DNA of 64,000 nucleotides, taken from contig CAWEJF010000015.1 of the NCBI GenBank assembly GCA_963809345.1, positions 96,193 through 160,192 of the forward strand, written 5' to 3'. The notes beneath the pieces were generated by a model. It searched no databases and was not told the DNA's origin. It saw only the letters and a program-made list of their open reading frames with translations. Each line of letters opens with the position of its first letter. Within the stretch, counting starts at the first letter, position 1. Both the position numbers and the translations under genes were made by a program. This DNA comes from Candidatus Aminicenantes bacterium (GTDB lineage Bacteria > Acidobacteriota > Aminicenantia > Aminicenantales > Saccharicenantaceae). Shown in pieces: positions 1 through 64,000 of the stretch.

Positions 1-150
1 TGACGATCTTGACTCTAGCGGGCAAAACGGCCTCCCGTTCGAATTAATACTACAAAAATAGTATACATTAGGCCGCCGAAAAATCAAAACGGCTCCGGGG
101 AGGCGTGCTGACTGGCCGTCGGATAATTTCCTAAATTGGACACTTTGTCA

Positions 151-180
151 TTGACAAATCGGAAAATGGGGCCCTATAAT
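151..180 (+). promoter_or_regulatory. sigma70-like promoter TTGACA-N18-TATAAT
   Basis: TTGACA at 151-156 and TATAAT at 175-180. The -35 box lies inside a perfect 15-nt palindrome TTTGTCA-T-TGACAAA (144-158). Confidence 0.5.
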
Positions 181-186
181 GAGGGC

Positions 187-299
187 GCTGGCTGGAGAGG
201 GATCCTCCTTAGCCCCGCTTCCTTTTCCTTTGAAACCTTGGCGCCTCGCCAGCCAGCCTTCTCATTCTCCCGAACGGGCTGGCCGCAGGCGCCTTTTTT
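187..299 (+). ncRNA. candidate ~113-nt small RNA (family not recognised)
   Basis: Bounded by the consensus promoter (151-180) and an intrinsic terminator (240-299). The only ORF here (179..373) is low-complexity. Contains a C/U-rich stretch with CCUCC. The next gene is convergent on the other strand. Confidence 0.3.
240..299 (+). terminator. rho-independent terminator
   Basis: GGCGCCT (240-246) pairs with AGGCGCC (287-293), and CCAGCC (249-254) pairs with GGCTGG (277-282). The stem is followed by T6 at 294-299. Confidence 0.55.
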
Positions 300-326
300 C
301 CCGAAATGGCCGTAACCGGCCGACCC

Positions 327-3251
327 CTACTTTTTTTCGGCGGATTTCTTCTCGACCTTCTCGGCGAGCTTGAGGTCCCTGGCCCGCTCCTTGAGATGGT
401 CCTTGAGCTTGAGGTAGGGGATGCCCTCCGTATACCAGGCCGGGGCCGGCTGGCCCATGAGGTAGTGGTCGAAGAACTCCTTCATCCGCACCGTGTAGTC
501 CTTCTGATTGGCCGGTTTCTGCAGCCCGTGGTTCTCTCCGACGTATTGCAGCATGATGACCGGCCTCTTCAGCCGGCGAAGCGTGTTGTAGTATTCGATG
601 CCCTGGTTCCAATCGACCGCGCCGTCCTTGTCGTTGTGGAGGATGATGAGCGGCGTCTTGACCTGCGCGGCGTAATAGACCGGCGAGTTCCGCTGGTAGG
701 CCTCGAGGTTGTCCCAGTAGCCGCCCTTGAACCGGCCCTGGCTCGACTCGAAGATGGGCTGGTTGGCCGAGCCGGAGTTGAAGTAGATGGAGCTGTACAT
801 GCTGATCATGTTGGTCAGCGGCGCCCCGGCCACGGCCGCGGCGAAATCGGCCTGGGTGATGAGGAAGGCCGTTTGATAGCCGCCCCAGGAGTGGCCTTGG
901 AGGCCGACCTTGGAGCGGTCGACGACGCCGGCGGCCACGGCCGCGTCGATCGCCGGCAGGACGCACCAGACCGCCGACATGCCCGGGTCGTTGATCTTGT
1001 AGGTGATGTCGGGGAAGAGGACGGCGTAGCCGTTGCTCGTGTAGACGGACTTGTTGAAGCCATTGGCCGACGGCTGGGCGTAACGGTTGAGCTGCTGCGA
1101 CATCTTCTCGTAGTAATAGACGATCGTCGGGTAACGCTTGCCCTTCTCGTAGTTGGCCGGGAGGAACAAGGCGGCCTGGAGCTTGTCGCCCTTGGCGCTC
1201 GTATAATCGAGGAGCATCGAGCCGCTGGACCACAGGAAGTCCTTCTGCTGCGGGTTGGCGTCCGTGAGCTTCTTTCCGTTCCGGAGCATCGCGTCGGCCG
1301 CGTAATAGGCCGGGCAATCCTCAAAGGTGTCCCGCGCGTAGGCGTAGACCTCGGCCTTCTTGGCCTTGGTCAAATTGCCGAACCCGGCGTCGTCCCAGAC
1401 GAGCATCACCGGGGCCGGCTTGCCTTTATCGAGCCGGGCGATCCCGGCCTTTTTCGTCCATTCGCCGTAGACACTGAAGTATTGCGGCTGGGCGAGGTCG
1501 ATCGCCTTTTCCTCGGGATCGAGCCGCAGGCGGCGGTAGCGGAGCTTGTCCTTGGCCCCGTTCACGGTCAGATTGACGGCTTTGCCGGCGCCGCTGACGG
1601 GGACGCTCCAGATGTCCCATCCGTCGGAGAGGAGCACGTTGAGCCCGTCCTTCGTCGACCCGACCGGATAGTCCGGCGGCCTGACGACGTTGTGATCGTC
1701 GTCCTCGTTGACGAACGAGGCCGGGACGTCCTTGGTGATGGCGACGGACTTGCCCGTGGTCATGTCGTAGGTGAAGAAGTGGCCGCCGTCGTAATACATG
1801 AAGTGGGTCCCATCGTAGAGGGTCCCGAAATAGTATTCGTTCTTGTTGAGGGCCGGCGTCCGCTGACCCGTCTTCATGTCGATGACGGAGATGTCCTGGT
1901 ATCCGCGGCCGATGAGATTCGTGTCGAGCTCATAGGCCCGGTTGTCCTGACCGATCGCGAAACGGTCCTTCGGGGCCGTATCGACGGTGCGAAGATCGTC
2001 ATCGGCCAGGCGGAAGAACTTCTTTTCGTTGATCCGATATTCGGCGAGGTAGCTGAAGGACTTGTCCCGCTCTTCCTGGACCTGCTGCTGCGACTGGAGC
2101 CGCCGGTCCTGGCCGTGCCAGATGACGAGGTCGGGGATGTCCTCGTCGGCGATGTCCTCGTCCTTCTTGGGAGCGGGCGGGGCCGTGTCCGGCCCGGCCT
2201 TGGCCTCGCCGCCTTCCTTGGCGTCGGCATCCTTCTTCTTTTTAGCTTCATGAATGCCGAACAGGACGGCGTCGAAGCTCTCCGTCCACGCCGGCGTCTT
2301 GTCCGGGCTCACGGTCATCCCTTCGGGGAATGACGTGTCGCCTGCGGGATCGTAGGCGGTCTTCCGCGGCCCCTTGGCCTCCCGGAACCCGTTGAAGGCG
2401 AGGACGCTCCAGAGCTTGTCCTCGTAGGCCTTGTCCTCCTTGCCCTTGAGAACGGCCAGGGCCTCGCCCTTTTCCGTCCAGGCCAGGGACTTGTAGGACG
2501 CCTTGTCGTTGTCGAGCGATGAGACCGCGCCGGTGGCCATGTCCCGGAGCTGGAGGCCGTTGCCGGCCTGACCCTGGGCGTCGATGAGAAGGGCCAGCCG
2601 CGCGCCGCCCTTGTCGAACGCGTACTCCGCGACATTGCCGATATTGACTTCCTTTGCCGTGGCCAGCTCGCGGACGAGGAGGTCGGAGCCGGTCCACTTG
2701 TCCTTCTCCTTCTCCTGGCTTTCGGGGGCATAGCGATGGAAGGCGACGAAGCCCGGGTTGTCGCCCGAGAACGTCAGGCCGCGGACCTTTTCGAGCTCGG
2801 TCTTGGCTCCGGTGGCCAGGTCGACCAGGACCGCCGATGTCATGACCCTCTTCTTGTCCTTTCGCAAGGCCTTCATGTCTTTGGAGCCGGGATAGGAGAG
2901 GAAGGCGGCCCACTTGGAGTCCGCCGAGAATCCCGTCCGGGCGCCGAAGCGGGGGGCTTCGCCGATCGGGAAACGGTACTCCTTCGTTCCCGCGGCCTGC
3001 CTCAGGACGATCTCGCTTTCGCCCTCGAGAGGGCTCAGCTTGTACATGAACCAGCTCCCGTCGGGGGAGAGCTCGGCCGAGCTGATCGATCTCCAGGCCA
3101 GAATATCCTGGAGCCCGATCGGCCGCGGCCCGGTTGGCGCGGCCGGCGCGGCGGGGATGTCCGCGGGCCTGTCCTGAGGGGCCGCGAACGCGCCCGCCAT
3201 GAGGACGGCGACGATGAAGACGATGGTGAAGAGGGCACGGCGTTTGGTCAT
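327..3251 (-). CDS. S9 family serine peptidase (prolyl oligopeptidase / acylaminoacyl peptidase type) with N-terminal beta-propeller, secreted
   Basis: C-terminal part of ORF 327..4253. Start taken at MTKRRALFTIVFIVAVLMAGAFA (signal peptide; ATG at 3251 overlapping the upstream stop as ATGA). GHSWGGY nucleophile motif, and later DKDGAV and GENHG consistent with the Ser-Asp-His triad. Confidence 0.88.
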   Translation of the reverse strand: MTKRRALFTIVFIVAVLMAGAFAAPQDRPADIPAAPAAPTGPRPIGLQDILAWRSISSAELSPDGSWFMYKLSPLEGESEIVLRQAAGTKEYRFPIGEAPRFGARTGFSADSKWAAFLSYPGSKDMKALRKDKKRVMTSAVLVDLATGAKTELEKVRGLTFSGDNPGFVAFHRYAPESQEKEKDKWTGSDLLVRELATAKEVNIGNVAEYAFDKGGARLALLIDAQGQAGNGLQLRDMATGAVSSLDNDKASYKSLAWTEKGEALAVLKGKEDKAYEDKLWSVLAFNGFREAKGPRKTAYDPAGDTSFPEGMTVSPDKTPAWTESFDAVLFGIHEAKKKKDADAKEGGEAKAGPDTAPPAPKKDEDIADEDIPDLVIWHGQDRRLQSQQQVQEERDKSFSYLAEYRINEKKFFRLADDDLRTVDTAPKDRFAIGQDNRAYELDTNLIGRGYQDISVIDMKTGQRTPALNKNEYYFGTLYDGTHFMYYDGGHFFTYDMTTGKSVAITKDVPASFVNEDDDHNVVRPPDYPVGSTKDGLNVLLSDGWDIWSVPVSGAGKAVNLTVNGAKDKLRYRRLRLDPEEKAIDLAQPQYFSVYGEWTKKAGIARLDKGKPAPVMLVWDDAGFGNLTKAKKAEVYAYARDTFEDCPAYYAADAMLRNGKKLTDANPQQKDFLWSSGSMLLDYTSAKGDKLQAALFLPANYEKGKRYPTIVYYYEKMSQQLNRYAQPSANGFNKSVYTSNGYAVLFPDITYKINDPGMSAVWCVLPAIDAAVAAGVVDRSKVGLQGHSWGGYQTAFLITQADFAAAVAGAPLTNMISMYSSIYFNSGSANQPIFESSQGRFKGGYWDNLEAYQRNSPVYYAAQVKTPLIILHNDKDGAVDWNQGIEYYNTLRRLKRPVIMLQYVGENHGLQKPANQKDYTVRMKEFFDHYLMGQPAPAWYTEGIPYLKLKDHLKERARDLKLAEKVEKKSAEKK

Positions 3252-4066
3252 AGGCTTGTCCCTTGTCGTTCCTTTCTTCTTTTTTCTTGATACATCATGA
3301 AGTCGGCGTGGGCCAGAAAATCGTCGAGCTGCTGGTATTTCTGAGGGTCGACGCGGACGAGGCCCATGCTGACGGACAGCCGGAGCCGGGGGTACTTCCG
3401 GAGACGGAAGGCTTGGACGCTTTCTTCGATCCTGGCGAGAAGGCTCCGTTCGCCCAGGCCTTTGGAGCGCATGGCCAGGACGGCGAATTCGTCCCCGCCG
3501 ATGCGGCCTATGACGTCGGATTCGCGGAGGGTCGTTTTGAGGATCGCGGCCACCCCCTGAAGGAGCAGGTCCCCGACGGCGTGGCCGTAGGTGTCGTTGA
3601 CCTCTTTCAGATAGTCGATATCGAGAAAGACGAGATAGTTGTCCTTCTTGAGGCGCTTGGCGATCTTCATCTGCTGCAGGCCGAAGGAGAAGAAGCCGCG
3701 GCGGTTGTTGAGCCCGGTCAGGTGGTCGGACAGGGATTGGCTTTCGAGCTTCTCGTTGGTCTGCTGGACCTTGCGCAAGGCGAGCTGGTAGCGCCGTTCT
3801 ATGGCCTTCATCTCGGTGACGTCGACGAGGATGCCGTCGAGATGAAGGATCGATCGGCCGGGCCCCTTGATGCCGCGGCAATAGTCCCGGGCCCAGAACT
3901 TCTGCCCGTCGGCCCGGCGGAGCTCGAACTCCCGGAAGGCCGTCGATTTCGAGGACAGCTTGGCGATCTGCTCGGCCCTGTCCTCGGGGTGGACGTAGAA
4001 TTCCCTGACGTTGTGAGAGACGAGGTCCCGGGGCTTCTTGAATCCGAGCATCCGGGCGAGGGCCAT
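3248..4066 (-). CDS. PAS-GGDEF diguanylate cyclase (5' end unresolved)
   Basis: RIGGDEFAV active-site motif. PAS-like segment (EANMALARMLGF...FWARDY...). PAS similarity (DRYKALVEQLPVGVYRTTTEGHIVEAN) continues upstream of the first in-frame ATG/GTG/TTG. Confidence 0.85.
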   Translation of the reverse strand: MALARMLGFKKPRDLVSHNVREFYVHPEDRAEQIAKLSSKSTAFREFELRRADGQKFWARDYCRGIKGPGRSILHLDGILVDVTEMKAIERRYQLALRKVQQTNEKLESQSLSDHLTGLNNRRGFFSFGLQQMKIAKRLKKDNYLVFLDIDYLKEVNDTYGHAVGDLLLQGVAAILKTTLRESDVIGRIGGDEFAVLAMRSKGLGERSLLARIEESVQAFRLRKYPRLRLSVSMGLVRVDPQKYQQLDDFLAHADFMMYQEKRRKERQGTSL

Positions 4067-4381
4067 GTTGGCCTCGACGATGTGGCCCTCCGTTGTCGTA
4101 CGGTAGACGCCGACGGGGAGCTGCTCGACGAGGGCCTTGTAGCGGTCCTCTCCATCGCGATGGGCCGAAGGAGGCCCTCCGTGCCGCGGGCGCTCTGCTG
4201 GCCTTGGACGGCTGGGGCGGATTCGGAGCGTTCATTTCGCCCATATTTAGCAAAGACGCCGGGAGTTGTCAAAATTCGGCTGAGCGCTGTGAAGGCGGGT
4301 GACACGCCAGGAAGAAAGGTGTAGGAATAGGGCAGAGGGCGGATGCCCTAAACGCCCCTGAGGACCCCGGCGTATTCTCCG

Positions 4382-4955
4382 ATGGAAGAAGGGACAAGGC
4401 CTCCCGTGGACGAGAGAGAGATCATCGAAGGCTGTCTGCGGGGGAGCCCTGCGTCCAACCGGGCGATGGTCGAGGCGTACGGAAACTTGGTCCTTTCCGT
4501 TGCCCTCAACGTCCTCGGCAACAGGCAGGACGCCGAGGACGTGTGCCAGGAGACCTTCCTCCAGGTCTTCCGCCGTCTCGACCGCTACGACCGGGAGAGG
4601 AGCTTCAAGACCTGGCTCCTGACCATCGGTTACAGGAGGGCGCTCGACATGCTCAGGAAAAAGAGGCGTTTCACGGAATTCTCGGTTCGGGCCCGGTTCG
4701 AGCCGGCCGTGGCCAGGCAGGGAAGGGAATCCCCATCCCGCCGATCCGGCGCCCCTGCCCTCGAAGCTGCTCGAGGTCCTTTCCCCGCGTGAGCGGACGG
4801 CGCTTTGCCTGTGGGCCAACGAGGGCTATACGGCCAAGGACATTTCCCAGGTCCTGGCCTGCTCGGCCTCGACGGCCCGGGTCTATCTTTTCAACGCCCG
4901 TCGCAAGATCAAGGCCCTGCTGGAGAACGACCATGCCCTGTTGCAAAACGGTTGA
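4382..4955 (+). pseudogene. ECF (sigma-70 family) sigma factor, reading frame broken once (indel or decay)
   Basis: Region 2 (DAEDVCQETFLQVFRRLDRYDRERSFKTWLLTIGYRRALD) lies in ORF 4382..4792. Region 4 HTH (LSPRERTALCLWANEGYTAKDISQVLACSASTARVYLFNARRKIKALL) is in the +1 frame ending at TGA 4953-4955. The join must lie near the C-runs at about 4731-4740. Confidence 0.8.
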
Positions 4956-5409
4956 TCGCCTCTACGCCGCCTTGCCGTTGCGGCCGTTCCGGGACTGGCT
5001 CATCCGGGCGCACATGGAGAGGTGCCCCCGCTGCCAGGCCGGGCTCTTGAGCCGCGAGGAGGCCAAGGACCTCCTGGTCGGTCCCGATCAGGTGGGCGGC
5101 GCCGACGCTCTTTGGCGGCGGATCTCGGGAGAGGCCGGCAGGGTCGCGGCCGTTCCTGGACCGGCGCCGGCGCGCGGGATCCTGGCTTGGCGTTGGGCCT
5201 CCGCCGCAGCGATGGCCGCCGTTATCGCCTTGACCGGCTTCTGGCTCCTCCGTGAGGTCGAGCGGCCAGGGTTCGATGCGAATGCCATCGCGCCGGCCGA
5301 GCGCTTCCAGATCGATTACGTCAACGTGGGCGGCGAGCCCGCCCGTACATTCGTCTATCAGCCCCAGGGGACGGACACCGTCTTCGTCTGGGCTTCGAAA
5401 ACTCCTTAA
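4933..5409 (+). CDS. zinc-binding (ZAS-type) membrane anti-sigma factor
   Basis: MPCCKTVDRL...AHMERCPRCQ gives H-x3-C-x2-C. One TM segment (WRWASAAAMAAVIALTGFWLL). Overlaps the end of the sigma gene. Confidence 0.75.
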   Translation: MPCCKTVDRLYAALPLRPFRDWLIRAHMERCPRCQAGLLSREEAKDLLVGPDQVGGADALWRRISGEAGRVAAVPGPAPARGILAWRWASAAAMAAVIALTGFWLLREVERPGFDANAIAPAERFQIDYVNVGGEPARTFVYQPQGTDTVFVWASKTP

Positions 5410-5422
5410 GAGGAGGGGTGAT

Positions 5423-7099
5423 ATGAAAAAGAACCTTAGACTGTTTGTGGCGGTAGTTCTGGCGGGATTGGCCATGGTCGCTCTGGCCTCGGCCGGCGAC
5501 GATGCCGTCCAGGCGGCAAAGACCACGGCCGCGGCCTTCGAGCTGCAGATGAGGATCCTGCAGGGCGGCCGGGAGAAACCGTACATCCCCAGCCGCCCCG
5601 TGACCTCGTCGTACCTCGAGTTTCTGACGTTCGCCAATTTCGAGGACGAGGCGAACGTGGCCACCGACGAACAGATCAAGAAGGTCTTCAATCTCACGGA
5701 CATCGGCCTCCTGACCGAAGCCACCCTGGTCTGGGAGAAGGGGACCACCGGCAGGGCCTTCCACATGTTCCGCATCAACGGGCAGGAATACATGGTCATG
5801 GTCACGCCGGGCCGCCTGCCCGAGCGCAACCACTTCCATATTGAGGTCTTCGAACAGAGCGCCTTGAAAAAAGCCAGCCTTATCGACACGGAATTCTCTC
5901 TGCCCGAGAAGAGCGCGGCTGTCTTCGGCTTCGAGGACAGCCAGCTCAAATCTTATTTCATCACGCTGAGAGTGGCGCGCTGGCTCGGCGAGCCGGCCGC
6001 CGCAGGACAGGCGGCGGGTAGCGTCGCCGGCGGGGTCGTCCCCGGCGTGCTAAAGACCGGCGAGAAGGTCACGCCGCCCAAGCTCATCAAGCAGGTCCAG
6101 CCGGTCTATCCGGACGAGGCGAAGAAGGCCGGAGTCGAAGGCGTCGTCATCATGGAAGCGACGACTGACGCCTACGGCCGGATCGCCTCCGTCAAGGTCC
6201 TCCGGGGCATTCCCGCCCTGGATCAGGCGGCCATGGACGCCCTCCAACAGTGGGTCTATGAGCCCATGATCATCAACGGCAAGCCTCAGCCGGTCGTCTT
6301 CACGGTGACCATGCGATTCCAGCTGGACGATAAGAAGAAGCCTCAAGTCAGCGGCGCGGTCGGAGGGGTGGTTGGCGGCGTTGAAGGCGGGGTCAGCGGA
6401 GGCGTCCAGGGCGGTGTCGAGGGCGGCGTCGCCGGTGGCGTTCCCGGCGGAGTCGCAGGAGCCCAGGATCTCAAGAAGTTCGAAGGAGACGCCGCCCGGG
6501 CCGTTGGTGACATCCAGCCGCCCAAGCTTATCAAGCAGGTCGACCCCATCTATCCAACGGAAGCCAGCAAGGCCGGCGTCGAAGGCATCGTCATCCTCGA
6601 AGCCAAGGCCGACGAACAGGGAAATGTCATCGACGCCCGCATCCTGCGCTCCATCCCCGCCCTCGATAAGGCGGCCATGGACGCCGTCAAGCAATGGAAG
6701 TATGAGCCCCTCGTCATCGACGGCAAACCCCACAAGGTGCTTTTCACCGTCACGGTCCGCTTTGCGCTCAAAGAGGGGGACAGGGCGAAGCTGCTCGAAA
6801 AGTTCGCCCAAGGCGCGGTCAAGGCCGAAGGCGACATCAACCCCCCCAAGCTCATCAAGGAAGTCGCCCCCGTCTATCCCGAAGCGGCCCGGTCCGCAGG
6901 CGTCCAGGGAGTTGTCATCCTGAGCGTCAGGAGCGACGAATCCGGCCGGGTCCAGGACACTATGGTCTTACGGTCGATCCCTCTCCTCGACCAGGCGGCC
7001 ATCGACTCCGTCCGGCAGTGGGTCTATGAGCCGATGATCATCGACGGCAAGGCCGTGCCCGTCGTTTTCACCGTGACGGTCCGTTTCCAGCTCAAGTAG
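5423..7099 (+). CDS. secreted protein with unknown N-terminal domain and three tandem TonB C-terminal domains
   Basis: AGGAGG at 5411-5416, then ATG 5423. Signal peptide MKKNLRLFVAVVLAGLAMVALASA. Three copies of PPKLIK(Q/E)V.P.YP...GV.G.V......D..G.V.......SIP.LD.AA.D.V.QW.YEP....GK...V.FTVT.RF. Confidence 0.85.
   Translation: MKKNLRLFVAVVLAGLAMVALASAGDDAVQAAKTTAAAFELQMRILQGGREKPYIPSRPVTSSYLEFLTFANFEDEANVATDEQIKKVFNLTDIGLLTEATLVWEKGTTGRAFHMFRINGQEYMVMVTPGRLPERNHFHIEVFEQSALKKASLIDTEFSLPEKSAAVFGFEDSQLKSYFITLRVARWLGEPAAAGQAAGSVAGGVVPGVLKTGEKVTPPKLIKQVQPVYPDEAKKAGVEGVVIMEATTDAYGRIASVKVLRGIPALDQAAMDALQQWVYEPMIINGKPQPVVFTVTMRFQLDDKKKPQVSGAVGGVVGGVEGGVSGGVQGGVEGGVAGGVPGGVAGAQDLKKFEGDAARAVGDIQPPKLIKQVDPIYPTEASKAGVEGIVILEAKADEQGNVIDARILRSIPALDKAAMDAVKQWKYEPLVIDGKPHKVLFTVTVRFALKEGDRAKLLEKFAQGAVKAEGDINPPKLIKEVAPVYPEAARSAGVQGVVILSVRSDESGRVQDTMVLRSIPLLDQAAIDSVRQWVYEPMIIDGKAVPVVFTVTVRFQLK
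6068..7096 (+). repeat. three tandem TonB_C-encoding repeats (about 6068-6330, 6512-6772, 6836-7096), with a (GGVx)n linker at about 6343-6470
   Basis: The repeat units align by eye at protein level. The linker reads VSGAVGGVVGGVEGGVSGGVQGGVEGGVAGGVPGGVAG. Confidence 0.8.
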
Positions 7100-7192
7100 G
7101 GCGGCTGCGCCCGGCCACGCCGGCGAGGTCAGAACGTCCGGAGGATAGGGAAGACGATCCGGAAATCGAAGTCGCCGAGGACTCGTTGAAGA

Positions 7193-7600
7193 TCATATTG
7201 CGTGACCCGAGGCCGGGCGAGAAGATGCTTTCGGGATCTTCAGCCCGAGGATCCACGTTTCGAGGAGCTTGAGCTCATTGGGTTCAAGGGCTTTGAGGGG
7301 AGGCATCGGCTTCCCCATGATGTCGCTCTCCCTGCGGACCTTCTTGAGGACGTAGCTCGACTCCGGGGTCGCCGTATCGATGATCTTCAGCTCAGGCGCC
7401 TCGGCACTCGCCCGGCCGATCGCTTCGACGATACGTGTCGGCTCCCAGCTCAGCCCCCGGGGCGGCGTCTTTCCTTTGTGGCAGACGGCGCATCTCTTCT
7501 GGAAGAGGGAGACGACGTCGCCGGGGACCTTGTCGCCGGCCCAGGCGCTGACGATCGTGACAAGAAGTAAGCAAAGAATAACGGACACGGCTGTCTTCAT
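7193..7600 (-). CDS. secreted c-type cytochrome-like protein (single CxxCH)
   Basis: Signal peptide MKTAVSVILCLLLVTIVSAWA. Heme-binding motif CAVCH. Confidence 0.65.
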   Translation of the reverse strand: MKTAVSVILCLLLVTIVSAWAGDKVPGDVVSLFQKRCAVCHKGKTPPRGLSWEPTRIVEAIGRASAEAPELKIIDTATPESSYVLKKVRRESDIMGKPMPPLKALEPNELKLLETWILGLKIPKASSRPASGHAI

Positions 7601-7624
7601 CGTGGCCTCCTTTGTCGCCCCGGC

Positions 7625-8419
7625 CTATTCCGGCCGGGAATAGTCGAATTCGGAGCCGCGGATGCTGTGAGGGATGAGGAAGATGAGAAGAGTGACGAGC
7701 GAGGCCGCGATGACGAACGGCCTGGCCGGCTTGCCCTTCCGGCCGGCGACGAGGGCGGCGATCCAGAAGAGGAAAGCGATGAGCATCTTGTTGTCGGTGA
7801 GATCGGTCCCGACCGGAAAACCGGCCCAGGCGACGCCGAACGCGAACTTCTGGACGAGCGGACCGAGGATGAAGCCGCCCGCGAAAAGCAGGCCGACCGT
7901 CCAGAGGACGAAGCGGCGGGGGTCGCGCTTCTTGTCGAGGGCAGCCAGGCCGGCCGCGGTCGAAAGGAGCATGCCCGCGAACATGACGAGGATGTGGGGG
8001 ATGATGATCCAGGCCGGGACGGGGTCCTTGAACCGCATGACGACCGGGTCATCGAGAACGGCCGGCGGGGCGTCCGGTCCCGGTCGCAGGCGCAGCTGGT
8101 AGACGAGCTTTCCGGCGGCGGGCTGACGGGGCAGCCGCCCGACGAGGCGGGCGCCCTCGCGGACGAGCGGGACCGTGGCCCAGCCGTCGGCCGTCTTGAA
8201 CCGCTTCCACTCGAGCCAGCCTTCGGCCGGCGCGGGCGCCGGAACGGCCACCTCGGCGTCACCGACGGTCTCGGCGCTGCGCGGCAGCTCGAAGCCCTCC
8301 GCTGCGCCCCCGAAGCCGGCCTTGACCCGGAGCGGATAGGTCGGCCCGGTCATTCTCTGATAAACGGCCGATCCGAGGGTGATGACGATGGCCAGGAACC
8401 AAAAGAGCCCTTTCCTCAT
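7625..8419 (-). CDS. integral membrane protein, unknown function
   Basis: ORF with an N-terminal TM, a soluble segment and several C-terminal TM helices. The antisense ORF 7667..9073 is low-complexity. Confidence 0.6.
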   Translation of the reverse strand: MRKGLFWFLAIVITLGSAVYQRMTGPTYPLRVKAGFGGAAEGFELPRSAETVGDAEVAVPAPAPAEGWLEWKRFKTADGWATVPLVREGARLVGRLPRQPAAGKLVYQLRLRPGPDAPPAVLDDPVVMRFKDPVPAWIIIPHILVMFAGMLLSTAAGLAALDKKRDPRRFVLWTVGLLFAGGFILGPLVQKFAFGVAWAGFPVGTDLTDNKMLIAFLFWIAALVAGRKGKPARPFVIAASLVTLLIFLIPHSIRGSEFDYSRPE

Positions 8420-8425
8420 GGCCCG

Positions 8426-9119
8426 CTACTCCTTGACCTCGATCGAGCCGAACACGGCCGATCCTTTGACCGAGAGAGTACCGGTTTTTTGGGCGTCAGG
8501 GACGGCCGCTTTGTGGCTCTCGATCGAGCCGAGAACAGGCGTTCCTTCGAGGACGACCTGCCACTCGCGGGGGACGACGACCTCGATGCCGCCGAAGACG
8601 ACGGACAGGACGAGGGTCGCCTGGCCGCCGGCGAGCTTGGCGCTCCTGAGGTCGATCTCGGCCGAGCCGAAGACGACGTCGGCCCTGCCGCCGCGGAAGT
8701 TCTGGGATTCGACCTTGCGGACCGAGCCCGAGAAAACCTGGTTGACGACCAGGTCGTCCCCGGTCATCTCAGGGATTTTTTTTTTATCGGGATTGAACGT
8801 CGGGCGGAGAAGGATCCACAGGCCCACCGCGATGATGGCCACGGGCCAGAGATAACGCCAGACGGCCTGGTCGAAGATCCGCAGCCGAAGGAGGAGGAAG
8901 AACGTGCCGAAGAGGATGAAGAAGACCCCGGAGCCGATGTTCTTGAGGTTGTTGCTGAGCAGGATGGAGATGCCGATGAGGATGAAAATGACCGGCCAGT
9001 AGCGTCCGACGAGGTCGCCGAAGTCCAGGCGTCCCATCCGGTCGAGCAGGAAGACGACCCCCAGCAGCGATGAGCAGGAGGCCCCAGAAGATACGGCCTT
9101 GGTTCTTGCGTTCGTTCAT
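8426..9119 (-). CDS. LiaF-like (cell-wall stress) membrane protein, frame broken at a C5 run
   Basis: ORF 8426..9037 carries TM helices plus a LiaF-type C-terminal domain (VVFGSAEIDLRSA...VVFGGIEVVVP). The N-terminus MNERKNQGRIFWGLLLIAAG is in ORF 8784..9119. Removing one base of CCCCC at 9058-9062 joins them (..IAAGVVFLLDRMGRLDF..). Confidence 0.7.
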
Positions 9120-9181
9120 TGTTTCCTCCGCTGGGGTCTAGGATATCATACGAGGCCCGGTCCTGTAAAAACCGGTCCGGC

Positions 9182-9994
9182 TCAGAGCCTCCGGATGTTC
9201 ATGCCGCCGCTGACCTCGATGACCGCGCCCGTCGAATAGCCGAGGTCGCCCCTGGCGAGGGCGGCCACGGCCCGGCCGACGTCCTCCGGCAGGCCCCACC
9301 GGCCCTGCGGGACGAGCCCCTCGGCGATAAGCTTGTCGTATTTCTTTTTGACCCCCGCTGTCATGTCCGTGGCGATGATGCCGGGCCGGACCTCGAAGAC
9401 GCCGATCCCCTTGGCGGACAGGGCGTCGGCGAAGAGCGTCGCGGTCATGCTCAGGGCCGCCTTGGACACGCAGTACTCGGGCCGCGAGACCGACGATACC
9501 GAGGCCGAAATGGAGGTGATGAACACGATGGCCGGCCGGATGCCGTCGCGCCGCGGTTTCTGCCCGGTCATCCTTTTCGCCGCGTTCTGGGTCAGGAAGA
9601 ACGGCCCCCGGGCGTTCGTCGACATGAGCCGGTCGTAGCTCCGCGCCGTCGTCTCGAGGATGTCGAGGCGCGCAAGCGGGCCGACGCCGGCGTTGTTGAC
9701 CAGGACGTCGATGCGGCCGCAGACCCCCACGGCCGCGTCGAGCATCCGGTCGTGGTCCTCGAGCCGGGAGATGTCGCCCGCGACGGGCAGGAACCTGCCC
9801 CCGAACTCCCGGACCCTCTCCTTGACCTCGAAGAGCCCCTTCCTCTTGTTCTCCGGCTCGAAGACGATGTCGATGCCGACGACGTCGAAGCCGTCCCGGG
9901 CCAGGGCGAGGACGATCCCCCGGCCGATGCCCTGACCGGCCCCGGTGACCACCGCGACGGGCGCGGACCCGCGTGATTTCTTGGCCAAGCTCAT
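9182..9994 (-). CDS. short-chain dehydrogenase/reductase (SDR)
   Basis: TGAGQGIGRG cofactor motif and YCVSK (YxxxK). ATG at 9994 overlaps the upstream stop (ATGA). Confidence 0.9.
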   Translation of the reverse strand: MSLAKKSRGSAPVAVVTGAGQGIGRGIVLALARDGFDVVGIDIVFEPENKRKGLFEVKERVREFGGRFLPVAGDISRLEDHDRMLDAAVGVCGRIDVLVNNAGVGPLARLDILETTARSYDRLMSTNARGPFFLTQNAAKRMTGQKPRRDGIRPAIVFITSISASVSSVSRPEYCVSKAALSMTATLFADALSAKGIGVFEVRPGIIATDMTAGVKKKYDKLIAEGLVPQGRWGLPEDVGRAVAALARGDLGYSTGAVIEVSGGMNIRRL

Positions 9995-12009
9995 TCCTCC
10001 TCGACGACGATCCGGTCTTCGCGAAAATCGCCCCAGACGGTTTCGAACCAGCCCCCGGGCCTGGGTACGGGACGGACGGGGACCCAGCTCTTGCGGACGC
10101 GGCCGTTCCCGTCCATCACGACCTCGAGGATATTGTCCGTGGCGAGGTCTTCGGGAGCGGAGAGCGAGAAGGCCCAGCGGCGGCCGAGAAGCGGGTGCGG
10201 CGGCTTGCCGGCGGCATCGGGAACGAGAGAGGAGCCCCGGCTCTTCCCGCCTCGCTCGAGATACTCGCCGATCGCCTCGAGATAGACCGCGTGGGTCAGG
10301 GCGAGGTCCAGGGCCTTGAACCCGAGGGGCAGATCGCGGGCGGAAGTGACGCGGATCTCGCGCTGCGCTCTCCGCCACAGCTCCCGGGCCCGGCCCTTTT
10401 CGGCGCTGACCGACTTCGGGTCCCGGACGGCCGCGCCGCACCCGGACATCCTCCGCCGCACCTCCGCGACGCATTCTTCCGGTGTCATGCCGCCGCCTTT
10501 CTTGCGGTCGAGCATGCGCGAGGCCAGATCCCATTTCTCGCGAAGGATCTCCCTCGACGCGCGGACGAACTCGGCCATGGCCAGCGGCCGTGTCGCGCGC
10601 CGGCGGGCGATGAAGAGGGCCGCCCGGGCGCTCCCGACTTGACCGGCGTTGAGGGCCGAGCCGCCGGGCCTGGTCACCCCATGCGTGCCGCAGAGCTCGC
10701 CGACGGGGAACAGGCCGCGCACGTTCGATTCCCACCAGATCGAACCGCGGAAGCCGCCGTTGTTGTGCTGGGCGCAGACGGCGATCTCCAGAGGCTCGCG
10801 GGCGAGGTCGATCCCATGGGACTTGTAGAGCTCGCCGGCCGGAGCGTTCATCCTCTTGAGCCGGGCAATCGGGGAGGCCATGAGCGCGCCCGAACGTTCG
10901 AGATAGCCGTGGGCCTCCGGCGCGAGCTGGCCCGGCTCGAACGGCGCGAGCCGGCCGTCGCCGCAAGGGTCGCGGCGGAAATCGAGGAAGACGCGGCGGC
11001 CCTTGACCACGGTCTCCTCGTAGACGAGGAGATCGATGAGCGACGAGCCGCCGTCGGCGGCCTGGCGCGGGTCGAACGGCCACTGGTAGCCTTTGAGAAA
11101 GACCGCCGTGGCCAGCGCCCCCATATCGGGGAAGAAGTCGTTGAGGAATTCCCGCTCGTCACCGCCGCGCGCGTCGGTAGAGATATAGCGGGGCACGGCC
11201 TGCTGGTAGGTACCGGACACGTTCCAGCGGAATTTCACGGAGGCCAGGCCGAACTGGGATTCGGTCAGGTTGTGCGCGACGGCCCCGGCTTCGAAGAGCA
11301 GTCCGTGCGATCCTGTTTGACTTTCGGGATAGACCGAATGCGCGTACATCCCGCCGGGTCCGCCGGTCGCCGCGACGACGTTCACGGCATTGAAGAGGGC
11401 GAACCCCCGCCCCTCGCCGCCGAGCTTTCTCTTATCGAGGGCCAGGACCCCGATCGTCCTTTTGGCCGCGCCCCGGCCGGCCGTGAGCAGCGCGATGGCC
11501 TCGTGACCGTCGAAAACGCGGATCCTTCGCCGCCGGACCTCCGCGGCCAGGGCCTCGAACATGAGCTTCGACGTCAGCGGCCCCGCCGACGTTGCCCGCT
11601 GGCGCGGGTCGTGGTCGGTCTTGTAGCCGACATACGCGCCGTAGCGGTCGTGGGGGAAGGGGACGCCCAACCCGACGAGATGGAAGAAGGCTTCGAGCGA
11701 GCCCTGGGCTTCGGCGAGGGCGATGTCGCCGTGCATGGAGCCGCCGGCGGCCAGATCGCGGGCCATGTCGTAGGCGGAGTCGGGAAGGTCGCCGGCGAGG
11801 GAGAGCTTATAGTAGGTCTGTTTGTCGGACCCGGAGTTGGCTGACGTGCCCGCCCCGAGCCGGTCGGTCATGACGGCGATATCGGTCTGGCCGTATTCGT
11901 GGAGGCGGACGGCGGCGTTGAGCCCGGCCGCGCCGCTGCCGATGATGAGCGTGTTCAGGGAATGGAGCGGGAACGCGCGCCCGCCGATCGCCGGCCGGCC
12001 CGTCTTCAT
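9991..12009 (-). CDS. FAD-dependent oxidoreductase (succinate dehydrogenase / fumarate reductase / aspartate oxidase flavoprotein-like)
   Basis: IIGSGAAGLNAA dinucleotide fold. C-terminal FPVGELCGTHGVTRPGGSALNAGQV is typical of this flavoprotein family. Confidence 0.85.
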   Translation of the reverse strand: MKTGRPAIGGRAFPLHSLNTLIIGSGAAGLNAAVRLHEYGQTDIAVMTDRLGAGTSANSGSDKQTYYKLSLAGDLPDSAYDMARDLAAGGSMHGDIALAEAQGSLEAFFHLVGLGVPFPHDRYGAYVGYKTDHDPRQRATSAGPLTSKLMFEALAAEVRRRRIRVFDGHEAIALLTAGRGAAKRTIGVLALDKRKLGGEGRGFALFNAVNVVAATGGPGGMYAHSVYPESQTGSHGLLFEAGAVAHNLTESQFGLASVKFRWNVSGTYQQAVPRYISTDARGGDEREFLNDFFPDMGALATAVFLKGYQWPFDPRQAADGGSSLIDLLVYEETVVKGRRVFLDFRRDPCGDGRLAPFEPGQLAPEAHGYLERSGALMASPIARLKRMNAPAGELYKSHGIDLAREPLEIAVCAQHNNGGFRGSIWWESNVRGLFPVGELCGTHGVTRPGGSALNAGQVGSARAALFIARRRATRPLAMAEFVRASREILREKWDLASRMLDRKKGGGMTPEECVAEVRRRMSGCGAAVRDPKSVSAEKGRARELWRRAQREIRVTSARDLPLGFKALDLALTHAVYLEAIGEYLERGGKSRGSSLVPDAAGKPPHPLLGRRWAFSLSAPEDLATDNILEVVMDGNGRVRKSWVPVRPVPRPGGWFETVWGDFREDRIVVEEE

Positions 12010-13034
12010 CGGGCCGGGCGTCCTTTAAGCCCCCTCACGGCTAGAGCCGCGAAGGTCGCCAGAAACACGAGCCCGAACACGATCCAGGCGTCGGCGGCGA
12101 GGAAGAGCACGGCATAGACATAGATCAGGAGAAAGCCGAAATAGATCCACCAACGCTTTTTGAAGATGAGGAAGCCGATGACGCCGAGGGCGAGGGCCGT
12201 GAAGCCTGCGAGCGCCGCCTGCACATCGGCCGTTTCCCGCAAGATGAGGACGGCGTACGCGGCGGGAAGGAGGAGCCAGAAGCGCTTCCTCCCTTTCGAA
12301 GCGATGATGAGGGCCGAGCCGAGCGCGGCGGCCGCGAAGCCCGCGATCGCCAGGGCCCGGAGCCAGCCCGGCGGCCCCGGCCGGCCTTCGGCCAGCCTCT
12401 TGATCTCCGTCATCATCTTCTTTTCCATGACGAAGTGGACCGGGTCGAGGAGCCAGAAGCCGAAGAGCTTCCCGACGACGCCGGGGAGGGGCTCGCCCCG
12501 GCTCCGGACGAGGAACCGTGTCCAGACGGTACCGGCCGGCTCGAGGGCGAAGGTGCCCCATTTCTTCAGCGTCATCGACTGGCCCGGGGCGACGAACGGG
12601 ACCTTCCAGCCGGTCGATCCTTCCTTATCTTTAAAGAGGCCGAACAAGATGTAGCCGGGCTTGGCGGCGCGGACAGTATCCTTGGGCTCGCGGACCTGCC
12701 ACTCCGGCCGGATCTCGAGCGTGTTGTGGATGTCGGCGAAGACGAGGTTCTCGAGCCAGGCGTAGCTGTAGAAGCCCGCCCGGTCCTGACCGAGCTGGAC
12801 GAGCCAGGGCCAGACCTTCTCCGGCGGCGCCTCGATCGTGACAGCGCGGGTGCCGGAGACCGCGCCCCCGATCCAGGCGTCGTCGCCGAGGAGAGGACGC
12901 GTCTGATCTTTTCCAGGCGCCCCCCAGCGGAGGAACCAGGGACGGACGAGGAAGCTATACGAGGCGATCGCGGCGAGGATGACGAGGAACGCGGAGATCG
13001 TCACGACGAGCCCGGACCGTTCGGCTTTGTTCAT
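12006..13034 (-). CDS. membrane-anchored SRPBCC (START/Bet v1-like) domain protein
   Basis: Start at MNKAERSGLVVTISAFLVILAAIA. VTIEAPPEKVWPWLVQLGQDRAGFYSY is typical SRPBCC. C-terminal TM helices. 4-nt overlap with the next gene. Confidence 0.65.
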   Translation of the reverse strand: MNKAERSGLVVTISAFLVILAAIASYSFLVRPWFLRWGAPGKDQTRPLLGDDAWIGGAVSGTRAVTIEAPPEKVWPWLVQLGQDRAGFYSYAWLENLVFADIHNTLEIRPEWQVREPKDTVRAAKPGYILFGLFKDKEGSTGWKVPFVAPGQSMTLKKWGTFALEPAGTVWTRFLVRSRGEPLPGVVGKLFGFWLLDPVHFVMEKKMMTEIKRLAEGRPGPPGWLRALAIAGFAAAALGSALIIASKGRKRFWLLLPAAYAVLILRETADVQAALAGFTALALGVIGFLIFKKRWWIYFGFLLIYVYAVLFLAADAWIVFGLVFLATFAALAVRGLKGRPAR

Positions 13035-13036
13035 GT

Positions 13037-14371
13037 CTAGCTCCCTTCGAGGTCGGCGCCCTTGAATTCCGGGTCGCGGACGACACAGCCGACCCGTCTC
13101 TGCCGGCGGAGAAGATGCGAGCAGAGCGAACATGTCGTGCAGACCTTCCGGGTGGACAGGCGACCGCGCCTGACGAGATCGGCGGCGAAGTCCGGATAGG
13201 CGAGGGCGCCGCGGCCGAAGCCCAGCACGGCGCTCCGGCCGGCGCTGATCGTGGCCGCGGCGACGCCCGGGGCGAAGGCGCGAAGCCAGGAGTATCCGGC
13301 GCCGACGATGGCGACGCCGGGGTTGGATCTCTGCAATTCGGAGGCGACATGGAGATGCCGCGCGACGCCCTCGAGCGGGTGCTCGTTCGGGATCGGACCG
13401 CCGGGCACGGGAATATCGAAGGGCCGGCCGTAGTGCGGCTTCCAGGCCGGAACGCCGAGCGACAGCGCCAGGAAGCGGACGCCCGCCCGGGCGAGAAGGC
13501 CGATAAGGGCCTTCGTCTCGGCGAGGTCGATCCTCTCCGGCTCATCCGGGTCCATGCCGAAGCCATAAGGGAACGGGACGAGGTCCGTCGCCGAAAGCCG
13601 GCTCGTGACGAGCAGTCCCGGCGCTTCCTCGCGGACGTGCCGGACGGTCTCGAGGAGGAGCCGGGTCCTGTTCTCGAACGGGCCGCCGTAGCGGCTGTCT
13701 TCGCGGCTGTGCGCGGCCAGCGTTTCCGAGACGAGGTAGCCGTGGCAGGCCTTGATATCGACCCCGTCGAAGCCGGCGGAGGCGGCCAGGTCGGCCGCTT
13801 CCACGAGATCGTCGCGGATCTCGGCGAGCTCGGCGTCGGAGACAAGAACGGCATCGGGAGGAAGGTCATGGAGGGGGTCAAGGTGGGGGTTGTTCTGGAC
13901 GATGAGCGGCCGGGGCGTCCCGTCCGGCTTGGCGAACCGGCCCGAGTGCGTCAGCTGGAGGACCAGGAGCGGCGCGTGACCCTGGCCCCACTCCTTGGCC
14001 GCCGCGGCCCGGGTCTCATCGACGAGGCGGGCGAAGCCGCCAACCGTCCCTTCCGTGATCATGAGCTGGCCTGGGTTCGATCGCCCGTCGGCGCGGACGG
14101 CCGCGGCCTCGAACCAGATAAGGCCGGCCCCGCCGGCGGCATAGCGCCGGTACCTCCGCAGCGTCGATCCCGAGGGGGCGCCCGAGGGTTCGGCGTCGGC
14201 CCCTTCCATGGGCAGGACGGCCAACCGGTTGGGAACTTCACGGTCGCCAAGGGAGGTCTTTTCGAGGAGGATGGAGATATCGTCGCGATAGGGAATGTCG
14301 AGCCCCAGGCGTCCGGCCTGCTCGCGAAGGTCGTCCGCCGAGCGGAGCCGGAATCGCGCGTGCGGGGCCAC
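13037..14371 (-). CDS. Old Yellow Enzyme-type NADH:flavin oxidoreductase with C-terminal Cys cluster
   Basis: TIM-barrel OYE motifs (LQLTHSGR, DIKACHGYL, RYGG.FENR). C-terminal C-x2-C-x2-C-x11-C (CTTCSLCSHLLRRQRRVGC). Confidence 0.85.
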   Translation of the reverse strand: MAPHARFRLRSADDLREQAGRLGLDIPYRDDISILLEKTSLGDREVPNRLAVLPMEGADAEPSGAPSGSTLRRYRRYAAGGAGLIWFEAAAVRADGRSNPGQLMITEGTVGGFARLVDETRAAAAKEWGQGHAPLLVLQLTHSGRFAKPDGTPRPLIVQNNPHLDPLHDLPPDAVLVSDAELAEIRDDLVEAADLAASAGFDGVDIKACHGYLVSETLAAHSREDSRYGGPFENRTRLLLETVRHVREEAPGLLVTSRLSATDLVPFPYGFGMDPDEPERIDLAETKALIGLLARAGVRFLALSLGVPAWKPHYGRPFDIPVPGGPIPNEHPLEGVARHLHVASELQRSNPGVAIVGAGYSWLRAFAPGVAAATISAGRSAVLGFGRGALAYPDFAADLVRRGRLSTRKVCTTCSLCSHLLRRQRRVGCVVRDPEFKGADLEGS

Positions 14372-14377
14372 TTCCGC

Positions 14378-15373
14378 CTACTCCCGGCCGCCGCCGATGA
14401 TGCGCTTGACGGCCTGGATATCGCGCTTGACCCTGGGCTCGCAGACCGCGGGCCAGCGGTCTCTCGGCAGGACGGCGAGCTTGCCGGCCTCCATGAGGCC
14501 CCGGGTCCGGACGGCGAGCGCCTGAAGGCGGACGAGCTCGGGGACGGTGAGGTCGGGGAAGCGGGCCAGAAGATCCGGGTCGACGACCGGGATGAGGAAG
14601 TCGCCTCCGTGGTCCTCGACGGTCAAGGTGACGTGGGGATGGACCGCGGCCAGCGATTCGAAGATCGCCGCCAGATCGATGACGCCCTTTCCCGCCTCGG
14701 CCGTGAACGAAACGAAGCCGTCAGGCGTCAGCATCAGGCCGCCGTCCTTGATGTGGGTCGTCACGACCCAGGGCATGAGCCGGCGGGTCGCCAGGACCGG
14801 GTCCTCGAGCATGGTCAGGAGGTTCATCGTATCGAGGCAGATGCCCAGGTACTCGCCCGGGACCGCGCCGCACATCTCGAAGAGCCGGAGGAGCTCGAAC
14901 GAGGTGAACTCGAAATGGGTTTCGATGGCCAGGACGACGCCGAAATCCCGAAGCATCGGCTTCTGTTCGCGGAGGGACGCGGCCATCCTGCGGAGAATTT
15001 CTTCCGTCGCCGGGGAGTCCTTGTTCCAGCGCATCAGGCCGCCGGAACAGGACCGGATCGTGGCCGACCCCAGCTGGAGGGCCTGCCCGGCCGCCTTGCG
15101 GTTGCCGGCGAAGATGTCCTTCGGCATCCCCGAGTCGAGGTGAAAGGGGATGTGCTCGCCGCCGCCCCACTCGATATAGAGCTGGTTCTCCTCGGCGAAG
15201 CTGCGGAGCTCCTGCAGAAAGGTCTTGTCGACCGCCGTCCCGGGCGGGACGTTGACCTCGGAGAACTGGACGCCGTCGGCGCCGTTCATGACCGCCCACT
15301 CGAGGAGCTCGAACGGGGAGAGGTCGAGGGGCTTCAGGCTGTAGCTGTCGACCCCGACCTTGAGCCTTCTCAT
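14378..15373 (-). CDS. sugar phosphate isomerase/epimerase (xylose isomerase-like TIM barrel)
   Basis: ORF 14378..15394. The second ATG (15373, MRRLKVGVDSY) has the better SD spacing. VLAIETHFEF and THIKDG fit this family. Confidence 0.85.
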   Translation of the reverse strand: MRRLKVGVDSYSLKPLDLSPFELLEWAVMNGADGVQFSEVNVPPGTAVDKTFLQELRSFAEENQLYIEWGGGEHIPFHLDSGMPKDIFAGNRKAAGQALQLGSATIRSCSGGLMRWNKDSPATEEILRRMAASLREQKPMLRDFGVVLAIETHFEFTSFELLRLFEMCGAVPGEYLGICLDTMNLLTMLEDPVLATRRLMPWVVTTHIKDGGLMLTPDGFVSFTAEAGKGVIDLAAIFESLAAVHPHVTLTVEDHGGDFLIPVVDPDLLARFPDLTVPELVRLQALAVRTRGLMEAGKLAVLPRDRWPAVCEPRVKRDIQAVKRIIGGGRE

Positions 15374-15471
15374 AATCCCGGACCTCGGCCTCATTCTATC
15401 AGTTATTAGGGTCCCTTGAACAGGTCTTCCCGGCTTGAAAAACGGGGGGCCTTGGGATATCCTACCGCCTT

Positions 15472-16179
15472 ATGAAAAGGACGCTCGCGGCCCTCGCCCT
15501 GGTCATGGCCCTGGTTCCGGCGACGGCCCGGTCCCAGTCGTCCATCGTCGGCCAGATCGCCGGGGACAAGGCCGCCAGCGAACGCCTCTATTTCAGCCTG
15601 CACTTCGGCCTGAACCTCGCTTACCTGAACGGCAGCGCCACGAACGGCAGGACCGGGGGCTTCAACGCCGGGCTTTCGGCGACGATCCGGCTGACCGAGC
15701 GGCTTTCTCTCTCGCCCGAGATCACCCTATTCTCCCGCAAGGGCATCTCCCAGATCCCCTTCGTCACGACCGGCGATCCGGCGCTCGACCCTTTCTTCGC
15801 CGACCCGGAGCAGGCGGAGCTCGCCCTTGGCTACGTCGACGTCCCTGTCATCGTCAAGTACCGGCTAGGCCGGTTCCAATTCGGTGCAGGCCCGTTCGTC
15901 AGCCTTCTCGGCTCGGCGACCGAGAGGTTCAGGGCCGAGCTCGAGTCGGGAGAAGCGCTGAGATTCGCGCGGGACGTCAAAGCCGCCTACAAATCGCGCG
16001 ACTGCGGGCTCGTCGTCGAGGGGGCCTGGACGCTCACCAAGCCGCGGCGGGGGATGGGCCTGGTCTTTCACTTTCGGTACCAGGCGGGACTTATCGACGT
16101 CCTCGAGGACCCCGCCGCCCCCCGGCCGGTCCGGAACTCAGTGTTCCAGGTGGCCATGAGCTTTCCGTTCGTTCGCTGA
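15472..16179 (+). CDS. outer-membrane beta-barrel protein (porin-like / PorT-type)
   Basis: Signal peptide MKRTLAALALVMALVPATARS. Alternating beta-strand pattern. C-terminal aromatic end ...AMSFPFVR. Confidence 0.7.
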   Translation: MKRTLAALALVMALVPATARSQSSIVGQIAGDKAASERLYFSLHFGLNLAYLNGSATNGRTGGFNAGLSATIRLTERLSLSPEITLFSRKGISQIPFVTTGDPALDPFFADPEQAELALGYVDVPVIVKYRLGRFQFGAGPFVSLLGSATERFRAELESGEALRFARDVKAAYKSRDCGLVVEGAWTLTKPRRGMGLVFHFRYQAGLIDVLEDPAAPRPVRNSVFQVAMSFPFVR

Positions 16180-16222
16180 TAGTGGCCGCGAGGGCCGCGC
16201 ATTTTTCGTGAGGAGAGTCGAG

Positions 16223-16855
16223 ATGCTCAAAGAGATGCAGGAAGCCCTGATCGCCGGGAAGAAGGCCGATGTCGAAGTCCTCGTCGACAAGACCCTGGCC
16301 GCCGGCATGCCGGCGGAAACGATCCTGAACGAGGGGCTCATCCCGGGGATGGAACGTCTCGGCGTCCTGTTCAAGAACAACGAGGTCTTCATCCCCGAGG
16401 TCCTCGTCGCCGCCCGGGCCATGAACGCCGGGCTGGCCAAGCTCGAGCCCCATCTCGCCAAGGCCGGGGTCAAGCCCCGCGGCATCGTCGTCATCGGGAC
16501 GGTCAAGGGCGACCTCCACGACATCGGCAAGAACCTTGTGGCCATGATGCTCCGCGGCAACGGTTACAAGATCGTCGACCTCGGCGTCGACGTCTCGCCG
16601 GACAAGTATCTCGAAGCCGCCAAATCAAGCGGGGCGGGAGTCATCGCCCTGTCCGCCCTGCTGACGACGACGATGGTCCAGATGAAGGCCGTGGTCGAGG
16701 CCGTCGAGAAGTCCGGGCTCAAGATCCCGGTCGTCATCGGCGGGGCTCCCGTCACCCGCGACTACGCCGACCAGATCCGCGCCCGCGGCTACGCTCCCGA
16801 CGCCGCGTCGGCGGTCGAGGAGATCGGGCGGATCATCGTTGCGTCGGCGGGCTAG
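16223..16855 (+). CDS. cobalamin-binding corrinoid protein (methyltransferase cognate type)
   Basis: AGGAGA then ATG 16223 (the ORF opens at GTG 16208). B12-binding signature D-x-H-x2-G (GDLHDIGKN), SALLTTT and VVIGGAP. N-terminal helical cap. Confidence 0.85.
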   Translation: MLKEMQEALIAGKKADVEVLVDKTLAAGMPAETILNEGLIPGMERLGVLFKNNEVFIPEVLVAARAMNAGLAKLEPHLAKAGVKPRGIVVIGTVKGDLHDIGKNLVAMMLRGNGYKIVDLGVDVSPDKYLEAAKSSGAGVIALSALLTTTMVQMKAVVEAVEKSGLKIPVVIGGAPVTRDYADQIRARGYAPDAASAVEEIGRIIVASAG

Positions 16856-17769
16856 AACGGCATCGAGGCCAGGTAGGCCCCGACGAAGGCCAGCACGACC
16901 GCCAGGATCTTCCAACCCGTCAAGCGTTCCTTGAGAAATATCGCGGCGATGATGACGATGAAGATCGTATTGAGCTGATTGAGGATGGCGGCGACCGACG
17001 CCTTGGCGTACTTCATGCCTCCCATCCACAGGATGAGCGAGAGGTAGGAGCCGAAGAACGCCGCGGGGACGAGGGCCTTCCAGTTGCGGCTCTCGAGGAG
17101 CGGGGCGAGGATGGCCCGCCGGTTCTTGAGGAAAGGGACGAGGATGGTGAGGGCGAGCGCGCCGCCGGCGATGCGGACGAAGGTCGCCCAGAAAACCGAG
17201 ACCGAGCCCAGGATGGGCTTGACCATGACGATGCCGAAGGCGACGAAGAACATGGCCAGAATGCCGTAAAGGATGCCGGCGGCGAGGTCCTTTCGGTCGA
17301 GCTTCTCGATCTTCCCTTCCTTTGAGAGCGTCAGGACGGCGGACACGACGAGGGCGGCTCCCACGAGCTGGATGAGCGTCAGCCGCTCGCCGAGGAGGAG
17401 GAAGGACAGGCCGATGACGAACGGCGTGTAGAAGCAATCGACGATGGCGGTCAAGCCGGCTCCGAGCTTGTTGAGGGCATAAAAGAAGAGCGTGTCCGAG
17501 ACGGCGATGCCGAGGATGCCGCTGAGGAGGAGCAGGCCGACGGTGGAGGCCGGGACGGCCGGCGCCAGCGGCTCGCCCAGGACGGCGAGGGTCGGGACCA
17601 TGATCACGAGCGCTAAGACGCATTTGGCCAGGTTCAGGCCGATCGGGTGGACACGCCGGCCGCTGATCCGAAACAGGATGACGGCGATGGCCCAGACGAG
17701 CCCCGAGGCCAAGGCGAGGATCTCGCCGAGCGAGCGTGAGTCCGTCAGGGCGTCGAACATGGAAGTCAT
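16852..17769 (-). CDS. EamA/DMT family transporter
   Basis: Ten-TM pattern with two EamA-like halves. The ORF opens at 17802; ATG 17769 (MTSMFDAL) was chosen. Confidence 0.85.
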   Translation of the reverse strand: MTSMFDALTDSRSLGEILALASGLVWAIAVILFRISGRRVHPIGLNLAKCVLALVIMVPTLAVLGEPLAPAVPASTVGLLLLSGILGIAVSDTLFFYALNKLGAGLTAIVDCFYTPFVIGLSFLLLGERLTLIQLVGAALVVSAVLTLSKEGKIEKLDRKDLAAGILYGILAMFFVAFGIVMVKPILGSVSVFWATFVRIAGGALALTILVPFLKNRRAILAPLLESRNWKALVPAAFFGSYLSLILWMGGMKYAKASVAAILNQLNTIFIVIIAAIFLKERLTGWKILAVVLAFVGAYLASMPF

Positions 17770-17859
17770 CGTATAGCAGAGACGCCCTGGCGCGTCAATC
17801 AAAAGGCCGGCCGCCCCGCTTGGGAGGCTCCCCGGCCAGCGTGGAACGGTTCGGGGGGG

Positions 17860-17924
17860 TCACCCCTAGGGGTGAGACAAACCATCAAGATATCACCCCA
17901 ATAATAGCCCTTAGGGGTGATATC
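17860..17924. promoter_or_regulatory. two inverted repeats sharing TCACCCC/GGGGTGA half-sites
   Basis: TCACCCCTAGGGGTGA is a perfect 16-nt palindrome (17860-17875). GATATCACCCC (17889-17899) and GGGGTGATATC (17914-17924) form 11-bp arms with a 14-nt spacer. Both sit in the divergent region between the EamA gene and the PEP-CTERM gene. Confidence 0.45.
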
Positions 17925-18014
17925 CGGGGATGAGGAGGCCCCCTATGCTAGTGACGTAAGGCAAAGCCAGATGGGTGCATCTGAAAAATGGAAACGGAAA
18001 GAAGAGGCCTGGTC

Positions 18015-18245
18015 ATGAAAAGAGCCGTCAGCATCTTCAGCGCTTCGATGATCGGAGCGTCCATCCTGCTCTGGGGCGCGGCGTCGGCCGCGAGCGCTTC
18101 TGACTTCGGGCCCCGCCGCGATCGGGGCAGGGCCAGGGGCCAGCAAAACTACTCGGTCGCAGAACCCGCCTCGATCGTCCTGCTCGGGGCCGGGCTGGTG
18201 GGGCTCGGCCTGTATGCCAAGCTGAAGCGCGGCAAGAAGCGGTAA
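18015..18245 (+). CDS. very small PEP-CTERM sorting-signal protein
   Basis: ORF 17988..18245, with ATG 18015 preferred. Signal peptide ...WGAASAASA, a ~20-aa Arg-rich core, then SVAEP + ASIVLLGAGLVGLGLYA + KLKRGKKR (PEP-CTERM architecture). Confidence 0.7.
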   Translation: MKRAVSIFSASMIGASILLWGAASAASASDFGPRRDRGRARGQQNYSVAEPASIVLLGAGLVGLGLYAKLKRGKKR

Positions 18246-18428
18246 GCGTCCGGCCCTGACGTATCTCCTAATCCTCACCTGCAAGCCCCCTTTAGATTCG
18301 ATCCTCGACCCCAGCCGTTCCAGGTAGACCTCTTTTCGCCCGGCGGCCCTCCCATATTTCCGCGAATTTTTGGAGCGATTGACCGGCGTCGCGGGGGCGT
18401 GCTATAAACGGCCGGGAGGAGACGCGCG

Positions 18429-20021
18429 ATGAGAAGATCGAGATCCCTGTCCTTCTCGGTGCTCGGACTGGTCGTCCTGGCCCTGTCGTTCCTGCCGGCA
18501 GCCCAGGCGCCGGCCGCGGGGGGCGATAGGCCGCTCGAGTTCGATTCCTGCACGAGCGTCCTCGTCGGCCGGCTGGCCTCGGTCGACGGTTCGACCATGA
18601 CCTCACATTCCTGCGATTCGGGGACGGACCGGACCTGGATGACCATCGTCCCCAACATGAAGCATAAGCCCGGCGAGACGGCCAAGGTCTACTATGAGCC
18701 CAAGCGGACCAAGGGACCACAGGACCCGGACCGTTTGGAGACGGGCGAGATCCCCCAGGTCGCCGAGACCTACGCGTTCCTCAACGCCGCGTATCCGATC
18801 ATGAACGAGCACCAGCTGGCCATCGGCGAGACGACGATCGGCAGCCGCCGTGAGCTCATGAGCGAGAACGGCATCATCGACGCGCCCGAGCTCTACCGGC
18901 TCGTCCTCGAGCGGGCCAAGACGGCCCGCCAGGCCATCCGCGTCGCCGACGAGCTGACTAAGGCCTACGGCTACAACGACTGGGGCGAATGCTTCACTTT
19001 CGCCGACACGAAGGAAGTCTGGCATTTCGAGATCCATGGCCCCGGGAAGGGCAACAAGGGTGCCGTGTGGGCGGCCCAGCGCGTCCCCGACGACGAGATC
19101 GGGGTGTCCGCCAACGCCGGGCGCATCCGCCAGATCGACCTCGCCGACCCGGACTTCTATATGGCTTCGGCCAACGTCATCTCTCTTGCCGAGGCGATGG
19201 GCTATTGGTCGAAGGCGAGCGGCAAGCCCTTCGAGTTCACCTACGCATACGATCCCGATTCGCGGACGAGCCTCTACTGCCGGCGCCGCGAATGGCGCGT
19301 CCTGAGCCTCCTGGCGCCGTCGCTGAGGCTCAATCCCGAGTCTGAGAACTATCCCTTCTCGGTCAAGCCCGACAAGAAAGTGAGCGTGGCCGACGTCCTG
19401 GCCATCTTCCGCGACACCTACGGCGGGACCGAGTACGACATGACCAGGACCCTGACGGCGGTCAACCGGAAGGGGGAGACCGTCAAGAGCCCCGTCGCGA
19501 CGCCGTTCATGAACGGGGACACCCTCGCGCTTTTCCGCCTGAAGCGGGAGCGGACGATCTGCTCGCCGGCGGCGACCTACCTCCAGATCACACAGTCGCG
19601 AGACGGGTTGCCCGGGCCTATCGGCGGCATCGTCTGGCTCGGCTACGACAACCCGGCCACGACCCCGCACCTCCCGTTCTACATCGGCATCTCCCAGATG
19701 CCCGCCTCCTATATGGTCGACGGCCGCTGGGCCTACAGCCGGGACTGCGCGTGGTGGGCGTTCCGGACGGTCAGCCGCCTGGCCAACTTCCGCTTCCAGG
19801 AGATGACGCAGGACATCGCCAATGTCTGGAAGCCGATGGAGGATAAGGCTTTCGCCGACCAGGCCAAGTTCGAGCAGGAGGTCCTGGGCGTCTACAAGAA
19901 GGATCCGAAGAAGGCCCGGGAGATGCTGACGAACTACTCCCACGATCTGGCCGCCAAAGCCGTCGCGGCTTATTTAAAGCTCGGCGACGACCTCTGGCTC
20001 AAGTACTCCGGGAACTTCTAA
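18429..20021 (+). CDS. C69 family dipeptidase, secreted
   Basis: Signal peptide, then DSCTSVLVGRLASVDGSTMTSHSCD (N-terminal nucleophile Cys context of C69 dipeptidases). Confidence 0.8.
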   Translation: MRRSRSLSFSVLGLVVLALSFLPAAQAPAAGGDRPLEFDSCTSVLVGRLASVDGSTMTSHSCDSGTDRTWMTIVPNMKHKPGETAKVYYEPKRTKGPQDPDRLETGEIPQVAETYAFLNAAYPIMNEHQLAIGETTIGSRRELMSENGIIDAPELYRLVLERAKTARQAIRVADELTKAYGYNDWGECFTFADTKEVWHFEIHGPGKGNKGAVWAAQRVPDDEIGVSANAGRIRQIDLADPDFYMASANVISLAEAMGYWSKASGKPFEFTYAYDPDSRTSLYCRRREWRVLSLLAPSLRLNPESENYPFSVKPDKKVSVADVLAIFRDTYGGTEYDMTRTLTAVNRKGETVKSPVATPFMNGDTLALFRLKRERTICSPAATYLQITQSRDGLPGPIGGIVWLGYDNPATTPHLPFYIGISQMPASYMVDGRWAYSRDCAWWAFRTVSRLANFRFQEMTQDIANVWKPMEDKAFADQAKFEQEVLGVYKKDPKKAREMLTNYSHDLAAKAVAAYLKLGDDLWLKYSGNF

Positions 20022-20022
20022 T

Positions 20023-22131
20023 TTGACGATCGTCGGCCTGCACGTCCTCGATTTCGCGATCGTCCTCGTCTTCATCCTCTTCGTCCTCTATCTCGGCTGG
20101 CGGGCCTCGCGCAAGACGAAGACGACCGAGGACTTCTACGTCGCCGGCCGCCGCCTCGGCAAGTTTTACCAGTTCTTCCTCAACCTCGGGACGTCGACCA
20201 ACGCCGACCAGGCCATCGTCGTCTCCCGCGAGGTCTATCGCCAGGGCGTCGGGGGCATGTGGATCCAGTACCTCGTCCTCTTCCTGACGCCGTTCTACTG
20301 GTTCACCACGGCCTTTTTCCGCCGCGTCCGGCTGGTGACGATCGGCGATTTCTTCACCGAGCGCTTCAAGAGCAAGTTCCTCGGCGCGGCTTTCGCGGTC
20401 TTCACGCTGTTCATGGCCCTCCTCGGCAACGGCGTCGGCTACATGGTCGCGGCCAAGACCATGATGGCCCTGACCCCCAAGCCCGCGGCGAAGTACACCG
20501 TCCAGGAGAAGGCGAGCGTCGACCTCTTCAACGAATACCGGGCCCTTCAGGTCAAGGCCGACAAGGTCGAGCTCGAGCCCGTCGACGCGGCCCGCCTGGC
20601 CGAGCTCGGCGAGCGGCAGAAGAAAGGCGAGCTCAAGGCCTTCATCTCCTACACCGATTCCGTCACGATCTATCTCATCTACACGGTCATCGTCGCGATC
20701 TACACGATGATGGGCGGGTTCATGGCCGCGGCCATCACCGACGTCATCCAGGGGTTCCTCCTGACGACGTTCTCGCTGATGCTCATCCCCATCGCCCTCA
20801 GCCGCGTCGGGGGCTTCGCCGGGCTCCACGCCGCGGTCCCGGACTTCATGTTCAAGCTGTTCGGGTCGTCGGCGACGAGCGAGTACGCCTGGTACACCGT
20901 CATGGCCATGGTCCTGGCCAACCTCGTCTCCATCATCGCCGTGGCCACGGGCATGCAGACGGCCGGCTCGGCCAAGAACGAGATGACGGCGCGGGTCGGC
21001 ATGATCGGCGGCATGTTCTTCAAGCGCGTCATCATGATCTTCTGGGCCCTGACCGGGCTCCTGGCCATCGCCCTCTATTCGGGGCAGCTCCACGACCCCG
21101 ATCTCATCTGGGGCCACATGACCATGGACCTGCTCTTTCCGGGGGCCATCGGGCTGATGATGGCCGGCGTGTTGTCGGCGAAGATGTCCAGCCTGGCCGG
21201 CTCGAGCGTCTCCTACGCGGCCCTCTTCATCCGCAACCTCTACCAGCCCTTCGTCAAGCCCAAATCCGACCGCCACCTCATCAACGTCGGGCGCGTCGCC
21301 ATTGGCGTCACCCTGCTCGGCGGCGTCGGCGTGGCCCTCTTCATCGGCAATCTGCTCGACATGTTCAAGTACTTCATCTCGCTCCCGGCCATCTTCGGCG
21401 CGGCCATCTGGCTGGGGTTTCTGTGGCGGCGGGTGACCAGGACCGCCGTCATCACCCAGGTCTTCATCTGCTTCGCCATCTATGCCCTTATCCCCAACGT
21501 TTTCCAGTCGCTCGAGTGGGCCCGGACGAAGCCGGGGTTCCTTCGCGAGACGAACGCCCGGGTCGTGACCATCACGACCCAGGCGGTCCGGGAGGACGTC
21601 GAGGCCGGGCGGGCGGCCGCGGCGGGAGAGGTCATCCGCAAGGAGCGGGTCAATCCGCCCGAAGGCATCTTCTATGAGAAGGTCGCCCGCGTCGACCCGG
21701 AGGACCCGGCCTCGCCCAAGGTCGGCATCGGCCGCTTCCACGCCGAGCTCTGGGTCGTGAGCTGGCTGGGGATCGATTTCACGGGCTTTTCCAAGGCCCA
21801 GCTGAGCGCGGTCCGGTTCGGCTTCGACGCCCTGTTCCCGTTCATCCTGCTCTTCCTGTTGAGCGCGTTCACGAAGCCCATTCCCAAGTCCGACCTCGAC
21901 CGTTTCTTCGCCCGGGTCCACACGCCGGTCCAGCCGACCGCCGAGGAGGAGGAGCGGGCCCTGCGCCGCGCCGTCGAACACTATGAAGAGGTCGAGGCGC
22001 GCAAGCTCAAGCCGGGCTCGAATTGGGAGATCATGAAGCCCAAGCTCATCGACGTCCTCGGCTTCGGCGGCTGCTGGGTCCTTGTCGGCGTCATCATCTT
22101 CCTCCTCTGGCTCATGGTGAACATCCGGTGA
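20023..22131 (+). CDS. sodium:solute symporter (SSS) family transporter
   Basis: TTG start right after the dipeptidase stop. EDFYVAGRRLG and multiple TM helices are typical of SSS. Confidence 0.85.
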   Translation: MTIVGLHVLDFAIVLVFILFVLYLGWRASRKTKTTEDFYVAGRRLGKFYQFFLNLGTSTNADQAIVVSREVYRQGVGGMWIQYLVLFLTPFYWFTTAFFRRVRLVTIGDFFTERFKSKFLGAAFAVFTLFMALLGNGVGYMVAAKTMMALTPKPAAKYTVQEKASVDLFNEYRALQVKADKVELEPVDAARLAELGERQKKGELKAFISYTDSVTIYLIYTVIVAIYTMMGGFMAAAITDVIQGFLLTTFSLMLIPIALSRVGGFAGLHAAVPDFMFKLFGSSATSEYAWYTVMAMVLANLVSIIAVATGMQTAGSAKNEMTARVGMIGGMFFKRVIMIFWALTGLLAIALYSGQLHDPDLIWGHMTMDLLFPGAIGLMMAGVLSAKMSSLAGSSVSYAALFIRNLYQPFVKPKSDRHLINVGRVAIGVTLLGGVGVALFIGNLLDMFKYFISLPAIFGAAIWLGFLWRRVTRTAVITQVFICFAIYALIPNVFQSLEWARTKPGFLRETNARVVTITTQAVREDVEAGRAAAAGEVIRKERVNPPEGIFYEKVARVDPEDPASPKVGIGRFHAELWVVSWLGIDFTGFSKAQLSAVRFGFDALFPFILLFLLSAFTKPIPKSDLDRFFARVHTPVQPTAEEEERALRRAVEHYEEVEARKLKPGSNWEIMKPKLIDVLGFGGCWVLVGVIIFLLWLMVNIR

Positions 22132-23192
22132 TGGACATCCGCGACCTGACGCTGGCGGAGCTGCGGGCCGAGCTCGAGGCGATGGGGGAGAGGCCGTTCC
22201 GGGCGGCCCAGATCTTCGACTGGCTCTATAAGAAGAGGGCGGCGACGTTCGACGCCTTCACGAGCCTGCCGAAGCCGCTGCGCGAGAAGCTGGCCGGCCG
22301 TTTCGCCTTCGAGCCGCTCGAGCTCGTCGACAAGCTCTCGTCCGCCGACGGAACGACGCGCTTCCTCTTCCGCCTCGCCGACGGCCTGCATATCGAGTCG
22401 GTCCTCATCCCGGCCGGGAAGCGCCTGACCGTCTGCCTCTCGACCCAGGTCGGCTGCAAGTTCGCCTGTGCTTTCTGCGCCAGCGGCCGTCACGGCTTCA
22501 AGCGCAACCTGGCGCCCTCAGAGATCGTCGGACAGGGCCTCTTCCTTGAGACGGCCCTCGGCCGCGACCTGACGAACTACGTGTTCATGGGCATGGGCGA
22601 GCCCCTCGACAACTGGACGAACGTCGAGAAGGCCATCCGCATCATGAACGCGCCCGAGGGGCTGGCGATCGCCGCCCGGAGGATCACCGTATCGACCGCT
22701 GGCTTCACCGACGCCTTCAAGCGCCTCGAGGCCCTCGACCTCCAGATCAACCTGTCGATCTCCCTCCACGCCGTCACCGACCGCCGCCGCGACCGGCTCA
22801 TGCCCATCAACCGCCGCTTCCCCCTCGAGCCGCTCGTCGAGGCGGCCGAGTCCTACATCCGCTCCGGCGGCCGGATGATCACCCTCGAATACATCGTCAT
22901 CCGGGGGCTCAACGATTCCCTCGATGACGCCGACGGCCTGGCCGGGATCGCCCGAAGGCTCCGGGCCAAGGTCAACCTGATCGCCTACAGCCCCGTCGAG
23001 CGGGCCGATTTCGAAACCCCGACCGAAGCCGACATGGCCCGTTTCAAGCGCTGGCTCGAGGAGCGCAAGGTCAACACCGTCGTGCGCCTCTCCAAGGGCG
23101 CCGATATCGCGGCCGCTTGCGGTCAGTTGGCCGGCCGATTCCTGGAAACGCCCGCTCCGGCGTCGCCGCCGCTGGCCAGGAGGAAGCCATGA
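22131..23192 (+). CDS. rlmN: 23S rRNA/tRNA (adenine-C2)-methyltransferase RlmN (radical SAM)
   Basis: MDIRDLTLAELRAELEAMGERPFRAAQIFDWLY N-terminus. CKFACAFC radical SAM motif. ATG overlaps the upstream TGA. Confidence 0.9.
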   Translation: MDIRDLTLAELRAELEAMGERPFRAAQIFDWLYKKRAATFDAFTSLPKPLREKLAGRFAFEPLELVDKLSSADGTTRFLFRLADGLHIESVLIPAGKRLTVCLSTQVGCKFACAFCASGRHGFKRNLAPSEIVGQGLFLETALGRDLTNYVFMGMGEPLDNWTNVEKAIRIMNAPEGLAIAARRITVSTAGFTDAFKRLEALDLQINLSISLHAVTDRRRDRLMPINRRFPLEPLVEAAESYIRSGGRMITLEYIVIRGLNDSLDDADGLAGIARRLRAKVNLIAYSPVERADFETPTEADMARFKRWLEERKVNTVVRLSKGADIAAACGQLAGRFLETPAPASPPLARRKP

Positions 23193-23448
23193 GAACGATC
23201 CGGTGATCGTCCTCGGGACAACCTCCCTCCGTCCCGCCGACGTCCTCATCTGGCGCTAGCTCGCGGAGTCGTCCGCTCCGGACGGCCGCCCGGCCCCCTC
23301 GCCTTGACACGGGCAACGGCAGGGACTACCCTCAGATGAGGTCAACCGGGTGGGAAAATTGACGTGGAAATCAGAACATCTTGACGCATTCTTGACAACT
23401 CGTGGCGGCAGACCAGCCATATTTAAGAAGGGATCCAGAGGTTCCGTG

Positions 23449-25860
23449 ATGAAGGCCTCGTACACCAGGTTCTTCTGGTCGACATACGCCATCCTCCTGA
23501 TGACCCAGCTCGACCGGGCCCTCGTTCAACGGACCTTCGGGGATATCCTGTTGAGGACGGTGGCGGCGTTCGGCCTGAGCCTCGTCGCCGCGCCGCTCCT
23601 GCACCTCCTCCTGACGGCCGCATGGTACCCGTTGTCAAAAACAATGCCGGAGGATCGGCCGGAACGCGTCTCGGCCTTCCTCTCGCCCTTCCTTCTCTGC
23701 TTTCTCTACGTGGCCGTCTTCCTGGCCGGGTCCCGGCCTTCGCCCGGGTTGAGGCTGCTCTTCTGGGCGGTCCCTCTCCTCCTGGCCTTCGGGGGTATCG
23801 GGCTCATTCGGCCGTCGCCCGCCACCGCAATGCCTCGGCCACGCTTTGCCTCCGCCGTCCGGGCTTCCCTGTCCCACACCCTTCGCGGCTCCCTCGAGCT
23901 CGTCAAGAACGGATTTCTTCCCGCCCGGCTTCTTTCGCGGGACCGCCGCCCGGGAACCTGGCTCGGGCTGGCTCTTGTGCCTCTGCTCGCGGCTTACGGC
24001 TTCCTGCTGGTGGCCTACGGCCCGCCCGTCGGGGGCTCGATCCTCAAATCGGGACTCCTCATGCTGTTCACTTTGGCTCCGCCCGCCCTCTTCTTTGCCG
24101 CTCTCTCCGTCATGGCGGGGAAGAGCCGGGGCCTTTTTGCCGCTCTCTTCGGGCTTGGCTGGCTGCTGCAATTCTTCCTCCTCTTCTTTCATTTCACGAC
24201 CGGTTCGCCTCTCGATCTGTCCCTGATCCTGACCAACAAGGACACGATCTTCAAGCGGGACGCCTTCATCGTCTACGGTTCCAGGATCCAATGGCCCTTT
24301 CTCATCGCCCTGATCCTCATCGGGGTCGTTTGGCCGATCGTTCTGCAGGCGAGGTTCAAGATCTTCCCGACCCGGACCCTGAAAGCCCGTTCCTTTCTTC
24401 CTGTCCTTGCGTGGCCGGCCCTGATGGCCGTCCTGATCCTGACCTCGGCCCCATCCCTGGACGAGTTCGCCCTTTTCGGCCGTTCCGTCCGGTCGCACCT
24501 GAACGAGCGGATCACCGAGGAGCAGATTCGTCAGGCCCTGCCGACGCCCTATCCGTACGTCCGGACGGGCTTCCCCCTGACCTACCAAGGCCCGCGGAGC
24601 GACCGGCCTGACATCTTTGTGGTGCTTCTCGAATCCTTCAATGAGCGACTCGTGGAAAAGACGGCCCCCAACGGCCTCGAGATCACGCCCGTCTTCAATT
24701 CCCTTATCCGGCAGGGCGTCTATGTCGAGAACTTCTACAACAATTCCATGCAGACCTCGAGAGCGCTCTTCATCATCTTCAGCGGCGTCTACGAAAGCTA
24801 CAAGGGGAAGGCCTTCCGCATGTCGACGGACCTGAACCTCCGGCCGCTTCCGGAGATCCTGGACGAACAGGGATACCGTACCGTCTTCTTCAACGCCCAC
24901 GACGACCTGAATTTTGACAACAAGGGCCCCTACCTGCGCAAGATGGGATTCCGGTCGCTCGTGGCCATGACGGGCAGTCTCATCCAGGACGTTCCTCGGG
25001 ACAAATTCTGGAACTGGGGGATCCAGGACGATGTCTTCTTCCAGAAATCGTTCGATTGGCTGGACGCCGAAGAACGTCAAGATCCGGAGTCGGCGAGGGC
25101 GCCGCTGCTGGCCGTCTATCTCACACTCGCTCAGCACTATCCCCACGACCGTATTCCGGCCGCCTTGCGCTTCGTTTATCCGACGCCCAAGGACCGGTCT
25201 GAGCACTTCATCAACGCCCAATATCTCACCGACCGGTTCCTGGCCGAATTCTTCCGCCAGCTTGAGATCCGGCCGCGGTTCAGAGACGCCATCATCATCC
25301 TCACGGGCGACCACAGCTTCCCGGCGGGGGAGCACGGCAACTTCAACGAGCAAGGGTTCTATGAGGAAGGCTACAGGACCCCCCTCCTCGTCATCTGGAA
25401 GGATCATCTCCAGCCCGGCCGGATCGGGGAGACCGCCTACGACCAGGTCGACATCGCCCCCACGATCCTCGACTTGCTGGGCATCGACACCCCCAACCAT
25501 TTCATCGGCCGTTCACTCTTCGCGCCGGCCGCTCCCCGGCCGCTCCTCCTGACCCAGCCTTATGACGGGCAGTACCTGAGCGTCGTCGACTACCCCTTCA
25601 AATATGTCCGGCACCTCCTCGACGGCAGCGAGAAGCTGTTCGACGTGGCGGCCGATCCCGGCGAGGAACACGATCTCTCTTCGGACCCGGCCCGGGGGGA
25701 CCAGCTCAGGCGTGGACGCCGAGAGATGGACGAGCTCAAGAAGGGCCAGGTCGTTCTGGAGATGAACCGGATCTGGGACCCCCGGATCCGGCCGCGCCGG
25801 CGCGACGGTCGAAACGACGTTTCCCCGGGGAAAGAGAGCCCTATCAGCCGGGAACGATGA
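23449..25860 (+). CDS. LtaS/MdoB-like sulfatase-family transferase with polytopic N-terminal membrane domain
   Basis: Many N-terminal TM helices. The alkaline-phosphatase-superfamily domain starts at DIFVVLLESFN. Later motif ILTGDHSFP. The ORF opens at 23350. Confidence 0.8.
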   Translation: MKASYTRFFWSTYAILLMTQLDRALVQRTFGDILLRTVAAFGLSLVAAPLLHLLLTAAWYPLSKTMPEDRPERVSAFLSPFLLCFLYVAVFLAGSRPSPGLRLLFWAVPLLLAFGGIGLIRPSPATAMPRPRFASAVRASLSHTLRGSLELVKNGFLPARLLSRDRRPGTWLGLALVPLLAAYGFLLVAYGPPVGGSILKSGLLMLFTLAPPALFFAALSVMAGKSRGLFAALFGLGWLLQFFLLFFHFTTGSPLDLSLILTNKDTIFKRDAFIVYGSRIQWPFLIALILIGVVWPIVLQARFKIFPTRTLKARSFLPVLAWPALMAVLILTSAPSLDEFALFGRSVRSHLNERITEEQIRQALPTPYPYVRTGFPLTYQGPRSDRPDIFVVLLESFNERLVEKTAPNGLEITPVFNSLIRQGVYVENFYNNSMQTSRALFIIFSGVYESYKGKAFRMSTDLNLRPLPEILDEQGYRTVFFNAHDDLNFDNKGPYLRKMGFRSLVAMTGSLIQDVPRDKFWNWGIQDDVFFQKSFDWLDAEERQDPESARAPLLAVYLTLAQHYPHDRIPAALRFVYPTPKDRSEHFINAQYLTDRFLAEFFRQLEIRPRFRDAIIILTGDHSFPAGEHGNFNEQGFYEEGYRTPLLVIWKDHLQPGRIGETAYDQVDIAPTILDLLGIDTPNHFIGRSLFAPAAPRPLLLTQPYDGQYLSVVDYPFKYVRHLLDGSEKLFDVAADPGEEHDLSSDPARGDQLRRGRREMDELKKGQVVLEMNRIWDPRIRPRRRDGRNDVSPGKESPISRER

Positions 25861-27142
25861 CGGGTTTGCGGAGCGCGAGCACCGTCAGGGTCTCGATGTG
25901 CGGAGTGTGGGGGAAGAAATCGTAGACGCGCACGTTGGCGACGTCGTACGCTTCGAGCAATCCCTTGAGGTCCCTGGCCAGGGTCGTCGGGTTGCACGAG
26001 AGGTAGAGGAGCCGGGGCACGGGATCGTCGACGAGCCGGGCCACGATCTCCGGATGGACGCCCCGGCGCGGCGGGTCGAGGATGACGACGCCCGGCCCCC
26101 GCTCGAGGATCTCCGGCAGCCACTCCTCGGCCGTCCCCTGGCAAACCGCGAAATTTCCGATGCCGTTAAGGGTCAGGTTCTTCTTCAGGAAGTCGACGTT
26201 CCCGGCCTCCGGCTCGACCCCGAAGACCTCCCGGGCCCGCTTCGCCAAGGACATGCCGAACGTGCCCAGCCCGCAATAGAGGTCCGCGACGACCGATTCG
26301 GCCATCGGCCCGGCCGCGGCGGCCACGTCCTCGAACACGCGCTCGAGGATGCCGACGTTCGTCTGGAAGAAGGACCGCGCCCCGATACGGAAGGCCAAGC
26401 CCCCGGCCCTCTCCTCGATGAAATCCCGGCCGAAGAGCTTCTCGTCCCGGAAATGCTTGCCGTCGAAGATCGACGCGACCGCGCCCACAAGGCCGTATTC
26501 GCGCTTGAGCCCTTTCAGCGCCGCGGCCACCGCGGCCGTCTCCGCCTCCGTGGCCAGGTCGCAGAGAACGAGCGACTCTCCGGTCGCCCGGCTGGTCTTG
26601 ATCTCGATGCCGTCGACGGACGCCAGCGGGACGCTCTCGATGACGTCGCGGATGCGGCCGAGGAGGTCGTTGACGCGGTCCGCGACGAGATAGCACCTGT
26701 CGACGGCGACGAACGAGGCCTGCTCGCCGGGCTCGTGGTAGACGAACTTGACCTCGCCGTCCTCCCGCAGGACCCTCAGCCCGATCTTGTTCCTGTAGCC
26801 CCAGATCTCCGGCGACGGCGTCAGCTCGAGGTTCGCGAACGGCCGCTTGAGCTCGCGCGTCAGGATCTCCGCGACCTGTTTTCTCTTGATGTCGACTTCG
26901 AGGGCGTAATCCATGTCCTGGTAGGGCGAGCAGGCGAGATAGTGCCCGCAGCGGGGCTCGACCCGGGCCGGCGACCGCTCGGCGATCCTGATCGTCCGGG
27001 CCTCGGCATAGCTCCGGCGGTCCTTGAAGACCTCGACCTCGACGGTCTCGCCCGGAAGCCCCCGGTCCGTGAAGACGACCTTGCCTTCGAGGAGGCCCAT
27101 CCTTCGGCCCGGGTAGACGATCTTCTCGATGCGGATCAGCAT
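25844..27142 (-). CDS. RumA/RlmD-type 23S rRNA (uracil-C5)-methyltransferase
   Basis: Start MLIRIEKIVYPG (TRAM-like N-terminus). DLYCGLGTFG SAM motif. LYLSCNPTTLARD catalytic Cys motif. Confidence 0.85.
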   Translation of the reverse strand: MLIRIEKIVYPGRRMGLLEGKVVFTDRGLPGETVEVEVFKDRRSYAEARTIRIAERSPARVEPRCGHYLACSPYQDMDYALEVDIKRKQVAEILTRELKRPFANLELTPSPEIWGYRNKIGLRVLREDGEVKFVYHEPGEQASFVAVDRCYLVADRVNDLLGRIRDVIESVPLASVDGIEIKTSRATGESLVLCDLATEAETAAVAAALKGLKREYGLVGAVASIFDGKHFRDEKLFGRDFIEERAGGLAFRIGARSFFQTNVGILERVFEDVAAAAGPMAESVVADLYCGLGTFGMSLAKRAREVFGVEPEAGNVDFLKKNLTLNGIGNFAVCQGTAEEWLPEILERGPGVVILDPPRRGVHPEIVARLVDDPVPRLLYLSCNPTTLARDLKGLLEAYDVANVRVYDFFPHTPHIETLTVLALRKPVIVPG

Positions 27143-27171
27143 GACACTCCGATGCGCTTCCGCGCTCACCC

Positions 27172-28419
27172 CTATCGCGATGGGAACGATGGATAATCCC
27201 TGAGATCGATCTTCGTCCCTTTGGCGCTCCACGGCAGGCCCATCTCCGAGGGCAGCCGCTCGGACTCGTAGCACGACGCGAGAGCCGCGTCGAGCCCCTC
27301 CACGACGAGCCGGCGCGCGCCAGGCGTCTCAATGGCCAGCCGCCTCGACTCCGGCCCCTCGACGGTCCGGACGAGCCCAGCCGGGAAATCGCGGATGTCC
27401 GGCATCGAGTCCTGGATGCCGTTCATGCACAGCGTCTGGCTCGCCGCCGCCTCGAGCCCGCAGAGCGGCCGGCCGCCTTCCTCTCGGACCCCGGCGATCG
27501 ACTGCCAGAGCTTGTTCATGGGCTCGTCGTCGGGGACGCCGTAATCCTTGCGCGTCCCGTCCGGGAACTCGGCCCACAGGCCCGAGGTCCGGCTGTCGCA
27601 GCGGACGACGGCTTTCTCGAACTCGTAGCGCACGACCGGGCCCCGGTCCTCGTCCGAGGCGTGGCTCACGAAGAACAGGAGCTCGACCCCCTCCTCCGTC
27701 CGGACGCGGGCGGCCGCGGTGTCGAAGTTCTCGATGGCGTTGGCCCGGTAGAGCTCGGCCTCGACTTCGGCGGGCCGGGCGCTCGTCTCCTTCTCCTTGC
27801 CGAGGACGTAGAACATGTTATGGAGGTCGTGGGCCATGGCGTTCTGGACCGGGCTGTCCAGGACCCAGGCCCCCTCCGCGTCGCGCCGTTTCCCGGCCCA
27901 TTCGTTCCTCGAGTAGTATCCCTCGTCGCGGGGCCAGAGATAGAGGCACTTGAACTTTTTGGCCGCGCCGAAGAGCCCCGAGCGGATGTCATTCTTGAGG
28001 GCCTGAACCGCGGGGCTGAAGGACCACTGGTAGCCGACGGCGACCCAGCGGCTCGCGGCCTTCTCGGCCTCGATCGCGGCCCGGACCTCCTGGATCGTAC
28101 CGGCCGCGGGCTTCTCGCAGAGGACGTGGCTGCCCTTGATCAGGGCGAACGTGGTCTGCGGCATGTGCACCTGGATGGGAGAGGACAGGACGGCCAGGTC
28201 CGCCTTCCTGTTCCTGTAGAAATCCTGGAGGTTGACGAAGCAGGGCACGCCCATGGCCCGCATCTCGACGTATTGCTTGCAGCGGTTGGGTTGGGGATCG
28301 ACGGCCCCGGCGATGCGGAACAGGTCTTCGTCTTTCCGCTCGAGCAGGGCTTGGAGGTAGACGGCTCCCATGCCGCCGACCCCGATCATCACCAGAGATA
28401 CAGGTTCCGCCACGGTCAC
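27172..28419 (-). CDS. Gfo/Idh/MocA family oxidoreductase
   Basis: GTG start. MIGVGGMGAVY Rossmann motif. CEKP motif. Confidence 0.85.
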   Translation of the reverse strand: MTVAEPVSLVMIGVGGMGAVYLQALLERKDEDLFRIAGAVDPQPNRCKQYVEMRAMGVPCFVNLQDFYRNRKADLAVLSSPIQVHMPQTTFALIKGSHVLCEKPAAGTIQEVRAAIEAEKAASRWVAVGYQWSFSPAVQALKNDIRSGLFGAAKKFKCLYLWPRDEGYYSRNEWAGKRRDAEGAWVLDSPVQNAMAHDLHNMFYVLGKEKETSARPAEVEAELYRANAIENFDTAAARVRTEEGVELLFFVSHASDEDRGPVVRYEFEKAVVRCDSRTSGLWAEFPDGTRKDYGVPDDEPMNKLWQSIAGVREEGGRPLCGLEAAASQTLCMNGIQDSMPDIRDFPAGLVRTVEGPESRRLAIETPGARRLVVEGLDAALASCYESERLPSEMGLPWSAKGTKIDLRDYPSFPSR

Positions 28420-28429
28420 ACTCTCTCGG

Positions 28430-29569
28430 CTAATACTGACACAGTTTGGAATGCTCGTCCAGAAGGGCCATATAGTTGTCGTACTTCGTGCCGACCGCGA
28501 TGCTGTGGCTCGCGCCGAGGATGAACCGGCCGCCGGGCTTGGCGCAGGCCATGGCCCGCCTCACGTCGGATCGAACGTCGCCGGGCGTCCCGCCGACGAG
28601 ATGCTCGACGGCGACGCCGCCCCAGAGCGCGATCCGGCCGCCGTAGTCCTTCTTCAGGCGGCAGATGTCCATGCCGGCCGTCGGCTGGATGGACTGGTAG
28701 GCGTCGAACCCGATCTCGACGAAGAAATCCATGAGCAGGTTGATGTTGCCGCAGCAGTGCTTGAGGATCTTCTTGCCATACCTGCCCTTGACGTTCCGGA
28801 CCCGCTCCTTGTTGGCCTCGAGAAAGAAGTCCCGGAACATGGCCGGCCCGATGAGCGGCCCGGTCTTGTAGCCCAAATCTTCGGCCCACATGACGGCGTC
28901 CGAGTCGGGATGGATGAGGACCGCGTCGGCCTCGTTCTGCTGGCGGACCAGATACGTTGTGGCGGCGCGGACGGCTTCGGGGTTCGCGGCCAGCTCCAGA
29001 AGGCCCCGCTCCATGCCGCCGAGGAGAACGATGCCGACCGATCCGCCCGACGGGCCGCAGATGAACTTCTGGCCTTTGAACTCCTGGACGACCGTGTCCA
29101 GGATCTGCCACGATCGCTCGTCGCGGCGGACGGGATCGGGGTCCTTATTGAACTCGTCCGCCGTGAAGACCTTGGCGTCCCGGACCGGGTCGAAGACACA
29201 GGTGATGTCCTGCGTCGCCTCCGACAGCCTGTAGATGCGGCCCTCGCGGTCCTCCCAGGTCGAGGCGTCGATCCGCCTTGGCGGCGGCGCCTCCGTCGCC
29301 GGCGGCAGCTCCCACGTCGCCATGGGGAAGGTGACGATGTCGAGAGGAAGCTTCTTCTGGAGGGCGATATGGTCCTCGACCCAGCTCTGGGCGACCTCGT
29401 CGTGCCGCCCCTCCCAGAACGCGATCTGCGACTTAGCCTTGGCCCTGAGGTAGGTCTCGTGGCCGAGAACGCGCTCGACGGTGTCGAAGTCGACCGCGAA
29501 CTCCGCGTAGGGGACGCGGTCGGGGATCCGGCCCTCGAGCGCGGCGGTGACCCTCTCCTTCGAGGTCAT
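28430..29569 (-). CDS. uroporphyrinogen decarboxylase (URO-D) family protein, MtaA-like
   Basis: URO-D fold pattern. HCCGN (H-x-C) resembles the zinc site of methylcobamide methyltransferases. Confidence 0.75.
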   Translation of the reverse strand: MTSKERVTAALEGRIPDRVPYAEFAVDFDTVERVLGHETYLRAKAKSQIAFWEGRHDEVAQSWVEDHIALQKKLPLDIVTFPMATWELPPATEAPPPRRIDASTWEDREGRIYRLSEATQDITCVFDPVRDAKVFTADEFNKDPDPVRRDERSWQILDTVVQEFKGQKFICGPSGGSVGIVLLGGMERGLLELAANPEAVRAATTYLVRQQNEADAVLIHPDSDAVMWAEDLGYKTGPLIGPAMFRDFFLEANKERVRNVKGRYGKKILKHCCGNINLLMDFFVEIGFDAYQSIQPTAGMDICRLKKDYGGRIALWGGVAVEHLVGGTPGDVRSDVRRAMACAKPGGRFILGASHSIAVGTKYDNYMALLDEHSKLCQY

Positions 29570-32064
29570 CCTTTTCCCGGCTTCCTTTCGAGGAGATCCG
29601 TCTCGACGAATTTCCCTGACCGCCGGCTAAAGCGGAGGGTCTTGACCTCGAAGCCGCCGAGCTTGACCGTCGTGCGGGCGCCGAGCGCGGGGAGCTTGAC
29701 GACGGCGCGTCGCGGCCGTCCCGTCGGCTCGAACAGCCGGATGACGACGTCCCGCCCGCCCTCCGACTTCTTGAAGGCCGTGACCTCGACGGCGGCCCCG
29801 TCGACGACGATCCCGGCCGCGGACTTCTTCCCGGCGCCGGGCGGGCCGTAGGCAAGGATGTAGGGCGCTTCGTTGCGGACGAGGGCCTCGCGGCCGATCG
29901 TCTCCATGCGGGCCGCGAGAGGACCGCCGACGAGCCAGAAGCGGAACGACCGCTCCCCGGTGTCCTGCCGGGCGATGAACCTGTCCCTGGCCACGGCGAG
30001 CCTGTCCTCCCAAGTGTCCGCGGCGTAGGCCGGCGACCGCAGGAGCGACAGGCGGAGCTCGGCGCCGTCCCAATCCGAGCCGTAGACGCCGTCGTTCACG
30101 ATAGTCAGCGCCGCCCCGTCGGCCTCCGAAAGGAGGGCCAGCCACTTCTGGGCCACGGCCTCGTCGCCGTTCGATGGGAGCTCGTCGGCGCCGTAGGCGA
30201 CCTGCCCCATAAAGCGCGGGGCCCTGAGCTTGGGCGTCAGGCCGAGCTTGAGCATCGTGTCGCGCTCCGCCCAGAATACACGGACGTCGACCTCGATCTC
30301 GGCGCCGCGCTTGGGGATCTTGTAGCGGAGGACGATGCGGGAGGCGCCGTGGGCGAGGATCGCTTCGATGACCGTCCGGACCTCGCCGTCCTCGATGACA
30401 CGGACAGGATCGAGCCCGCCCTCACGGATGCCGGAGAAGCGGGCCGCCTCTTCAGGCGTTGTCAAGGCGAAGCTCGCGGCCACGGTCCTGAAGCTTCGGA
30501 CCTTCATGCCCCAGGGGTCGGCGTTGTCGCGGATGACAAGCGGTAGGAACGCGCCCGGTCCGACAAAGTCGATCCCGCCGACCCGGTATGTATCGAGGAG
30601 GCCCGTCCGCGTGTTGACCGCGGCCGTGAGATCGGCCGTGGTCACGGTGATGCGCCCCCCCTTATCCGCCGTCTCTGCCTTGGGCTTTTCCGGCGCCTTC
30701 TCGAGCCGGCAGGAAAACCTGTTCAGCCGGCCCGGGGCGAGATCGGCCTCGAAGACGACGCGCTTGCGCCATTCGAGGCTGAGGTTGCTCTCCTCTTTTT
30801 CGGCCTGCGAAGGGAGATTCTTGCCGCGTGCGTAGACTCTCGGGGCCCAGGCGGTCTTCTCGAAGTTCGGCTCCCAGGGCTCGAACTCGCATTCGACGAG
30901 GGTCCGGACGGCGTGGGCGTGGGGATTGAAGACGAAGATGGGGATCTCGTCCGCCGCGGCTTTGGGCTCCCCCGCGGCCAGCGCGAAAAAGGCCCGGGCC
31001 TTGAGCCGCGAGAGCGTCTCGAGGCCGTGGCCGATCATCCGGACCGCGCCCTCCTCGCCGGCCGGGATGGCCGAACCGGGAAGGATGTCGTGGAACTCGA
31101 CGAAGGCCAGGTCGCGCAGGACCTCTTCGAGCTCCGCTTGCGGATAGGGCATGAGGCCCTGGAGCCAAGCCGTCGTGACCATCTTCTCGGCCGAGTAGAG
31201 CTCGTTCTCGAGGCGCCGGTGGCCCTGCTTGACCCGGGACATCGAGGTGTAGCAGCCGACGGCCCAGGGATTGAGGTCCTTCTCGCGGCGCGGCAGCTCC
31301 GCCCGCCTCGTCTCGAGCTCGCGGAAATAGGCGTCGGGTGTCGAGTGGACGAGCTCGAGGTCAGGCCGCTCCTTCGCCAGCGCGGCCAGATCGTCGAGGT
31401 CCTTCCGCGACGGGCCGCCGCCGTGGTTGCCGATGCCCCAGAGGTGGATGACGAGATCGCCGCCGGGATTGTCGGCCAGCCACTTCTCGAGCCGCTCGCG
31501 CTCCTTGCCGCCGACCGAGCAGTAGTGGGCCGAGGCCCGGTTGGCCAGGACCTCCGAGCCGTCGTAGCCGACCCAGACGAATTCGTCGCGGGGGAGCGGG
31601 CACTCGCGGTTGCCGGGGCGGCAACAGAGATAGGCGCTGTAGCCGCTCTTGGCCAGGATCTGGACGAGGCCCCGCGTGTGCCCGAAGGGATCGAGGTTGA
31701 CCGCGGTCCGCGGCTCGACGCCGAACTTCTCGGCGAAGTAGCGCCGGCCGAGGAGGATCTGGCGGACGAACGATTCTCCGCTCGGCATGTTGCAGTCGGG
31801 CTGGACGTACCAGCCGCCCATGATGTGCCACTTCTTCTCGCGGACGAGCTTGCGGATCCTGCGGAAGAGGGCCGGCTCGTACTCCTCGACCCAGCGGTAG
31901 AGCACGGCCTCGTTGTGACAGAAGACGTAGCCGCGGCGGGTCTCGCAGAACTCGGCGGCCTGGCGGAACGTGGACAGCGCCTCTCCCGCGCCTTCCTCCC
32001 ATTCCCAGAGCCAGACCGGATCGAGATGGGCGTTCGAAACGAGGTGGATCCTTCTTGCGGGCAT
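29566..32064 (-). CDS. glycoside hydrolase family 38 alpha-mannosidase
   Basis: HLVSNAHLDPVWLWEWEEG N-terminal metal-site motif and NLDPFGH. Size about 830 aa. Confidence 0.9.
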   Translation of the reverse strand: MPARRIHLVSNAHLDPVWLWEWEEGAGEALSTFRQAAEFCETRRGYVFCHNEAVLYRWVEEYEPALFRRIRKLVREKKWHIMGGWYVQPDCNMPSGESFVRQILLGRRYFAEKFGVEPRTAVNLDPFGHTRGLVQILAKSGYSAYLCCRPGNRECPLPRDEFVWVGYDGSEVLANRASAHYCSVGGKERERLEKWLADNPGGDLVIHLWGIGNHGGGPSRKDLDDLAALAKERPDLELVHSTPDAYFRELETRRAELPRREKDLNPWAVGCYTSMSRVKQGHRRLENELYSAEKMVTTAWLQGLMPYPQAELEEVLRDLAFVEFHDILPGSAIPAGEEGAVRMIGHGLETLSRLKARAFFALAAGEPKAAADEIPIFVFNPHAHAVRTLVECEFEPWEPNFEKTAWAPRVYARGKNLPSQAEKEESNLSLEWRKRVVFEADLAPGRLNRFSCRLEKAPEKPKAETADKGGRITVTTADLTAAVNTRTGLLDTYRVGGIDFVGPGAFLPLVIRDNADPWGMKVRSFRTVAASFALTTPEEAARFSGIREGGLDPVRVIEDGEVRTVIEAILAHGASRIVLRYKIPKRGAEIEVDVRVFWAERDTMLKLGLTPKLRAPRFMGQVAYGADELPSNGDEAVAQKWLALLSEADGAALTIVNDGVYGSDWDGAELRLSLLRSPAYAADTWEDRLAVARDRFIARQDTGERSFRFWLVGGPLAARMETIGREALVRNEAPYILAYGPPGAGKKSAAGIVVDGAAVEVTAFKKSEGGRDVVIRLFEPTGRPRRAVVKLPALGARTTVKLGGFEVKTLRFSRRSGKFVETDLLERKPGKG

Positions 32065-32076
32065 GGAAGTCCTTTC

Positions 32077-34164
32077 TCAGGGGATGATAGCGCGGACGGC
32101 GATGCGAACGGGCTCGGCGGGAAGCTCGATCCCGAAGCCATAGCGATGATACGGGACCTTGCGGGCGCCGTACGTGAAGCCGGGCTCCTCGCCGCGGCGG
32201 GCCCGGCGGACCGAGAGCTCGAGCCGGCCGCCCCGGAGCGGCAGATCGGCCTCCATGCGGTCGAGTCCGGGGAGGAGCTTGGGCTGCAAGCTAAGGTAAC
32301 TGTCCCCGGGTCTCACACCGAGCATGTGGTGGACAAAAAGGAAGATGAGCTCGGCCCAGGTCCAGGGGATGATCCCGACCTGGGGATAGGGCGGCACGGG
32401 CCGCGGCCCGTAGAACTCGAACCAGGATCCCGCCCCCGAGCCCGGAAGCCGGCCGAGCCAGTCGAGGACGCGGCGCGTCGTCCGCGGCTGGCCCGCCTCG
32501 AGCGCGGCCCGGGCGACGAAGAGAGACGCGAACGGCCAGGGTCCCGGCGAGTCGGGCTCCGAAGTCACGTGGTAGCGGCCGTAGCCGCCGCCCGTCCAGC
32601 GCTGGTTCCAGAGCTTCTCCATGGAGGCCAGGGTCTTCGTCGCCAACCGCCCGGCCGGGTCGACGAACTCCCAGGCGACTGGCAGGACGGCCGACGTGTC
32701 GGGGTCGAGAAGATGGCGCCCCGGTCCGAAGAGAGGAGTCTCGGGAGGCAGGGAAGTGCCGAGGTCAGGCCGGACGTCCCGCTGGACCTCCCCGTCGAGT
32801 CCGCGGCGCTTGATGAACGTCCCGCCGTCGACGAGGGCAAAGCGCGGGTCCTTGAGCATCGCCTTCCGGAGGCCCAGGCCCGCTTCCGTCCATTCGAGGG
32901 CTTCGGCGTCGCGGCCGAGGAGCGAAGCCAGGCGCCCCGCGGAGCGGAGGCCCATGCTGACGAAAAGCTGATGGGCCAGCTCCATGCCCATCCGGATGCC
33001 GTGCGCTTCGTGGCGCTCCCAGAACTCGCGGCGGTTGACGAGGAGCCCGGATTCGGCGTGCCGGAACTGTTGCCGGAGCGGGAAGGCGGCCGCCTTGGCG
33101 ATCTTGTCCCAGCGCTCGCGGACGAGGCTCGTGTCCCCGGTCCAGCTGACATAGGACTCCAGGGCGAAGAGAAGGACGCCGTTCTGGTCGACCTCGCTTT
33201 CCTCCCAGGGCCGGAGGCGGCTCGAATCCAGGGTCGCGCCTTCCTCGCTGACGAAATCGGACAGGAGATGGGCCAGCATCGTCCGGGCCAGAGCGGGCTG
33301 GCCGGACATGGCCAGGGCCATGGCGATGAAGGCCTGATCGCGGACCCACTCGAGGTTATACTGCCAGACGCTGCCGTCGAGCCGGCCCGACGCGGCGACG
33401 GCCGCCCGGAGCTGAAACTTGGCCGCGTTGTAGAAACGGTCGAGAAGGGGATCGAAGAACCGGCAGTCCGCTGTGTTCTCCCAGTATCCGGCGGACGAAG
33501 ACGGCCCGGGATCGGCGAAGCCGGGCCCTGAGATCCTCTTCCCCCTCGGGGGGACCGGTAACGGGCCTGTATCGGACGCGGCGCGAACATCGACGAGGGC
33601 CCTTCCGCCCCGATGCGCCAGGCGGTACTCGAAGGCGACGGGGTTCGCGGCGAGTCCGCGGAAGGCCAGCCGGGCCTCGGCCGTTCTCCCCATCACCCCG
33701 GTCCTCAAGCGGGCTCGGGAAGCGCCGGCTCCCGATCTCGTTACGCTGATGACGCGCAGAAGGCGCGGGGTCTTCATGTCCGGGCAGAAGAAGACTTCCG
33801 TGACGCGATAGGGGCCGCTCCGCCAGACGACCTCGACCCGGGGATCGACCGATCCGCCGAGCCAGCGGGCCCGCGCCGAGCCGGCGCGCGCGGCATGAAC
33901 GGCGCCGCGGTCCGTGAGCGACAGGGCCGTCGCCGCGATCCCGGCATCCTTATCGAAGGTCAACGCGGCCCGCTTGGGTCCGAGCCGCTCAGGGTCCATG
34001 ATGAGGAGGCCGACGGGCGTCCCGTCCCCGGCCGGAGCGATCTGAACCGCGGCCTGGATGCGGCCGTTCCCGAGGAAAAAATAATCGACGTCGCGAAGCG
34101 TCGTTTTGCCGTCAGCCGGGCCGCGCGAAGGGTCGTCCGCGTAGAAGTGTTCTTTGACTTCCAT
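32077..34164 (-). CDS. GH15-like (glucoamylase/trehalase-type alpha/alpha-6 barrel) glycoside hydrolase
   Basis: WQYNLEWVRDQAFIAMALAMSGQ and REFWERHEAHG are typical of the GH15 catalytic domain. N-terminal beta-sandwich region. Confidence 0.7.
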   Translation of the reverse strand: MEVKEHFYADDPSRGPADGKTTLRDVDYFFLGNGRIQAAVQIAPAGDGTPVGLLIMDPERLGPKRAALTFDKDAGIAATALSLTDRGAVHAARAGSARARWLGGSVDPRVEVVWRSGPYRVTEVFFCPDMKTPRLLRVISVTRSGAGASRARLRTGVMGRTAEARLAFRGLAANPVAFEYRLAHRGGRALVDVRAASDTGPLPVPPRGKRISGPGFADPGPSSSAGYWENTADCRFFDPLLDRFYNAAKFQLRAAVAASGRLDGSVWQYNLEWVRDQAFIAMALAMSGQPALARTMLAHLLSDFVSEEGATLDSSRLRPWEESEVDQNGVLLFALESYVSWTGDTSLVRERWDKIAKAAAFPLRQQFRHAESGLLVNRREFWERHEAHGIRMGMELAHQLFVSMGLRSAGRLASLLGRDAEALEWTEAGLGLRKAMLKDPRFALVDGGTFIKRRGLDGEVQRDVRPDLGTSLPPETPLFGPGRHLLDPDTSAVLPVAWEFVDPAGRLATKTLASMEKLWNQRWTGGGYGRYHVTSEPDSPGPWPFASLFVARAALEAGQPRTTRRVLDWLGRLPGSGAGSWFEFYGPRPVPPYPQVGIIPWTWAELIFLFVHHMLGVRPGDSYLSLQPKLLPGLDRMEADLPLRGGRLELSVRRARRGEEPGFTYGARKVPYHRYGFGIELPAEPVRIAVRAIIP

Positions 34165-34222
34165 CGGGACGATTATAGGGAGTTGGCGGGCCGGAAAGCA
34201 AACGGCGGACGGGAGACGCGGC

Positions 34223-34420
34223 TCAGACCCGGGACGGCCCGCGGAGGAGCCGCGCCGGCAGCATGATCACGGCCTTGAAGAGCTCGAAGACCGCGCTCAC
34301 GGTGATGCCCAGGAGCCGGAAGGGCAGGAGGAGCAGCCAGACGATCGGGTAAAGGAGAAGCGCCAGCAAGGCCAGGGGCCAGCAGATCACCAGCAGGATG
34401 AGCCATAAAAAGAATTTCAT
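34223..34420 (-). CDS. small two-TM membrane protein, unknown function
   Basis: MKFFLWLILLVICWPLALLALLLYPIVWLLLLPFRLLG (ATG 34420 inside ORF 34223..34471). Confidence 0.45.
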   Translation of the reverse strand: MKFFLWLILLVICWPLALLALLLYPIVWLLLLPFRLLGITVSAVFELFKAVIMLPARLLRGPSRV

Positions 34421-34525
34421 ATCTCTTCGTCTCCTCGATAAGTATACGGAGGACCGCGGCGGAAGGTTCACTGCGGGTTGGCATCCGGGCCTCAGTCGGA
34501 TAGAATAGCCTGAAAGGAGCCGCTC

Positions 34526-34887
34526 ATGACGCCGTCGAAAAAGACACTCAATCGCAGGGATTTCATCGCCAAGGCCTTCGCCGGCGCCGGGGCCGCGACA
34601 CTCCTGGGCTGCGCCGACAAGCCGTCGCAGGATCGGACCGCGTCCTCTCCGACCGTTGCGGCGGCCGCCGTGGCACCTGCCCGGCGGGCGTGGACACGCC
34701 GGCCCTGATGCGGGCCCACATGTATCTCCGCTATCCCAACGTCGCCCAGGCCCGGGACACGCTCGCCGGCCTGCCCGCGGGCCGGGGCCTCGACGGGTGC
34801 GTGTCGTGCGGATCGTGCGTCGCCCGGTGCCGCGGCCGGATCGATATCGCCCGCCGGGTCGGCCAGCTCAAGGTCCATTTCGCCTGA
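34526..34887 (+). pseudogene. remnant: Tat signal peptide joined (out of frame) to the C-terminal Fe-S tail of a Tat-exported aldo/keto-reductase-like protein
   Basis: ORF 34526..34708 starts MTPSKKTLNRRDFIAKAFAGAGAATLLGC (twin-Arg). The -1 frame continues ...CGGRRGTCPAGVDTPALMRAHMYLRYPNVAQARDTLAGLP...CVSCGSCVARC. No catalytic domain lies between them. Confidence 0.45.
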
Positions 34888-34907
34888 AGAGCGGGAAGGA
34901 GGCCGCG

Positions 34908-35912
34908 ATGGTCCTCGTCAGCGGGATCGCCGTCGTCGACATGATCGCGAGCGGGCTCGACCGTGTGGCCGATCCCGGCGAGCTGGCCTTTTGTTCCGTG
35001 CGGCCGTCTCTCGGGGGTCACGCCTGCAACGTGTCCTCCGACCTCGTCCGGCTCGGCCTTCCCAAGTCCAGGCTCCGCGCCGTGTTCCCCGCCGGCCGCG
35101 ACCTGTTCGGCGAATTCCTGGCCGGGCGCCTCCGCGAGCAGGGGATCCGGATTGAGCCGGTTCTCGCGAAGCGGGCCCCGACCTCCCTCGACCTCATCCT
35201 CGTCGCCCGCGGCGAGGACCGGCGCTATCACGCCGACCCCGGCGCGAACGTCGAGATGACCGCGGCGCCGGTCCTGGCCCTCCTCGAAAAGTACCATCCC
35301 CGGGTCTACTACGCCGGCGGCGTCGGCCTGCTCGGCCGCTTCGACACGGATCTCGCGCGGGTCCTGCGGCGGGCCAAGGGTCTCGGGGCCTTGACCTTTA
35401 TCGATGTCGTCAGCCCTTACGGGAAGTCGTGGGCGTTTCTCCGCCAAGCCCTGCGCTGGACGGATGTCTTCCACTGCAACGCCGACGAGGCCCGCTCGAT
35501 CGCCGGCGAGCGCGATCCCGTCCGGGCCGCCACCGCGATACGCCGGCTGGGGGCGAAGAGCGTTCTCGTGACCCTCGGTGGGCGAGGATGCGTCGCCGCC
35601 GTGGCCGCGGGCGTCCTTCAGTTCCCTGCGTTCAAGGTCCGCGTCGTCGATCCGACCGGCGCCGGCGACGCCTTCTCGGCCGGGGTCATTCTGAAGATCC
35701 GCCGCGCGCTCGGCCGCGGCGGTAGGGAAGGGGACCTCACGGCGGCCGATTGGAGGGGCATCCTGCTCTACGCGTCGGCCTGCGGCGCGGTATGCACGAC
35801 AGGCGTCGGGACGACGACCGCCGTCGTCTCCGGCCAGGTCGAGGCCCTCATCAGGCGTCAGGGAGGCGCGCTCCTCCGAGCGGCGAGGTTCGCTCCGGCC
35901 GCTCAGGCCTGA
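34908..35912 (+). CDS. PfkB family carbohydrate kinase
   Basis: GGAAGGAGG then ATG 34908. DPTGAGDAF signature. Confidence 0.85.
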   Translation: MVLVSGIAVVDMIASGLDRVADPGELAFCSVRPSLGGHACNVSSDLVRLGLPKSRLRAVFPAGRDLFGEFLAGRLREQGIRIEPVLAKRAPTSLDLILVARGEDRRYHADPGANVEMTAAPVLALLEKYHPRVYYAGGVGLLGRFDTDLARVLRRAKGLGALTFIDVVSPYGKSWAFLRQALRWTDVFHCNADEARSIAGERDPVRAATAIRRLGAKSVLVTLGGRGCVAAVAAGVLQFPAFKVRVVDPTGAGDAFSAGVILKIRRALGRGGREGDLTAADWRGILLYASACGAVCTTGVGTTTAVVSGQVEALIRRQGGALLRAARFAPAAQA

Positions 35913-36934
35913 GCGAATTCGTCGCGGGCTTGGCGAAGGGCAAGAACGTTCCGCGGCTCGCAGTCGTACGCGACGACGCCGCAGCCGAAAAGCATGCCGG
36001 GGCGTCCCGCGATCGCTCCGAGGACGCGCCGGGCCTCTTCCCTGATCTCGTCCGGCCGCCCGGTGTGGACGAGCCGTGCGTCGACACTGGCCCTGAGAGC
36101 CCGCCTCTCCTCCCCGCATCTCTTCACGAAACGCGCCAGGTCCCCGCCCGCGTCGCAGAGGAGCTGGCCGGCCCCGGTCCTGAGCAGGTCCTCGAGAATG
36201 GGGGTCGTATCGCCGCCGATGATGAGCGGCAGCATCCGCCCTCCGGCCGCCCGCAGTCCCGGGATCACGAGATCGCGGTAGGCGGGAAGGACGAAGTCGC
36301 GAAAGACGCGCGGCGAGGCCGCGGCCGGCGAGGCCTTGGAATCGAACAGGACCGGCTCGACGCCTTTCTCCAGGAAGGCCGTCCCGAAATCGACCGCGAC
36401 CCCGGCCGAGAAGGCGAGGAGATCGCGCACAAAACCCGGGTCCTCGACCGTGGCGACGAGGACTTCCTCTGTCCCGGCCAGGGCGCAGGCGAGGGAAAAG
36501 GGACCCGTCAGCGCGCCCCGGACGACGAGGTCGCGGCCCTTCGCCCGTTCCACGCGGGCGGCCGCTTCGAGGAGCAGGGGCATCCGCCCGTCGCGGCCCG
36601 GGTCCGGTCGGCGGAGCCGGCCGAGCCCGCCCGGCCCATCCAGCAGCGGCGAGGCCACCGCGGGGACGTCGGGCGAGCCGCCGAAGTAGCGCACCTCGCA
36701 GCCGATGGCCTCCGCCTCGACGTTGTAGACGTCGAGGCCGACCGTGAGCGCGTCGGGGTCGTAGACCTCGAGCTCCTTTTCGAGGGCCTCGAGAAGAAGG
36801 TCGAGATCGCGACAGACCTCCGACGGCGAGCGGCCGATGAGGCGGGCCTTGTGCTCGTAGATGGCGGGGACGAACGGGACCTTGTCGACGGGTTCGAAAG
36901 AGAACGTCCTTTCGACCCGCTCCCGCTTGGTCAT
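35903..36934 (-). CDS. URO-D family protein (second copy, H-x-C motif absent)
   Basis: MTKRERVERTFSFEPVDKVPFVP N-terminus is typical of the MtaA/URO-D family. The site equivalent to HxCG reads IIGGDTT. Confidence 0.7.
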   Translation of the reverse strand: MTKRERVERTFSFEPVDKVPFVPAIYEHKARLIGRSPSEVCRDLDLLLEALEKELEVYDPDALTVGLDVYNVEAEAIGCEVRYFGGSPDVPAVASPLLDGPGGLGRLRRPDPGRDGRMPLLLEAAARVERAKGRDLVVRGALTGPFSLACALAGTEEVLVATVEDPGFVRDLLAFSAGVAVDFGTAFLEKGVEPVLFDSKASPAAASPRVFRDFVLPAYRDLVIPGLRAAGGRMLPLIIGGDTTPILEDLLRTGAGQLLCDAGGDLARFVKRCGEERRALRASVDARLVHTGRPDEIREEARRVLGAIAGRPGMLFGCGVVAYDCEPRNVLALRQARDEFAQA

Positions 36935-36939
36935 GGAGG

Positions 36940-37578
36940 TCAGATGAAAACGCTTCCCAGGGTATAGAGGGCGAAGCCGACGAGGGCCAGACCCAGGTAA
37001 TAGAGGATCTTGCGGAACGTCTCCTGCCGGATGCGCCGCTGGTGGTAGCTGACGAAGCGGACGAGACCGAGGTACCAGGCGAGCGACGTCGCGCCGACCG
37101 TGAGGGCAAAGCCGACGGCGGTCCAGGTCCCGTAGCGGACGAGGTTCTGGCCGAGGAGATTGTGACCGGTCACGGCCCCGGCCACGAAGATCCAGTACAT
37201 GTAAAGGGTCGGGTTCGTGACGTAGAGAAGGATGACCCCAAGGATCGGCTTGGGCGACGCCGACGGGATCTTGTCGTTGTCTTGCGGGATCTCATACGTT
37301 CGGGAGTCCAAGATGAGCTTGCGCGCGAGCAGAAGGAGGATGACGGCCGCGGCGGCCTTGAGCACGGACATGGAGTAGGGGGGGAGGTTCAGCTTGATCT
37401 TGAAGAACCCGGCCATGGCCACGAAACAGAACGAGACGTCGAGGAAAGCCGCGGTCAGGCCGGCCAGGAGCCCGTGGAGGAAATCACGTTTGAGCGCCTG
37501 GGAGACGACGAAGAAGTTGACCGGGCCGAGGGGGACGGCGGCCAGGAGACCGAAGAATATGCCCAGGATGATGAACAT
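36940..37578 (-). CDS. LysE/RhtB family amino-acid exporter
   Basis: About 210 aa with six TM helices. N-terminal ...PLGPVNFFVVSQAL. Confidence 0.8.
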   Translation of the reverse strand: MFIILGIFFGLLAAVPLGPVNFFVVSQALKRDFLHGLLAGLTAAFLDVSFCFVAMAGFFKIKLNLPPYSMSVLKAAAAVILLLLARKLILDSRTYEIPQDNDKIPSASPKPILGVILLYVTNPTLYMYWIFVAGAVTGHNLLGQNLVRYGTWTAVGFALTVGATSLAWYLGLVRFVSYHQRRIRQETFRKILYYLGLALVGFALYTLGSVFI

Positions 37579-37697
37579 ACCGAAGCGAGTTTTACCAAAA
37601 CCGCCCCCTGTCAGTCAATCGGCGGGGTGATGAAGGGCGGTTCGGGAGGGGAGGCCGCGCCGGCGGCGCAGGGCAAGAGGAGGGCCGGGGCGGCGCC

Positions 37698-37943
37698 TCA
37701 CATCTTGGCGATGGAGGCGGCCTCGTCGCTCGCTTCCTCTTCGGACTCGAGCTCGATGCCGAGGAGTTTGGCCGTGCCCTCGTAGACCATCTTGAGCGAC
37801 TTCTTGGAGTCCTGCAGCTCGGCCAAACGCTTGCGGACCTTCTGGAGCTCCTTCTCGACTTCCTCGTCGAGATGTTCCAGCTGGTGCTTCACCTCGGCCA
37901 TCGTCTTCTTGTAGAGATCTTCTTGTTCTTTGCTGAGACCCAT
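37698..37943 (-). CDS. small acidic coiled-coil protein, unknown function
   Basis: 81-aa ORF with K/E heptad-like pattern, directly downstream of the TonB_C gene. Confidence 0.5.
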   Translation of the reverse strand: MGLSKEQEDLYKKTMAEVKHQLEHLDEEVEKELQKVRKRLAELQDSKKSLKMVYEGTAKLLGIELESEEEASDEAASIAKM

Positions 37944-37953
37944 TTGCGGCTCC

Positions 37954-39234
37954 TTATTCCATCTTATTGATCAAGTTCGGGTCGGCCTTGAATGCGATGA
38001 CGAAGGATTTCCAGACCTTGACGGCCACGCCATTCTTGCGGGCCGGCTGGAACTTCCACTTTTTCACGGCGGTCTCGGCGGCCCGGGCGAGGCCCTTGTC
38101 ATCCTGGATTCCCTTGAGGATGCCCGTGTCGATGACGTTGCCCTTCTCGTCGATGAGGGCGTTGACCGTGATCTGGCCGCCGATCCCGAGGCGCTGGGCG
38201 GTCTGCGGATAGACGGGATTGGAGGACTTGACGAGCTGGGGCTGTTCGGTGGCGGAGCCGAGCTCGACGAGGTCGCCCTCGTTGACGGGGGCGGTGACCG
38301 GCGCCGGGCCGGGGGCCGCGGCCGTGGTGTTTGCGGCGGTCCCGGGGTCGGTGGCCGCGTTTTGGGCCGGATCCGTGACGGTCTCCGTGACCACCGGCGG
38401 GGACACGCTTTCGGTCTTCACGGGCGGCGGGTCGGCCTGGGCGGTGTTCGTCCCCGGTTCCGTCCGGGCTTCATCCGTTCCGCCGGCGGGCCGCTGGGCG
38501 GAGGTCAGGGGCAGGGTGGCCGCGGCCGTTCCCGTGGGCAGGATCGCGTCAGCGCCAGCCGGGCCGGGATCGGCCCGCTTGGCCTGCGGCTTTTGTTTGA
38601 CGGGCGCGGGCTTGACCTCGGACGCGGGAGCTTCCTCGATCGGCCGGGACGGCGTGTTCACGTCGGTCACTGTCTGGGTCGCGGCCTGCTGGCTCTCCAT
38701 CGCCGGCGGCGTGTGCTTCGGCCGCAGAAGGATGAAGCCGACGGCGGCGACGGCGACGACGCCGATACCGACGAAGGCGATCTTGGGGAAGCCCTTCTTT
38801 TCCTTGGGCTCATCGAAATCCTGGAAGATATCGGTCGAGGCGATCGCCTCGGCTTCGCGGCTCTTGGCCTCGTGACGCGCGGGTTCCTGTCTCGACGGCT
38901 CGTGCCGGGCCGGCTCGGGTTCCGCAGGCGCCGTCCGCTCCATTTTCTCGGCGGGCTGTGGCGGCTTCGGCGGCGCGACGTGGACCGGATGTATCGGGGA
39001 GGTTTGGACCCTCGGTTTTACCGCCGGGGCTTCGGGCTTCGGCTTCTCGGGAGTGAAGAAGGGCGAGACGTCCGACCCGGGATCTCCCGGGGTGAGCGTG
39101 TTCTTCATGTCCTTCTCGATGGACCCGGTGAAGAACGTGTCGATCCGGGGCGCCGGCGGGGGTGTCGGCTTCGGTTCGGGCTCCGCCGCCGGCCAAGACG
39201 TCGGGGCGGGCTTGGCCTTGACAGGCGGCGCCAA
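37954..39234 (-). CDS. Pro-rich, single-TM protein with TonB C-terminal domain (probably the C-terminal part of a longer fusion)
   Basis: TM IAFVGIGVVAVAAVGFILL. C-terminal NPVYPQTAQRLGIGGQITVNALIDEKGNV...AVKKWKFQPA...GV (TonB_C). The frame stays open upstream of the TTG at 39234, with coding-like sequence and no start codon. Confidence 0.8.
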   Translation of the reverse strand: MAPPVKAKPAPTSWPAAEPEPKPTPPPAPRIDTFFTGSIEKDMKNTLTPGDPGSDVSPFFTPEKPKPEAPAVKPRVQTSPIHPVHVAPPKPPQPAEKMERTAPAEPEPARHEPSRQEPARHEAKSREAEAIASTDIFQDFDEPKEKKGFPKIAFVGIGVVAVAAVGFILLRPKHTPPAMESQQAATQTVTDVNTPSRPIEEAPASEVKPAPVKQKPQAKRADPGPAGADAILPTGTAAATLPLTSAQRPAGGTDEARTEPGTNTAQADPPPVKTESVSPPVVTETVTDPAQNAATDPGTAANTTAAAPGPAPVTAPVNEGDLVELGSATEQPQLVKSSNPVYPQTAQRLGIGGQITVNALIDEKGNVIDTGILKGIQDDKGLARAAETAVKKWKFQPARKNGVAVKVWKSFVIAFKADPNLINKME

Positions 39235-39296
39235 GGGCGCCGTCTTGGGGACCTTGATCTTTTCTTTATCGAGCTCGAAGCCGGCCAGGGCGGACT

Positions 39297-40034
39297 TCAG
39301 AAATTGGTCGATGTCCGCCTTGCCGTTCCCGTTGCCGTTTCCGTTTTCCCTCCGGCCGGCTTCGGCTCGACGGCCTTGGGCCTCGTGGTCTCGACGATGA
39401 CCTTATTGAGGAGCTCGTCTGCGATCGATTCGAGACGCGCTTCGGCGGTCGTCTCGTAGCGGGCCGGCGCGGGCTTGTGGCTCTTCGGGATCTCCCGGCT
39501 CAGCCGGTCGAGATCGGCCGGCAGGGAGAAGATATCGTCGTCGGACTTGGGCTTCTCGCGCTTCCGGGGCTCGGCGGGCGACATCTCGGCGCGAAGCTCC
39601 CGTGACAGGCTGGGCGGCTCGGGCGCCGCGACAGGCTCCGGTTCGATCGGCCGCGGCGCGGGCTTGCCGAGCACGGCTTCGATCGAGGCCAGCAGCTCGG
39701 CCATCTTGAGCGGCTTCTCGAAATATTCGGAAGCGCCGTAGGTCCGCAGCGCCTCGGTCCGGTAGACGCGGTCCTTGTAGACGCCGGTCATGATAAAGAC
39801 GGTGGCCTGGGAGTTCCGCTCCGACGTGATCCTCTGACAGAGCTCGAAGCCGTGGACCTTGGGCAGCATGGCCTCCATGAGGACCAGGTCCGGCGATTCC
39901 TTGTTGTACTTGTCCCAGCCCGCCTGGCCGTCGGCCGCGGTCACGATCTGATAGCCCTCCTTGGACAGGATCCCTTGGAGAGCGGCCAACGAGCCTTGGT
40001 CGTAATCGATGACGAGGATCTTTTTTGCGGCCAT
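39297..40034 (-). CDS. response-regulator receiver domain protein with Glu at the phospho-acceptor position
   Basis: KILVIDYD...PDLVLMEAMLP...VFIMTG...YFEKP aligns to CheY with D57 replaced by E and D13 by Y. Long Pro-rich tail. Confidence 0.85.
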   Translation of the reverse strand: MAAKKILVIDYDQGSLAALQGILSKEGYQIVTAADGQAGWDKYNKESPDLVLMEAMLPKVHGFELCQRITSERNSQATVFIMTGVYKDRVYRTEALRTYGASEYFEKPLKMAELLASIEAVLGKPAPRPIEPEPVAAPEPPSLSRELRAEMSPAEPRKREKPKSDDDIFSLPADLDRLSREIPKSHKPAPARYETTAEARLESIADELLNKVIVETTRPKAVEPKPAGGKTETATGTARRTSTNF

Positions 40035-40152
40035 GTTTAAGGCTTCCTATCGCCGCGGAGCTCCTCTCGGCCGCAAACCGTCCGGCCGGAAGGATGTTCA
40101 GACGGCGATGTCGTTCGCATGCCCTATTTTTTCCTCACCCCCCGATAGGGTC

Positions 40153-40189
40153 AATCACCTCTTTGGGTGATTCAGGGGATGATATCCCC
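40153..40189. promoter_or_regulatory. dyads AATCACC-N6-GGTGATT and GGGGAT-GAT-ATCCCC
   Basis: 40153-40159 pairs with 40166-40172, and 40175-40180 with 40184-40189. Located in the 357-nt non-coding region between the receiver gene and the C1 peptidase gene. Related to the motif at 17860-17924. Confidence 0.35.
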
Positions 40190-40391
40190 CCCGCCCCAGG
40201 GGTAAGGACGACTCTTGGCCAGGGCCGCGAAGCCCACCCCGGCTCGGGGCGGTCCCTCCCTCGGCGTCACCCCTCCCCCGGGTTCGCGCCCCTCATCCGG
40301 TCCTGACCGTTACGGCCGGCCGCCTCGAGTCCGCTGAACCGCAGGAGACGGTTTGCGTAATCGATAATTAAGGAACGAAAGGAGGGACAAG

Positions 40392-41288
40392 ATGGACGAA
40401 TTCAAAACTCGTGGGCTGGGCTGGATCCCGGACCTTCCCGATTTCCGGGACTATACGGAGGAGACCCGGGACATCCGCGCGCTCCTCGCTCCGACCGGAG
40501 TGACGTCGTCGGCGGCGGCGCGCGGCAAGGCGCGTCCGCGGCTCCCGGCGGCCGTCGACCTGCGGTCGTGGGCCTCGCCGATCGAAGACCAGGGCGCCCT
40601 CGGCTCGTGCACCGCGCAGGCCGGGGCCGGCGTCATCGAATACTACGAGCGGAAATCGTTCGGGCACCACGTCGAGGCGTCGCGGCTCTTTCTTTATAAA
40701 GCCACCCGCAATCTCATGAAGGCCAAAGGCGACTCGGGCGCCTACCTCAGGATGACGATGGGGGCCATGGTCCTCTTCGGGGCTCCGCCCGAACCCTACT
40801 GGCCGTACACCGATGCCACGGACGGGTTCGACAGGGAGCCGCCCGCCTTCTGCTACGCGTTCGCCCAGAACTACAAGACGCTCCTTTACTATCGCCACGA
40901 TCCGGCCGGCGTGACGCGCGCCGCCGTGCTCGACGAGCTCAAGACCTATCTCGCCGCCGGCCACCCGGCCATGTTCGGCTTCACCGTCTACAGCTCGATC
41001 GCGCAGGCGGAGACGACGGGACGCATTCCCGTTCCTTTCGGCCGGGAGCGGATCGAGGGCGGCCACGCCGTCGTGGCCCTGGGCTTCGACGACGCCATGA
41101 CCATCGCCAACACGTCCGGCGGCGAGCCGTCCCGCGGCGCCCTGCTCATCCGCAACTCCTGGGGCAAGGGCTGGGGCGAGAAGGGCTACGGCTGGTTGCC
41201 CTACGCTTATATCCAGCGGGGCCTGGCCGAGGATTTCTGGTCCGTGCTGAAGAAGGAGTGGATCGATACCGGCGAGTTCAAAATCTGA
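40392..41288 (+). CDS. papain-like cysteine peptidase (C1 family), no signal peptide
   Basis: QGALGSCTA (Cys), GGHAVVALG (His), NSWGKGWGEKGY (Asn/Trp). Confidence 0.85.
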   Translation: MDEFKTRGLGWIPDLPDFRDYTEETRDIRALLAPTGVTSSAAARGKARPRLPAAVDLRSWASPIEDQGALGSCTAQAGAGVIEYYERKSFGHHVEASRLFLYKATRNLMKAKGDSGAYLRMTMGAMVLFGAPPEPYWPYTDATDGFDREPPAFCYAFAQNYKTLLYYRHDPAGVTRAAVLDELKTYLAAGHPAMFGFTVYSSIAQAETTGRIPVPFGRERIEGGHAVVALGFDDAMTIANTSGGEPSRGALLIRNSWGKGWGEKGYGWLPYAYIQRGLAEDFWSVLKKEWIDTGEFKI

Positions 41289-41348
41289 CCGAAATCCGTT
41301 ATAATGATCTTTCTCCATATTTTCCAATCATATCCCGAGGAGGATCCT

Positions 41349-42056
41349 ATGAAGCTCCATCGCATCGGCGTGATCGCGCTCGTCCTGTTCGCCGCGGCCG
41401 CTGTACCCGCCCTAGCCCAGGAGACCGAAGGCACCGTTCCAGAGATCTCCGCGTTCCACGAAGTCATCTATCCCATCTGGCATACCGCATTCCCCGAAAA
41501 AGACATCGCCATGCTGAAGAGCCTGGTCCCTCAGGTCAATGAGCTGGCCGATAAGGTCTTCGCGGCCAAGCTCCCCGGCATCCTGCGCGACAAGCAGGCC
41601 AAGTACGACGCCGGCCTGGCCGAGTTCCGCGCTTCTGTCGAGGCCTACAACGCCGCCGCCAAGGGCTCCGACGACAAGGCCATGCTCGACGCTGCAGAGG
41701 CCCTGCACGCCAAATACGAAAAGCTCGTCCGCACACTCCAGCCCGTGCTCAAGGAGATGGAGGACTTCCACAAGGTCCTCTACGTCGTCTACCACACCGA
41801 CCTGCCGGCCAAGAATTGGGAGGCCGTCCGTGCCGCCGCGCCCGACCTCAAGGCCAAGGCCGAAGCCGTGACCGCGGCCAAGCTTTCGGCGCGTCTTCAG
41901 CCCAAGGCCGAGGCATTCGCCAAGGCCTCGGGCGAGCTGGTGAAGGCGGCCACGGTGTTGGCCGGGCTCGGTCCCGAGGCCAACGGCGAGGCCGTCGAAC
42001 AGGCGGTCCAGAAGCTCCACGGCCGCTATCAGGAACTGGAAAAGATCTTCGACTGA
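41349..42056 (+). CDS. secreted all-helical protein made of two ~104-aa repeats, unknown function
   Basis: GAGGAGGA then ATG 41349. Signal peptide ...AAAAVPALA. Repeats start FHEVIYPIWHTAFPEKD (nt 41454) and FHKVLYVVYHTDLPAKN (nt 41766). Confidence 0.6.
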   Translation: MKLHRIGVIALVLFAAAAVPALAQETEGTVPEISAFHEVIYPIWHTAFPEKDIAMLKSLVPQVNELADKVFAAKLPGILRDKQAKYDAGLAEFRASVEAYNAAAKGSDDKAMLDAAEALHAKYEKLVRTLQPVLKEMEDFHKVLYVVYHTDLPAKNWEAVRAAAPDLKAKAEAVTAAKLSARLQPKAEAFAKASGELVKAATVLAGLGPEANGEAVEQAVQKLHGRYQELEKIFD

Positions 42057-42066
42057 GGCCGGCGCT

Positions 42067-43806
42067 CTACTTCGACGCCCTGTCCTCGATCAGGATCTGC
42101 AGCGTCTCGAGCTCGTCCGCGTCGAACCAGATCTTTCCGCACGACAGGCACTTGTCGACCGGCACGAAGTACTGGTAGTTGTACGGCCGGGCGGTCATCC
42201 GGTAACCGCAGTTCGGGCAGGGCACATCCGCGGCCAGGGCCGATTCGATCTTTTGGCGCCTGAGCGGGTTGCGGACGGCCTTCTCGCGAAAGAGGCGGGC
42301 TTTCTCTCGCAACGGCGCGGAGAAATCGACTTCACGGCGGGCCACGATCCTGTCGACCGACGCCGCGTCGACCAGCCGGCCCCCGCAGCGCCCGCAGACG
42401 CCGATGCCCACCCCTTCGTAGAACGCTTCGCCGAGCGGGACGCGGCAGCGCGGGCAGAGGTTCTGCCGCCCCGGGGCGAGGGGTCTCTTGCGGGCCAGGT
42501 TGTGGAGGGCGATGCGGATCTGGGGGAACTCGCGGGCCCGGGCCTCGACGCCCTCCTGTGTGTTCCTGACCCGCATGATGGCCGAGAACCGCGGCCGGCA
42601 CAGGAGCTCGGCGACCGTGAACGGCCCTTCCCAGGGCCTGTCGGTCCCGGCCGCGAGCATCCAGACGCGGGCCTCCTCTCCGGCCGGCGGCGCGCCGGAC
42701 GTCTCTTCCGTGGGGGGGAAGAGCTCGAGCTGTTCCTTCCGCAATTCTTCGTAAGAGTGGAGGACGCCCCGGGCCGCGTCGCGCGCCCGCTCCTCTTCCC
42801 ACACGGCCTCGATGATGGCCTGGGGTTTCTTGCGGACCATGGCCGCCAGCGCGTCGATCCGCTTCATGAGGGGTGGGTGGGAGCTGAAGATCCGGCCCAC
42901 GAGGTTGTCCGGCGTGTCCCGCGAATCGGGACGGACGATGAAGAGGGGCGCATAGCTCAACGAAAAATCGCCGACGAACGAGTTCTTGACGTAGGCTTTA
43001 TAGATGATGCGGGCCAGCGCTTCGGGGGCGCGCGCGAGCTCGACGGCCGCGGCGTCGGCTAGGAGCTCCCGCTCCCTGCTGACGAGCATGCTCAGCAGGC
43101 GCATGACCAGGGCCGACACGGCCACGGCGCCGTAGAAGAGGACGGGCGGGAAGCTGGGGCCTCTCCGGCTCCCCTCGTAGCCCGCGTCGTCGTCCGCCGC
43201 TGAGCTGAGGGCGTCCTTGAACCTTTCGAAAAGGTTGGCCAGGGAGCAGACGAGCGTCAGGTAGAACGCGTCGCCCCGGGCGATATGGGCCAGCTCATGG
43301 GCGGCCACGGCCTGGAGCTCGTCGCGCGTGCCCTCCGCCAGAAGCCCCTCGGTGACGGCCACGGCGGGGGTGCCGTCCTCCTCGATGACGGCCAGCGAGT
43401 TGACGGCGAATGACGGCAGGACGTAGGCGTTGACGCGCGGCAGGCCGGCCGCGATGCGGATCTCATCGAGGGTGTTGAGGAACTGGACGTGATAGCGGTC
43501 CGCCGCGTCCGGGGTCGCGGCCTGGAGACGCCGGAGGATGACGCGCGGGCCGTTCTTGCGGGCGTCCTGGAAATGGAAGAAGGCGACGATCAAGGCGACG
43601 GCCAGGTCGACGAGAAGGAAGCGGGGCCAGAATCCCGGAGAGGCTATGAGCCCGGTGCCGAGAAAGAGGCCGAAGGTGGCCAGAAAGGCCAGGCCGATGA
43701 GCCCGAGGCCGAGGAAGTGAAAGGCGAGGACAGCGGCGAAGAGGGGCAGGCTCTTGCGACGCTGGCGCTCCTGGATCTCGTAAAAGTCACGCGTCCGTGT
43801 GGCCAT
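42067..43806 (-). CDS. M48 (HtpX-like) membrane metalloprotease with GYF_2-like segment and two C-terminal zinc ribbons
   Basis: HELAH motif after N-terminal TM helices. WMLAAGTDRPWEGPFTVAELL. CPRC...CGRCGG and CPNC...CLSCGKIWFDADELE. Confidence 0.85.
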   Translation of the reverse strand: MATRTRDFYEIQERQRRKSLPLFAAVLAFHFLGLGLIGLAFLATFGLFLGTGLIASPGFWPRFLLVDLAVALIVAFFHFQDARKNGPRVILRRLQAATPDAADRYHVQFLNTLDEIRIAAGLPRVNAYVLPSFAVNSLAVIEEDGTPAVAVTEGLLAEGTRDELQAVAAHELAHIARGDAFYLTLVCSLANLFERFKDALSSAADDDAGYEGSRRGPSFPPVLFYGAVAVSALVMRLLSMLVSRERELLADAAAVELARAPEALARIIYKAYVKNSFVGDFSLSYAPLFIVRPDSRDTPDNLVGRIFSSHPPLMKRIDALAAMVRKKPQAIIEAVWEEERARDAARGVLHSYEELRKEQLELFPPTEETSGAPPAGEEARVWMLAAGTDRPWEGPFTVAELLCRPRFSAIMRVRNTQEGVEARAREFPQIRIALHNLARKRPLAPGRQNLCPRCRVPLGEAFYEGVGIGVCGRCGGRLVDAASVDRIVARREVDFSAPLREKARLFREKAVRNPLRRQKIESALAADVPCPNCGYRMTARPYNYQYFVPVDKCLSCGKIWFDADELETLQILIEDRASK

Positions 43807-43885
43807 GGCGTCGGGGACATCATAAACGAACCCTCACGGCCCGGTCAATGGAAGGAAATGGGGACGCTCCTATTTTCCGGACGGG

Positions 43886-46300
43886 TCACTTCTTGTCGAT
43901 CTCGGCCCGAAGGCCGTCGACGAGCTTCTTGACCAGCTCCTCATCCACTCCCTTTTGGCCTTTTGGAGCGGCGATCTTAAAGGTCATCGTGCCGCTGTCT
44001 GCTTCGAATTCCTGCTCGACGAGGGTGAAGCCCTCGGGCAATTCATTTTTGAGCTTTGACAGCGCCCGCTCGTAGGCTTCCCGCCCGAGGCCCTTCTCGC
44101 CGATGACGATCGTGATCGCGCCCTCGTCCTTGGACATGACCTTAACGTAAGCTCTCGCTTCGTCGGCTTTCTTGTCCTTCTCCGCATCCTTCTCCGCGAC
44201 CCAAACGGCGACCTGGCCCTCGGACTCGTCTCCGCCGACCCTCTTGACGACGGCGACTTGGCCCGGGACCTTCTCGAGCTTGAGCTGGAGCTCCTGGAGC
44301 TTATCCTCCTTCGCCGCGAGCTCGGCTTCGAGCTTCTTCAGGGATTCCTCGAGGGCGGAGAGGTCCATCTTCTTGGCCTTGATCGCCTGGACCTGTTCCT
44401 GGAGGGCATGGACTTTTTCCAGCATCTCGCCGTCCTTGGCGATCGTCCATGCGTAGGACCTGCCCCCGGCGCCTTTGGCCACCCACCGTGCGCCTTCCTT
44501 CATGTCCTTCCGCGTCTTGACGATGACCCGGGAGCGTTCCTCGCCCCCTTCCGCCTTTTCGGCGAGCTTGATCTTTTCGTAGCCGATCTCAGGGTCGCCC
44601 GTTCTGTAGAAGACGATCGTCTCGCCCTCATCGCCCCCTTCCTTGGCGATCTTCAGCCTCATGGGCTTGCCGATATCCAGGGGCTTGCCCTCTTTTATGA
44701 CTTGGAGATCGCCGCCATTGATCTCGATGCGGACGGGTTCGCCTTTGAGAACCTGGACGTCCTTTCCATCGACGGTCAGGACGAGGGCTTCCCCGTCCTT
44801 GCTCTTCGTGATCGTCAGGGGCTTTTCCAGGACGAGCTTCTTGACCTGGTCTCCCTCGGTGATGATCACCTCGATCGTCTTGCCTTCGGCGCCAACGGGC
44901 GTGATGACGAACGTCTTTGTGACCGCGGCCTTTTCCTTGGCGGCCTTCTCCGCTTCGATAGCCTTCTCGACCTTCTTGGCTTTCTCGGCCGCCTTGGCCT
45001 TTTCCTGTTCCGTTTCCTGGACGACGGCCTTCTCGGCTTGGGTCAGCCCGGCGCCGGGAGCGGCGATCGCGAAGCTCGCGGGGGCCGGAAGCGCCGTTTC
45101 AGCGAGGACCGGCGTCCCTTCTTTGGCCTCGGTCCCGGAGACGGGACGGGCCGTTCCGACGAGGGCCACGGCCAGAACGAGGGCCAGGGCCAGCATGATC
45201 TTGGTTTTCATCTTGACCTCCATGAATGTCAATTTCTGTTTGAGGATGGCCGCCAGGCGATCCTGGAACGATGACTTTCCCAGCATTCCGAGCAGGGCCG
45301 CCGAAGGATTCCAACGGAACCCGGCCGCACGCCGGAAAGCCAGCAACGTGGCGGCGTAGGTCGACGGCCTGATCCCCGCGCGCAGGACCAGCTCGTCGCA
45401 GGCGATCTCCTGTTCCTTCTGGAGCTCGCGGTAGACGACCCAACAGAGCGGATTCCACCAGAATACGGCCAGGCTGGCCCGGACGAGCAGCATGACCAGA
45501 AAATCAGCCCGCTTGACGTGGGACAGCTCGTGGAAGAGGGCCGAGGAGCGCTCGTCGTCGGTCCAGGAGTCCGATCCGTCCGGAAGAAGGACGACCGGCC
45601 TGCGCCAGCCCCACGTCAGCGGCACGAGGACCTGCGGATGGCTCTTGAGCCGGACATTGCGGCGGAGCGAGACGAGCGTGAGGAAACGATCGAGAAGAAG
45701 ACGCCATGAGGCGCTGTCGAGAGGGGTCCCTTCTGTTGTCAGCCGGGACGCCCCGGCCAACCCGAAAGCGAGCCTCAGGAGGAGCGCCGCCAAACCGGCC
45801 GACCAGAGGAGTGCGACGACGAGATCAGCGGCCTGAGAGCCGGAGCGGCGGGCCGCCTGGCCGGGCCCCAAAGGGCCCAAAAGCAGGGGGGTGGACGAGC
45901 CGCCGACGGCTTGGTCATCCGACGATGAGGTGAGGTAATACGATACCGCCCCGGAAGGATCGACGCCGGCTCCACCCTTGTTCTCGACCGTCACGGCGAT
46001 GCCCCCCGCTTTAGCCCTCGCGGTCTGCGCGGCTGAGGCAGCCGGCGCGCTCGCCGTGCGGGGCGCGGGGGCCGCCAACCATGCCGGCAGGAGAGGCGAT
46101 TTCCATCCGACCGGAGCGACCGTGAGCAGCGGAAGGAGGAGGAGCCCGATGAGGGCGGACGAGAGGATGAAATGGCGGATGGCCGCGGGACGCCTCTTCG
46201 CGGCCGCGGCGGCCAGAAGGGCCAGGGTCAGGACGACCGTCGTCTTCAGGAAACATCCGGCCAGGAAGCCGAGCGTTCCCGCGGCGGCCGATCCGGGCAT
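43886..46300 (-). CDS. BlaR1/MecR1-type M56 signal-transducing peptidase with non-canonical K/E-rich extracytoplasmic domain
   Basis: FHELSHVKRADF (HExxH). A TM lies after the protease domain (KTKIMLALALVLAVALVG). This is followed by about 420 aa of lysine/glutamate-rich, partly coiled-coil sequence. Confidence 0.85.
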   Translation of the reverse strand: MPGSAAAGTLGFLAGCFLKTTVVLTLALLAAAAAKRRPAAIRHFILSSALIGLLLLPLLTVAPVGWKSPLLPAWLAAPAPRTASAPAASAAQTARAKAGGIAVTVENKGGAGVDPSGAVSYYLTSSSDDQAVGGSSTPLLLGPLGPGQAARRSGSQAADLVVALLWSAGLAALLLRLAFGLAGASRLTTEGTPLDSASWRLLLDRFLTLVSLRRNVRLKSHPQVLVPLTWGWRRPVVLLPDGSDSWTDDERSSALFHELSHVKRADFLVMLLVRASLAVFWWNPLCWVVYRELQKEQEIACDELVLRAGIRPSTYAATLLAFRRAAGFRWNPSAALLGMLGKSSFQDRLAAILKQKLTFMEVKMKTKIMLALALVLAVALVGTARPVSGTEAKEGTPVLAETALPAPASFAIAAPGAGLTQAEKAVVQETEQEKAKAAEKAKKVEKAIEAEKAAKEKAAVTKTFVITPVGAEGKTIEVIITEGDQVKKLVLEKPLTITKSKDGEALVLTVDGKDVQVLKGEPVRIEINGGDLQVIKEGKPLDIGKPMRLKIAKEGGDEGETIVFYRTGDPEIGYEKIKLAEKAEGGEERSRVIVKTRKDMKEGARWVAKGAGGRSYAWTIAKDGEMLEKVHALQEQVQAIKAKKMDLSALEESLKKLEAELAAKEDKLQELQLKLEKVPGQVAVVKRVGGDESEGQVAVWVAEKDAEKDKKADEARAYVKVMSKDEGAITIVIGEKGLGREAYERALSKLKNELPEGFTLVEQEFEADSGTMTFKIAAPKGQKGVDEELVKKLVDGLRAEIDKK

Positions 46301-46301
46301 G

Positions 46302-46685
46302 TCAGCGTCCTTCCCCGCGGGCCTTGTCGATGAGCTCCGCGAGCCGCGCGTAATCGTCCTCGGAGAGGTCCTCTTCGGAGATGTCGAGGAGAGCGGCGAC
46401 GACGTCCGCCGTCGAGCCGTCGAAGAACGTCTGCTTGAGGTGGGCCAAGGCGTTCCGCCGGGCCTTGTCCTTGGCCAGCCGGGGAACGTAGACGTACCGC
46501 GGCCCGTCCTGGCGGTGGACGAGATGGCCCTTCTGCTCGAGGACTCGGAGCAGTGCCCGCACAGCGGAATAGCTTGGCGGCGAGGGCAGCCGCTCTAGGA
46601 CCTGAAGGGCGGAGGCCTCCTTCATCTCGTAGACGATGTCCATGATCTGCCGCTCCCGGCGGCTCAGGCTCTTGTCTTTAGTCAT
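46302..46685 (-). CDS. BlaI/MecI/CopY family transcriptional repressor
   Basis: SRRERQIMDIVYEMKEASALQVLERLPSPPSYSAVRALLRVLEQKGHL (winged helix of the penicillinase repressor family). Stop lies 1 nt before the blaR1-like start. Confidence 0.9.
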   Translation of the reverse strand: MTKDKSLSRRERQIMDIVYEMKEASALQVLERLPSPPSYSAVRALLRVLEQKGHLVHRQDGPRYVYVPRLAKDKARRNALAHLKQTFFDGSTADVVAALLDISEEDLSEDDYARLAELIDKARGEGR

Positions 46686-46720
46686 GCTAAAATATTAGCA
46701 CCAACGGAAGGGCTTGTCAA
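46685..46720 (-). promoter_or_regulatory. promoter TTGACA-N17-TAATAT with overlapping TGCTAA-N4-TTAGCA dyad
   Basis: On the minus strand, TTGACA = 46720-46715 and TAATAT = 46697-46692. The ATG is at 46685, so the leader is nil or very short. The dyad 46685-46690/46695-46700 covers the -10 box and the start codon. Confidence 0.45.
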
Positions 46721-46810
46721 GCGATTCTGCTAATTTTTTAACATCCACGCTTATCTAAACGGCGGCCGCCCCTGGGAGGTTGCGTCCCGCCCGCCGCGCC
46801 ATCCCTTTTC

Positions 46811-46840
46811 TTGACGCCCGTCCCGTCCTCCGACTAATAT
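46811..46840 (+). promoter_or_regulatory. promoter-like TTGACG-N18-TAATAT
   Basis: 46811-46816 and 46835-46840, upstream of the aldo/keto reductase gene. Confidence 0.35.
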
Positions 46841-46865
46841 AAGGAAGGGAGAGACGGGGCTATCC

Positions 46866-47771
46866 ATGAAATATCGCACCCTGGGCCGGACCGGCCTCAA
46901 AGTATCCGTCGTCGGCGTCGGCGCCTGGCAGTTCGGCGGGGAGTGGGGCAAGACCTTCACCCAGCCCGAGGTCGACGCCATCCTCGACCGGGCCGCCGAG
47001 GCCGGGGTCAACCTCATCGATACCGCCGAGTGTTACGGCGACCATCTGTCCGAGCGGCTGATCGGCGATTACCTTTCCCGCCACGAGCGCGACCGTTGGG
47101 TCATCGCCACCAAGTTCGGCCACCGCTTCAACGGCTTCATGGCCCGGGACGATGTTTTCGGCGCCGAGGACGTCAAGGCCCAGCTCATCGCTTCGCTGCG
47201 GGCCCTGCGGACCGATAGGATCGACATCTACCAGTTCCATTCGGGCAGCGACGAGGCCTTCCTCGACGACGGGCTGAAGGCCTGCCTCGAAGAAGCGCGG
47301 CGCGCGGGGATGGTCCGCAACCTCGGCGTGTCCATCCGCGGCTCCGGAAGCGAGCTCCAGACGCGCGAGGCGTTCGGCCGCGGCTACGGCGTTCTCCAGG
47401 TCAAATACAACCGGCTCGACCTCCGGGCCGAGGCCGAGGTCTTCCCCACCGCCCGGCGCTACAATCTGGGCGTCCTGGCCCGGGTACCGCTCGCGAGCGG
47501 CCTCATCACGGGGTCCCACGAGGCGGGGGATACGTTCGGGCCGGACGACTACCGCTCGACATTGGGGCGGGAGGAGATCGCCCGGCGCGTCCGCCTGGCG
47601 GAGAAGCTGGCTGATGAGGAGCTTCCCCTCGGCATATCCCGCGTCCGCTGGGCCCTGGCCTGGTGCCTGCGCGACCCTGTCGTGACGGCCGTCATCCCCG
47701 GCGCGAAGAACCCGGAACAGGTCGCGGAGAACGCTTTGGCCGCCGACCTTCTGTCCGAGAAGACGCCCTGA
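46866..47771 (+). CDS. aldo/keto reductase
   Basis: MKYRTLGRTGLKVSVVGVGAWQFGG...IDTAECYG...IDIYQFH are typical AKR motifs. Confidence 0.9.
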   Translation: MKYRTLGRTGLKVSVVGVGAWQFGGEWGKTFTQPEVDAILDRAAEAGVNLIDTAECYGDHLSERLIGDYLSRHERDRWVIATKFGHRFNGFMARDDVFGAEDVKAQLIASLRALRTDRIDIYQFHSGSDEAFLDDGLKACLEEARRAGMVRNLGVSIRGSGSELQTREAFGRGYGVLQVKYNRLDLRAEAEVFPTARRYNLGVLARVPLASGLITGSHEAGDTFGPDDYRSTLGREEIARRVRLAEKLADEELPLGISRVRWALAWCLRDPVVTAVIPGAKNPEQVAENALAADLLSEKTP

Positions 47772-47807
47772 GCGAGGGCTCGCAGGGGCCCTCGGACGGA
47801 CCTCCCG

Positions 47808-48698
47808 TCACTTAATGACTGGCGCTGGTGTCTCGGGGGCAGGGACGTTGGCCGCCGGCTGGACGCATTCATCCTTGAACCGGACCGCGAACTCTTCGAC
47901 CTCCTTGGGCGTCAGCGCTGTCTTGCCGCGCTGGAGGTAGTCGTTGAAGATCCGGTTGAAACAGGACTGATAGCGGAATCGCTCCGTCCGGCCCTTCTCG
48001 TCGTGGACGGGCTCGTCGTAGAGGCGGACCGAGACGAGGTCCTCGCGGTCCTGGGTCACGCTGTAAACGTAATTCGCCGACGCGGCACAGCTCTCGCTCG
48101 TCACCTCGAGGTCCTCGTTCGCGGTCAGATTGAACCGAACGTCCATCGCCAGCTCGAGAAGGCCGATGGGCGTGATATCCCGCGAATAAAGAAAGTTGTC
48201 GCCCTCGATGCGCTCGGCCTGGATGCCGCCATTGCAGGCGCTGCCCTCGTTCCAGGCCCGGACGAGGCCGAGCCAATCGCCATTCTTCTGGAGGAGCACG
48301 ATGTTGTCGACGTCGGCGGGCTCGCCGGTATTGAAGGTGATCGAGAGGACGTAGAGCTCGGCGCCCCCTTCGTAGGGCGCGGCGAAGGCGGCATAAGCGA
48401 AGAAGGGCGACCGGCCCGTGGCGATATCCTCCTCGAAGTCCGTCGCCCACCAGCCGGGCTGGTCCTCCCACTGGCGGGCCTCGAGGCTGGTCTTGAATTC
48501 GGCCAGGTTGATCTGGCCCGTCGTCGATCTGTAGAGGGCGCTGACCGCGGCCGGATGGATGGCCCGGCCGTGGAACGTGAATTCGCCCGGGATGTCCGCG
48601 GGGGGCTTGCCCTTGCAGGCGGGAGACGTGCCGATCAAGGCCAGCACGATGACGGCGGCCGCGAGGGCCGGAGTGTTTTTCGCGTCGGGATGTCTCAT
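47808..48698 (-). CDS. secreted (possibly lipo-) protein, unknown function
   Basis: N-terminal hydrophobic segment ...AAAVIVLALIGTSPAC. No recognisable motifs. Confidence 0.55.
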   Translation of the reverse strand: MRHPDAKNTPALAAAVIVLALIGTSPACKGKPPADIPGEFTFHGRAIHPAAVSALYRSTTGQINLAEFKTSLEARQWEDQPGWWATDFEEDIATGRSPFFAYAAFAAPYEGGAELYVLSITFNTGEPADVDNIVLLQKNGDWLGLVRAWNEGSACNGGIQAERIEGDNFLYSRDITPIGLLELAMDVRFNLTANEDLEVTSESCAASANYVYSVTQDREDLVSVRLYDEPVHDEKGRTERFRYQSCFNRIFNDYLQRGKTALTPKEVEEFAVRFKDECVQPAANVPAPETPAPVIK

Positions 48699-48898
48699 GG
48701 TGTCGCTCCTCCCGTCTCTTTAGACGGCCCCGATCTTTCTTTCTTGCCCCTTCCGACGCAAATTATAGATAAATATCGATAGTGCATCAAGCCGCGAAGC
48801 GAAAACGGGGCTGATCGCCTGACCGGGTCCGCCTTATCTTCATCGCGGTTGAAGGCATCTCGCCCGGCTTGTATATTAGGGGGAAGGGACCCGCGAAA

Positions 48899-50140
48899 AT
48901 GAGCCAGCCCGGGCCGCGACTGACGCTGTTCGACGCCGTCAACGTCTCCCTCGGGTCCATCATCGGGGCGGGCATCTTCGTCATCCTCGGGGCGGCCGCG
49001 GCCGTGGCGGGCCCGGCGCTCGTCCTGTCCGTCCTCATCGCCGCCTTCGTCTCCCTCCTGACGGGGCTCTCGACGGCCGAGCTCAGCCGGATGTATCCGA
49101 GGAGCGGAGGCGTCTATATTTTCGCGCGCGAGACCCTGTCCGATTTCCTGGGCTTCCTCGTCGGCTGGGTCTGGCTCTTCTCCAACGTCGTCGGCGGGGC
49201 GACGGTCGCCGTCGGCTTCGGGCACTACCTGAGTTTCTTCTTTCCGAAGCTCCCGGCCGGCGTCGGCATCGTCGCCGTCGTCGTCTTCACGGTCATGATC
49301 CACCTCGCCGGGGCCAAGGAGTCGAGCCGGTTCAACAACGTCCTCGTCGTGTTCAAGATCGCTGTGCTGATCTTTTTCTCGGCGGCGGCCTTCCTCCATT
49401 TCCAGGGCGCCAACTTCCGGCCCTTCCTGCCGTTCGGCTTCCGGGGGGTCTGGGCCGGGGCGGCGACGATCTTCTTCGCCTACGCGGGGTTCGCCCGGGT
49501 CGCCATCGTCGCCGACGAGATCGAGGAGCCGCGGAAGAACGTGCCGCGCGCGACCCTGATCTCGATCTTCATCTCCACGATCATCTACCTCATCGTGGCC
49601 GCGGCCGCCGTGGGCGGGGCCGGGTCCGGGCTTTTGGCCCGGTCGGGATCGCCGCTCGCCGATGCGCTCGGGTCGATGGGCATGGCCTTCGGGGCCCGCC
49701 TTGTGGCCTTGGGCGGCCTGGCCGCGGCTGGGACGGTGGCCCTGGCCTCGGTGCTCGGCATCTCGCGGCTGGCCCAGGTCATGGCCCGCAACGGGGAGCT
49801 TCCGGCCTTCATCGGGCGGCCGGGCGGCCGGAGCGCCGTGCCGCGGAACGCCATCCTGATCGGCGGGGCGGCCATGCTCGCCCTGGCCTTCGCCGCCGAC
49901 CTGCCCCACATCGCCTACATCAGCAGCTTCTCGCTCCTCCTCTATTATGCCGCGCTCAATCTGAGCGGACTCAAGGTCCTCAAGGGCGGCATGCGTATCG
50001 TGACCGGGCTCGGCCTTCTTTCCTGCCTCGTCCTGATGGTCCATCTGCCGTGGCGCTCCTGGGTTGTCGGGGCGGCGGTCGTCGCTTCCGGCGCGGTCTA
50101 CCACTGGGGCCGGCAAATCGCAGAAAAAAAACGTTCCTGA
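48899..50140 (+). CDS. APC superfamily amino-acid permease
   Basis: MSQPGPRLTLFDAVNVSLGSIIGAGIFV... with about 12 TM helices. The ORF opens at 48869. SD-like GGGGGAAGGGA precedes ATG 48899. Confidence 0.85.
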   Translation: MSQPGPRLTLFDAVNVSLGSIIGAGIFVILGAAAAVAGPALVLSVLIAAFVSLLTGLSTAELSRMYPRSGGVYIFARETLSDFLGFLVGWVWLFSNVVGGATVAVGFGHYLSFFFPKLPAGVGIVAVVVFTVMIHLAGAKESSRFNNVLVVFKIAVLIFFSAAAFLHFQGANFRPFLPFGFRGVWAGAATIFFAYAGFARVAIVADEIEEPRKNVPRATLISIFISTIIYLIVAAAAVGGAGSGLLARSGSPLADALGSMGMAFGARLVALGGLAAAGTVALASVLGISRLAQVMARNGELPAFIGRPGGRSAVPRNAILIGGAAMLALAFAADLPHIAYISSFSLLLYYAALNLSGLKVLKGGMRIVTGLGLLSCLVLMVHLPWRSWVVGAAVVASGAVYHWGRQIAEKKRS

Positions 50141-50468
50141 GGGGAAAACTGCAACTTTTTGGGGGTCGTGTACGTCTATTATTGTGGAGACAGAAAGATG
50201 AGCGACAGAACGCACGGCGCTTCGAGGATAAAGACGCTCCGGCTTGCCGTAAGGCCCGGAGCGTCGGCGATCACCCAGCTGGGCGCGGCGTTGATGGGAC
50301 GCGGGCGTTCCCGCGCCGCCAGCATATCCGTGGCCGGCTTTTTCTTTCCCTATTCCGTGGGCTTCCCCGTCCTGGCCTATCCGGGGCGCAAACCCCTGCC
50401 GCCGGTCTTCGGGATTGGCCCGCGGACGTTGAGGTACGGCCGTTAGGCCGGGGGGTTCGTCCCGGCAT

Positions 50469-50497
50469 TTGACATTCCGTAGCCACGCCCTAATAAT
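50469..50497 (+). promoter_or_regulatory. promoter-like TTGACA-N16-TAATAAT
   Basis: 50469-50474 and 50491-50497. AAGGAGGG SD at 50513-50520. ATG 50527. Confidence 0.4.
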
Positions 50498-50526
50498 CCC
50501 CTCCTAGAACCAAAGGAGGGAGAGCC

Positions 50527-51828
50527 ATGAACAGAAAAGAATTCCTCAAGATGTCGGCGGGGCTGGCCGGCGGGGTCGCCGGGTTGCCCCTGATGAGAAA
50601 GCTCGCGGGGGCGGCGACGGCCGAGCCGGTCGAAAGCCTGCTCGTCCGGGCCGCGGCCGCCGGGGATGATACGTTCTACTGGAAGCTTATCCGCGAACAG
50701 TTCATTCTCGACCCCGGTTGGATCTTCCTCAACTTCGGCGGTCTCGGCTCCTGCCCGCTGCCCGTGATCAACGCGCTCGTCGAATTCACCAAGGTCGAAG
50801 AGAGCGCGCCGAGCGCGGGACATGACGAGAAGCCGTGGCAGGAGGTCAAGACGAAGCTGGCCCGGGCCCTCGGAAAAACATGCCGCAAGGAGGACATCGG
50901 CCTCATCGGCGGGGCGACGGAAGGCGTCAACGTCATCGTCAACGGCCTGCCGCTCAAGAAAGGCGACGAGGTCATCACCTCGACCCACGAGCACGTCGCC
51001 GTCCATTCGGCCCTCCTCAACCGCATGCAGCGCGACGGCATCGCCATCCGCCTGTTCGAGCCGGACAAGCTGAGCGCGATGGGCAACGTCGACCGCATCG
51101 CCCGCCTCATCACGCCGCGGACCCGGCTCATCATCATCAGCCACGTCACCTGCACGACCGGACAGCTCTTTCCGGTGAAGGAGATCGCGGCGCTGGCCCA
51201 CGGCAAGAACATCTGGTTCGCGCTCGACGGCGCCCAGGCGCCGGTGTGCTCGCCCTTCGACATCGTCGACATCGGCGTCGATTTCTACACCTGCTCGACC
51301 CACAAGTGGATGATGGGCCCCAAGCGCACGGGCTTCATCTACGTCCGGCAGGGGATGGTCGACACCCTGAGGCCGCAGACGGTCGGCGGGGGATCGTCGG
51401 AACGCTACGACGCCGCGAAAGGCGAGTTCGTCCTCAAGTCGACGGCCGAGCGGTTCGAGTCCGGGACGCAGAACGACGCCCTGTTCTATTCGCTGGGGAC
51501 GGCCCTCGACTTCGTGGACACGATCGGCATCGACCGCATCGCCGGCCGCTGCCGCCCGCTTTCCGAGCGCTTCTACAACGGGCTCGGCGAGATCCCGGGC
51601 GTCGAGCGCCTTTCGCCCGAGGAGGAGGCTTATCGGACGCTGATGATCGGCTTCCGCATGAAGACCCACACGCATACGGCCATCATGGAACACCTGGCCA
51701 AGGACAGGATCAAGGCCAGGCCCGTCGGCGAGGGCGGCCTCAACTCGATCCGCGTCTCGTTTTACCTGAACAACCGCGACGAGGACGTGACGGCCATCCT
51801 GGATTCGCTGAAGAAGCTGGCGGCGTAA
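50527..51828 (+). CDS. class V aminotransferase-fold PLP enzyme (cysteine desulfurase / isopenicillin-N epimerase-like) with Tat-like leader
   Basis: MNRKEFLKMSAGLAGGVAGLPL leader. STHKW PLP-lysine motif. ISHVTCTTG. Confidence 0.8.
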   Translation: MNRKEFLKMSAGLAGGVAGLPLMRKLAGAATAEPVESLLVRAAAAGDDTFYWKLIREQFILDPGWIFLNFGGLGSCPLPVINALVEFTKVEESAPSAGHDEKPWQEVKTKLARALGKTCRKEDIGLIGGATEGVNVIVNGLPLKKGDEVITSTHEHVAVHSALLNRMQRDGIAIRLFEPDKLSAMGNVDRIARLITPRTRLIIISHVTCTTGQLFPVKEIAALAHGKNIWFALDGAQAPVCSPFDIVDIGVDFYTCSTHKWMMGPKRTGFIYVRQGMVDTLRPQTVGGGSSERYDAAKGEFVLKSTAERFESGTQNDALFYSLGTALDFVDTIGIDRIAGRCRPLSERFYNGLGEIPGVERLSPEEEAYRTLMIGFRMKTHTHTAIMEHLAKDRIKARPVGEGGLNSIRVSFYLNNRDEDVTAILDSLKKLAA

Positions 51829-51888
51829 ATCGTATAACCGTTGCCCTGAGGTTAGCGTTCGCCATAGCACTCGGGTAGAATAAGCGGC

Positions 51889-54800
51889 GTGGAACGCAAG
51901 CCGCCTGTCCAGACCGGCCCCCGTGGCAGGGCCGATGCCCGTGCCCGCTTCGAGACCTGGCTGGCCGCACGGGCCCGGAACGTGCCGCGCGTCTCCTACC
52001 CGCCGGAGCTGCCCATCACCCCGCGCGCCGAAGAGATCGTGGCCGCTCTGCGCTCGCCGCGCCGCCGGGTCGTCATCATCTCGGGCGAGACGGGCTGCGG
52101 CAAGAGCACGCAGATCCCGAAGATGTGCCTCGAGGCGGGGAGGGGCGTCGCCGGCCGCATCGGGGTCACCCAGCCGCGGCGCCTCGCCGCGATGACCATC
52201 GCCTCGCGCATCGCCGAAGAGCTCGGCGAGCCGCTCGGGCGGTCCGTCGGCTACAAGATCCGCTTTCAGGACCGGACCTCGCGCGACGGCTACATCAAGA
52301 TCATGACCGACGGCATCCTCCTCGCCGAGACGCAGGGCGACCACGGCCTCTACGAGTACGACACCATCATCATCGACGAGGCCCACGAGCGCTCGCTCAA
52401 CATCGACTTCCTCCTCGGCATCATGCGCCGGCTCCTCGACGAGCGGCCCGACCTCAAGCTCGTCATCACCTCGGCGACGCTCGACACGGAGAAGTTCTCC
52501 AAGGCCTTCAAGAACGCCCCGATCATCGAGGTCAGCGGGCGCGTCTATCCGGTCGAGGTCGACTACCGCGTGCCCGACAAGGAGGAGGCCGAGGACAAGG
52601 ACTATGTCGATCAGGCCGTCGAGGCGATCGAGTACCTGCGGCGCGAGAAGCCGCCTGGCGACATCCTCGTCTTCATGCCGACCGAGCAGGACATCCTCGA
52701 GACCTGCCGCATGCTCGAGGGGCGCAAGTGGCCGCTGGTGAAGGTGCTGCCGCTCTTCTCGCGCCTGCCGGCGGGCCAGCAGCGCCTCGTCTACACCGTG
52801 ACCGTGCCGAAGATCGTCGTGGCCACGAACGTCGCCGAGACCTCGCTGACCATCCCCGGCATCCGCTATGTCGTGGACACGGGTGTGGCGCGGATCGCCC
52901 AGTACCAGCCCGGGACGCGCATCAACAGCCTGCCCATCTCGCCCATCTCGCGGGCCTCGGCCGATCAGCGCAAGGGGCGGTGCGGCCGGGTCAAAGAAGG
53001 GCTGTGCGTCCGCCTTTATAGCCAGGTCGATTACGAGTCGCGCGACGAGTTCACCCAGCCGGAGATCCTGCGGTCCGACCTGGCCGAGGTCATCCTGCGC
53101 ATGACCGACCTCGGATTGGGCGACCCGCTCCTGTTCCCGTTCATCGACAAGCCCGCCTCCAAGGCCGTCCACGACGGCTACGACACCCTCGTCGAGCTCG
53201 GCGCCGTCCGCAAATCGGGGGCGCCAATACCAATTCCCCAATTCCCGCTGGGAGCTGACGGAGAACGGCCGGGCCATGGCCCGGATGCAGGTCGACCCGC
53301 GGCTGTCGCGCATGCTCATCGAGGCCCGGACCGAAAATTGCCTCTCCGAGGTGTCGGTGCTGGCCGCGGCGCTCAGCATCCGCGATCCGCGCGAGCGCCC
53401 GCCGGACAAGGCCCAGCAGGCCGACGCGGTCCATGCCGTCTTCAAGCACCCCGACTCGGATTTTCTCGTCCTGCTCAACATCTGGAACCGCTATCACGGC
53501 GATTTCGAGAAGCTCGGCTCGCTCGTCCAGAAGAGGCGCTTCTGCCACGAGAACTTCCTGTCGTTCCCGCGTATGCGCGAGTGGGTCTACCTCCACGCGG
53601 AACTTGAGAACGCCCTCAGGGAATTGGCGCGCGGCCGCATCATGTCCCAGCCGGCAATCCTGCATCAGGATATCTCGCCGGCGCTCTATGGCGCGATCCA
53701 CCGATCCGTCCTCAGCGGATATCTCTCGAACATCGCCGCGCACAAGGAAAAGAACGTCTATTCCGGTGCCAAGAACCGCGAGGTCACGCTATGGCCCGGC
53801 TCGGTCCTCTTTGCCAAGGCCGCTCCCTGGATCGTCTCGACCGAGGTCGTCCGGACTTCGCGTCTTTTCGCCCGGACCGCCGCCCGCATCGATCCCGCCT
53901 GGCTCGAGCGCCTGGGCGGCCCGCTCTGCAAGCGCTCCTACTCCGACGCCGCCTGGGACCGCGCCCGTGGCGAGGTCACGGCCAAAGAACGCGTCACGCT
54001 CTTCGGGCTCGAGATCGTCCGCGAGCGCCGCGTCTCCTATGCCCGAGTCAACCCGGCCGAAGCCCATGAGATCTTCGTCATGAACGGCCTCGTCGAGGGC
54101 GAGATCGACGACCCGCCGCCCTTCCTCGTCCACAACCTCGAGCTCCAGCGCAAGGTCGAGGCCATGGAGGAGAAGCTCCGCCGCCGCGACATCCTCGTCG
54201 CCGAAGGCGAGATCGCCAAGTTCTATTCGGAGAAGCTCCCGGGCATCCACGACATCCGCACCCTCCGCAAGCTCCTCAAGGACGTCCACGACCGGGGCGG
54301 CGCCGACTCCTTCCTGCGCCTCGCCGAGGACGCGCTCCTCAACTACCACCCGGACGAAGCCGCCGTGGCCGCCTTCCCCGATTCCGTAGAGATCGCCGGC
54401 CGGCCATTCCGTGCGGTCTACCATTTCGCCCCCGGCGAGGAGGACGACGGCGTCACGCTGACCGTGCCGCCCGAGCTCCTGAGCGCCATCCCGGTCGGGC
54501 GCCTCGAGTGGGGCGTCGCCGGGCAGTACCAGGACAAGATCGCCGCGCTCATCAAAGGCCTGCCGAAGCGCTACCGCAAGCTCCTCGTCCCGGCAGGGGA
54601 GAAGGCCGAGGAGATCGCCCGCGAGATGCCCAAGGCCCCCGAGGAAGTGCCGCTCTTCAAGGCCGTCGCCGAGTTCGTCAAGCGCCGTTACAGCGTCGAT
54701 ATCCCGGCCCGCGAATGGGCCCTGGCCGACGTCCCGAAGCACCTGCGCATGCGCGTAGCCGTCGTCGACCCGGGGACGGGACGCGTCATCGACGCCGGGC

Positions 54801-55945
54801 GCGACGTCGAGCTTCTGCGGAAAAAGATCGGCGCCGCCGACGAGGCCCCGTCCAAGGTCGAATCGCCGGCGTGGCAGGAAGCGCGGCGCGCCTGGGATAA
54901 GTCGGGCCTGACGGAATGGACGTTCGGCGATCTGCCCGAGAAGATCGCGGTCGGCACCTCGCTCACGGCCTACCCCGCCCTCGTCGTCGAAGAAAAGAGG
55001 GTGTCAGACCTACCTTTTACCCAAAACCGGGTAAAAGGTAGGTCTGACACCCTCTTGCCCGCCCTTGATTCGGTCGCCGTACGGCTCTTCCCAACGCGGG
55101 CCGAGGCTGCGGCCGTCGCACAAAGCCGGCGTCCGCTGGCTCCTGATGCGCAAGTTCGTAAAAGACCTGGCTTTCGTCCGCCGCTACCACAAGATCCCGG
55201 CCGATCTTGAGCGGGCGGCGCTCTATTTCGGCGGGCGGGACGCCGTCGAGCGGGCCATCGAGGAAGCCCTGGCCCGTAACGTCTTCGAGCGCAATATCCG
55301 CACCGAAGCCGAGTACAAGGCGTATGAAGCCGAGGTCGGCCGGACGCTCTTCGAGAAAGGACATGCCCTGACCCAGACGGTCGTCAAGATCGTCGAGCTC
55401 CATGCTAAGGTCCGCGCCGATCTGGGGAAGGAGAGCGGCGGGGAGGGGCGGCAGCTTCGGGTGGCGCGGCGACGGCACGCGCCGGCAAGCCCGCAAAGAC
55501 CCTCAGCTTGTATGAGCTCAGCAAGCTCAAAGAGCGGGTCAAGCCCGAGTACCTCGACGCCATTGCCGCCGACCTCGAGCGCCTCGTCCCGAAGGACTTC
55601 CTCGCCGGCTATCCCATCGACCGGCTCGTCCGCATCCCGCGCTATCTCGAGGGCCTCAAGATCCGGCTCGAACGCGCCCGGATCGCTCCCGCAAAAGATA
55701 AGCTGAAGGCCGCCCAGATCGAACCCTACGTCTTCGAGCTGACTCGTCTCGAAGGCGAGCTCAGAAAAGGGGGACAAGGTATCGCGTCCCCGATTTCGGT
55801 GGAGAAGCGCGCCGCCATCGACGAGCTCCGCTGGATGATCGAGGAGTTCAAGCTGGCCCTCTTCGCCCCCGAGATCAAGACCGCCTTCCCCATCTCCGCC
55901 GTCCGCCTGGCCCGCAAGATCGCCGAGATCGACGTCCTCGTCTAA
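51889..55945 (+). CDS. hrpA: ATP-dependent RNA helicase HrpA (DEAH), reading frame broken three times and carrying a palindromic insertion
   Basis: GETGCGKST, IIIDEAHERS, ITSATLD, VATNVAETSLTIPG, QRKGRCGR, then HA2/OB and a DUF3418-like tail. The sequence is spread over ORFs 51889..53607, 53276..55210, 55065..55706 (middle part) and 55508..55945. Confidence 0.9.
54995..55056. repeat. perfect inverted repeat, 28-bp arms and 6-nt loop, inside hrpA
   Basis: AAGAGGGTGTCAGACCTACCTTTTACCC (54995-55022) is the exact reverse complement of 55029-55056. Loop is AAAACC. Confidence 0.95.
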
Positions 55946-56006
55946 TCACACTGAGAAGTCCTGCCCTCGTGCGGCGTCCTCTTCTATGGAGATAGGGAAG
56001 TCAGGC

Positions 56007-56054
56007 TTGACAACCCGGTCGATACACCATATTATACACATAATGAGGTGTATC
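56007..56054 (+). promoter_or_regulatory. promoter TTGACA-N17-TATTAT with flanking 8-bp inverted repeat (putative antitoxin operator)
   Basis: TTGACA 56007-56012, TATTAT 56030-56035. GATACACC (56021-56028) pairs with GGTGTATC (56047-56054). Confidence 0.45.
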
Positions 56055-56056
56055 AG

Positions 56057-56254
56057 GTGAGGACGAACATCGTGATCGATGACGCGCTCGTCGAGGAGGC
56101 CATGGCCCTTTCGAAGCTCAAGACGAAAAGGGACGTCGTGCAAAGGGCCCTTGAGGCGTATGTCCGCGTCCTCAAGAAAAAGGACCTTCGCATACTCAGG
56201 GGCAAAATCCGGCTCGCCGAGGGCTACGACTACAAGAAGCTGAGGGCGCGGTGA
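56057..56254 (+). CDS. vapB: type II antitoxin, VapB (DUF2191-like) family
   Basis: MRTNIVIDDALVEEAMALSKLKTKRDVVQRALEAYV. GTG 56057 preceded by GAGG (the ORF opens at 56048). Confidence 0.75.
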   Translation: MRTNIVIDDALVEEAMALSKLKTKRDVVQRALEAYVRVLKKKDLRILRGKIRLAEGYDYKKLRAR

Positions 56255-56649
56255 TCCTGGTCGATTCCTCGGTTCTGATCGACTTCCTGGAAGGGCGCGA
56301 GAACGCCCCCGTCAACCGCTTCATCGAGGTCCTCGACCACGACATCCCCTTTGGCATAAGCCCGCTCACGATCCTCGAGGTCCTTCAGGGCGCGGCGACG
56401 GAGAAGGATTTCGCGACCTTGCGCGAATATCTTGGCAGCCAGACGGTCTACGACCTAACCGGGGGCCTCGAGTCGTACGCCGAGGCCGCGAAGATATTCT
56501 TCGCCCTGCGAAAGAAAGGGATGTCCGTGGGGAGCTCGATGGACTGCCTGATCGCCCAGACGGCCATCGAGCATGCCCTATCTCTCCTTCACAACGATTC
56601 CGATTTCGACCGGATAGCGAAGGTCTCATCCCTTAAGATCTACGTGTAA
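56251..56649 (+). CDS. vapC: PIN-domain toxin VapC
   Basis: MILVDSSVLIDFL... PIN acidic-residue pattern. GTGA overlap with the antitoxin. Confidence 0.85.
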   Translation: MILVDSSVLIDFLEGRENAPVNRFIEVLDHDIPFGISPLTILEVLQGAATEKDFATLREYLGSQTVYDLTGGLESYAEAAKIFFALRKKGMSVGSSMDCLIAQTAIEHALSLLHNDSDFDRIAKVSSLKIYV

Positions 56650-56666
56650 GATCTGCCTGGACCCCA

Positions 56667-57071
56667 TCAATCGCCGCCGACGAGTTCATAACCGAGCTCC
56701 TGGAAGTGCGGGTCGAAGGCGAAGGCCGTCAGGACTCCCGTCCGCCGCATGACCTCGAAGCTCGCGCAATCGACGAGGCTCAGCGCCCGCCGCCCTGCGG
56801 CCAGGTGGGCCCCGACCGCGGCTTCGTGAACATCCTTCGTCACCCAGACGATGCGCAGGACGGGTACGATATCGCGTTCGAACACGCCCGCGGCTTCCAT
56901 GCCGATCCGCCTCGTCAACACGGCCGACGTTTCGACGAGGACATAGTTATGCGAGATGAGGGTGTTTTCGCCGTTCAGCAGGTCTGCCCAGCGCTTCTTG
57001 GCCGCGGCGTGCCGCTCGTCGCTCCGGTCAAGGACGGCCAGCAAGGCGCTCGTATCGACGAAGACGTTCAT
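56667..57071 (-). CDS. vapC: PIN-domain toxin VapC
   Basis: MNVFVDTSALLAVLD...SLVDCASFEVM. Confidence 0.85.
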   Translation of the reverse strand: MNVFVDTSALLAVLDRSDERHAAAKKRWADLLNGENTLISHNYVLVETSAVLTRRIGMEAAGVFERDIVPVLRIVWVTKDVHEAAVGAHLAAGRRALSLVDCASFEVMRRTGVLTAFAFDPHFQELGYELVGGD

Positions 57072-57463
57072 CGCGTGCCCCCGTTCTTTTCCGGGCTGCC
57101 CGATGGCTTTAGAGCCCGGTCCGCCTCGGGCTTTTCCGCCAAGTACCGGTCGTGGCCCACCGATAGGTCCGGTGCTCCGGATGCGAATCGCCCCGCCGCT
57201 TCGACCGCCCGGCGTCTCAATTCCCGCGCGTCGGCAATCTGAAAACTGGCGTGGGGACCGTAGGAATCCCTGTCCTCGGCTACGCGTCCAATATCCGCCC
57301 CGGTTCCCGCCTCACGGCGCGCTTCGCCTTGCGCCTCACGGAATTCCCGCACGGCCTTCCTGATGACTTCGGCGCTCGACATCCGATGACGCCTTCCGAA
57401 TCCGTCGAGCCATTTCTTTTCGTCCGCCGGAATGGATATGATCGTCCTCGTCATTCGAGCCAT
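57068..57463 (-). CDS. ribbon-helix-helix (CopG-like) antitoxin
   Basis: GAGGAGGA then ATG 57463. MARMTRTIISIPADEKKWLDGFGRRHRMSSAEVIRKAV. Overlaps the toxin start. Confidence 0.75.
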   Translation of the reverse strand: MARMTRTIISIPADEKKWLDGFGRRHRMSSAEVIRKAVREFREAQGEARREAGTGADIGRVAEDRDSYGPHASFQIADARELRRRAVEAAGRFASGAPDLSVGHDRYLAEKPEADRALKPSGSPEKNGGTR

Positions 57464-57535
57464 CAGCGTCCTCCTCGATATATGACTATTATATATCACA
57501 TATTGATATCAAATCAAGTCTTCAGCCCAATCTCC

Positions 57536-57564
57536 TTGACATATATAGTCTAATAGACTATATA
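57536..57564 (+). promoter_or_regulatory. promoter TTGACA-N17-TATATA containing palindrome TATATAGTC-TAATA-GACTATATA
   Basis: TTGACA 57536-57541 and -10 at 57559-57564. 9-bp arms at 57542-57550 and 57556-57564. Confidence 0.45.
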
Positions 57565-57583
57565 AATTCATGAGGCATCCTTC

Positions 57584-57859
57584 ATGGAGATCATTCCCCT
57601 GACCACGGCCAAAGCGAGATTATCGGAGATCATCGCTCGTCTTATTCATCGAAAAGAAGCCGTCGTGATCACCCGGAAGAGGGTCCCCGTTGCCGCCATA
57701 GTCCCCTATGAAGAATGGGCGAAAAAGGAGGCCTCCGATAGAGAAGGACTGGCCGCCGCCGCCGGGGCCTTGGCCGACTTCGATAGCGCCATCGACGAAA
57801 TGGTCGAATCGATCTACACCGCCCGGGAGAAGGCCAAAGACCGGAAGGTCGTTCTCTGA
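57584..57859 (+). CDS. Phd/YefM family antitoxin
   Basis: MEIIPLTTAKARLSEIIARLIHRKEAVVITRKRVPVAAIVPYEEW. Confidence 0.8.
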   Translation: MEIIPLTTAKARLSEIIARLIHRKEAVVITRKRVPVAAIVPYEEWAKKEASDREGLAAAAGALADFDSAIDEMVESIYTAREKAKDRKVVL

Positions 57860-58263
57860 TGTACCTGTTCGATACCGACGTCCTGAGCCGGGTCGTCAAG
57901 GCCGCTCCGCCCCGGGCCCTGGTCGAACGCCTTTCGGGGATCCCGCGCGCCCTTCAATTCACGACGTCGATCAATGCCGCCGAGCTCGTTTATGGCGCGT
58001 GCCGGACCGCGCGTCGCGATGAGCTCATCCGGGCCTTTGAAGAGCTTGTCCTGCCGCGCCTGACCGTGCTGCCCTTCGATCTCGAAAGCGCCCGCGTTTT
58101 CGGACGGCTGAAAGCCTCGCTAGAGAAGCGAGGCCTCCCCCGGAGCGAACCGGACCTGCGCATCGCCGCGATCGCCCTGCAGCATGGGCTCTCGGTCGTC
58201 ACTGGGAACGTCCGGCATTTCGAGGGCATCCCGGGTCTTGCCGTCGAAAATTGGCTGGAGTGA
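57859..58263 (+). CDS. vapC: PIN-domain toxin VapC
   Basis: MYLFDTDVLS...DLRIAAIALQHGLSVVTGNVRHF. TGATG overlap with the antitoxin. Confidence 0.85.
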   Translation: MYLFDTDVLSRVVKAAPPRALVERLSGIPRALQFTTSINAAELVYGACRTARRDELIRAFEELVLPRLTVLPFDLESARVFGRLKASLEKRGLPRSEPDLRIAAIALQHGLSVVTGNVRHFEGIPGLAVENWLE

Positions 58264-58300
58264 CCTCTCCCAGCCTCTAGAAGATCCTACGATCAAGCGG

Positions 58301-58846
58301 CTACTGATAATCGGGAACCCGCGCCTTCTTCCGCAGCTTGGCCATGAGGCTCTTGACCTCCGGCGGCGATAACTTAGTCAAGTCGTATGTCTTGTCGGCG
58401 CTCGACAATCCGCCGATGAGCCCGCCGCCGAGCGCTCCGATCACCAATCCTCCGGCTAATGATGCCGCGATTCCGATGCCGCCCAAGAATTCGTCTTTAT
58501 ATCTTGGATAGGAGACCGCATACGCGACGCCGCCTGCCACCAAGCTGCCCACTGTCGCGCCCACCATCCATGCCGATTTTCGGTAGAGACGGAGGCGCGA
58601 AATGTCCTTGATCGCGACCGTGCGGACCTCTCCTTGCTCGGTCTCGATGACGATCGCATCCGCCCGGACACCGACGACCTCGCCCCGGAACGCCGCGGCG
58701 TCCTGATTCGTGACCACGCTGACCTTAGCTCCAACGTTTCTCCCCGTGGCCGGCAGCCCCTCAGAGATCGTAAGCATGCCGATCAAGCCCGCTACGAGAA
58801 CCCCCCGAACTCCTCTGCCGAAGCTTCTTTGGATGTTCATGGTCAA
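58301..58846 (-). CDS. membrane protein with glycine-zipper region, unknown function
   Basis: N-terminal hydrophobic segment. GGIGIAASLAGGLVIGALGGGLIGG glycine zipper. Confidence 0.55.
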   Translation of the reverse strand: MTMNIQRSFGRGVRGVLVAGLIGMLTISEGLPATGRNVGAKVSVVTNQDAAAFRGEVVGVRADAIVIETEQGEVRTVAIKDISRLRLYRKSAWMVGATVGSLVAGGVAYAVSYPRYKDEFLGGIGIAASLAGGLVIGALGGGLIGGLSSADKTYDLTKLSPPEVKSLMAKLRKKARVPDYQ

Positions 58847-59000
58847 TCTCCCCGGCCTTCCAGGCCCCTGTCTTTTGATGACTCTATAATCGGCCGCGCA
58901 CAGGGAGAGTTGTCAAGGAAATGACAAGATTTTGCCAAGTCTCGGTCAACTCCCGCTTGCGCCGGACCCGGGCCGTGGTAGAATCTAGGTTGAAGCTCAC

Positions 59001-60104
59001 ATGAATAACAACCCTTCCGACAAAGCCGACCCCACCTCCCAATCCCAATCCGATTCCTGCGCCGTCCCCGGCGAGATACCGCCCACCGACTGGGCCGCCG
59101 CCCGCGACGCCGCCATCGACGATTTCCTGGCCCGCTTCGCCACGGACTGTCCCGACCGCGATGTCCTGGCCGACCTGATGGTGGCCATCACGCGCCTGGC
59201 CCGCGACGGCGCCGGCCGCGGCGACCTCAAGCTCCTGACCAACTCCTTCAAAGAGCTCCGCTACGCCTTCAAGGTCTTCGCCCCCTATCACGGCATCCGC
59301 AAGGTCTCGATCTTCGGCTCCAGCCGCACCCCGGCCGACCACCCCGACTTCCTCCAGGCCGAGGCCTTCGCCCGCCGCATGCGCGAGCGCCGCTGGATGG
59401 TCATCACCGGGGCCGGCGACGGCATCATGGGCGCCGGACAGCGGGGGGCCGGTCGCGCCGCCTCGTTCGGCGTGGCCATCCGCCTGCCCCACGAGCAGAG
59501 GACCAACGTCGTCATCGCCGACGACACCAAGCTCATCAACTTCAAGTACTTCTTCACGCGCAAGATCCTCTTCCTCAAGGAGGCCTCGGCCGTCGCCCTG
59601 TTTCCCGGGGGCTTCGGCACCCAGGACGAGGGCTTCGAGGCCATGACCATGATCCAGACGGGCAAGACCAATCTCATGCCACTCGTCATGATCGACGCGC
59701 CCGGCGGCACCTATTGGCAGCACTGGCGGACCTACCTCAAGGCCGAGCTCCTCCACAACGGCATGATCAGCGAAGAGGACATGCATCTGTTCAAGCTGAC
59801 CGACGACATCGACGAGGCCGTGGAGGAGATCGTCGGGTTCTACCGCCGCTACCACTCGATGCGCTATGTCGGGCCGCTCCTCGTTCTGCGGCTCTCCTCG
59901 CCCCTGCCGCCCGACGCGCTCGAGCGCCTCAACGACAACTACGCCTCGATCCTCACCGAGGGCCGCATCGAGCAGCACCTCACCCCTCTCGAAGGCGAGG
60001 GGGAGGACGCCGAATATCCCGACCTGCCGCGCCTGTCGCTCGCCTACAACCGCAAGGACGCCGGCACCCTGCGGCTCATGGTCAACGACATCAACGCGGC
60101 GTGA
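59001..60104 (+). CDS. LOG family (TIGR00730-type) nucleotide phosphoribohydrolase-like protein with N- and C-terminal extensions
   Basis: ITGAGDGIMGAG and PGGFGTQDE motifs. Confidence 0.8.
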   Translation: MNNNPSDKADPTSQSQSDSCAVPGEIPPTDWAAARDAAIDDFLARFATDCPDRDVLADLMVAITRLARDGAGRGDLKLLTNSFKELRYAFKVFAPYHGIRKVSIFGSSRTPADHPDFLQAEAFARRMRERRWMVITGAGDGIMGAGQRGAGRAASFGVAIRLPHEQRTNVVIADDTKLINFKYFFTRKILFLKEASAVALFPGGFGTQDEGFEAMTMIQTGKTNLMPLVMIDAPGGTYWQHWRTYLKAELLHNGMISEEDMHLFKLTDDIDEAVEEIVGFYRRYHSMRYVGPLLVLRLSSPLPPDALERLNDNYASILTEGRIEQHLTPLEGEGEDAEYPDLPRLSLAYNRKDAGTLRLMVNDINAA

Positions 60105-60307
60105 CCTCGGCCCAGGACCTTCCCGGCCCGCCCCGGGACCCCAACCCTATCCCCTTGGGCCCCCCTGGGCTCTGTTCAGATACATAGGTGACACCATGGG
60201 CTATGATAGGTGCCGCCATGTATCTGAAGCCCACGACGAGTTATGGCTCTCTCATTCCGGGATCAGAGGATCTCAGGGCTCTGATCCGCAAGGGGACGAT
60301 CTCTGAG

Positions 60308-61256
60308 GATGCCGCCCGCGCGCCTCAAGTGGTTCGATTATTACAGTCGCTGTGAGGATGCCCGGCTGACCTGCCGCCATTTTCGGCATCTCTCCCCAGA
60401 CCTTCTACCGCTGGAAGAGCCGGTTGGACCCCTATGACCTGACCACCCTGGAGGCCTCGAGCCGGAGGCCGCTCCATGTCCGCCAGCCCCTGATCCCGGC
60501 CCCGGTCCAGGACCGGATCCTGGCCCTTCGGACGAAGTATCCCCGCTGGGAAGGACAAGCTGGTGGTCCTCTTGAGGAGGGAAGGGATCCAAGTCTCCAC
60601 CTCGACGGTCGGCCGGGTCCTGAAGCGGCTCAAGGACCGTGGGCTGCTGGTTGAGCCGGTCAACGTTCGCCAGGCCAAAGAAGCCCGGAAACGCCGGCGG
60701 AGGCCGCGCTATGCCATCCGTATGCCGAAGGATACGTGATCAAGGCTCCCGGAGACCTGGTCCAGGTCGATACCCTTCAGATCCACCTCCGTGGCAATGA
60801 CCGCCGCTGGCAGTTCAGCTCCCGAGACCTGATCTCCCGCTGGGATGTCTCTCAAGCCTTTCGAAACGCTTCAAGCTTCGCCGCGGCACTGTTCCTGGAA
60901 TATATGGAGCGCAAGTTCCCCTTCCCCGTCCGGGCCATCCAGATCGACGGCGGCTCGGAGTTTAAGAAGCACTTCGAGGAGGCTTGCCGGATCCGGGGAT
61001 TCGGCTGTTCATCATCCTGCCCCGCACGCCGAAGCTGCAGGGCTATGTGGAGAGCGCCAACAAGACCCATCGGGTGGAGTTTTACGAAGTCGAGGATATC
61101 GCCTGGAAAATGGAGGACCACAATAAGCAACTGGAAGAGTGGGACCGGACGTACAATACCATCCGGCCTCACCAATCACTTGATTACAAGACGCCGGCTG
61201 AGTACTATCGTCGCTGGAAGAAAAACCAGAAGGCCCTGGTGTCACGGATGTCCTGA
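60308..61256 (+). mobile_element. IS481-like (rve/DDE) transposase gene, frame broken about four times; element ends not identified
   Basis: The conceptual join reads MPPARLKWFDYYSRCEDARLTCRHFGISPQTFYRWK...YPRWGKDKLVVLLRREGIQVSTSTVGRVLK...DLVQVDT...IQIDGGSEF...YVESANKTHRVEF...RPHQSLDYKTPAEYY. The pieces lie in ORFs 60424..60654, 60736..61299 and 60984..61256 plus unlisted frames. Confidence 0.8.
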
Positions 61257-61427
61257 GCCCATTCACGGCGTTGACTCGGGCCATCCTTCCAGGATATAAA
61301 CCGCGCTGGGACTAAGGCTGATCATCTGAAGTAGGGAAACCATCTCATAGGGCTTTCAGAGGAGATTATGTATCCGGGTTTCATGGCATTTTCATGTCTG
61401 GGAGGCCGCCACACCGGCGCACATCTA

Positions 61428-61545
61428 TCACCCTTTCAGATGGGCCTTCCCATCGGCAGGGGTGAGACGAAATTCATCGCGACAGAGGATGGGGAAACTA
61501 TTGACAAGTTGTTGATATTAAATAGATAATACTTTTCACCGGTGA
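61428..61545. promoter_or_regulatory. TCACCC-N26-GGGTGA dyad, TTGACA-N18-GATAAT promoter-like element and TCACCGGTGA palindrome upstream of the adhesin gene
   Basis: 61428-61433 pairs with 61460-61465. TTGACA 61501-61506 and GATAAT 61525-61530. Palindrome at 61536-61545. Confidence 0.35.
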
Positions 61546-61605
61546 CCTATGAACCATATCGCTTCTTCAACATGGCAGGGGAGTTTCCTTCAGAAAGAAG
61601 ACATC

Positions 61606-64000
61606 ATGAAAAGATCTATCACGACACTCACCCTATTCTCGCTGATCGCTTTTGTAGGGATCCTGCAAGGAGCCAGCCCTGCGACAGGACCATCGGATGC
61701 CTTCTTGAAGGAGGCCGCCAAGCCCGTCTCTATTCCCATAATCACCGAGGGCGAATCGATCGATGTCACCATAGACGAGGACAGTAGCCCGACTCCCTTC
61801 ACATTAATCCTCCACGCGACGGACGCGGACAATGACCCGCTCACTTGGGGTATTAACTCGGGGGGGGCCCACGGCTACCCGAACGTGACCAGCGGCACGG
61901 GGACGAGCCAAGAGATCACCTCTACGCCGGCTGCGAATTTCAACGGCAGCGACAGCTTCGTCGTTCGGGTGATTGACGGCGTGGACGGAGGCGACTACAT
62001 CACGGTCAACGTGACGGTCAATCCCCAACGATGCCCCGGTGAACACGGAGGCGGCGGCCGTCTCCGGCACGCTCCACGTTGGAGGGTCCGGACCGGCACA
62101 ACGGGGACCTGGAACGATAATACGGATCTCGTCCCAGGCGCCCTCACATATGCATATCAGTGGCAACGGGCCGACGACGCGTCCGGGAGTAATGCGGTCG
62201 ATATCGCGGGGGCCACAGGCACGACCCTAGACCGTTGTCCTCGCCGACAACCAGAAATATCTCCGTTTCAGCGTCACGGCCGTCGACGACGGCGAAGGCC
62301 TCCCGGTTTCGGCCAGCACCTCGGTGAGCACGGAATGGCAACTCGTCGCCAACAACTCGCCGGGCATCACGGAGGGTACGAGGGTCTCCGTGACGCTCGA
62401 TGAGGACAGCAGCCCGACGGCCTTCTCGCTGACCCTCCACGCGACCGACGGGGACACGGATACGCTGACCTGGGCATCTCGACTGCGCCATCCCACGGCA
62501 CCGCGACCCGCGAACGGAAGCGGGGAGCGAAAAGGCCATCAGCTACACGCCCTCACAGGATTACAACACCGCCGCTGGCGGTTCAGAGAGCTTCGTCGTC
62601 CAGATCGACTAATGGCCTGGCGGGACCGATGTATCACGGTCTACGTGACGGTCATCCCGAGGAACGACGCGCCCGTCAATACCGTTCCAGGAAGCCAGGG
62701 GACCCTCGAGGACACGGCTATCGTCTTTTCCGCCGGGATGGGCAATCCCATTTCGGTGGCGGATTCCTGGACGTCGATGAGACCGTCGACGGAACGCTTC
62801 AGGTAACCTTGTCCGCCGGACACGGAACGTTGACCCTGTCCACTCTCGTCGGATTGACGTTCACCTCGGGGGACGGCGTTTCCGATCCCGCCATGACGTT
62901 CTATTCCTCTTCGGTCGCCCTGATTAGCGCGCTGAACGGATTGGCCTACACGCGGCCACGGATTACACGGTCGACCTGACCGTCGAGACGAGTGATCGAG
63001 GCCACACCGGCGCCGGCGGGGCCATGAGACACGGATGCTGTGCCGATCACCGTGTCCAGCGTGAACGACGCGCCGGCTGTCGGCGGGGTCGTGGCGGCCA
63101 GCGTCGTCGACGCCGATACCGGCGAAACGGCTTATGATTTTCACCGTGACGTTCACCGATGATTCCGCGATCGACATCGCCACCCTGAACAACAGTGATG
63201 TCTACGTGACGACGCCCGGAGCAGCGACTATTGCCGCTGCGTTCGTGTCCGTCGATGTGGCCACCAACGGGACGCCCCGCACGGCGACCTATCGGATCGT
63301 GCCGCCCGGCGGCAGCTGGGATGTCACGGATAACGGAACGTATACGATCGGCATATACGCCTCTCAGGTTAGCGACGACGAAGCGGCCACGGTTGTGGCC
63401 AGCGCCAACATCGGGACCTTCGCCGTGGCCCTAGAAACGATTGCGCCGGCGCTTCTCGACTCACCTCGAACACGGCTAACGGCAGCTACAATGCGGGCCA
63501 CGCGATCATGGTCCAAGTCACCTTCAGCGAGTCCGTCATCGTCACCGGTAATCCCCAGATCACGATGGAAACGGGTGCTTCCGACGGGATTGCGAAGCCT
63601 GATGACCGGAAGTGGGACTTCCGTCCTCACGTTCATGTATACGGTCCTGTCTCCGCACGTGTCCGCGGACCTCGATTATGCGGGGACGAACGCCCTCTCC
63701 CTGAACGGGGGGACGGTCAAGGATGCCGCAGGCAACGACGCCGTTCTGATTCTGCCCGTGCCCGGCGTGGCTGGGTCCCTCAGCGCCAACAAGGACATCG
63801 TCATTGATACCGAAGCCCCGGCGGCGCCGAACGCCCCCGACCTCCAAGCGTCGAGCGACACGGGGACCTTGAACACGGACAATATCACGGACAACACCAC
63901 CCCTACCTTCGACATCGCGGGCGTCGAAACCGGGGCCACAGTGACACTGACCAGCCAAGTTGTCGGCGGCAACTCATCGTCGTCCAGGCCGTCGCTGGCG
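61606..64000 (+). CDS. 5' part of a giant repetitive cadherin-like/Ig-like surface adhesin (runs off the window), many frame breaks
   Basis: Signal peptide [23 protein letters not shown]. Repeated modules ITEG..V.VT.DEDSSPT.F.L.LHATD.D.D.LTW, NDAPV spacers, [24 protein letters not shown], and [33 protein letters not shown]. The sequence is distributed over all three forward frames. Confidence 0.8.

Follow-up and report, generated by a model that had tools for sequence, protein, structure and literature searches.

A stretch of 64,000 nucleotides from a Candidatus Aminicenantes bacterium, referred to here as the window, contains two overlapping frames on its minus strand, one with a receiver-like domain and the other with a TonB C-terminal domain. 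This locus raises the question of whether two genes or one interrupted gene is present and, if one, of what such a protein may do. The initial annotation favoured a single gene, and each feature it described is present in the ORF list and translation.

40034..39297, minus strand: receiver ORF, ATG start, 245 aa (ORF list)
39234..37954, minus strand: TonB_C ORF, TTG start, 426 aa (ORF list)
39340..39352, minus strand: frame-break site, GGA GGG AAAA CGG AAA CGG on the coding strand, with an A4 run at 39344-39347
39345..40034, minus strand: N-terminal portion, correct reading frame, Met1 to ..VEPKPAGG(K), colinear with full-length homologues up to ..PKPAGG
37954..39345, minus strand: C-terminal portion, NGNGNGNGKADIDQF.. 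to the stop, read in the -1 frame with respect to the N-terminal portion (alignment, translation)

Upstream of the TTG at 39234 the frame is open for 56 codons (168 nt) and reads ..ENGNGNGNGKADIDQFLKSALAGFELDKEKIKVPKTAP; as annotated, this stretch lacks an in-frame ATG, GTG or TTG and overlaps the tail of the receiver ORF. The TTTT at plus-strand 39344-39347 is AAAA on the coding strand, and one added A yields a 693-aa product with both domains (Pfam Response_reg, residues 6-118, E 1.3e-20; TonB_C, residues 606-683, E 7e-17). Pfam found no other domain in the joined protein.

One gene with a frame break

Positions 37954-40034 of the minus strand are one gene, encoding a protein of about 692 aa. 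The joined protein is colinear across the junction with more than 100 proteins that are each encoded by a single ORF, and this junction-spanning alignment places the pairing of the two ORFs far beyond chance. Such proteins, the full-length homologues with both domains for which the initial annotation advised a search, are 650-740 aa long, carry PF00072 and PF03544 and reach 75% identity over 100% of the joined sequence. Of the metagenome loci, 47 are long enough to be informative, and every one has both domains in a single ORF of 654–741 aa; a single ORF is also found in nearly all genome loci. Three syntenic relatives (L001, L002 and L005) have the same gene order and one gene of 658-697 aa that reads straight through the junction. 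Homologues are not two separate genes, the pattern that would have spoken against the single-gene reading. An independent start for the TonB_C half was ruled out, as relatives have a Leu codon inside the gene, CTG or CTC in 40/52, where the window has the TTG at 39234.

The N-terminal part of the gene comprises the receiver-like domain and the first stretch of a cytoplasmic linker, after which the called ORF continues out of frame to the stop at 39297. The remaining cytoplasmic linker, the membrane helix, a periplasmic linker and TonB_C make up the C-terminal part. The annotation for the window is accordingly corrected from two genes to one.

The break falls within GGGAAAACGG, the run at 39344-39347 where an (AAC GGN)4 Asn-Gly repeat starts, and the lesion is a loss of one base or a gain of two. 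DNA alignment shows that the three syntenic relatives read GGG AAC GGC AAC.. in frame at this site. Two repairs fit the DNA comparison equally well: +1 A (A5 read as A4), giving ..AGGK-NGNG.., and -2 A (AA read as AAAA), giving ..AGG-NGNG.., which is identical to the relative P0001. The addition of one A, as originally suggested, does restore the frame but is not the sole repair, removal of two A being equally good. Homopolymer errors of two bases are rarer than those of one; the -2 A repair nonetheless matches the residues of P0001 exactly. The exact DNA pattern spanning the junction had no match in metagenome_contigs, a protein-guided scan returned nothing closer than ~75% amino acid identity, and no relative above about 82% nucleotide identity was found. 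Exact look-ups of the two window ORFs gave no record, and the genome of the window itself was absent from the results of the genome_contigs scan.

Origin of the frame break

We infer that the break is an accident and not a recoding signal, and its source is probably an assembly indel error. The same 64-kb window contains at least four further frame breaks, which is why assembly error is favoured: one is in an ECF sigma factor, with region 2 and region 4 in different frames, and three are in an HrpA-like helicase, whose four frame segments (DEAD/Helicase_C; HA2_C/OB/DUF3418 2-343; 356-462; 453-581) have contiguous Pfam profile coverage. Homopolymer runs of 4-5 bases occur in each break region; beyond this gene, the sites of interest are 4690-4760, 53200-53300 and 55030-55520. 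Three other split copies of the gene are known to us (L098, L100 and L111), each broken at a different site and all from 'MFD…bin' MAGs with Flye-style contig_N names. Relaxed selection after the break was not seen; dN/dS in that part, which has no stop codons, is 0.37-0.49 and matches the range of 0.32-0.56 between intact copies. Counting against assembly error, all 12 syntenic neighbour genes are intact in the window, which indicates that errors are not dense here.

It is unlikely, at roughly one chance in a handful, that the frameshift is real and this is a recently broken copy. The product would then be a soluble receiver-like protein of 245 aa ending in a brief out-of-frame tail, with the membrane and TonB_C part made at a low level or not at all. 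The break is present in the sequence as given, the neighbouring genes are intact, and a short (AAC GGN)n repeat following an A/G run is prone to replication slippage; one MAG also carries the gene block twice (L091 and L110) and, if this is true paralogy, loss of one could be tolerated. However, the 1.39 kb beyond the break shows neither a second lesion nor a change in rate, and the downstream half has no usable start or ribosome-binding site. Moreover, split copies elsewhere are confined to one assembly series, and with at least four other breaks in otherwise full-length genes, read errors fit better than five independent recent mutations.

Recoding, by programmed -1 ribosomal frameshifting or transcriptional slippage to give receiver-only and full-length proteins, is extremely improbable: the downstream frame is indeed -1 relative to the upstream frame and the break is at an A run, but an X XXY YYZ heptamer is absent, and a slip from the zero-frame codons GGA GGG AAA ACG would leave both tRNAs mispaired at the first position. 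Folding of the 94 nt downstream is not better than that of shuffled sequences (z = -1.1), and the 47 informative metagenome loci are all in frame, with syntenic relatives reading GGG AAC there. Programmed frameshifting was rejected on these grounds, as slippery site, notable structure and conservation are all missing. The A4 run is also shorter than known transcriptional slippage sites, which counts against the slippage form of recoding. For an accidental break on a contig with several others, the practical consequence is that further 'split' or 'short' genes of this contig deserve distrust.

Domain architecture and topology

The protein consists, in order, of a cytoplasmic receiver-like domain, a disordered linker of ~290 aa, one membrane helix, a periplasmic linker of ~165 aa and TonB_C.

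39681..40019, minus strand: receiver-like (REC) domain, residues 6-118 (Pfam, alignments, translation check)
39501..39539, minus strand: conserved short motif DDIFSLPADLDRL in the disordered cytoplasmic linker (conservation profile; model helix 173-180)
39235..39345, minus strand: Asn-Gly repeat, then a conserved amphipathic helix motif, ADIDQFLKSALAGxxL + KVKVPKTAP (alignment, conservation; model helix 238-249)
39034..39105, minus strand: conserved linker motif KNTLTPGDPGSDVSPFFTPEKPKP (invariant columns of two alignments, conservation profile)
38725..38781, minus strand: the one predicted membrane helix, IAFVGIGVVAVAAVGFILL (helix 423-441 in the P0001 model; hydrophobicity scan across 108 representatives)
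38221..38724, minus strand: periplasmic Pro/Ala/Thr/Lys-rich linker, ~165 aa, predicted disordered (alignment, conservation, model)
37987..38220, minus strand: TonB C-terminal domain, residues 606-683 (Pfam TonB_C E 7e-17, PDB matches, model)

The receiver-like domain scores 74.1 bits for Response_reg against a Pfam gathering cut-off of 30.2, and the structural model has the (beta-alpha)5 receiver fold (E5-9 H13-26 E29-33 H36-46 E50-54 H61-71 E80-83 H89-99 E101-105 H111-122). Alignment to the receiver structures of PhoP, ArlR and CovR places Glu54 at the phospho-acceptor Asp position; in D10-Y11-D12, Tyr11 replaces the second Mg-binding (acidic-pocket) Asp, while Thr83 (beta4) and Lys107 (beta5) are retained. 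The same holds across 108 representatives, in which the acceptor position is Glu in 103, Ser in four, Ala in one and never Asp, Phe or Tyr takes the second acidic position in 105, beta4 has Thr in 99 and Ser in nine, and the beta5 Lys is kept in 106. The label 'pseudo-receiver' is thus borne out here and in the wider family, with the acceptor Asp and second Mg-binding Asp both replaced, and we infer from these residues that the domain cannot be phosphorylated. It is nearly invariant, with 85-96% identity across the Aminicenantes family.

Several short motifs are conserved in the cytoplasmic linker. Within KNTLTPGDPGSDVSPFFTPEKPKP, G-D-P-G-S-D and S-P-F-F are invariant in 62 family members, and motifs related to the amphipathic helix occur in distant members (IDKMLKDTL / IEKKLADTL; L136 and L129). 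The membrane helix occupies residues 419-437, after a cytoplasmic region of ~415 aa, and lies between KEKKGFPK and RPK. It contains no His in the window protein, and a His in or beside the helix is absent from 104 of the 108 representatives. The periplasmic linker contains a conserved KPAPVKQKxQAK..ADAILP, and the family median for the distance from helix to TonB_C is 151 aa.

For TonB_C, the scores are 62 bits with Pfam and 45.4 bits with NCBIfam tonB_Cterm (cut-off 27.1), and the domain matches the solved structures of TonB2 (2k9k, 1.6e-8) and TonB (6fip, 1u07). Its model has a pLDDT of 85-94, and the P-x-Y-P motif (P613/Y615/P616) is invariant. In the model, the receiver fold is present, TonB_C is folded with confidence and a single helix crosses the membrane, consistent with the topology first guessed for this protein, namely a cytoplasmic receiver, one membrane pass and a periplasmic TonB_C.

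Gene neighbourhood

37698..37943, minus strand: 81-aa coiled-coil ORF, starting 11 nt after the stop of the gene and preceded by AAGGAG
40126..40154, minus strand: sigma-70-like promoter match TTGACC-17-AAAAAT, ~90 nt upstream of the ATG, a consensus match only

The neighbours of the gene are a C1 peptidase, the 81-aa ORF, LysE and URO-D. The 81-aa ORF is probably co-transcribed with the gene; by targeted tblastn, it lies directly after the gene in 76/76 loci with room for it, at 73-100% identity. It has no Pfam or NCBIfam family, and its 282 homologue clusters are found only in Aminicenantes-type genomes and are named 'hypothetical protein' at NCBI, or given scattered and inconsistent automatic names at JGI. 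Among the loci compared, the gene neighbourhood is not conserved outside the Aminicenantes. No kinase gene is adjacent in the Aminicenantes loci examined, and only in one distant locus (L167) is the gene followed by a histidine kinase. MotA_ExbB or ExbD matches were found neither within ±6-10 kb in six loci nor in those window ORFs that were scanned; tonB is frequently encoded apart from exbBD. Rfam gave no match over the whole window.

Distribution of the family

The family extends beyond the Aminicenantes and is widespread. Scoring of 149 representatives at 50% identity with HMMs built from our own alignment identified 108 with receiver and TonB_C, of which 106 have a membrane helix between the two. 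A homology search on distant representatives returned only the names 'Polarisedimenticolaceae' and 'Acidobacteriota'. In some members (L129 and P0339) a Ser/Thr kinase domain follows the receiver-like domain and precedes the membrane helix. Small stand-alone receivers of the Glu type also exist (L128, L130 and L131). The initial annotation did not recognise a described signalling architecture, and we likewise found no paper that describes the family or describes or tests this architecture; the layout is, however, common in sequence databases, where it is automatically named 'TonB family protein'. With at least 108 clusters at 50% identity and one layout, this is a large, coherent and unstudied family with a clean signature, an acceptor that is never Asp.

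Possible functions

Taken as a whole, the reading of one gene, an accidental break and a TonB-type envelope link is probably the best explanation of this locus. Considered by itself, the proposal that the protein forms a TonB-type link across the cell envelope is tentative and derives from sequence features. The periplasmic TonB_C would pair with the TonB-box strand of an outer-membrane protein, while the non-phosphorylatable receiver-like domain would serve as a fixed docking or switch module and, together with the linker motifs, recruit cytoplasmic partners, among them, in the Aminicenantes, probably the 81-aa coiled-coil protein. Transport across the envelope or the transmission of force would in this way be controlled from, or reported to, the cytoplasm, and any motor of the ExbB-ExbD or TolQ-TolR type would be encoded elsewhere. 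GltJ provides a precedent for such a mechanism, being a TonB_C protein in which the cytoplasmic domains bind partners and work as a switch (PMC11135422). Set against it are a helix without the His of the TonB SxxxH motif, the lack of exbB or exbD near the gene in relatives or among the scanned window ORFs, a gene neighbourhood that is unconserved outside the Aminicenantes and a long disordered linker, which is a poor carrier of conformational signals.

It is possible, though doubtful, that the permanently unphosphorylatable receiver is the cytoplasmic control or read-out module of this link. If so, a direct physical signalling line would connect outer-membrane proteins and the cytoplasm in Aminicenantes, other Acidobacteriota-type lineages and Fischerbacteria, running in some members through an embedded Ser/Thr kinase and distinct both from two-component phosphotransfer and from sigma/anti-sigma cell-surface signalling.

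Signalling from outside to inside is an unlikely alternative in which TonB_C would sense ligand-loaded transporters through an exposed TonB box, altering the clustering or cleavage of the cytoplasmic part, which would then act on a cytoplasmic target by a logic like that of FecA-FecR. An envelope-spanning architecture with a recognised signalling fold inside is in keeping with this idea, and the Ser/Thr kinase domain of L129 and P0339 argues for a signalling output. However, a DNA-binding, sigma or anti-sigma part is absent, the disordered linkers on both sides of the membrane offer no obvious conformational route, and there is no conserved target gene nearby outside the Aminicenantes.

Improbable, finally, is a passive structural tether or a peptidoglycan- or septum-related factor that is no transporter partner and in which the receiver-like domain only localises the protein. 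Non-transport TonB-like proteins have been reported, SjdR of Anabaena being an example (PMC8262864), and the missing TonB His in the membrane helix would agree with such a role, as would the failure to find exbBD nearby in six loci and the scanned window ORFs. Against this, the invariant P-x-Y-P is kept and scores against true TonB C-terminal domains are good; a near-invariant receiver-like domain and conserved linker motifs suggest several specific partners, which is more than anchoring needs.

Comparison with known systems

Like TonB of the ExbB-ExbD-TonB system (PF03544), the window protein has a C-terminal TonB_C with P-x-Y-P, a Pro-rich periplasmic spacer and a single membrane helix with the N-terminus inside, preceded directly by basic residues and 'FP'. 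Its cytoplasmic region of ~415 aa contrasts with ~10 residues in TonB, and the SxxxH motif and its His, needed for ExbB/ExbD coupling, are absent from the family helix in 104/108 representatives. A second comparison is with FecR-type cell-surface signalling through TonB-dependent transducers (reviewed in PMC9249621), where a single-pass inner-membrane protein similarly connects an outer-membrane TonB-dependent protein with a cytoplasmic regulator. The window protein, however, lacks an anti-sigma domain or partner sigma factor, and its periplasmic end is TonB_C and not the FecR C-terminal domain.

Outside the family, the most similar receiver subtype (40-45% identity) is that of MshEN-REC-TPR proteins from Anaeromyxobacter and other Myxococcota (L133-L165), with which the motifs ..PDLVLxxAMLPKVHGF.. 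and ..YGAxDYxEKP.. are shared. The two sequences examined in full (L141 and L133) differ in keeping the canonical Asp (LVLLDAMLP) and lack both a membrane helix and TonB_C. These MshEN-REC-TPR proteins are likewise uncharacterised. Among pseudo-receivers, FrzS and AglZ of Myxococcus have REC domains that function independently of phosphorylation. ShkA provides a c-di-GMP-binding example (PMC7010744). The receiver-like domain resembles these in having a receiver fold without a usable phospho-acceptor and may, like them, serve as a ligand- or partner-binding module, but in the window family the acceptor is specifically Glu (103/108), Thr and Lys are kept, and the domain is fused to a membrane-spanning TonB_C protein.

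In layout, the closest studied analogue is GltJ (AgmX) of the Myxococcus xanthus Agl-Glt gliding machinery, whose cytoplasmic domains and linker motif bind MglA-GTP, AglZ and MglB as a switch (PMC11135422), and by analogy it offers the best guide to function. GltJ and GltG (PMC11135422; PMC3169522) share the layout of the window protein: a regulatory region and disordered linker in the cytoplasm, a single membrane helix, then a flexible stretch in the periplasm that leads to TonB_C. The cytoplasmic domains of GltJ are a zinc ribbon (ZnR) and GYF, not receiver-like; Agl/Glt genes are absent near the window gene, and the sequence relationship is seen for TonB_C only. Work on TonB-type proteins that have a cytoplasmic regulatory region has until now been limited to the Myxococcus gliding motor, and a second, different cytoplasmic module on TonB_C suggests that cytoplasmic control of envelope-spanning TonB-like links is more general.

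Evidence for a single gene

The initial annotation joined a pseudo-receiver, a Pro-rich linker, a membrane helix and a TonB_C domain into one gene on the minus strand, and the features that it described (two ORFs, an open upstream frame, a T-run and a join) were each present where it had placed them. The ORFs of this region are:

40034..39297, minus strand, receiver ORF with an ATG start, 245 aa
39234..37954, minus strand, TonB_C ORF with a TTG start, 426 aa
37698-37943, minus strand, coiled-coil ORF of 81 aa, starting 11 nt past the stop of the TonB_C ORF, with AAGGAG in front

The TonB_C frame remains open for 56 further codons upstream of its TTG (reading ..ENGNGNGNGKADIDQFLKSALAGFELDKEKIKVPKTAP), contains no in-frame start codon in this stretch and overlaps the tail of the receiver ORF. 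The plus strand reads TTTT at 39344-39347, and insertion of one A on the coding strand gives a joined product of 693 aa, in which Pfam detected Response_reg (residues 6-118, E 1.3e-20) and TonB_C (residues 606-683, E 7e-17). Among NCBIfam models, tonB_Cterm was above its cut-off and the only other matches were generic receiver families below theirs.

Full-length homologues, for which the initial annotation had recommended a search, proved abundant: with the joined sequence as query we found over 100 proteins, each 650-740 aa long, with both Pfam domains, the best being 71-75% identical across 99-100% of the query. These homologues are named 'TonB family protein' of Candidatus Aminicenantes by NCBI and JGI, and their alignment is colinear across the junction (..VEPKPAGG followed by NGNGNGNG KADIDQFLKSALAG..). 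Three relatives with long contigs (loci L001, L002/L003 and L005) share the gene order of the window, namely Peptidase_C1 (opposite strand), receiver-TonB_C gene, 81-aa ORF, LysE, URO-D and PfkB (opposite strand), and in each the receiver-TonB_C gene is a single gene of 658-697 aa. Both parts lie in one unbroken ORF of 654-741 aa in all 47 metagenome loci of judgeable length. At the position of the TTG start of the 426-aa ORF, relatives have an internal Leu codon, which is the non-start codon CTG or CTC in 40 of 52, and no convincing ribosome-binding site was found at this TTG. Single-ORF relatives, the internal Leu and the lack of a convincing ribosome-binding site thus show that the two ORFs are halves of one gene.

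Nature of the frame break

Relatives read GCC GGG GGG AAC GGC AAC GGG.. or GGA GGG AAC GGC... The corresponding window sequence is GCC GGA GGG AA AAC GGA AAC GGC.., which, compared with in-frame copies, either has a surplus of two A or lacks one. Removal of two A restores AGG-NGNGNGNG-K, the same residues as in the close intact relative P0001, while addition of one A introduces an extra Lys; the homologue P0034 likewise has a Lys directly before the Asn-Gly repeat. The break is certainly not a conserved feature.

An indel error in the assembly is the probable cause. At least five frame breaks occur in the 64 kb of the window, three of them in one otherwise full-length gene, a pattern that is the usual mark of indel errors and favours this explanation; runs of 4-5 identical bases are present in every break region. 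The other frame-broken genes are:

4382-4954, plus strand, ECF sigma factor, with Sigma70_r2 read in frame with ORF 4382-4792 and Sigma70_r4_2 (LSPRERTALCLWANEGYTAKDISQVL..) one frame on, up to the end at 4954
51868-55942, plus strand, HrpA-like helicase in four frame segments whose Pfam matches continue one another

The sigma factor break lies somewhere within 4690-4760, an interval with two CCCC runs. Segment 1 of the helicase carries DEAD and Helicase_C, segment 2 HA2_C, OB_NTP_bind and positions 2-343 of DUF3418, and segments 3 and 4 DUF3418 positions 356-462 and 453-581, respectively; the three breaks (near 53.25, 55.05 and 55.45 kb) are each near G5, C4, A4 or G4 runs. Each of the 12 syntenic neighbour genes in the window keeps a single frame. 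In species-representative genomes, further split copies of the receiver-TonB_C gene are limited to L098, L100 and L111; these are broken at differing sites, L100 twice, and all come from 'MFD…bin' MAGs with contigs named contig_N. In a further ENA assembly with contig_N names, from a neighbouring sample accession (L167, ERZ25039547 contig_109420), an EF-G-like gene at 2518-4599 is in three pieces of 393, 217 and 94 aa; the gene is whole (695 aa) in L166, a related Illumina-type contig. This comparison suggests that the assembly series of L167 carries indel errors.

A genuine recent frameshift in the organism is unlikely: the 1.39 kb beyond the break contain zero stop codons, and dN/dS for this part against five relatives (0.37-0.49) resembles that between intact copies (0.32-0.56), so that any real mutation would have to be very recent. 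Programmed recoding, with which the -1 frame downstream of the break would agree, was rejected as having a negligible chance of being correct, because the zero-frame codons GGA GGG AAA ACG contain no slippery heptamer, four A are too short for transcriptional slippage (sites known so far need more) and the 94 nt downstream of the break fold no better than shuffles (z = -1.1).

Protein architecture

The designation of the N-terminal domain as a pseudo-receiver held on alignment to solved receivers, as Glu54 occupies the position of the phospho-acceptor Asp (PDLVLMEAMLPK vs PDLIVLDVMLPK) and Tyr11 that of the second Mg-binding Asp; retained residues are Thr83 and Lys107. Within Aminicenantes the domain is exceptionally uniform: residues 31-110 have a mean column identity of 0.92-1.0 in 62 sequences, and identity over the domain is 85-96% even where that of TonB_C is 63-88%. 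Conserved linker motifs comprise DDIFSLPADLDRL, ADELLK, the Asn-Gly repeat followed by ADIDQFLKSALAG..KVKVPKTAP, and KNTLTPGDPGSDVSPFFTP.KPKP. The TonB_C domain matches the C-terminal domains of solved TonB2 and TonB and retains the invariant P-x-Y-P motif.

In the AlphaFold2 model for the intact homologue closest to the window protein, a normal receiver fold at the N-terminus is followed by a cytoplasmic region that is mostly disordered apart from short helices (173-180, 197-215 and 238-249). A single membrane helix (423-441) comes next, then a periplasmic stretch that is again disordered, and last a confident TonB_C fold (pLDDT 85-94). The model thereby agrees with the initial annotation in predicting a single membrane helix between the two folds. 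No signal peptide was found in the joined protein. Counts of Lys+Arg slightly favour the N-terminal flank of the helix over the other (3.6 vs 2.6). Given the absent signal peptide, a cytoplasmic N-terminal fold and a periplasmic C-terminal fold, N-in/C-out is the only sensible topology.

Genomic neighbourhood

The 81-aa ORF directly follows the receiver-TonB_C gene in 76/76 Aminicenantes loci with room for it, at 73-100% identity, and its product is more conserved than most of the receiver-TonB_C gene. LysE comes next in these loci, and a divergent C1 peptidase is usually upstream. No known family was found for the 81-aa protein; its 282 homologue clusters have no consistent name, NCBI lists hypothetical proteins and automatic JGI names are scattered (ElaB/YqjD, 'replicative DNA helicase', 'gas vesicle protein'). 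Beyond Aminicenantes different genes adjoin the receiver-TonB_C gene, among them PlsY, an EF-G-like gene, one for a small TonB_C protein and, at a single locus, one for a histidine kinase. In the window, a match to a sigma-70-like promoter is present ~90 nt ahead of the ATG, and Rfam gave no match over the whole stretch.

Other regions of the window yielded further observations. Directly after the ECF sigma gene lie:

4933-7099, plus strand, anti-sigma-like ORF and triple-TonB_C protein

The former begins MPCCKTVDRLY.. and had no Pfam match; it contains a single hydrophobic helix and the motif CPRCQAG. The latter, a secreted or anchored product, carries TonB_C three times in tandem (Pfam, three stretches, E 3e-59), with GGV-rich linkers in between. 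Multi-TonB_C proteins also occur among the database matches (e.g. P0168, P0194 and P0217). In L001, L002 and L005 a Tricorn-type protease gene of ~3.3 kb (~1100 aa) lies between Peptidase_M56 and Peptidase_M48, genes that are adjacent in the window (42070-46300); a search of the whole window with the Tricorn protein gave nothing at E ≤ 1e-10. Inspection of 56251-58263 and 60494-61253, where GC3 is below that of the rest of the window, revealed several small candidate PIN-type toxin ORFs (MYLFDTDVLS.., VILVDSSVLIDF.., MNVFVDTSALLAV..), a candidate Phd/YefM-like antitoxin (MEIIPLTTAKARLSEII..) and two fragments of a putative integrase-core transposase in differing frames (..YNTIRPHQSLDYKTPAEYY).

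The wider family

A scan with P0001 over 1.84 billion representatives gave 170 matches at E ≤ 1e-30. Of the best 149 of these, 108 combine a receiver at the N-terminus with TonB_C at the C-terminus, and in 106/108 a hydrophobic helix lies between the two. The acceptor position is Glu in 103 of the 108, Ser in four, Ala in one and Asp in none; Phe or Tyr fills the second acidic-pocket position in 105, and the Thr/Ser and Lys are retained. The membrane helix has no His in 104/108, and thus lacks the S-x3-H motif of TonB. A high-GC subgroup bears the names 'Polarisedimenticolaceae' and 'Acidobacteriota'. In long variants of about 1050-1150 aa (P0339 and L129, a Candidatus Fischerbacteria MAG, MFGW01000161.1, with its TonB_C region partly masked), the receiver-like domain and the helix are separated by a Ser/Thr protein kinase domain; Ser occupies the acceptor position in L129 (LVLMSPMLPKVHGF) and in four very long representatives (about 1050-1160 aa).

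The nearest receivers outside the family belong to MshEN-REC-TPR proteins of about 450-490 aa from Anaeromyxobacter and other Myxococcota MAGs (L133-L165), and the two read whole (L141 and L133) have the canonical Asp at the acceptor position. The Glu variant is also present in small receivers that stand alone, from Aminicenantes and Polarisedimenticolia (L128, L130 and L131). One MAG, MFD00905.bin.1.6, has two copies of the block C1 peptidase/receiver-TonB_C/81-aa ORF/LysE (L091 and L110; proteins 72% and 64% identical to that of the window), representing either true block paralogy or a mixed bin.

The view in the initial annotation that this is not a described architecture stands for the literature, in that a full-text search, with most subscription journals outside its scope, returned no title or abstract on a receiver-TonB_C protein. 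It does not extend to the databases: as a sequence group the family is not new, having hundreds of members named 'TonB family protein', and the window contributes only a broken copy.

Possible role and comparison with known systems

Domain identities and order, conservation and loss of the phosphorylation site are firm observations, and because this site is lost the receiver-like domain would be unable to accept phosphate. It may instead offer a fixed surface for binding or switching, and together with the linker motifs could recruit cytoplasmic partners, for which the 81-aa protein would be the obvious candidate in Aminicenantes. TonB domains pair with TonB-box strands of outer-membrane proteins, and the TonB_C domain may do likewise. 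A regulated TonB-type connector is a tentative description of such a protein. Signals might run in either direction, and an ExbBD-type motor may or may not take part; exbB/exbD families were absent from the examined loci of relatives and from the window ORFs scanned. The role may also be structural, as reported for the TonB-like SjdR (PMC8262864).

We place the gene among TonB_C proteins with cytoplasmic regulatory regions, and among pseudo-receivers. The best-studied parallel is GltJ, in which a cytoplasmic region is likewise linked through one helix to a flexible periplasmic part ending in TonB_C, and whose cytoplasmic region binds MglA-GTP, AglZ and MglB and acts as a switch (PMC11135422). 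The two differ in that this cytoplasmic part consists of zinc-ribbon, linker and GYF in GltJ, and of a receiver-like domain and linker motifs in the protein described here.

Follow-up and report, generated by a model that had tools for sequence, protein, structure and literature searches.

An in-frame hairpin in hrpA of a Candidatus Aminicenantes bacterium as a probable copy of a REP/REPIN-like repeat

Introduction

In a Candidatus Aminicenantes bacterium, the part of hrpA that encodes the C-terminal region of the helicase contains a perfect palindrome that is read through in frame, which raises the question of what this hairpin is, how it came into a coding sequence and how it is accommodated there. 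The analyzed stretch of contig CAWEJF010000015.1 is 64,000 nt long and is called the window below; all coordinates refer to it. Our analysis shows that the hairpin belongs to a dispersed repeat family of Aminicenantes, and that members of this family repeatedly bracket the gene of a Y1/HUH transposase, by which the hrpA copy was probably mobilized.

The hairpin and its host gene

The hairpin occupies positions 54995-55056 (62 nt). Its left arm AAGAG-GGTGTCAGACCTACCTTTTACCC (54995..55022, plus strand), assigned to subfamily A of the repeat family described below, is separated by the 6-nt loop AAAACC (55023..55028, plus strand) from the right arm (55029..55056, plus strand), which is the exact reverse complement of the left one, all 28 positions being complementary. 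These boundaries, arms and loop are exactly those given in the preliminary description, and the lower G+C content reported there is also seen, with 0.48-0.52 at the hairpin against approximately 0.65-0.78 in the surrounding gene. No other inverted repeat of the window is comparably strong, the runner-up being 26 nt long at 77%. No second copy was found in the window with up to three mismatches allowed, as had been noted earlier, and no shuffle of the window sequence contained a match to the arm. The predicted folding energy of the hairpin is -55.6 kcal/mol as RNA (z = -12.1, with 0/200 shuffles equaling it) and -33.6 kcal/mol as DNA. The whole window has no match in Rfam 15 at the gathering threshold, no tRNA or tmRNA detected by ARAGORN, and no transposase gene.

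Comparison with the empty orthologous sites of L139, L140, L141 and L145 delimits a translated insertion at 54995..55057 (plus strand) that is 63 nt long, comprising the 62-nt palindrome and one additional base. Its flanks are colinear with the orthologues; the insertion adds 21 codons, KRVSDLPFTQNRVKGRSDTLL, and the frame stays open across it (...AYPALVVEE-KRVSDLPFTQNRVKGRSDTLL-PALDSVAVRLFPTR...), so that the stop-free read-through of about 21 codons described previously is borne out. Direct reading of the right arm (GGTAAAAGGTAGGTCTGACACC) shows that only one of the three reading frames is open, with TAA, TAG and TGA falling in the other two. The usual loop of subfamily A has 5 nt (GTTTT/AAAAC), and the hrpA copy in the window has one base more; the gap between the 22-mers of the two arms is 7 nt in most subfamily A copies and 8 nt in the hrpA copies (the window, L008 and L070). 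It may be this extra loop base that gave the hrpA copy a length divisible by three.

The gene itself, hrpA (51889..55945, plus strand), encodes a DEAH-box RNA helicase with N-terminal DEAD and Helicase_C domains, and the hairpin falls within the DUF3418 region (327 bits) at the C-terminus. In the AF2 model of the homologue P0002 (mean pLDDT 87.7) the insert corresponds to residues 306-326, which appear as coil flanked by the strands 295-303 and 332-337, and pLDDT falls under 50 at residues 312-322; the equivalent place in E. coli HrpA is a short turn, AWPALVDERDSVAIKLF. Hence the 21 extra residues are predicted to form a disordered surface loop at the turn of a beta-hairpin of the DUF3418 region, a possibility that the preliminary description had proposed to check by modeling. 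The insert is probably tolerated because a single frame is open, the length is a multiple of three and the loop is disordered; it is presumably translated.

The hrpA gene of the window is split, a feature overlooked in the preliminary description: a continuous open reading frame requires three frame changes, namely +1 nt at 53223, +1 nt at 55113 (57 nt downstream of the hairpin) and a net +2 within 55425-55487. These three frame-breaking indels are private to the window and are absent from the relatives; given them, this genome may carry hrpA as a pseudogene. Tracing of frames by GC3 over the whole window did not separate gene boundaries from frameshifts. Moreover, hrpA contains two solo arms of a second repeat family (family 2). 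The first of them, approximately AAATCGGGGACACAATACCAATTCCCC (53212..53245, plus strand), includes the first frame-breaking indel (G5 versus G4). The second (55770..55795, minus strand) is read in frame as ...GGQGIASPIS..., and whole family-2 hairpins are present at this site in the relatives P0003, P0005 and P0007.

Filled and empty orthologous sites

The same insert is found at the identical hrpA codon in three other assemblies: L008/P0002 (L008 being CAVTOI010000002.1), P0001 (an ENA contig) and L070 (a JGI contig). It is identical in L008, P0001 and P0002, while L070 differs by one change in the loop and has 786 codons open through the hairpin up to the stop. With 32-35 mismatches per 400 nt, the hrpA flanks of these copies reach an identity of 91-92%, while the arms show 0/56 differences. 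The hairpin would have been passed on vertically in at least four lineages approximately 9% apart in hrpA, with its arms unchanged. Such identity of the arms suggests either that the hairpin is itself under constraint, as DNA or as RNA, or that it is homogenized against other copies. The arms are also conserved in orthologous intergenic copies. Loop orientation (GTTTT versus AAAAC) is flipped between orthologous copies, and a transcription-strand bias read from it was not retained for that reason.

The alignment of orthologues, suggested in the preliminary description as a check, gave a differentiated picture: the closest relatives share the identical insert, those a little farther away have no insert, and in still others hairpins of different subfamilies are found. 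In particular, the close homologues P0003, P0011, P0013 and P0015 are without any insert. In general, the HrpA loop holds some repeat in 20 of the 24 close homologues and is a hot spot for four hairpin subfamilies and the second repeat family; the occupants vary in the family they belong to, in frame and length, and in their precise position.

The repeat family

The exact 22-mer of the arm retrieved 20 stretches in two MAGs, 13 of them from the long-contig MAG (3.6+ Mb), and its degenerate form retrieved 118 metagenome stretches. The search for the arm elsewhere, which had also been recommended, yielded 124 distinct paired hairpins from the two MAGs and approximately 100 metagenome contigs, the contigs coming from several projects and including SPAdes-style NODE contigs. 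The copy number per genome looks low, apparently in the tens. The repeat unit consists of two 28-nt arms AAGA-N-GGTGTCAGACCTACCTTTTACCC placed head to head around an A- or T-rich loop of 5-7 nt, and the consensus of the family is AAGA-N-GG(T/G)GTCA(G/A)A(C/T)CTACCTTTTACCC.

Positions 3-30 of the arms are paired in 62-100% of 115 copies. Four arm positions covary (e.g. GC 77 / TA 38, AT 60 / GC 54), and the variable scored positions are paired in 95.6% of cases, compared with 70.4% (maximum 75.1%) after shuffling of the arms among copies. Between subfamilies, the changes are fully compensated across both arms, and paired arms always belong to one subfamily. Neither a target-site duplication nor flanking direct repeats were seen at 121 copies, and no conserved target beyond AAGA-N / N'-TCTT was detected in the same set. 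An outer GATGGGGTCA...TGACCCCATC encloses the element in L016, L019 and L005, where the insertion may be nested.

Most copies (119/124) are extragenic. Seventeen copies have at least 60 open codons on each side, and the 14 clearest of these were translated; those outside hrpA lie in antisense or low-complexity ORFs, with the real gene beginning after the hairpin, and were therefore counted as intergenic. A tandem-duplicated profile of the hairpin peptide retrieved only five hypothetical ORFs, all short, and missed HrpA itself, hence it is uninformative on other hosts. A literature search including full text found no prior description of the arm sequences or of palindromic repeats from Aminicenantes. 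This is an undescribed repeat family from Aminicenantes, the kind of event being already known.

The associated transposase

Nine pairs of hairpins 1.0-1.4 kb apart enclose one conserved ORF. The encoded protein (approximately 315 aa) is IS200-like, of the Y1/HUH type, with visible motifs PNHFHL (HUH) and SRYIHLNPV, and matches Pfam Y1_Tnp with 43.8-48.5 bits (cut-off 23). Its sole NCBIfam match is the REP-associated tyrosine transposase (REP_Tyr_transpos), covered over the full model at 71.2 bits, the curated cut-off being 80. A phmmer search against PDB sequences returned no meaningful solved relative.

The full-length gene was found by tblastn in 12 loci, 9 of which adjoin paired hairpins; among the stretches retrieved there is one transposase locus per MAG. 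The 3' hairpin starts 4-80 nt past the stop codon of the transposase gene or overlaps it. Subfamily A goes with transposases at least 81% identical, subfamilies B, C and D with ones that are 57-63% identical. Judging from this association and co-variation, the transposase likely mobilizes the hairpin.

BLASTP against sequences taken from Additional file 5 of Di Nocera 2013 gave 100-126 bits for TIRYTs and 24-52 bits for RAYTs. The best matches (105-126 bits) are sml1152 (37%, 126 bits), gbm2474 (39%), pfs148A and dau2153, while the match to the E. coli RAYT has only 24 bits.

Comparison with known systems

The closest counterparts are TIRtrons, in which TIRYTs, RAYT-like tyrosine transposases, lie between long inverted repeats (Di Nocera, De Gregorio, Rocco 2013, BMC Genomics 14:522, PMC3733652). 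As in TIRtrons, a Y1/HUH transposase longer than classical RAYTs has long repeats on both sides, which also occur as dispersed copies, moderate in number and often dimeric. At the level of motif comparison, subfamilies C and D (GGGGTCAG) and family 2 (GGGGACAC) agree with the TIRtron motif GGGGWSAS, while subfamily A, to which the window's copy belongs (GGTGTCAG), and subfamily B (GGGGTCAA) are each one position off. Unlike in TIRtrons, the dispersed unit here is, with few exceptions, a tight head-to-head dimer that folds into a 28-bp hairpin; moreover, neither an Aminicenantes host nor the present sequences occur in PMC3733652.

REPIN-RAYT systems (Bertels and Rainey 2011 PLoS Genet, PMC3116915; Nunvar 2010; Bertels 2017, PMC5581495) share with the present family hairpin-forming inverted doublets that flank a single IS200-superfamily transposase gene (here at 9 loci), a mostly extragenic location, persistence at orthologous sites with vertical inheritance, and repeat subfamilies that track their own transposase. 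The differences are that direct reading of the arm AAGANGGTGTCAGACCTACCTTTTACCC shows neither an internal palindrome nor a terminal GTAG, that there are apparently tens of copies per genome rather than hundreds, and that the transposase scores under the NCBIfam RAYT cut-off and is remote from the RAYTs of E. coli and Pseudomonas. REPs of the GTAG/CGTC type have a stem of 5-13 bp, a loop of 2-20 nt and a GTAG or CGTC end tag (Table 1, PMC3733652), whereas the stem here has 28 bp, and there is neither a terminal tag nor a short imperfect stem.

Intragenic REPs have been published, in a table that covers, in particular, the HrpA of Opitutus terrae (Oter_0009) with two REPs (Di Nocera 2013, PMC3733652). 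Like intragenic REPs and the palindromic elements of Rickettsia (RPEs), the hairpin in hrpA is an in-frame palindromic insertion adding 20-30 residues in a loop compatible with the fold, and helicases and repair proteins are often the hosts. What distinguishes it from both is that several subfamilies and a second family recurrently colonize one HrpA loop. RPEs are approximately 100-150 bp long and are not known to have a transposase; they were reportedly described by Ogata et al. in 2000 and by Claverie and Ogata in 2003. The present family has a different sequence and a size of 62 bp, and given the host phylum, the size and the transposase, it is unlikely to belong to the RPEs, the resemblance being functional only.

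Elements of the IS200/IS605 type and their PATE derivatives use a Y1/HUH transposase acting on folded single-stranded hairpins and produce no target duplication. Their subterminal hairpins are imperfect and unlike at the two ends, the transposase is encoded inside the element, and insertion occurs 3' of a specific 4-5 nt target. The Y1/HUH transposase and the lack of target duplication are common to both, whereas here the mobile unit consists of the hairpin alone, and a target motif was not detected.

Origin of the hrpA hairpin

Taken together, these data make it probable that the hrpA hairpin is a copy of a REP/REPIN-like palindromic repeat, mobilized by a RAYT-like transposase and tolerated in frame. 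A TIRYT-class Y1/HUH transposase would recognize the folded single-stranded hairpin and would cut and paste it without target duplication, as in IS200/IS605 and REP/RAYT systems, and one copy would have been inserted into hrpA at the beta-hairpin turn of the DUF3418 region. The preliminary description had considered a MITE-like or RPE-like mobile palindrome; its mobile and in-frame character is upheld by the dispersed family and the empty orthologues, while the classical MITE part does not agree with the absence of target-site duplications and with the Y1/HUH enzyme. Lacking target-site duplications and associated with an enzyme of the Y1/HUH RAYT type, the element is more aptly termed REP/REPIN-like or, alternatively, the TIR dimer of a TIRtron.

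The alternative that fares best, while being itself rather unlikely, is that the hairpin in hrpA has been exapted, i.e. selected for a role of its own, possibly after a mobile origin. It might be a structure sensitive to RNase III or to helicase that tunes hrpA, or a site in the protein or DNA. The predicted 28-bp RNA stem is long enough to affect translation or cleavage, the loop is occupied in most close homologues, REPs are found in the HrpA of Opitutus as well, and the arms are identical at 56/56 positions in three lineages, where approximately 5 differences per pair would be expected (P(0) ~0.006). However, conservation of arms in the intergenic orthologous copies is explained equally well by homogenization or by constraint from transposase recognition, close relatives do without the insert, and the diversity of the occupants argues for tolerance rather than for a single function. 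Slightly less probable still is a stronger version, in which the HrpA turn is a preferred docking site for RAYT-driven hairpins and the resident hairpin acts in cis on hrpA, for example as a 28-bp mRNA structure for RNase III or ribosome stalling, or as a helicase-sensitive autoregulatory switch; if true, the coding sequence would harbor a domesticated REPIN, and HrpA might be functionally connected with REP-type RNA hairpins.

A classical MITE, that is, a deletion derivative of a DDE-type IS whose 28-bp terminal inverted repeats are recognized in trans, is improbable. The perfect terminal repeats, the small size, the many dispersed copies and the RPE analogy drawn previously agree with it, but target-site duplications are absent at 121/121 copies, none of 139 loci holds a longer element in which these ends enclose a DDE transposase, and the only gene repeatedly bracketed is that of the Y1/HUH transposase. 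Moreover, the pairing of same-subfamily arms with compensated changes fits recognition of a folded hairpin.

An artefact, with the palindrome made by library preparation, adapter foldback or the assembler, was among the explanations offered at first and is hardly credible now. The frame breaks in the window's hrpA lie at homopolymer runs, suggesting an error-prone long-read assembly, and a perfect palindrome of lower G+C appears foreign; however, the identical insert and junctions recur in three independent assemblies (L008, P0001 and L070) within a gene that differs by 8-9%, the flanks are colinear and not inverted, and members of the family, known from over 100 contigs of several projects, occupy conserved genomic positions and border a transposase gene. 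Colinearity with the orthologues and the multi-copy family also speak against a remnant of a hairpin-mediated rearrangement, as had been suggested, and a palindrome arising locally in hrpA by template switching or hairpin-primed repair, with no mobile DNA, can practically be dismissed, since such an event would be expected to give perfectly complementary arms but not a sequence found at more than 100 unrelated loci with a composition unlike that of hrpA.

Implications

Palindromes of this kind in MAGs are not assembly artefacts, and they can coincide with indel-prone stretches, leading to broken gene calls. With both filled and empty orthologous sites at hand, the HrpA loop is a natural experiment on the entry of hairpins into proteins, and the conservation of the arms bears on the question of whether REPIN-like elements are kept by selection, by homogenization or by the transposase. 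The family and its enzyme add a well-resolved repeat-plus-transposase system of the uncultivated Aminicenantes to the REP/REPIN/TIRtron class.

Hairpin and reading frame in hrpA

The palindrome in hrpA, a DEAH-box RNA helicase gene, occupies positions 54995-55056 and consists of 28-nt arms, AAGAGGGTGTCAGACCTACCTTTTACCC and its exact complement, around the loop AAAACC, as stated in the preliminary description. The window contains no rival inverted repeat of similar strength (the runner-up has 26 nt at 77%), and the arm was never recovered from shuffled window sequences. A 23-nt inverted repeat, 83% complementary, lies close to the window start (178-200 and 244-266, 43 nt apart). For the hairpin, folding energies of -55.6 kcal/mol (RNA; z = -12) and -33.6 kcal/mol (DNA) are predicted. 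Its G+C content, earlier described as lower than that of the gene, is indeed about 0.5, compared to 0.65-0.78 in the surrounding region. The DEAD and Helicase_C domains are encoded upstream, and DUF3418 (327 bits) extends across the hairpin. The open frame and some 21 added codons reported earlier were also recovered: the insert, translated as KRVSDLPFTQNRVKGRSDTLL, comprises 21 codons without a stop, that is, 63 nt (54995-55057) formed by the 62-nt palindrome and one base.

Two frames of the right arm, GGTAAAAGGTAGGTCTGACACC, are closed by TAA, TAG and TGA, which leaves only one open; the left arm has no stop in any frame. The loop is 5 nt long in most copies of subfamily A, to which the hairpin belongs, and 6 nt in four hrpA copies, yielding a 63-nt insert. 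We infer that a coding region could retain a copy only if its length is 3n and its frame the right one.

Structure modelling, proposed earlier as a check for a surface loop, yielded a low-confidence coil between two strands. In the AlphaFold2 model of P0002, the HrpA homologue encoded by metagenomic locus L008 (74 homologues, mean pLDDT 87.7), the insert (residues 306-326) is predicted as a coil between strands 295-303 and 332-337, with pLDDT below 50 at residues 312-322 and above 90 in neighbours. In the solved full-length HrpA from E. coli (9GGR, 9GFT) the equivalent stretch is a short turn, AWPALVDERDSVAIKLF. The insert thus occupies, in frame, a loop that is modelled as disordered.

The preliminary description is silent on three frame changes required in the window hrpA: +1 at 53223 (five G instead of the four found in L008 and L070, within an arm of a second repeat family), +1 at 55113 (one extra C, 57 nt past the hairpin), and net +2 at 55425-55487 in a Gly-rich stretch. 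Since none of them is common to any relative (L070 is unbroken, and the break in L008, a single base at a C-run, is its own), they reflect either recent pseudogenisation in this one genome or long-read assembly errors of the indel type. The genes neighbouring the window hrpA look intact.

Presence in other assemblies

The search for the arm beyond the window, suggested earlier, was performed with a 22-mer in one genome per species and yielded 20 stretches, all within two MAGs: 'Candidatus Aminicenantes' MFD00905.bin.1.6 (CAVTOI01, Mb-size contigs) and 'uncultured Eubacteriales' (CAYOYQ01, SPAdes-style NODE contigs). An assembly or adapter foldback artefact, considered earlier, is contradicted by L008, an orthologous hrpA with DNA 89-92% identical to the window, which carries the same 62 nt at the same codon. 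Moreover, the 21 insert residues are identical in P0001 (from an ENA contig) and P0002, and in the JGI contig L070 the insert differs by a single substitution in the loop (N to D), while 786 uninterrupted codons run through the hairpin up to the hrpA stop. The hairpin is a real feature, correctly described earlier, and it persists vertically in hrpA.

Loci of the CAYOYQ01 MAG (L001, L004, L010, L011, L013, L014, L016, L017, L019, L020) are orthologous to those of CAVTOI01 at 81-85% nucleotide identity, the transposase locus included, and the label 'uncultured Eubacteriales' is probably wrong. Some HrpA homologues labelled Planctomycetota or Moduliflexus are likewise suspect.

Pairwise comparison of the window, L008 and L070 shows 32-35 differences over 400 flanking positions (200 nt to either side of the hairpin) and none over the 56 positions of the arms. 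The flank rate predicts about 5 arm differences per pair; by our calculation, the probability of none is about 0.006 per pair. In other orthologous pairs the arms are likewise better kept than the flanks, and some orthologous sites hold different subfamilies depending on the genome, e.g. L055 (B) and L125 (A). This suggests that the hairpin itself is under constraint, that it is subject to turnover or homogenisation, or both.

A dispersed repeat family

A degenerate arm pattern identified 118 stretches in metagenome contigs, and arm pairing over all loci produced 124 distinct hairpins. The family consensus is (Y)AAGA-N-GG(T/G)GTCA(G/A)A(C/T)CTACCTTTTACCC, followed by an A- or T-rich loop of 5-7 nt and the complement. 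Four subfamilies are distinguished by their left and right arms: A, the one in the window (GGTGTCAGACC and GGTCTGACACC), B (GGGGTCAAACC and GGTTTGACCCC), C (GGGGTCAGATC and GATCTGACCCC), and D (GGGGTCAGGTC and GACCTGACCCC). Differences between them are always compensated in the opposite arm, and at the variable position N, all four Watson-Crick combinations with N' occur. Scored variable positions pair in 95.6% of cases, compared to 70.4% (maximum 75.1%) with right arms shuffled among copies, these counts reflecting few ancestral events, amplified many times. They nevertheless show that each successful master copy has retained a perfect stem. Neither target-site duplications nor conserved motifs beyond AAGA-N and N'-TCTT were found at the family copies.

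In some orthologous pairs whose flanks are conserved, the loop is A-rich in one copy and, being inverted, T-rich in the other (L003 7080 and L011 2509; L004 7461 and L068 1859; L023 and L081); as loops flip within the palindrome, loop orientation is useless for inferring insertion orientation. Some copies have longer loops (L027 2170, L046 1961, L101 27, L130 9198; 28 nt in L010 3905, 49 nt in L064 99), and an extra sequence of about 20 nt, cttttcggggccttctcgag or a variant of it, recurs among them, which may mark a separate sub-variant of the element. Subfamily A hairpins at L016 1418, L019 5330 and L005 1644 are surrounded by outer, partly palindromic sequence, GATGGGGTCA ... TGACCCCATC, which resembles the start of subfamily B arms and could have arisen by nested insertion or by symmetric duplication of the ends of the arms.

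Associated transposase

Hairpin pairs 1.0-1.4 kb apart enclose one conserved ORF of about 315-330 aa with PNHFHL (HUH motif) and SRYIHLNPV. It matches Pfam Y1_Tnp (IS200-like) with 43.8-48.5 bits (cut-off 23), and its sole NCBIfam match, full-length, is 'REP-associated tyrosine transposase' (71.2 bits, short of the equivalog cut-off of 80). By tblastn, the full-length gene is present in 12 loci, adjoined by paired hairpins in nine, and was not found in the window. Subfamily A flanks transposases with 81% or more identity to the CAVTOI protein; at 57-63% identity, the flanking hairpins are of subfamily B, C or D. The family is thus physically associated and co-varies with a Y1/HUH RAYT-like transposase.

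In TIRtrons, long inverted repeats lie on both sides of a RAYT-like 'TIRYT' gene; these repeats have a common motif, GGGGWSAS, reach moderate copy numbers, and often form dimers (Di Nocera et al. 2013, PMC3733652). The arrangement observed here is exactly as described there, and the protein groups with TIRYTs: in BLASTP against sequences typed from Additional file 5 of that study, the best TIRYT matches are sml1152 (37%, 126 bits), pfs148A, dau2153 and gbm2474 (39%), while classical RAYTs are distant (E. coli b228, 24 bits; pfs3939, 52 bits).

The HrpA loop as an insertion hot spot

Among the 124 hairpins, convincing intragenic copies occur only in hrpA: in the window, L008, L070, and two in metagenome locus L045. 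For the 24 closest homologues of HrpA (identity of 69% or more), we surveyed the sequence that follows TSLTAYPAL. It holds an A-type hairpin in P0001 and P0002, a B-type one, KMGSNLPFAAKGRFDPIL, in P0007-9 and P0023, a D-type one in another frame in P0012, and a remnant in P0018. Family 2, a separate palindromic repeat (arm about AAATCGGGGACACAATACCAATTCCCC, read as KMGDMIPISHFS or KIGDTIPIPQFP), fills it in P0004-6, P0010, P0014, P0016, P0017 and P0024. The orthologue alignment proposed earlier thus gave a divided answer, P0003, P0011, P0013 and P0015 having no insert, while P0001 and P0002 share the residues of the insert in the window. L045, not among the 24, has a C-type copy at the same loop; in more distant homologues the site is empty. 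Insertion points vary by a few codons, and filled and empty states are interleaved on the neighbour-joining tree, implying several independent gains, clean losses, or both.

The second in-frame copy of L045, GKRGSDLPFTQNSLKSRSDPFV (4509-4560, minus strand), lies just ahead of HLHADISPALYG, at the site of a family-2 arm in L008 and L070, which makes it a second shared soft spot in HrpA. The family-2 arm also fits GGGGWSAS. This family occurs at other hrpA sites too, in relatives in frame at up to three (L008 5013, 5520, 7627, 7820; L144, L140, L142), where frame and strand determine whether it is read as GTQYQFPNS, GHGIVSPIS or KMGDMIPISHFS. The window hrpA keeps only solo arms, at 53212-53245 (plus strand) and 55770-55795 (minus strand).

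Directly downstream of hrpA, on the plus strand, are vapB (56102-56254; Pfam VapB_antitoxin, 24.7 bits) and a PIN-domain vapC toxin gene (56251-56649; 54.7 bits). This looks like a variable toxin-antitoxin slot, since relatives carry different antitoxin genes there (PhdYeFM in L141 and L142, VapB in L144).

Discussion

The hairpin belongs to a dispersed, structure-conserving family without target duplication. Of the three explanations offered in the preliminary description, the first, a MITE-like in-frame element, was right in kind; more precisely, the element is REP/REPIN-like (TIRtron-type) rather than a MITE. By analogy with what is established biochemically for IS200/IS605 TnpA and E. coli TnpA-REP, the transposase would bind the folded single strand and move the hairpin, and the insertion into hrpA may have occurred by chance and then passed the filters of frame, length and structural tolerance.

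Elements of this kind are known (intragenic REPs, RPEs, TIRtrons), and published data already list intragenic REPs in helicase and repair genes, including two in HrpA of Opitutus terrae. No description of this sequence family and its Aminicenantes host was found in the searchable literature. A modest novelty is that one and the same loop of HrpA has been colonised time and again, the hairpin arms being perfectly conserved.
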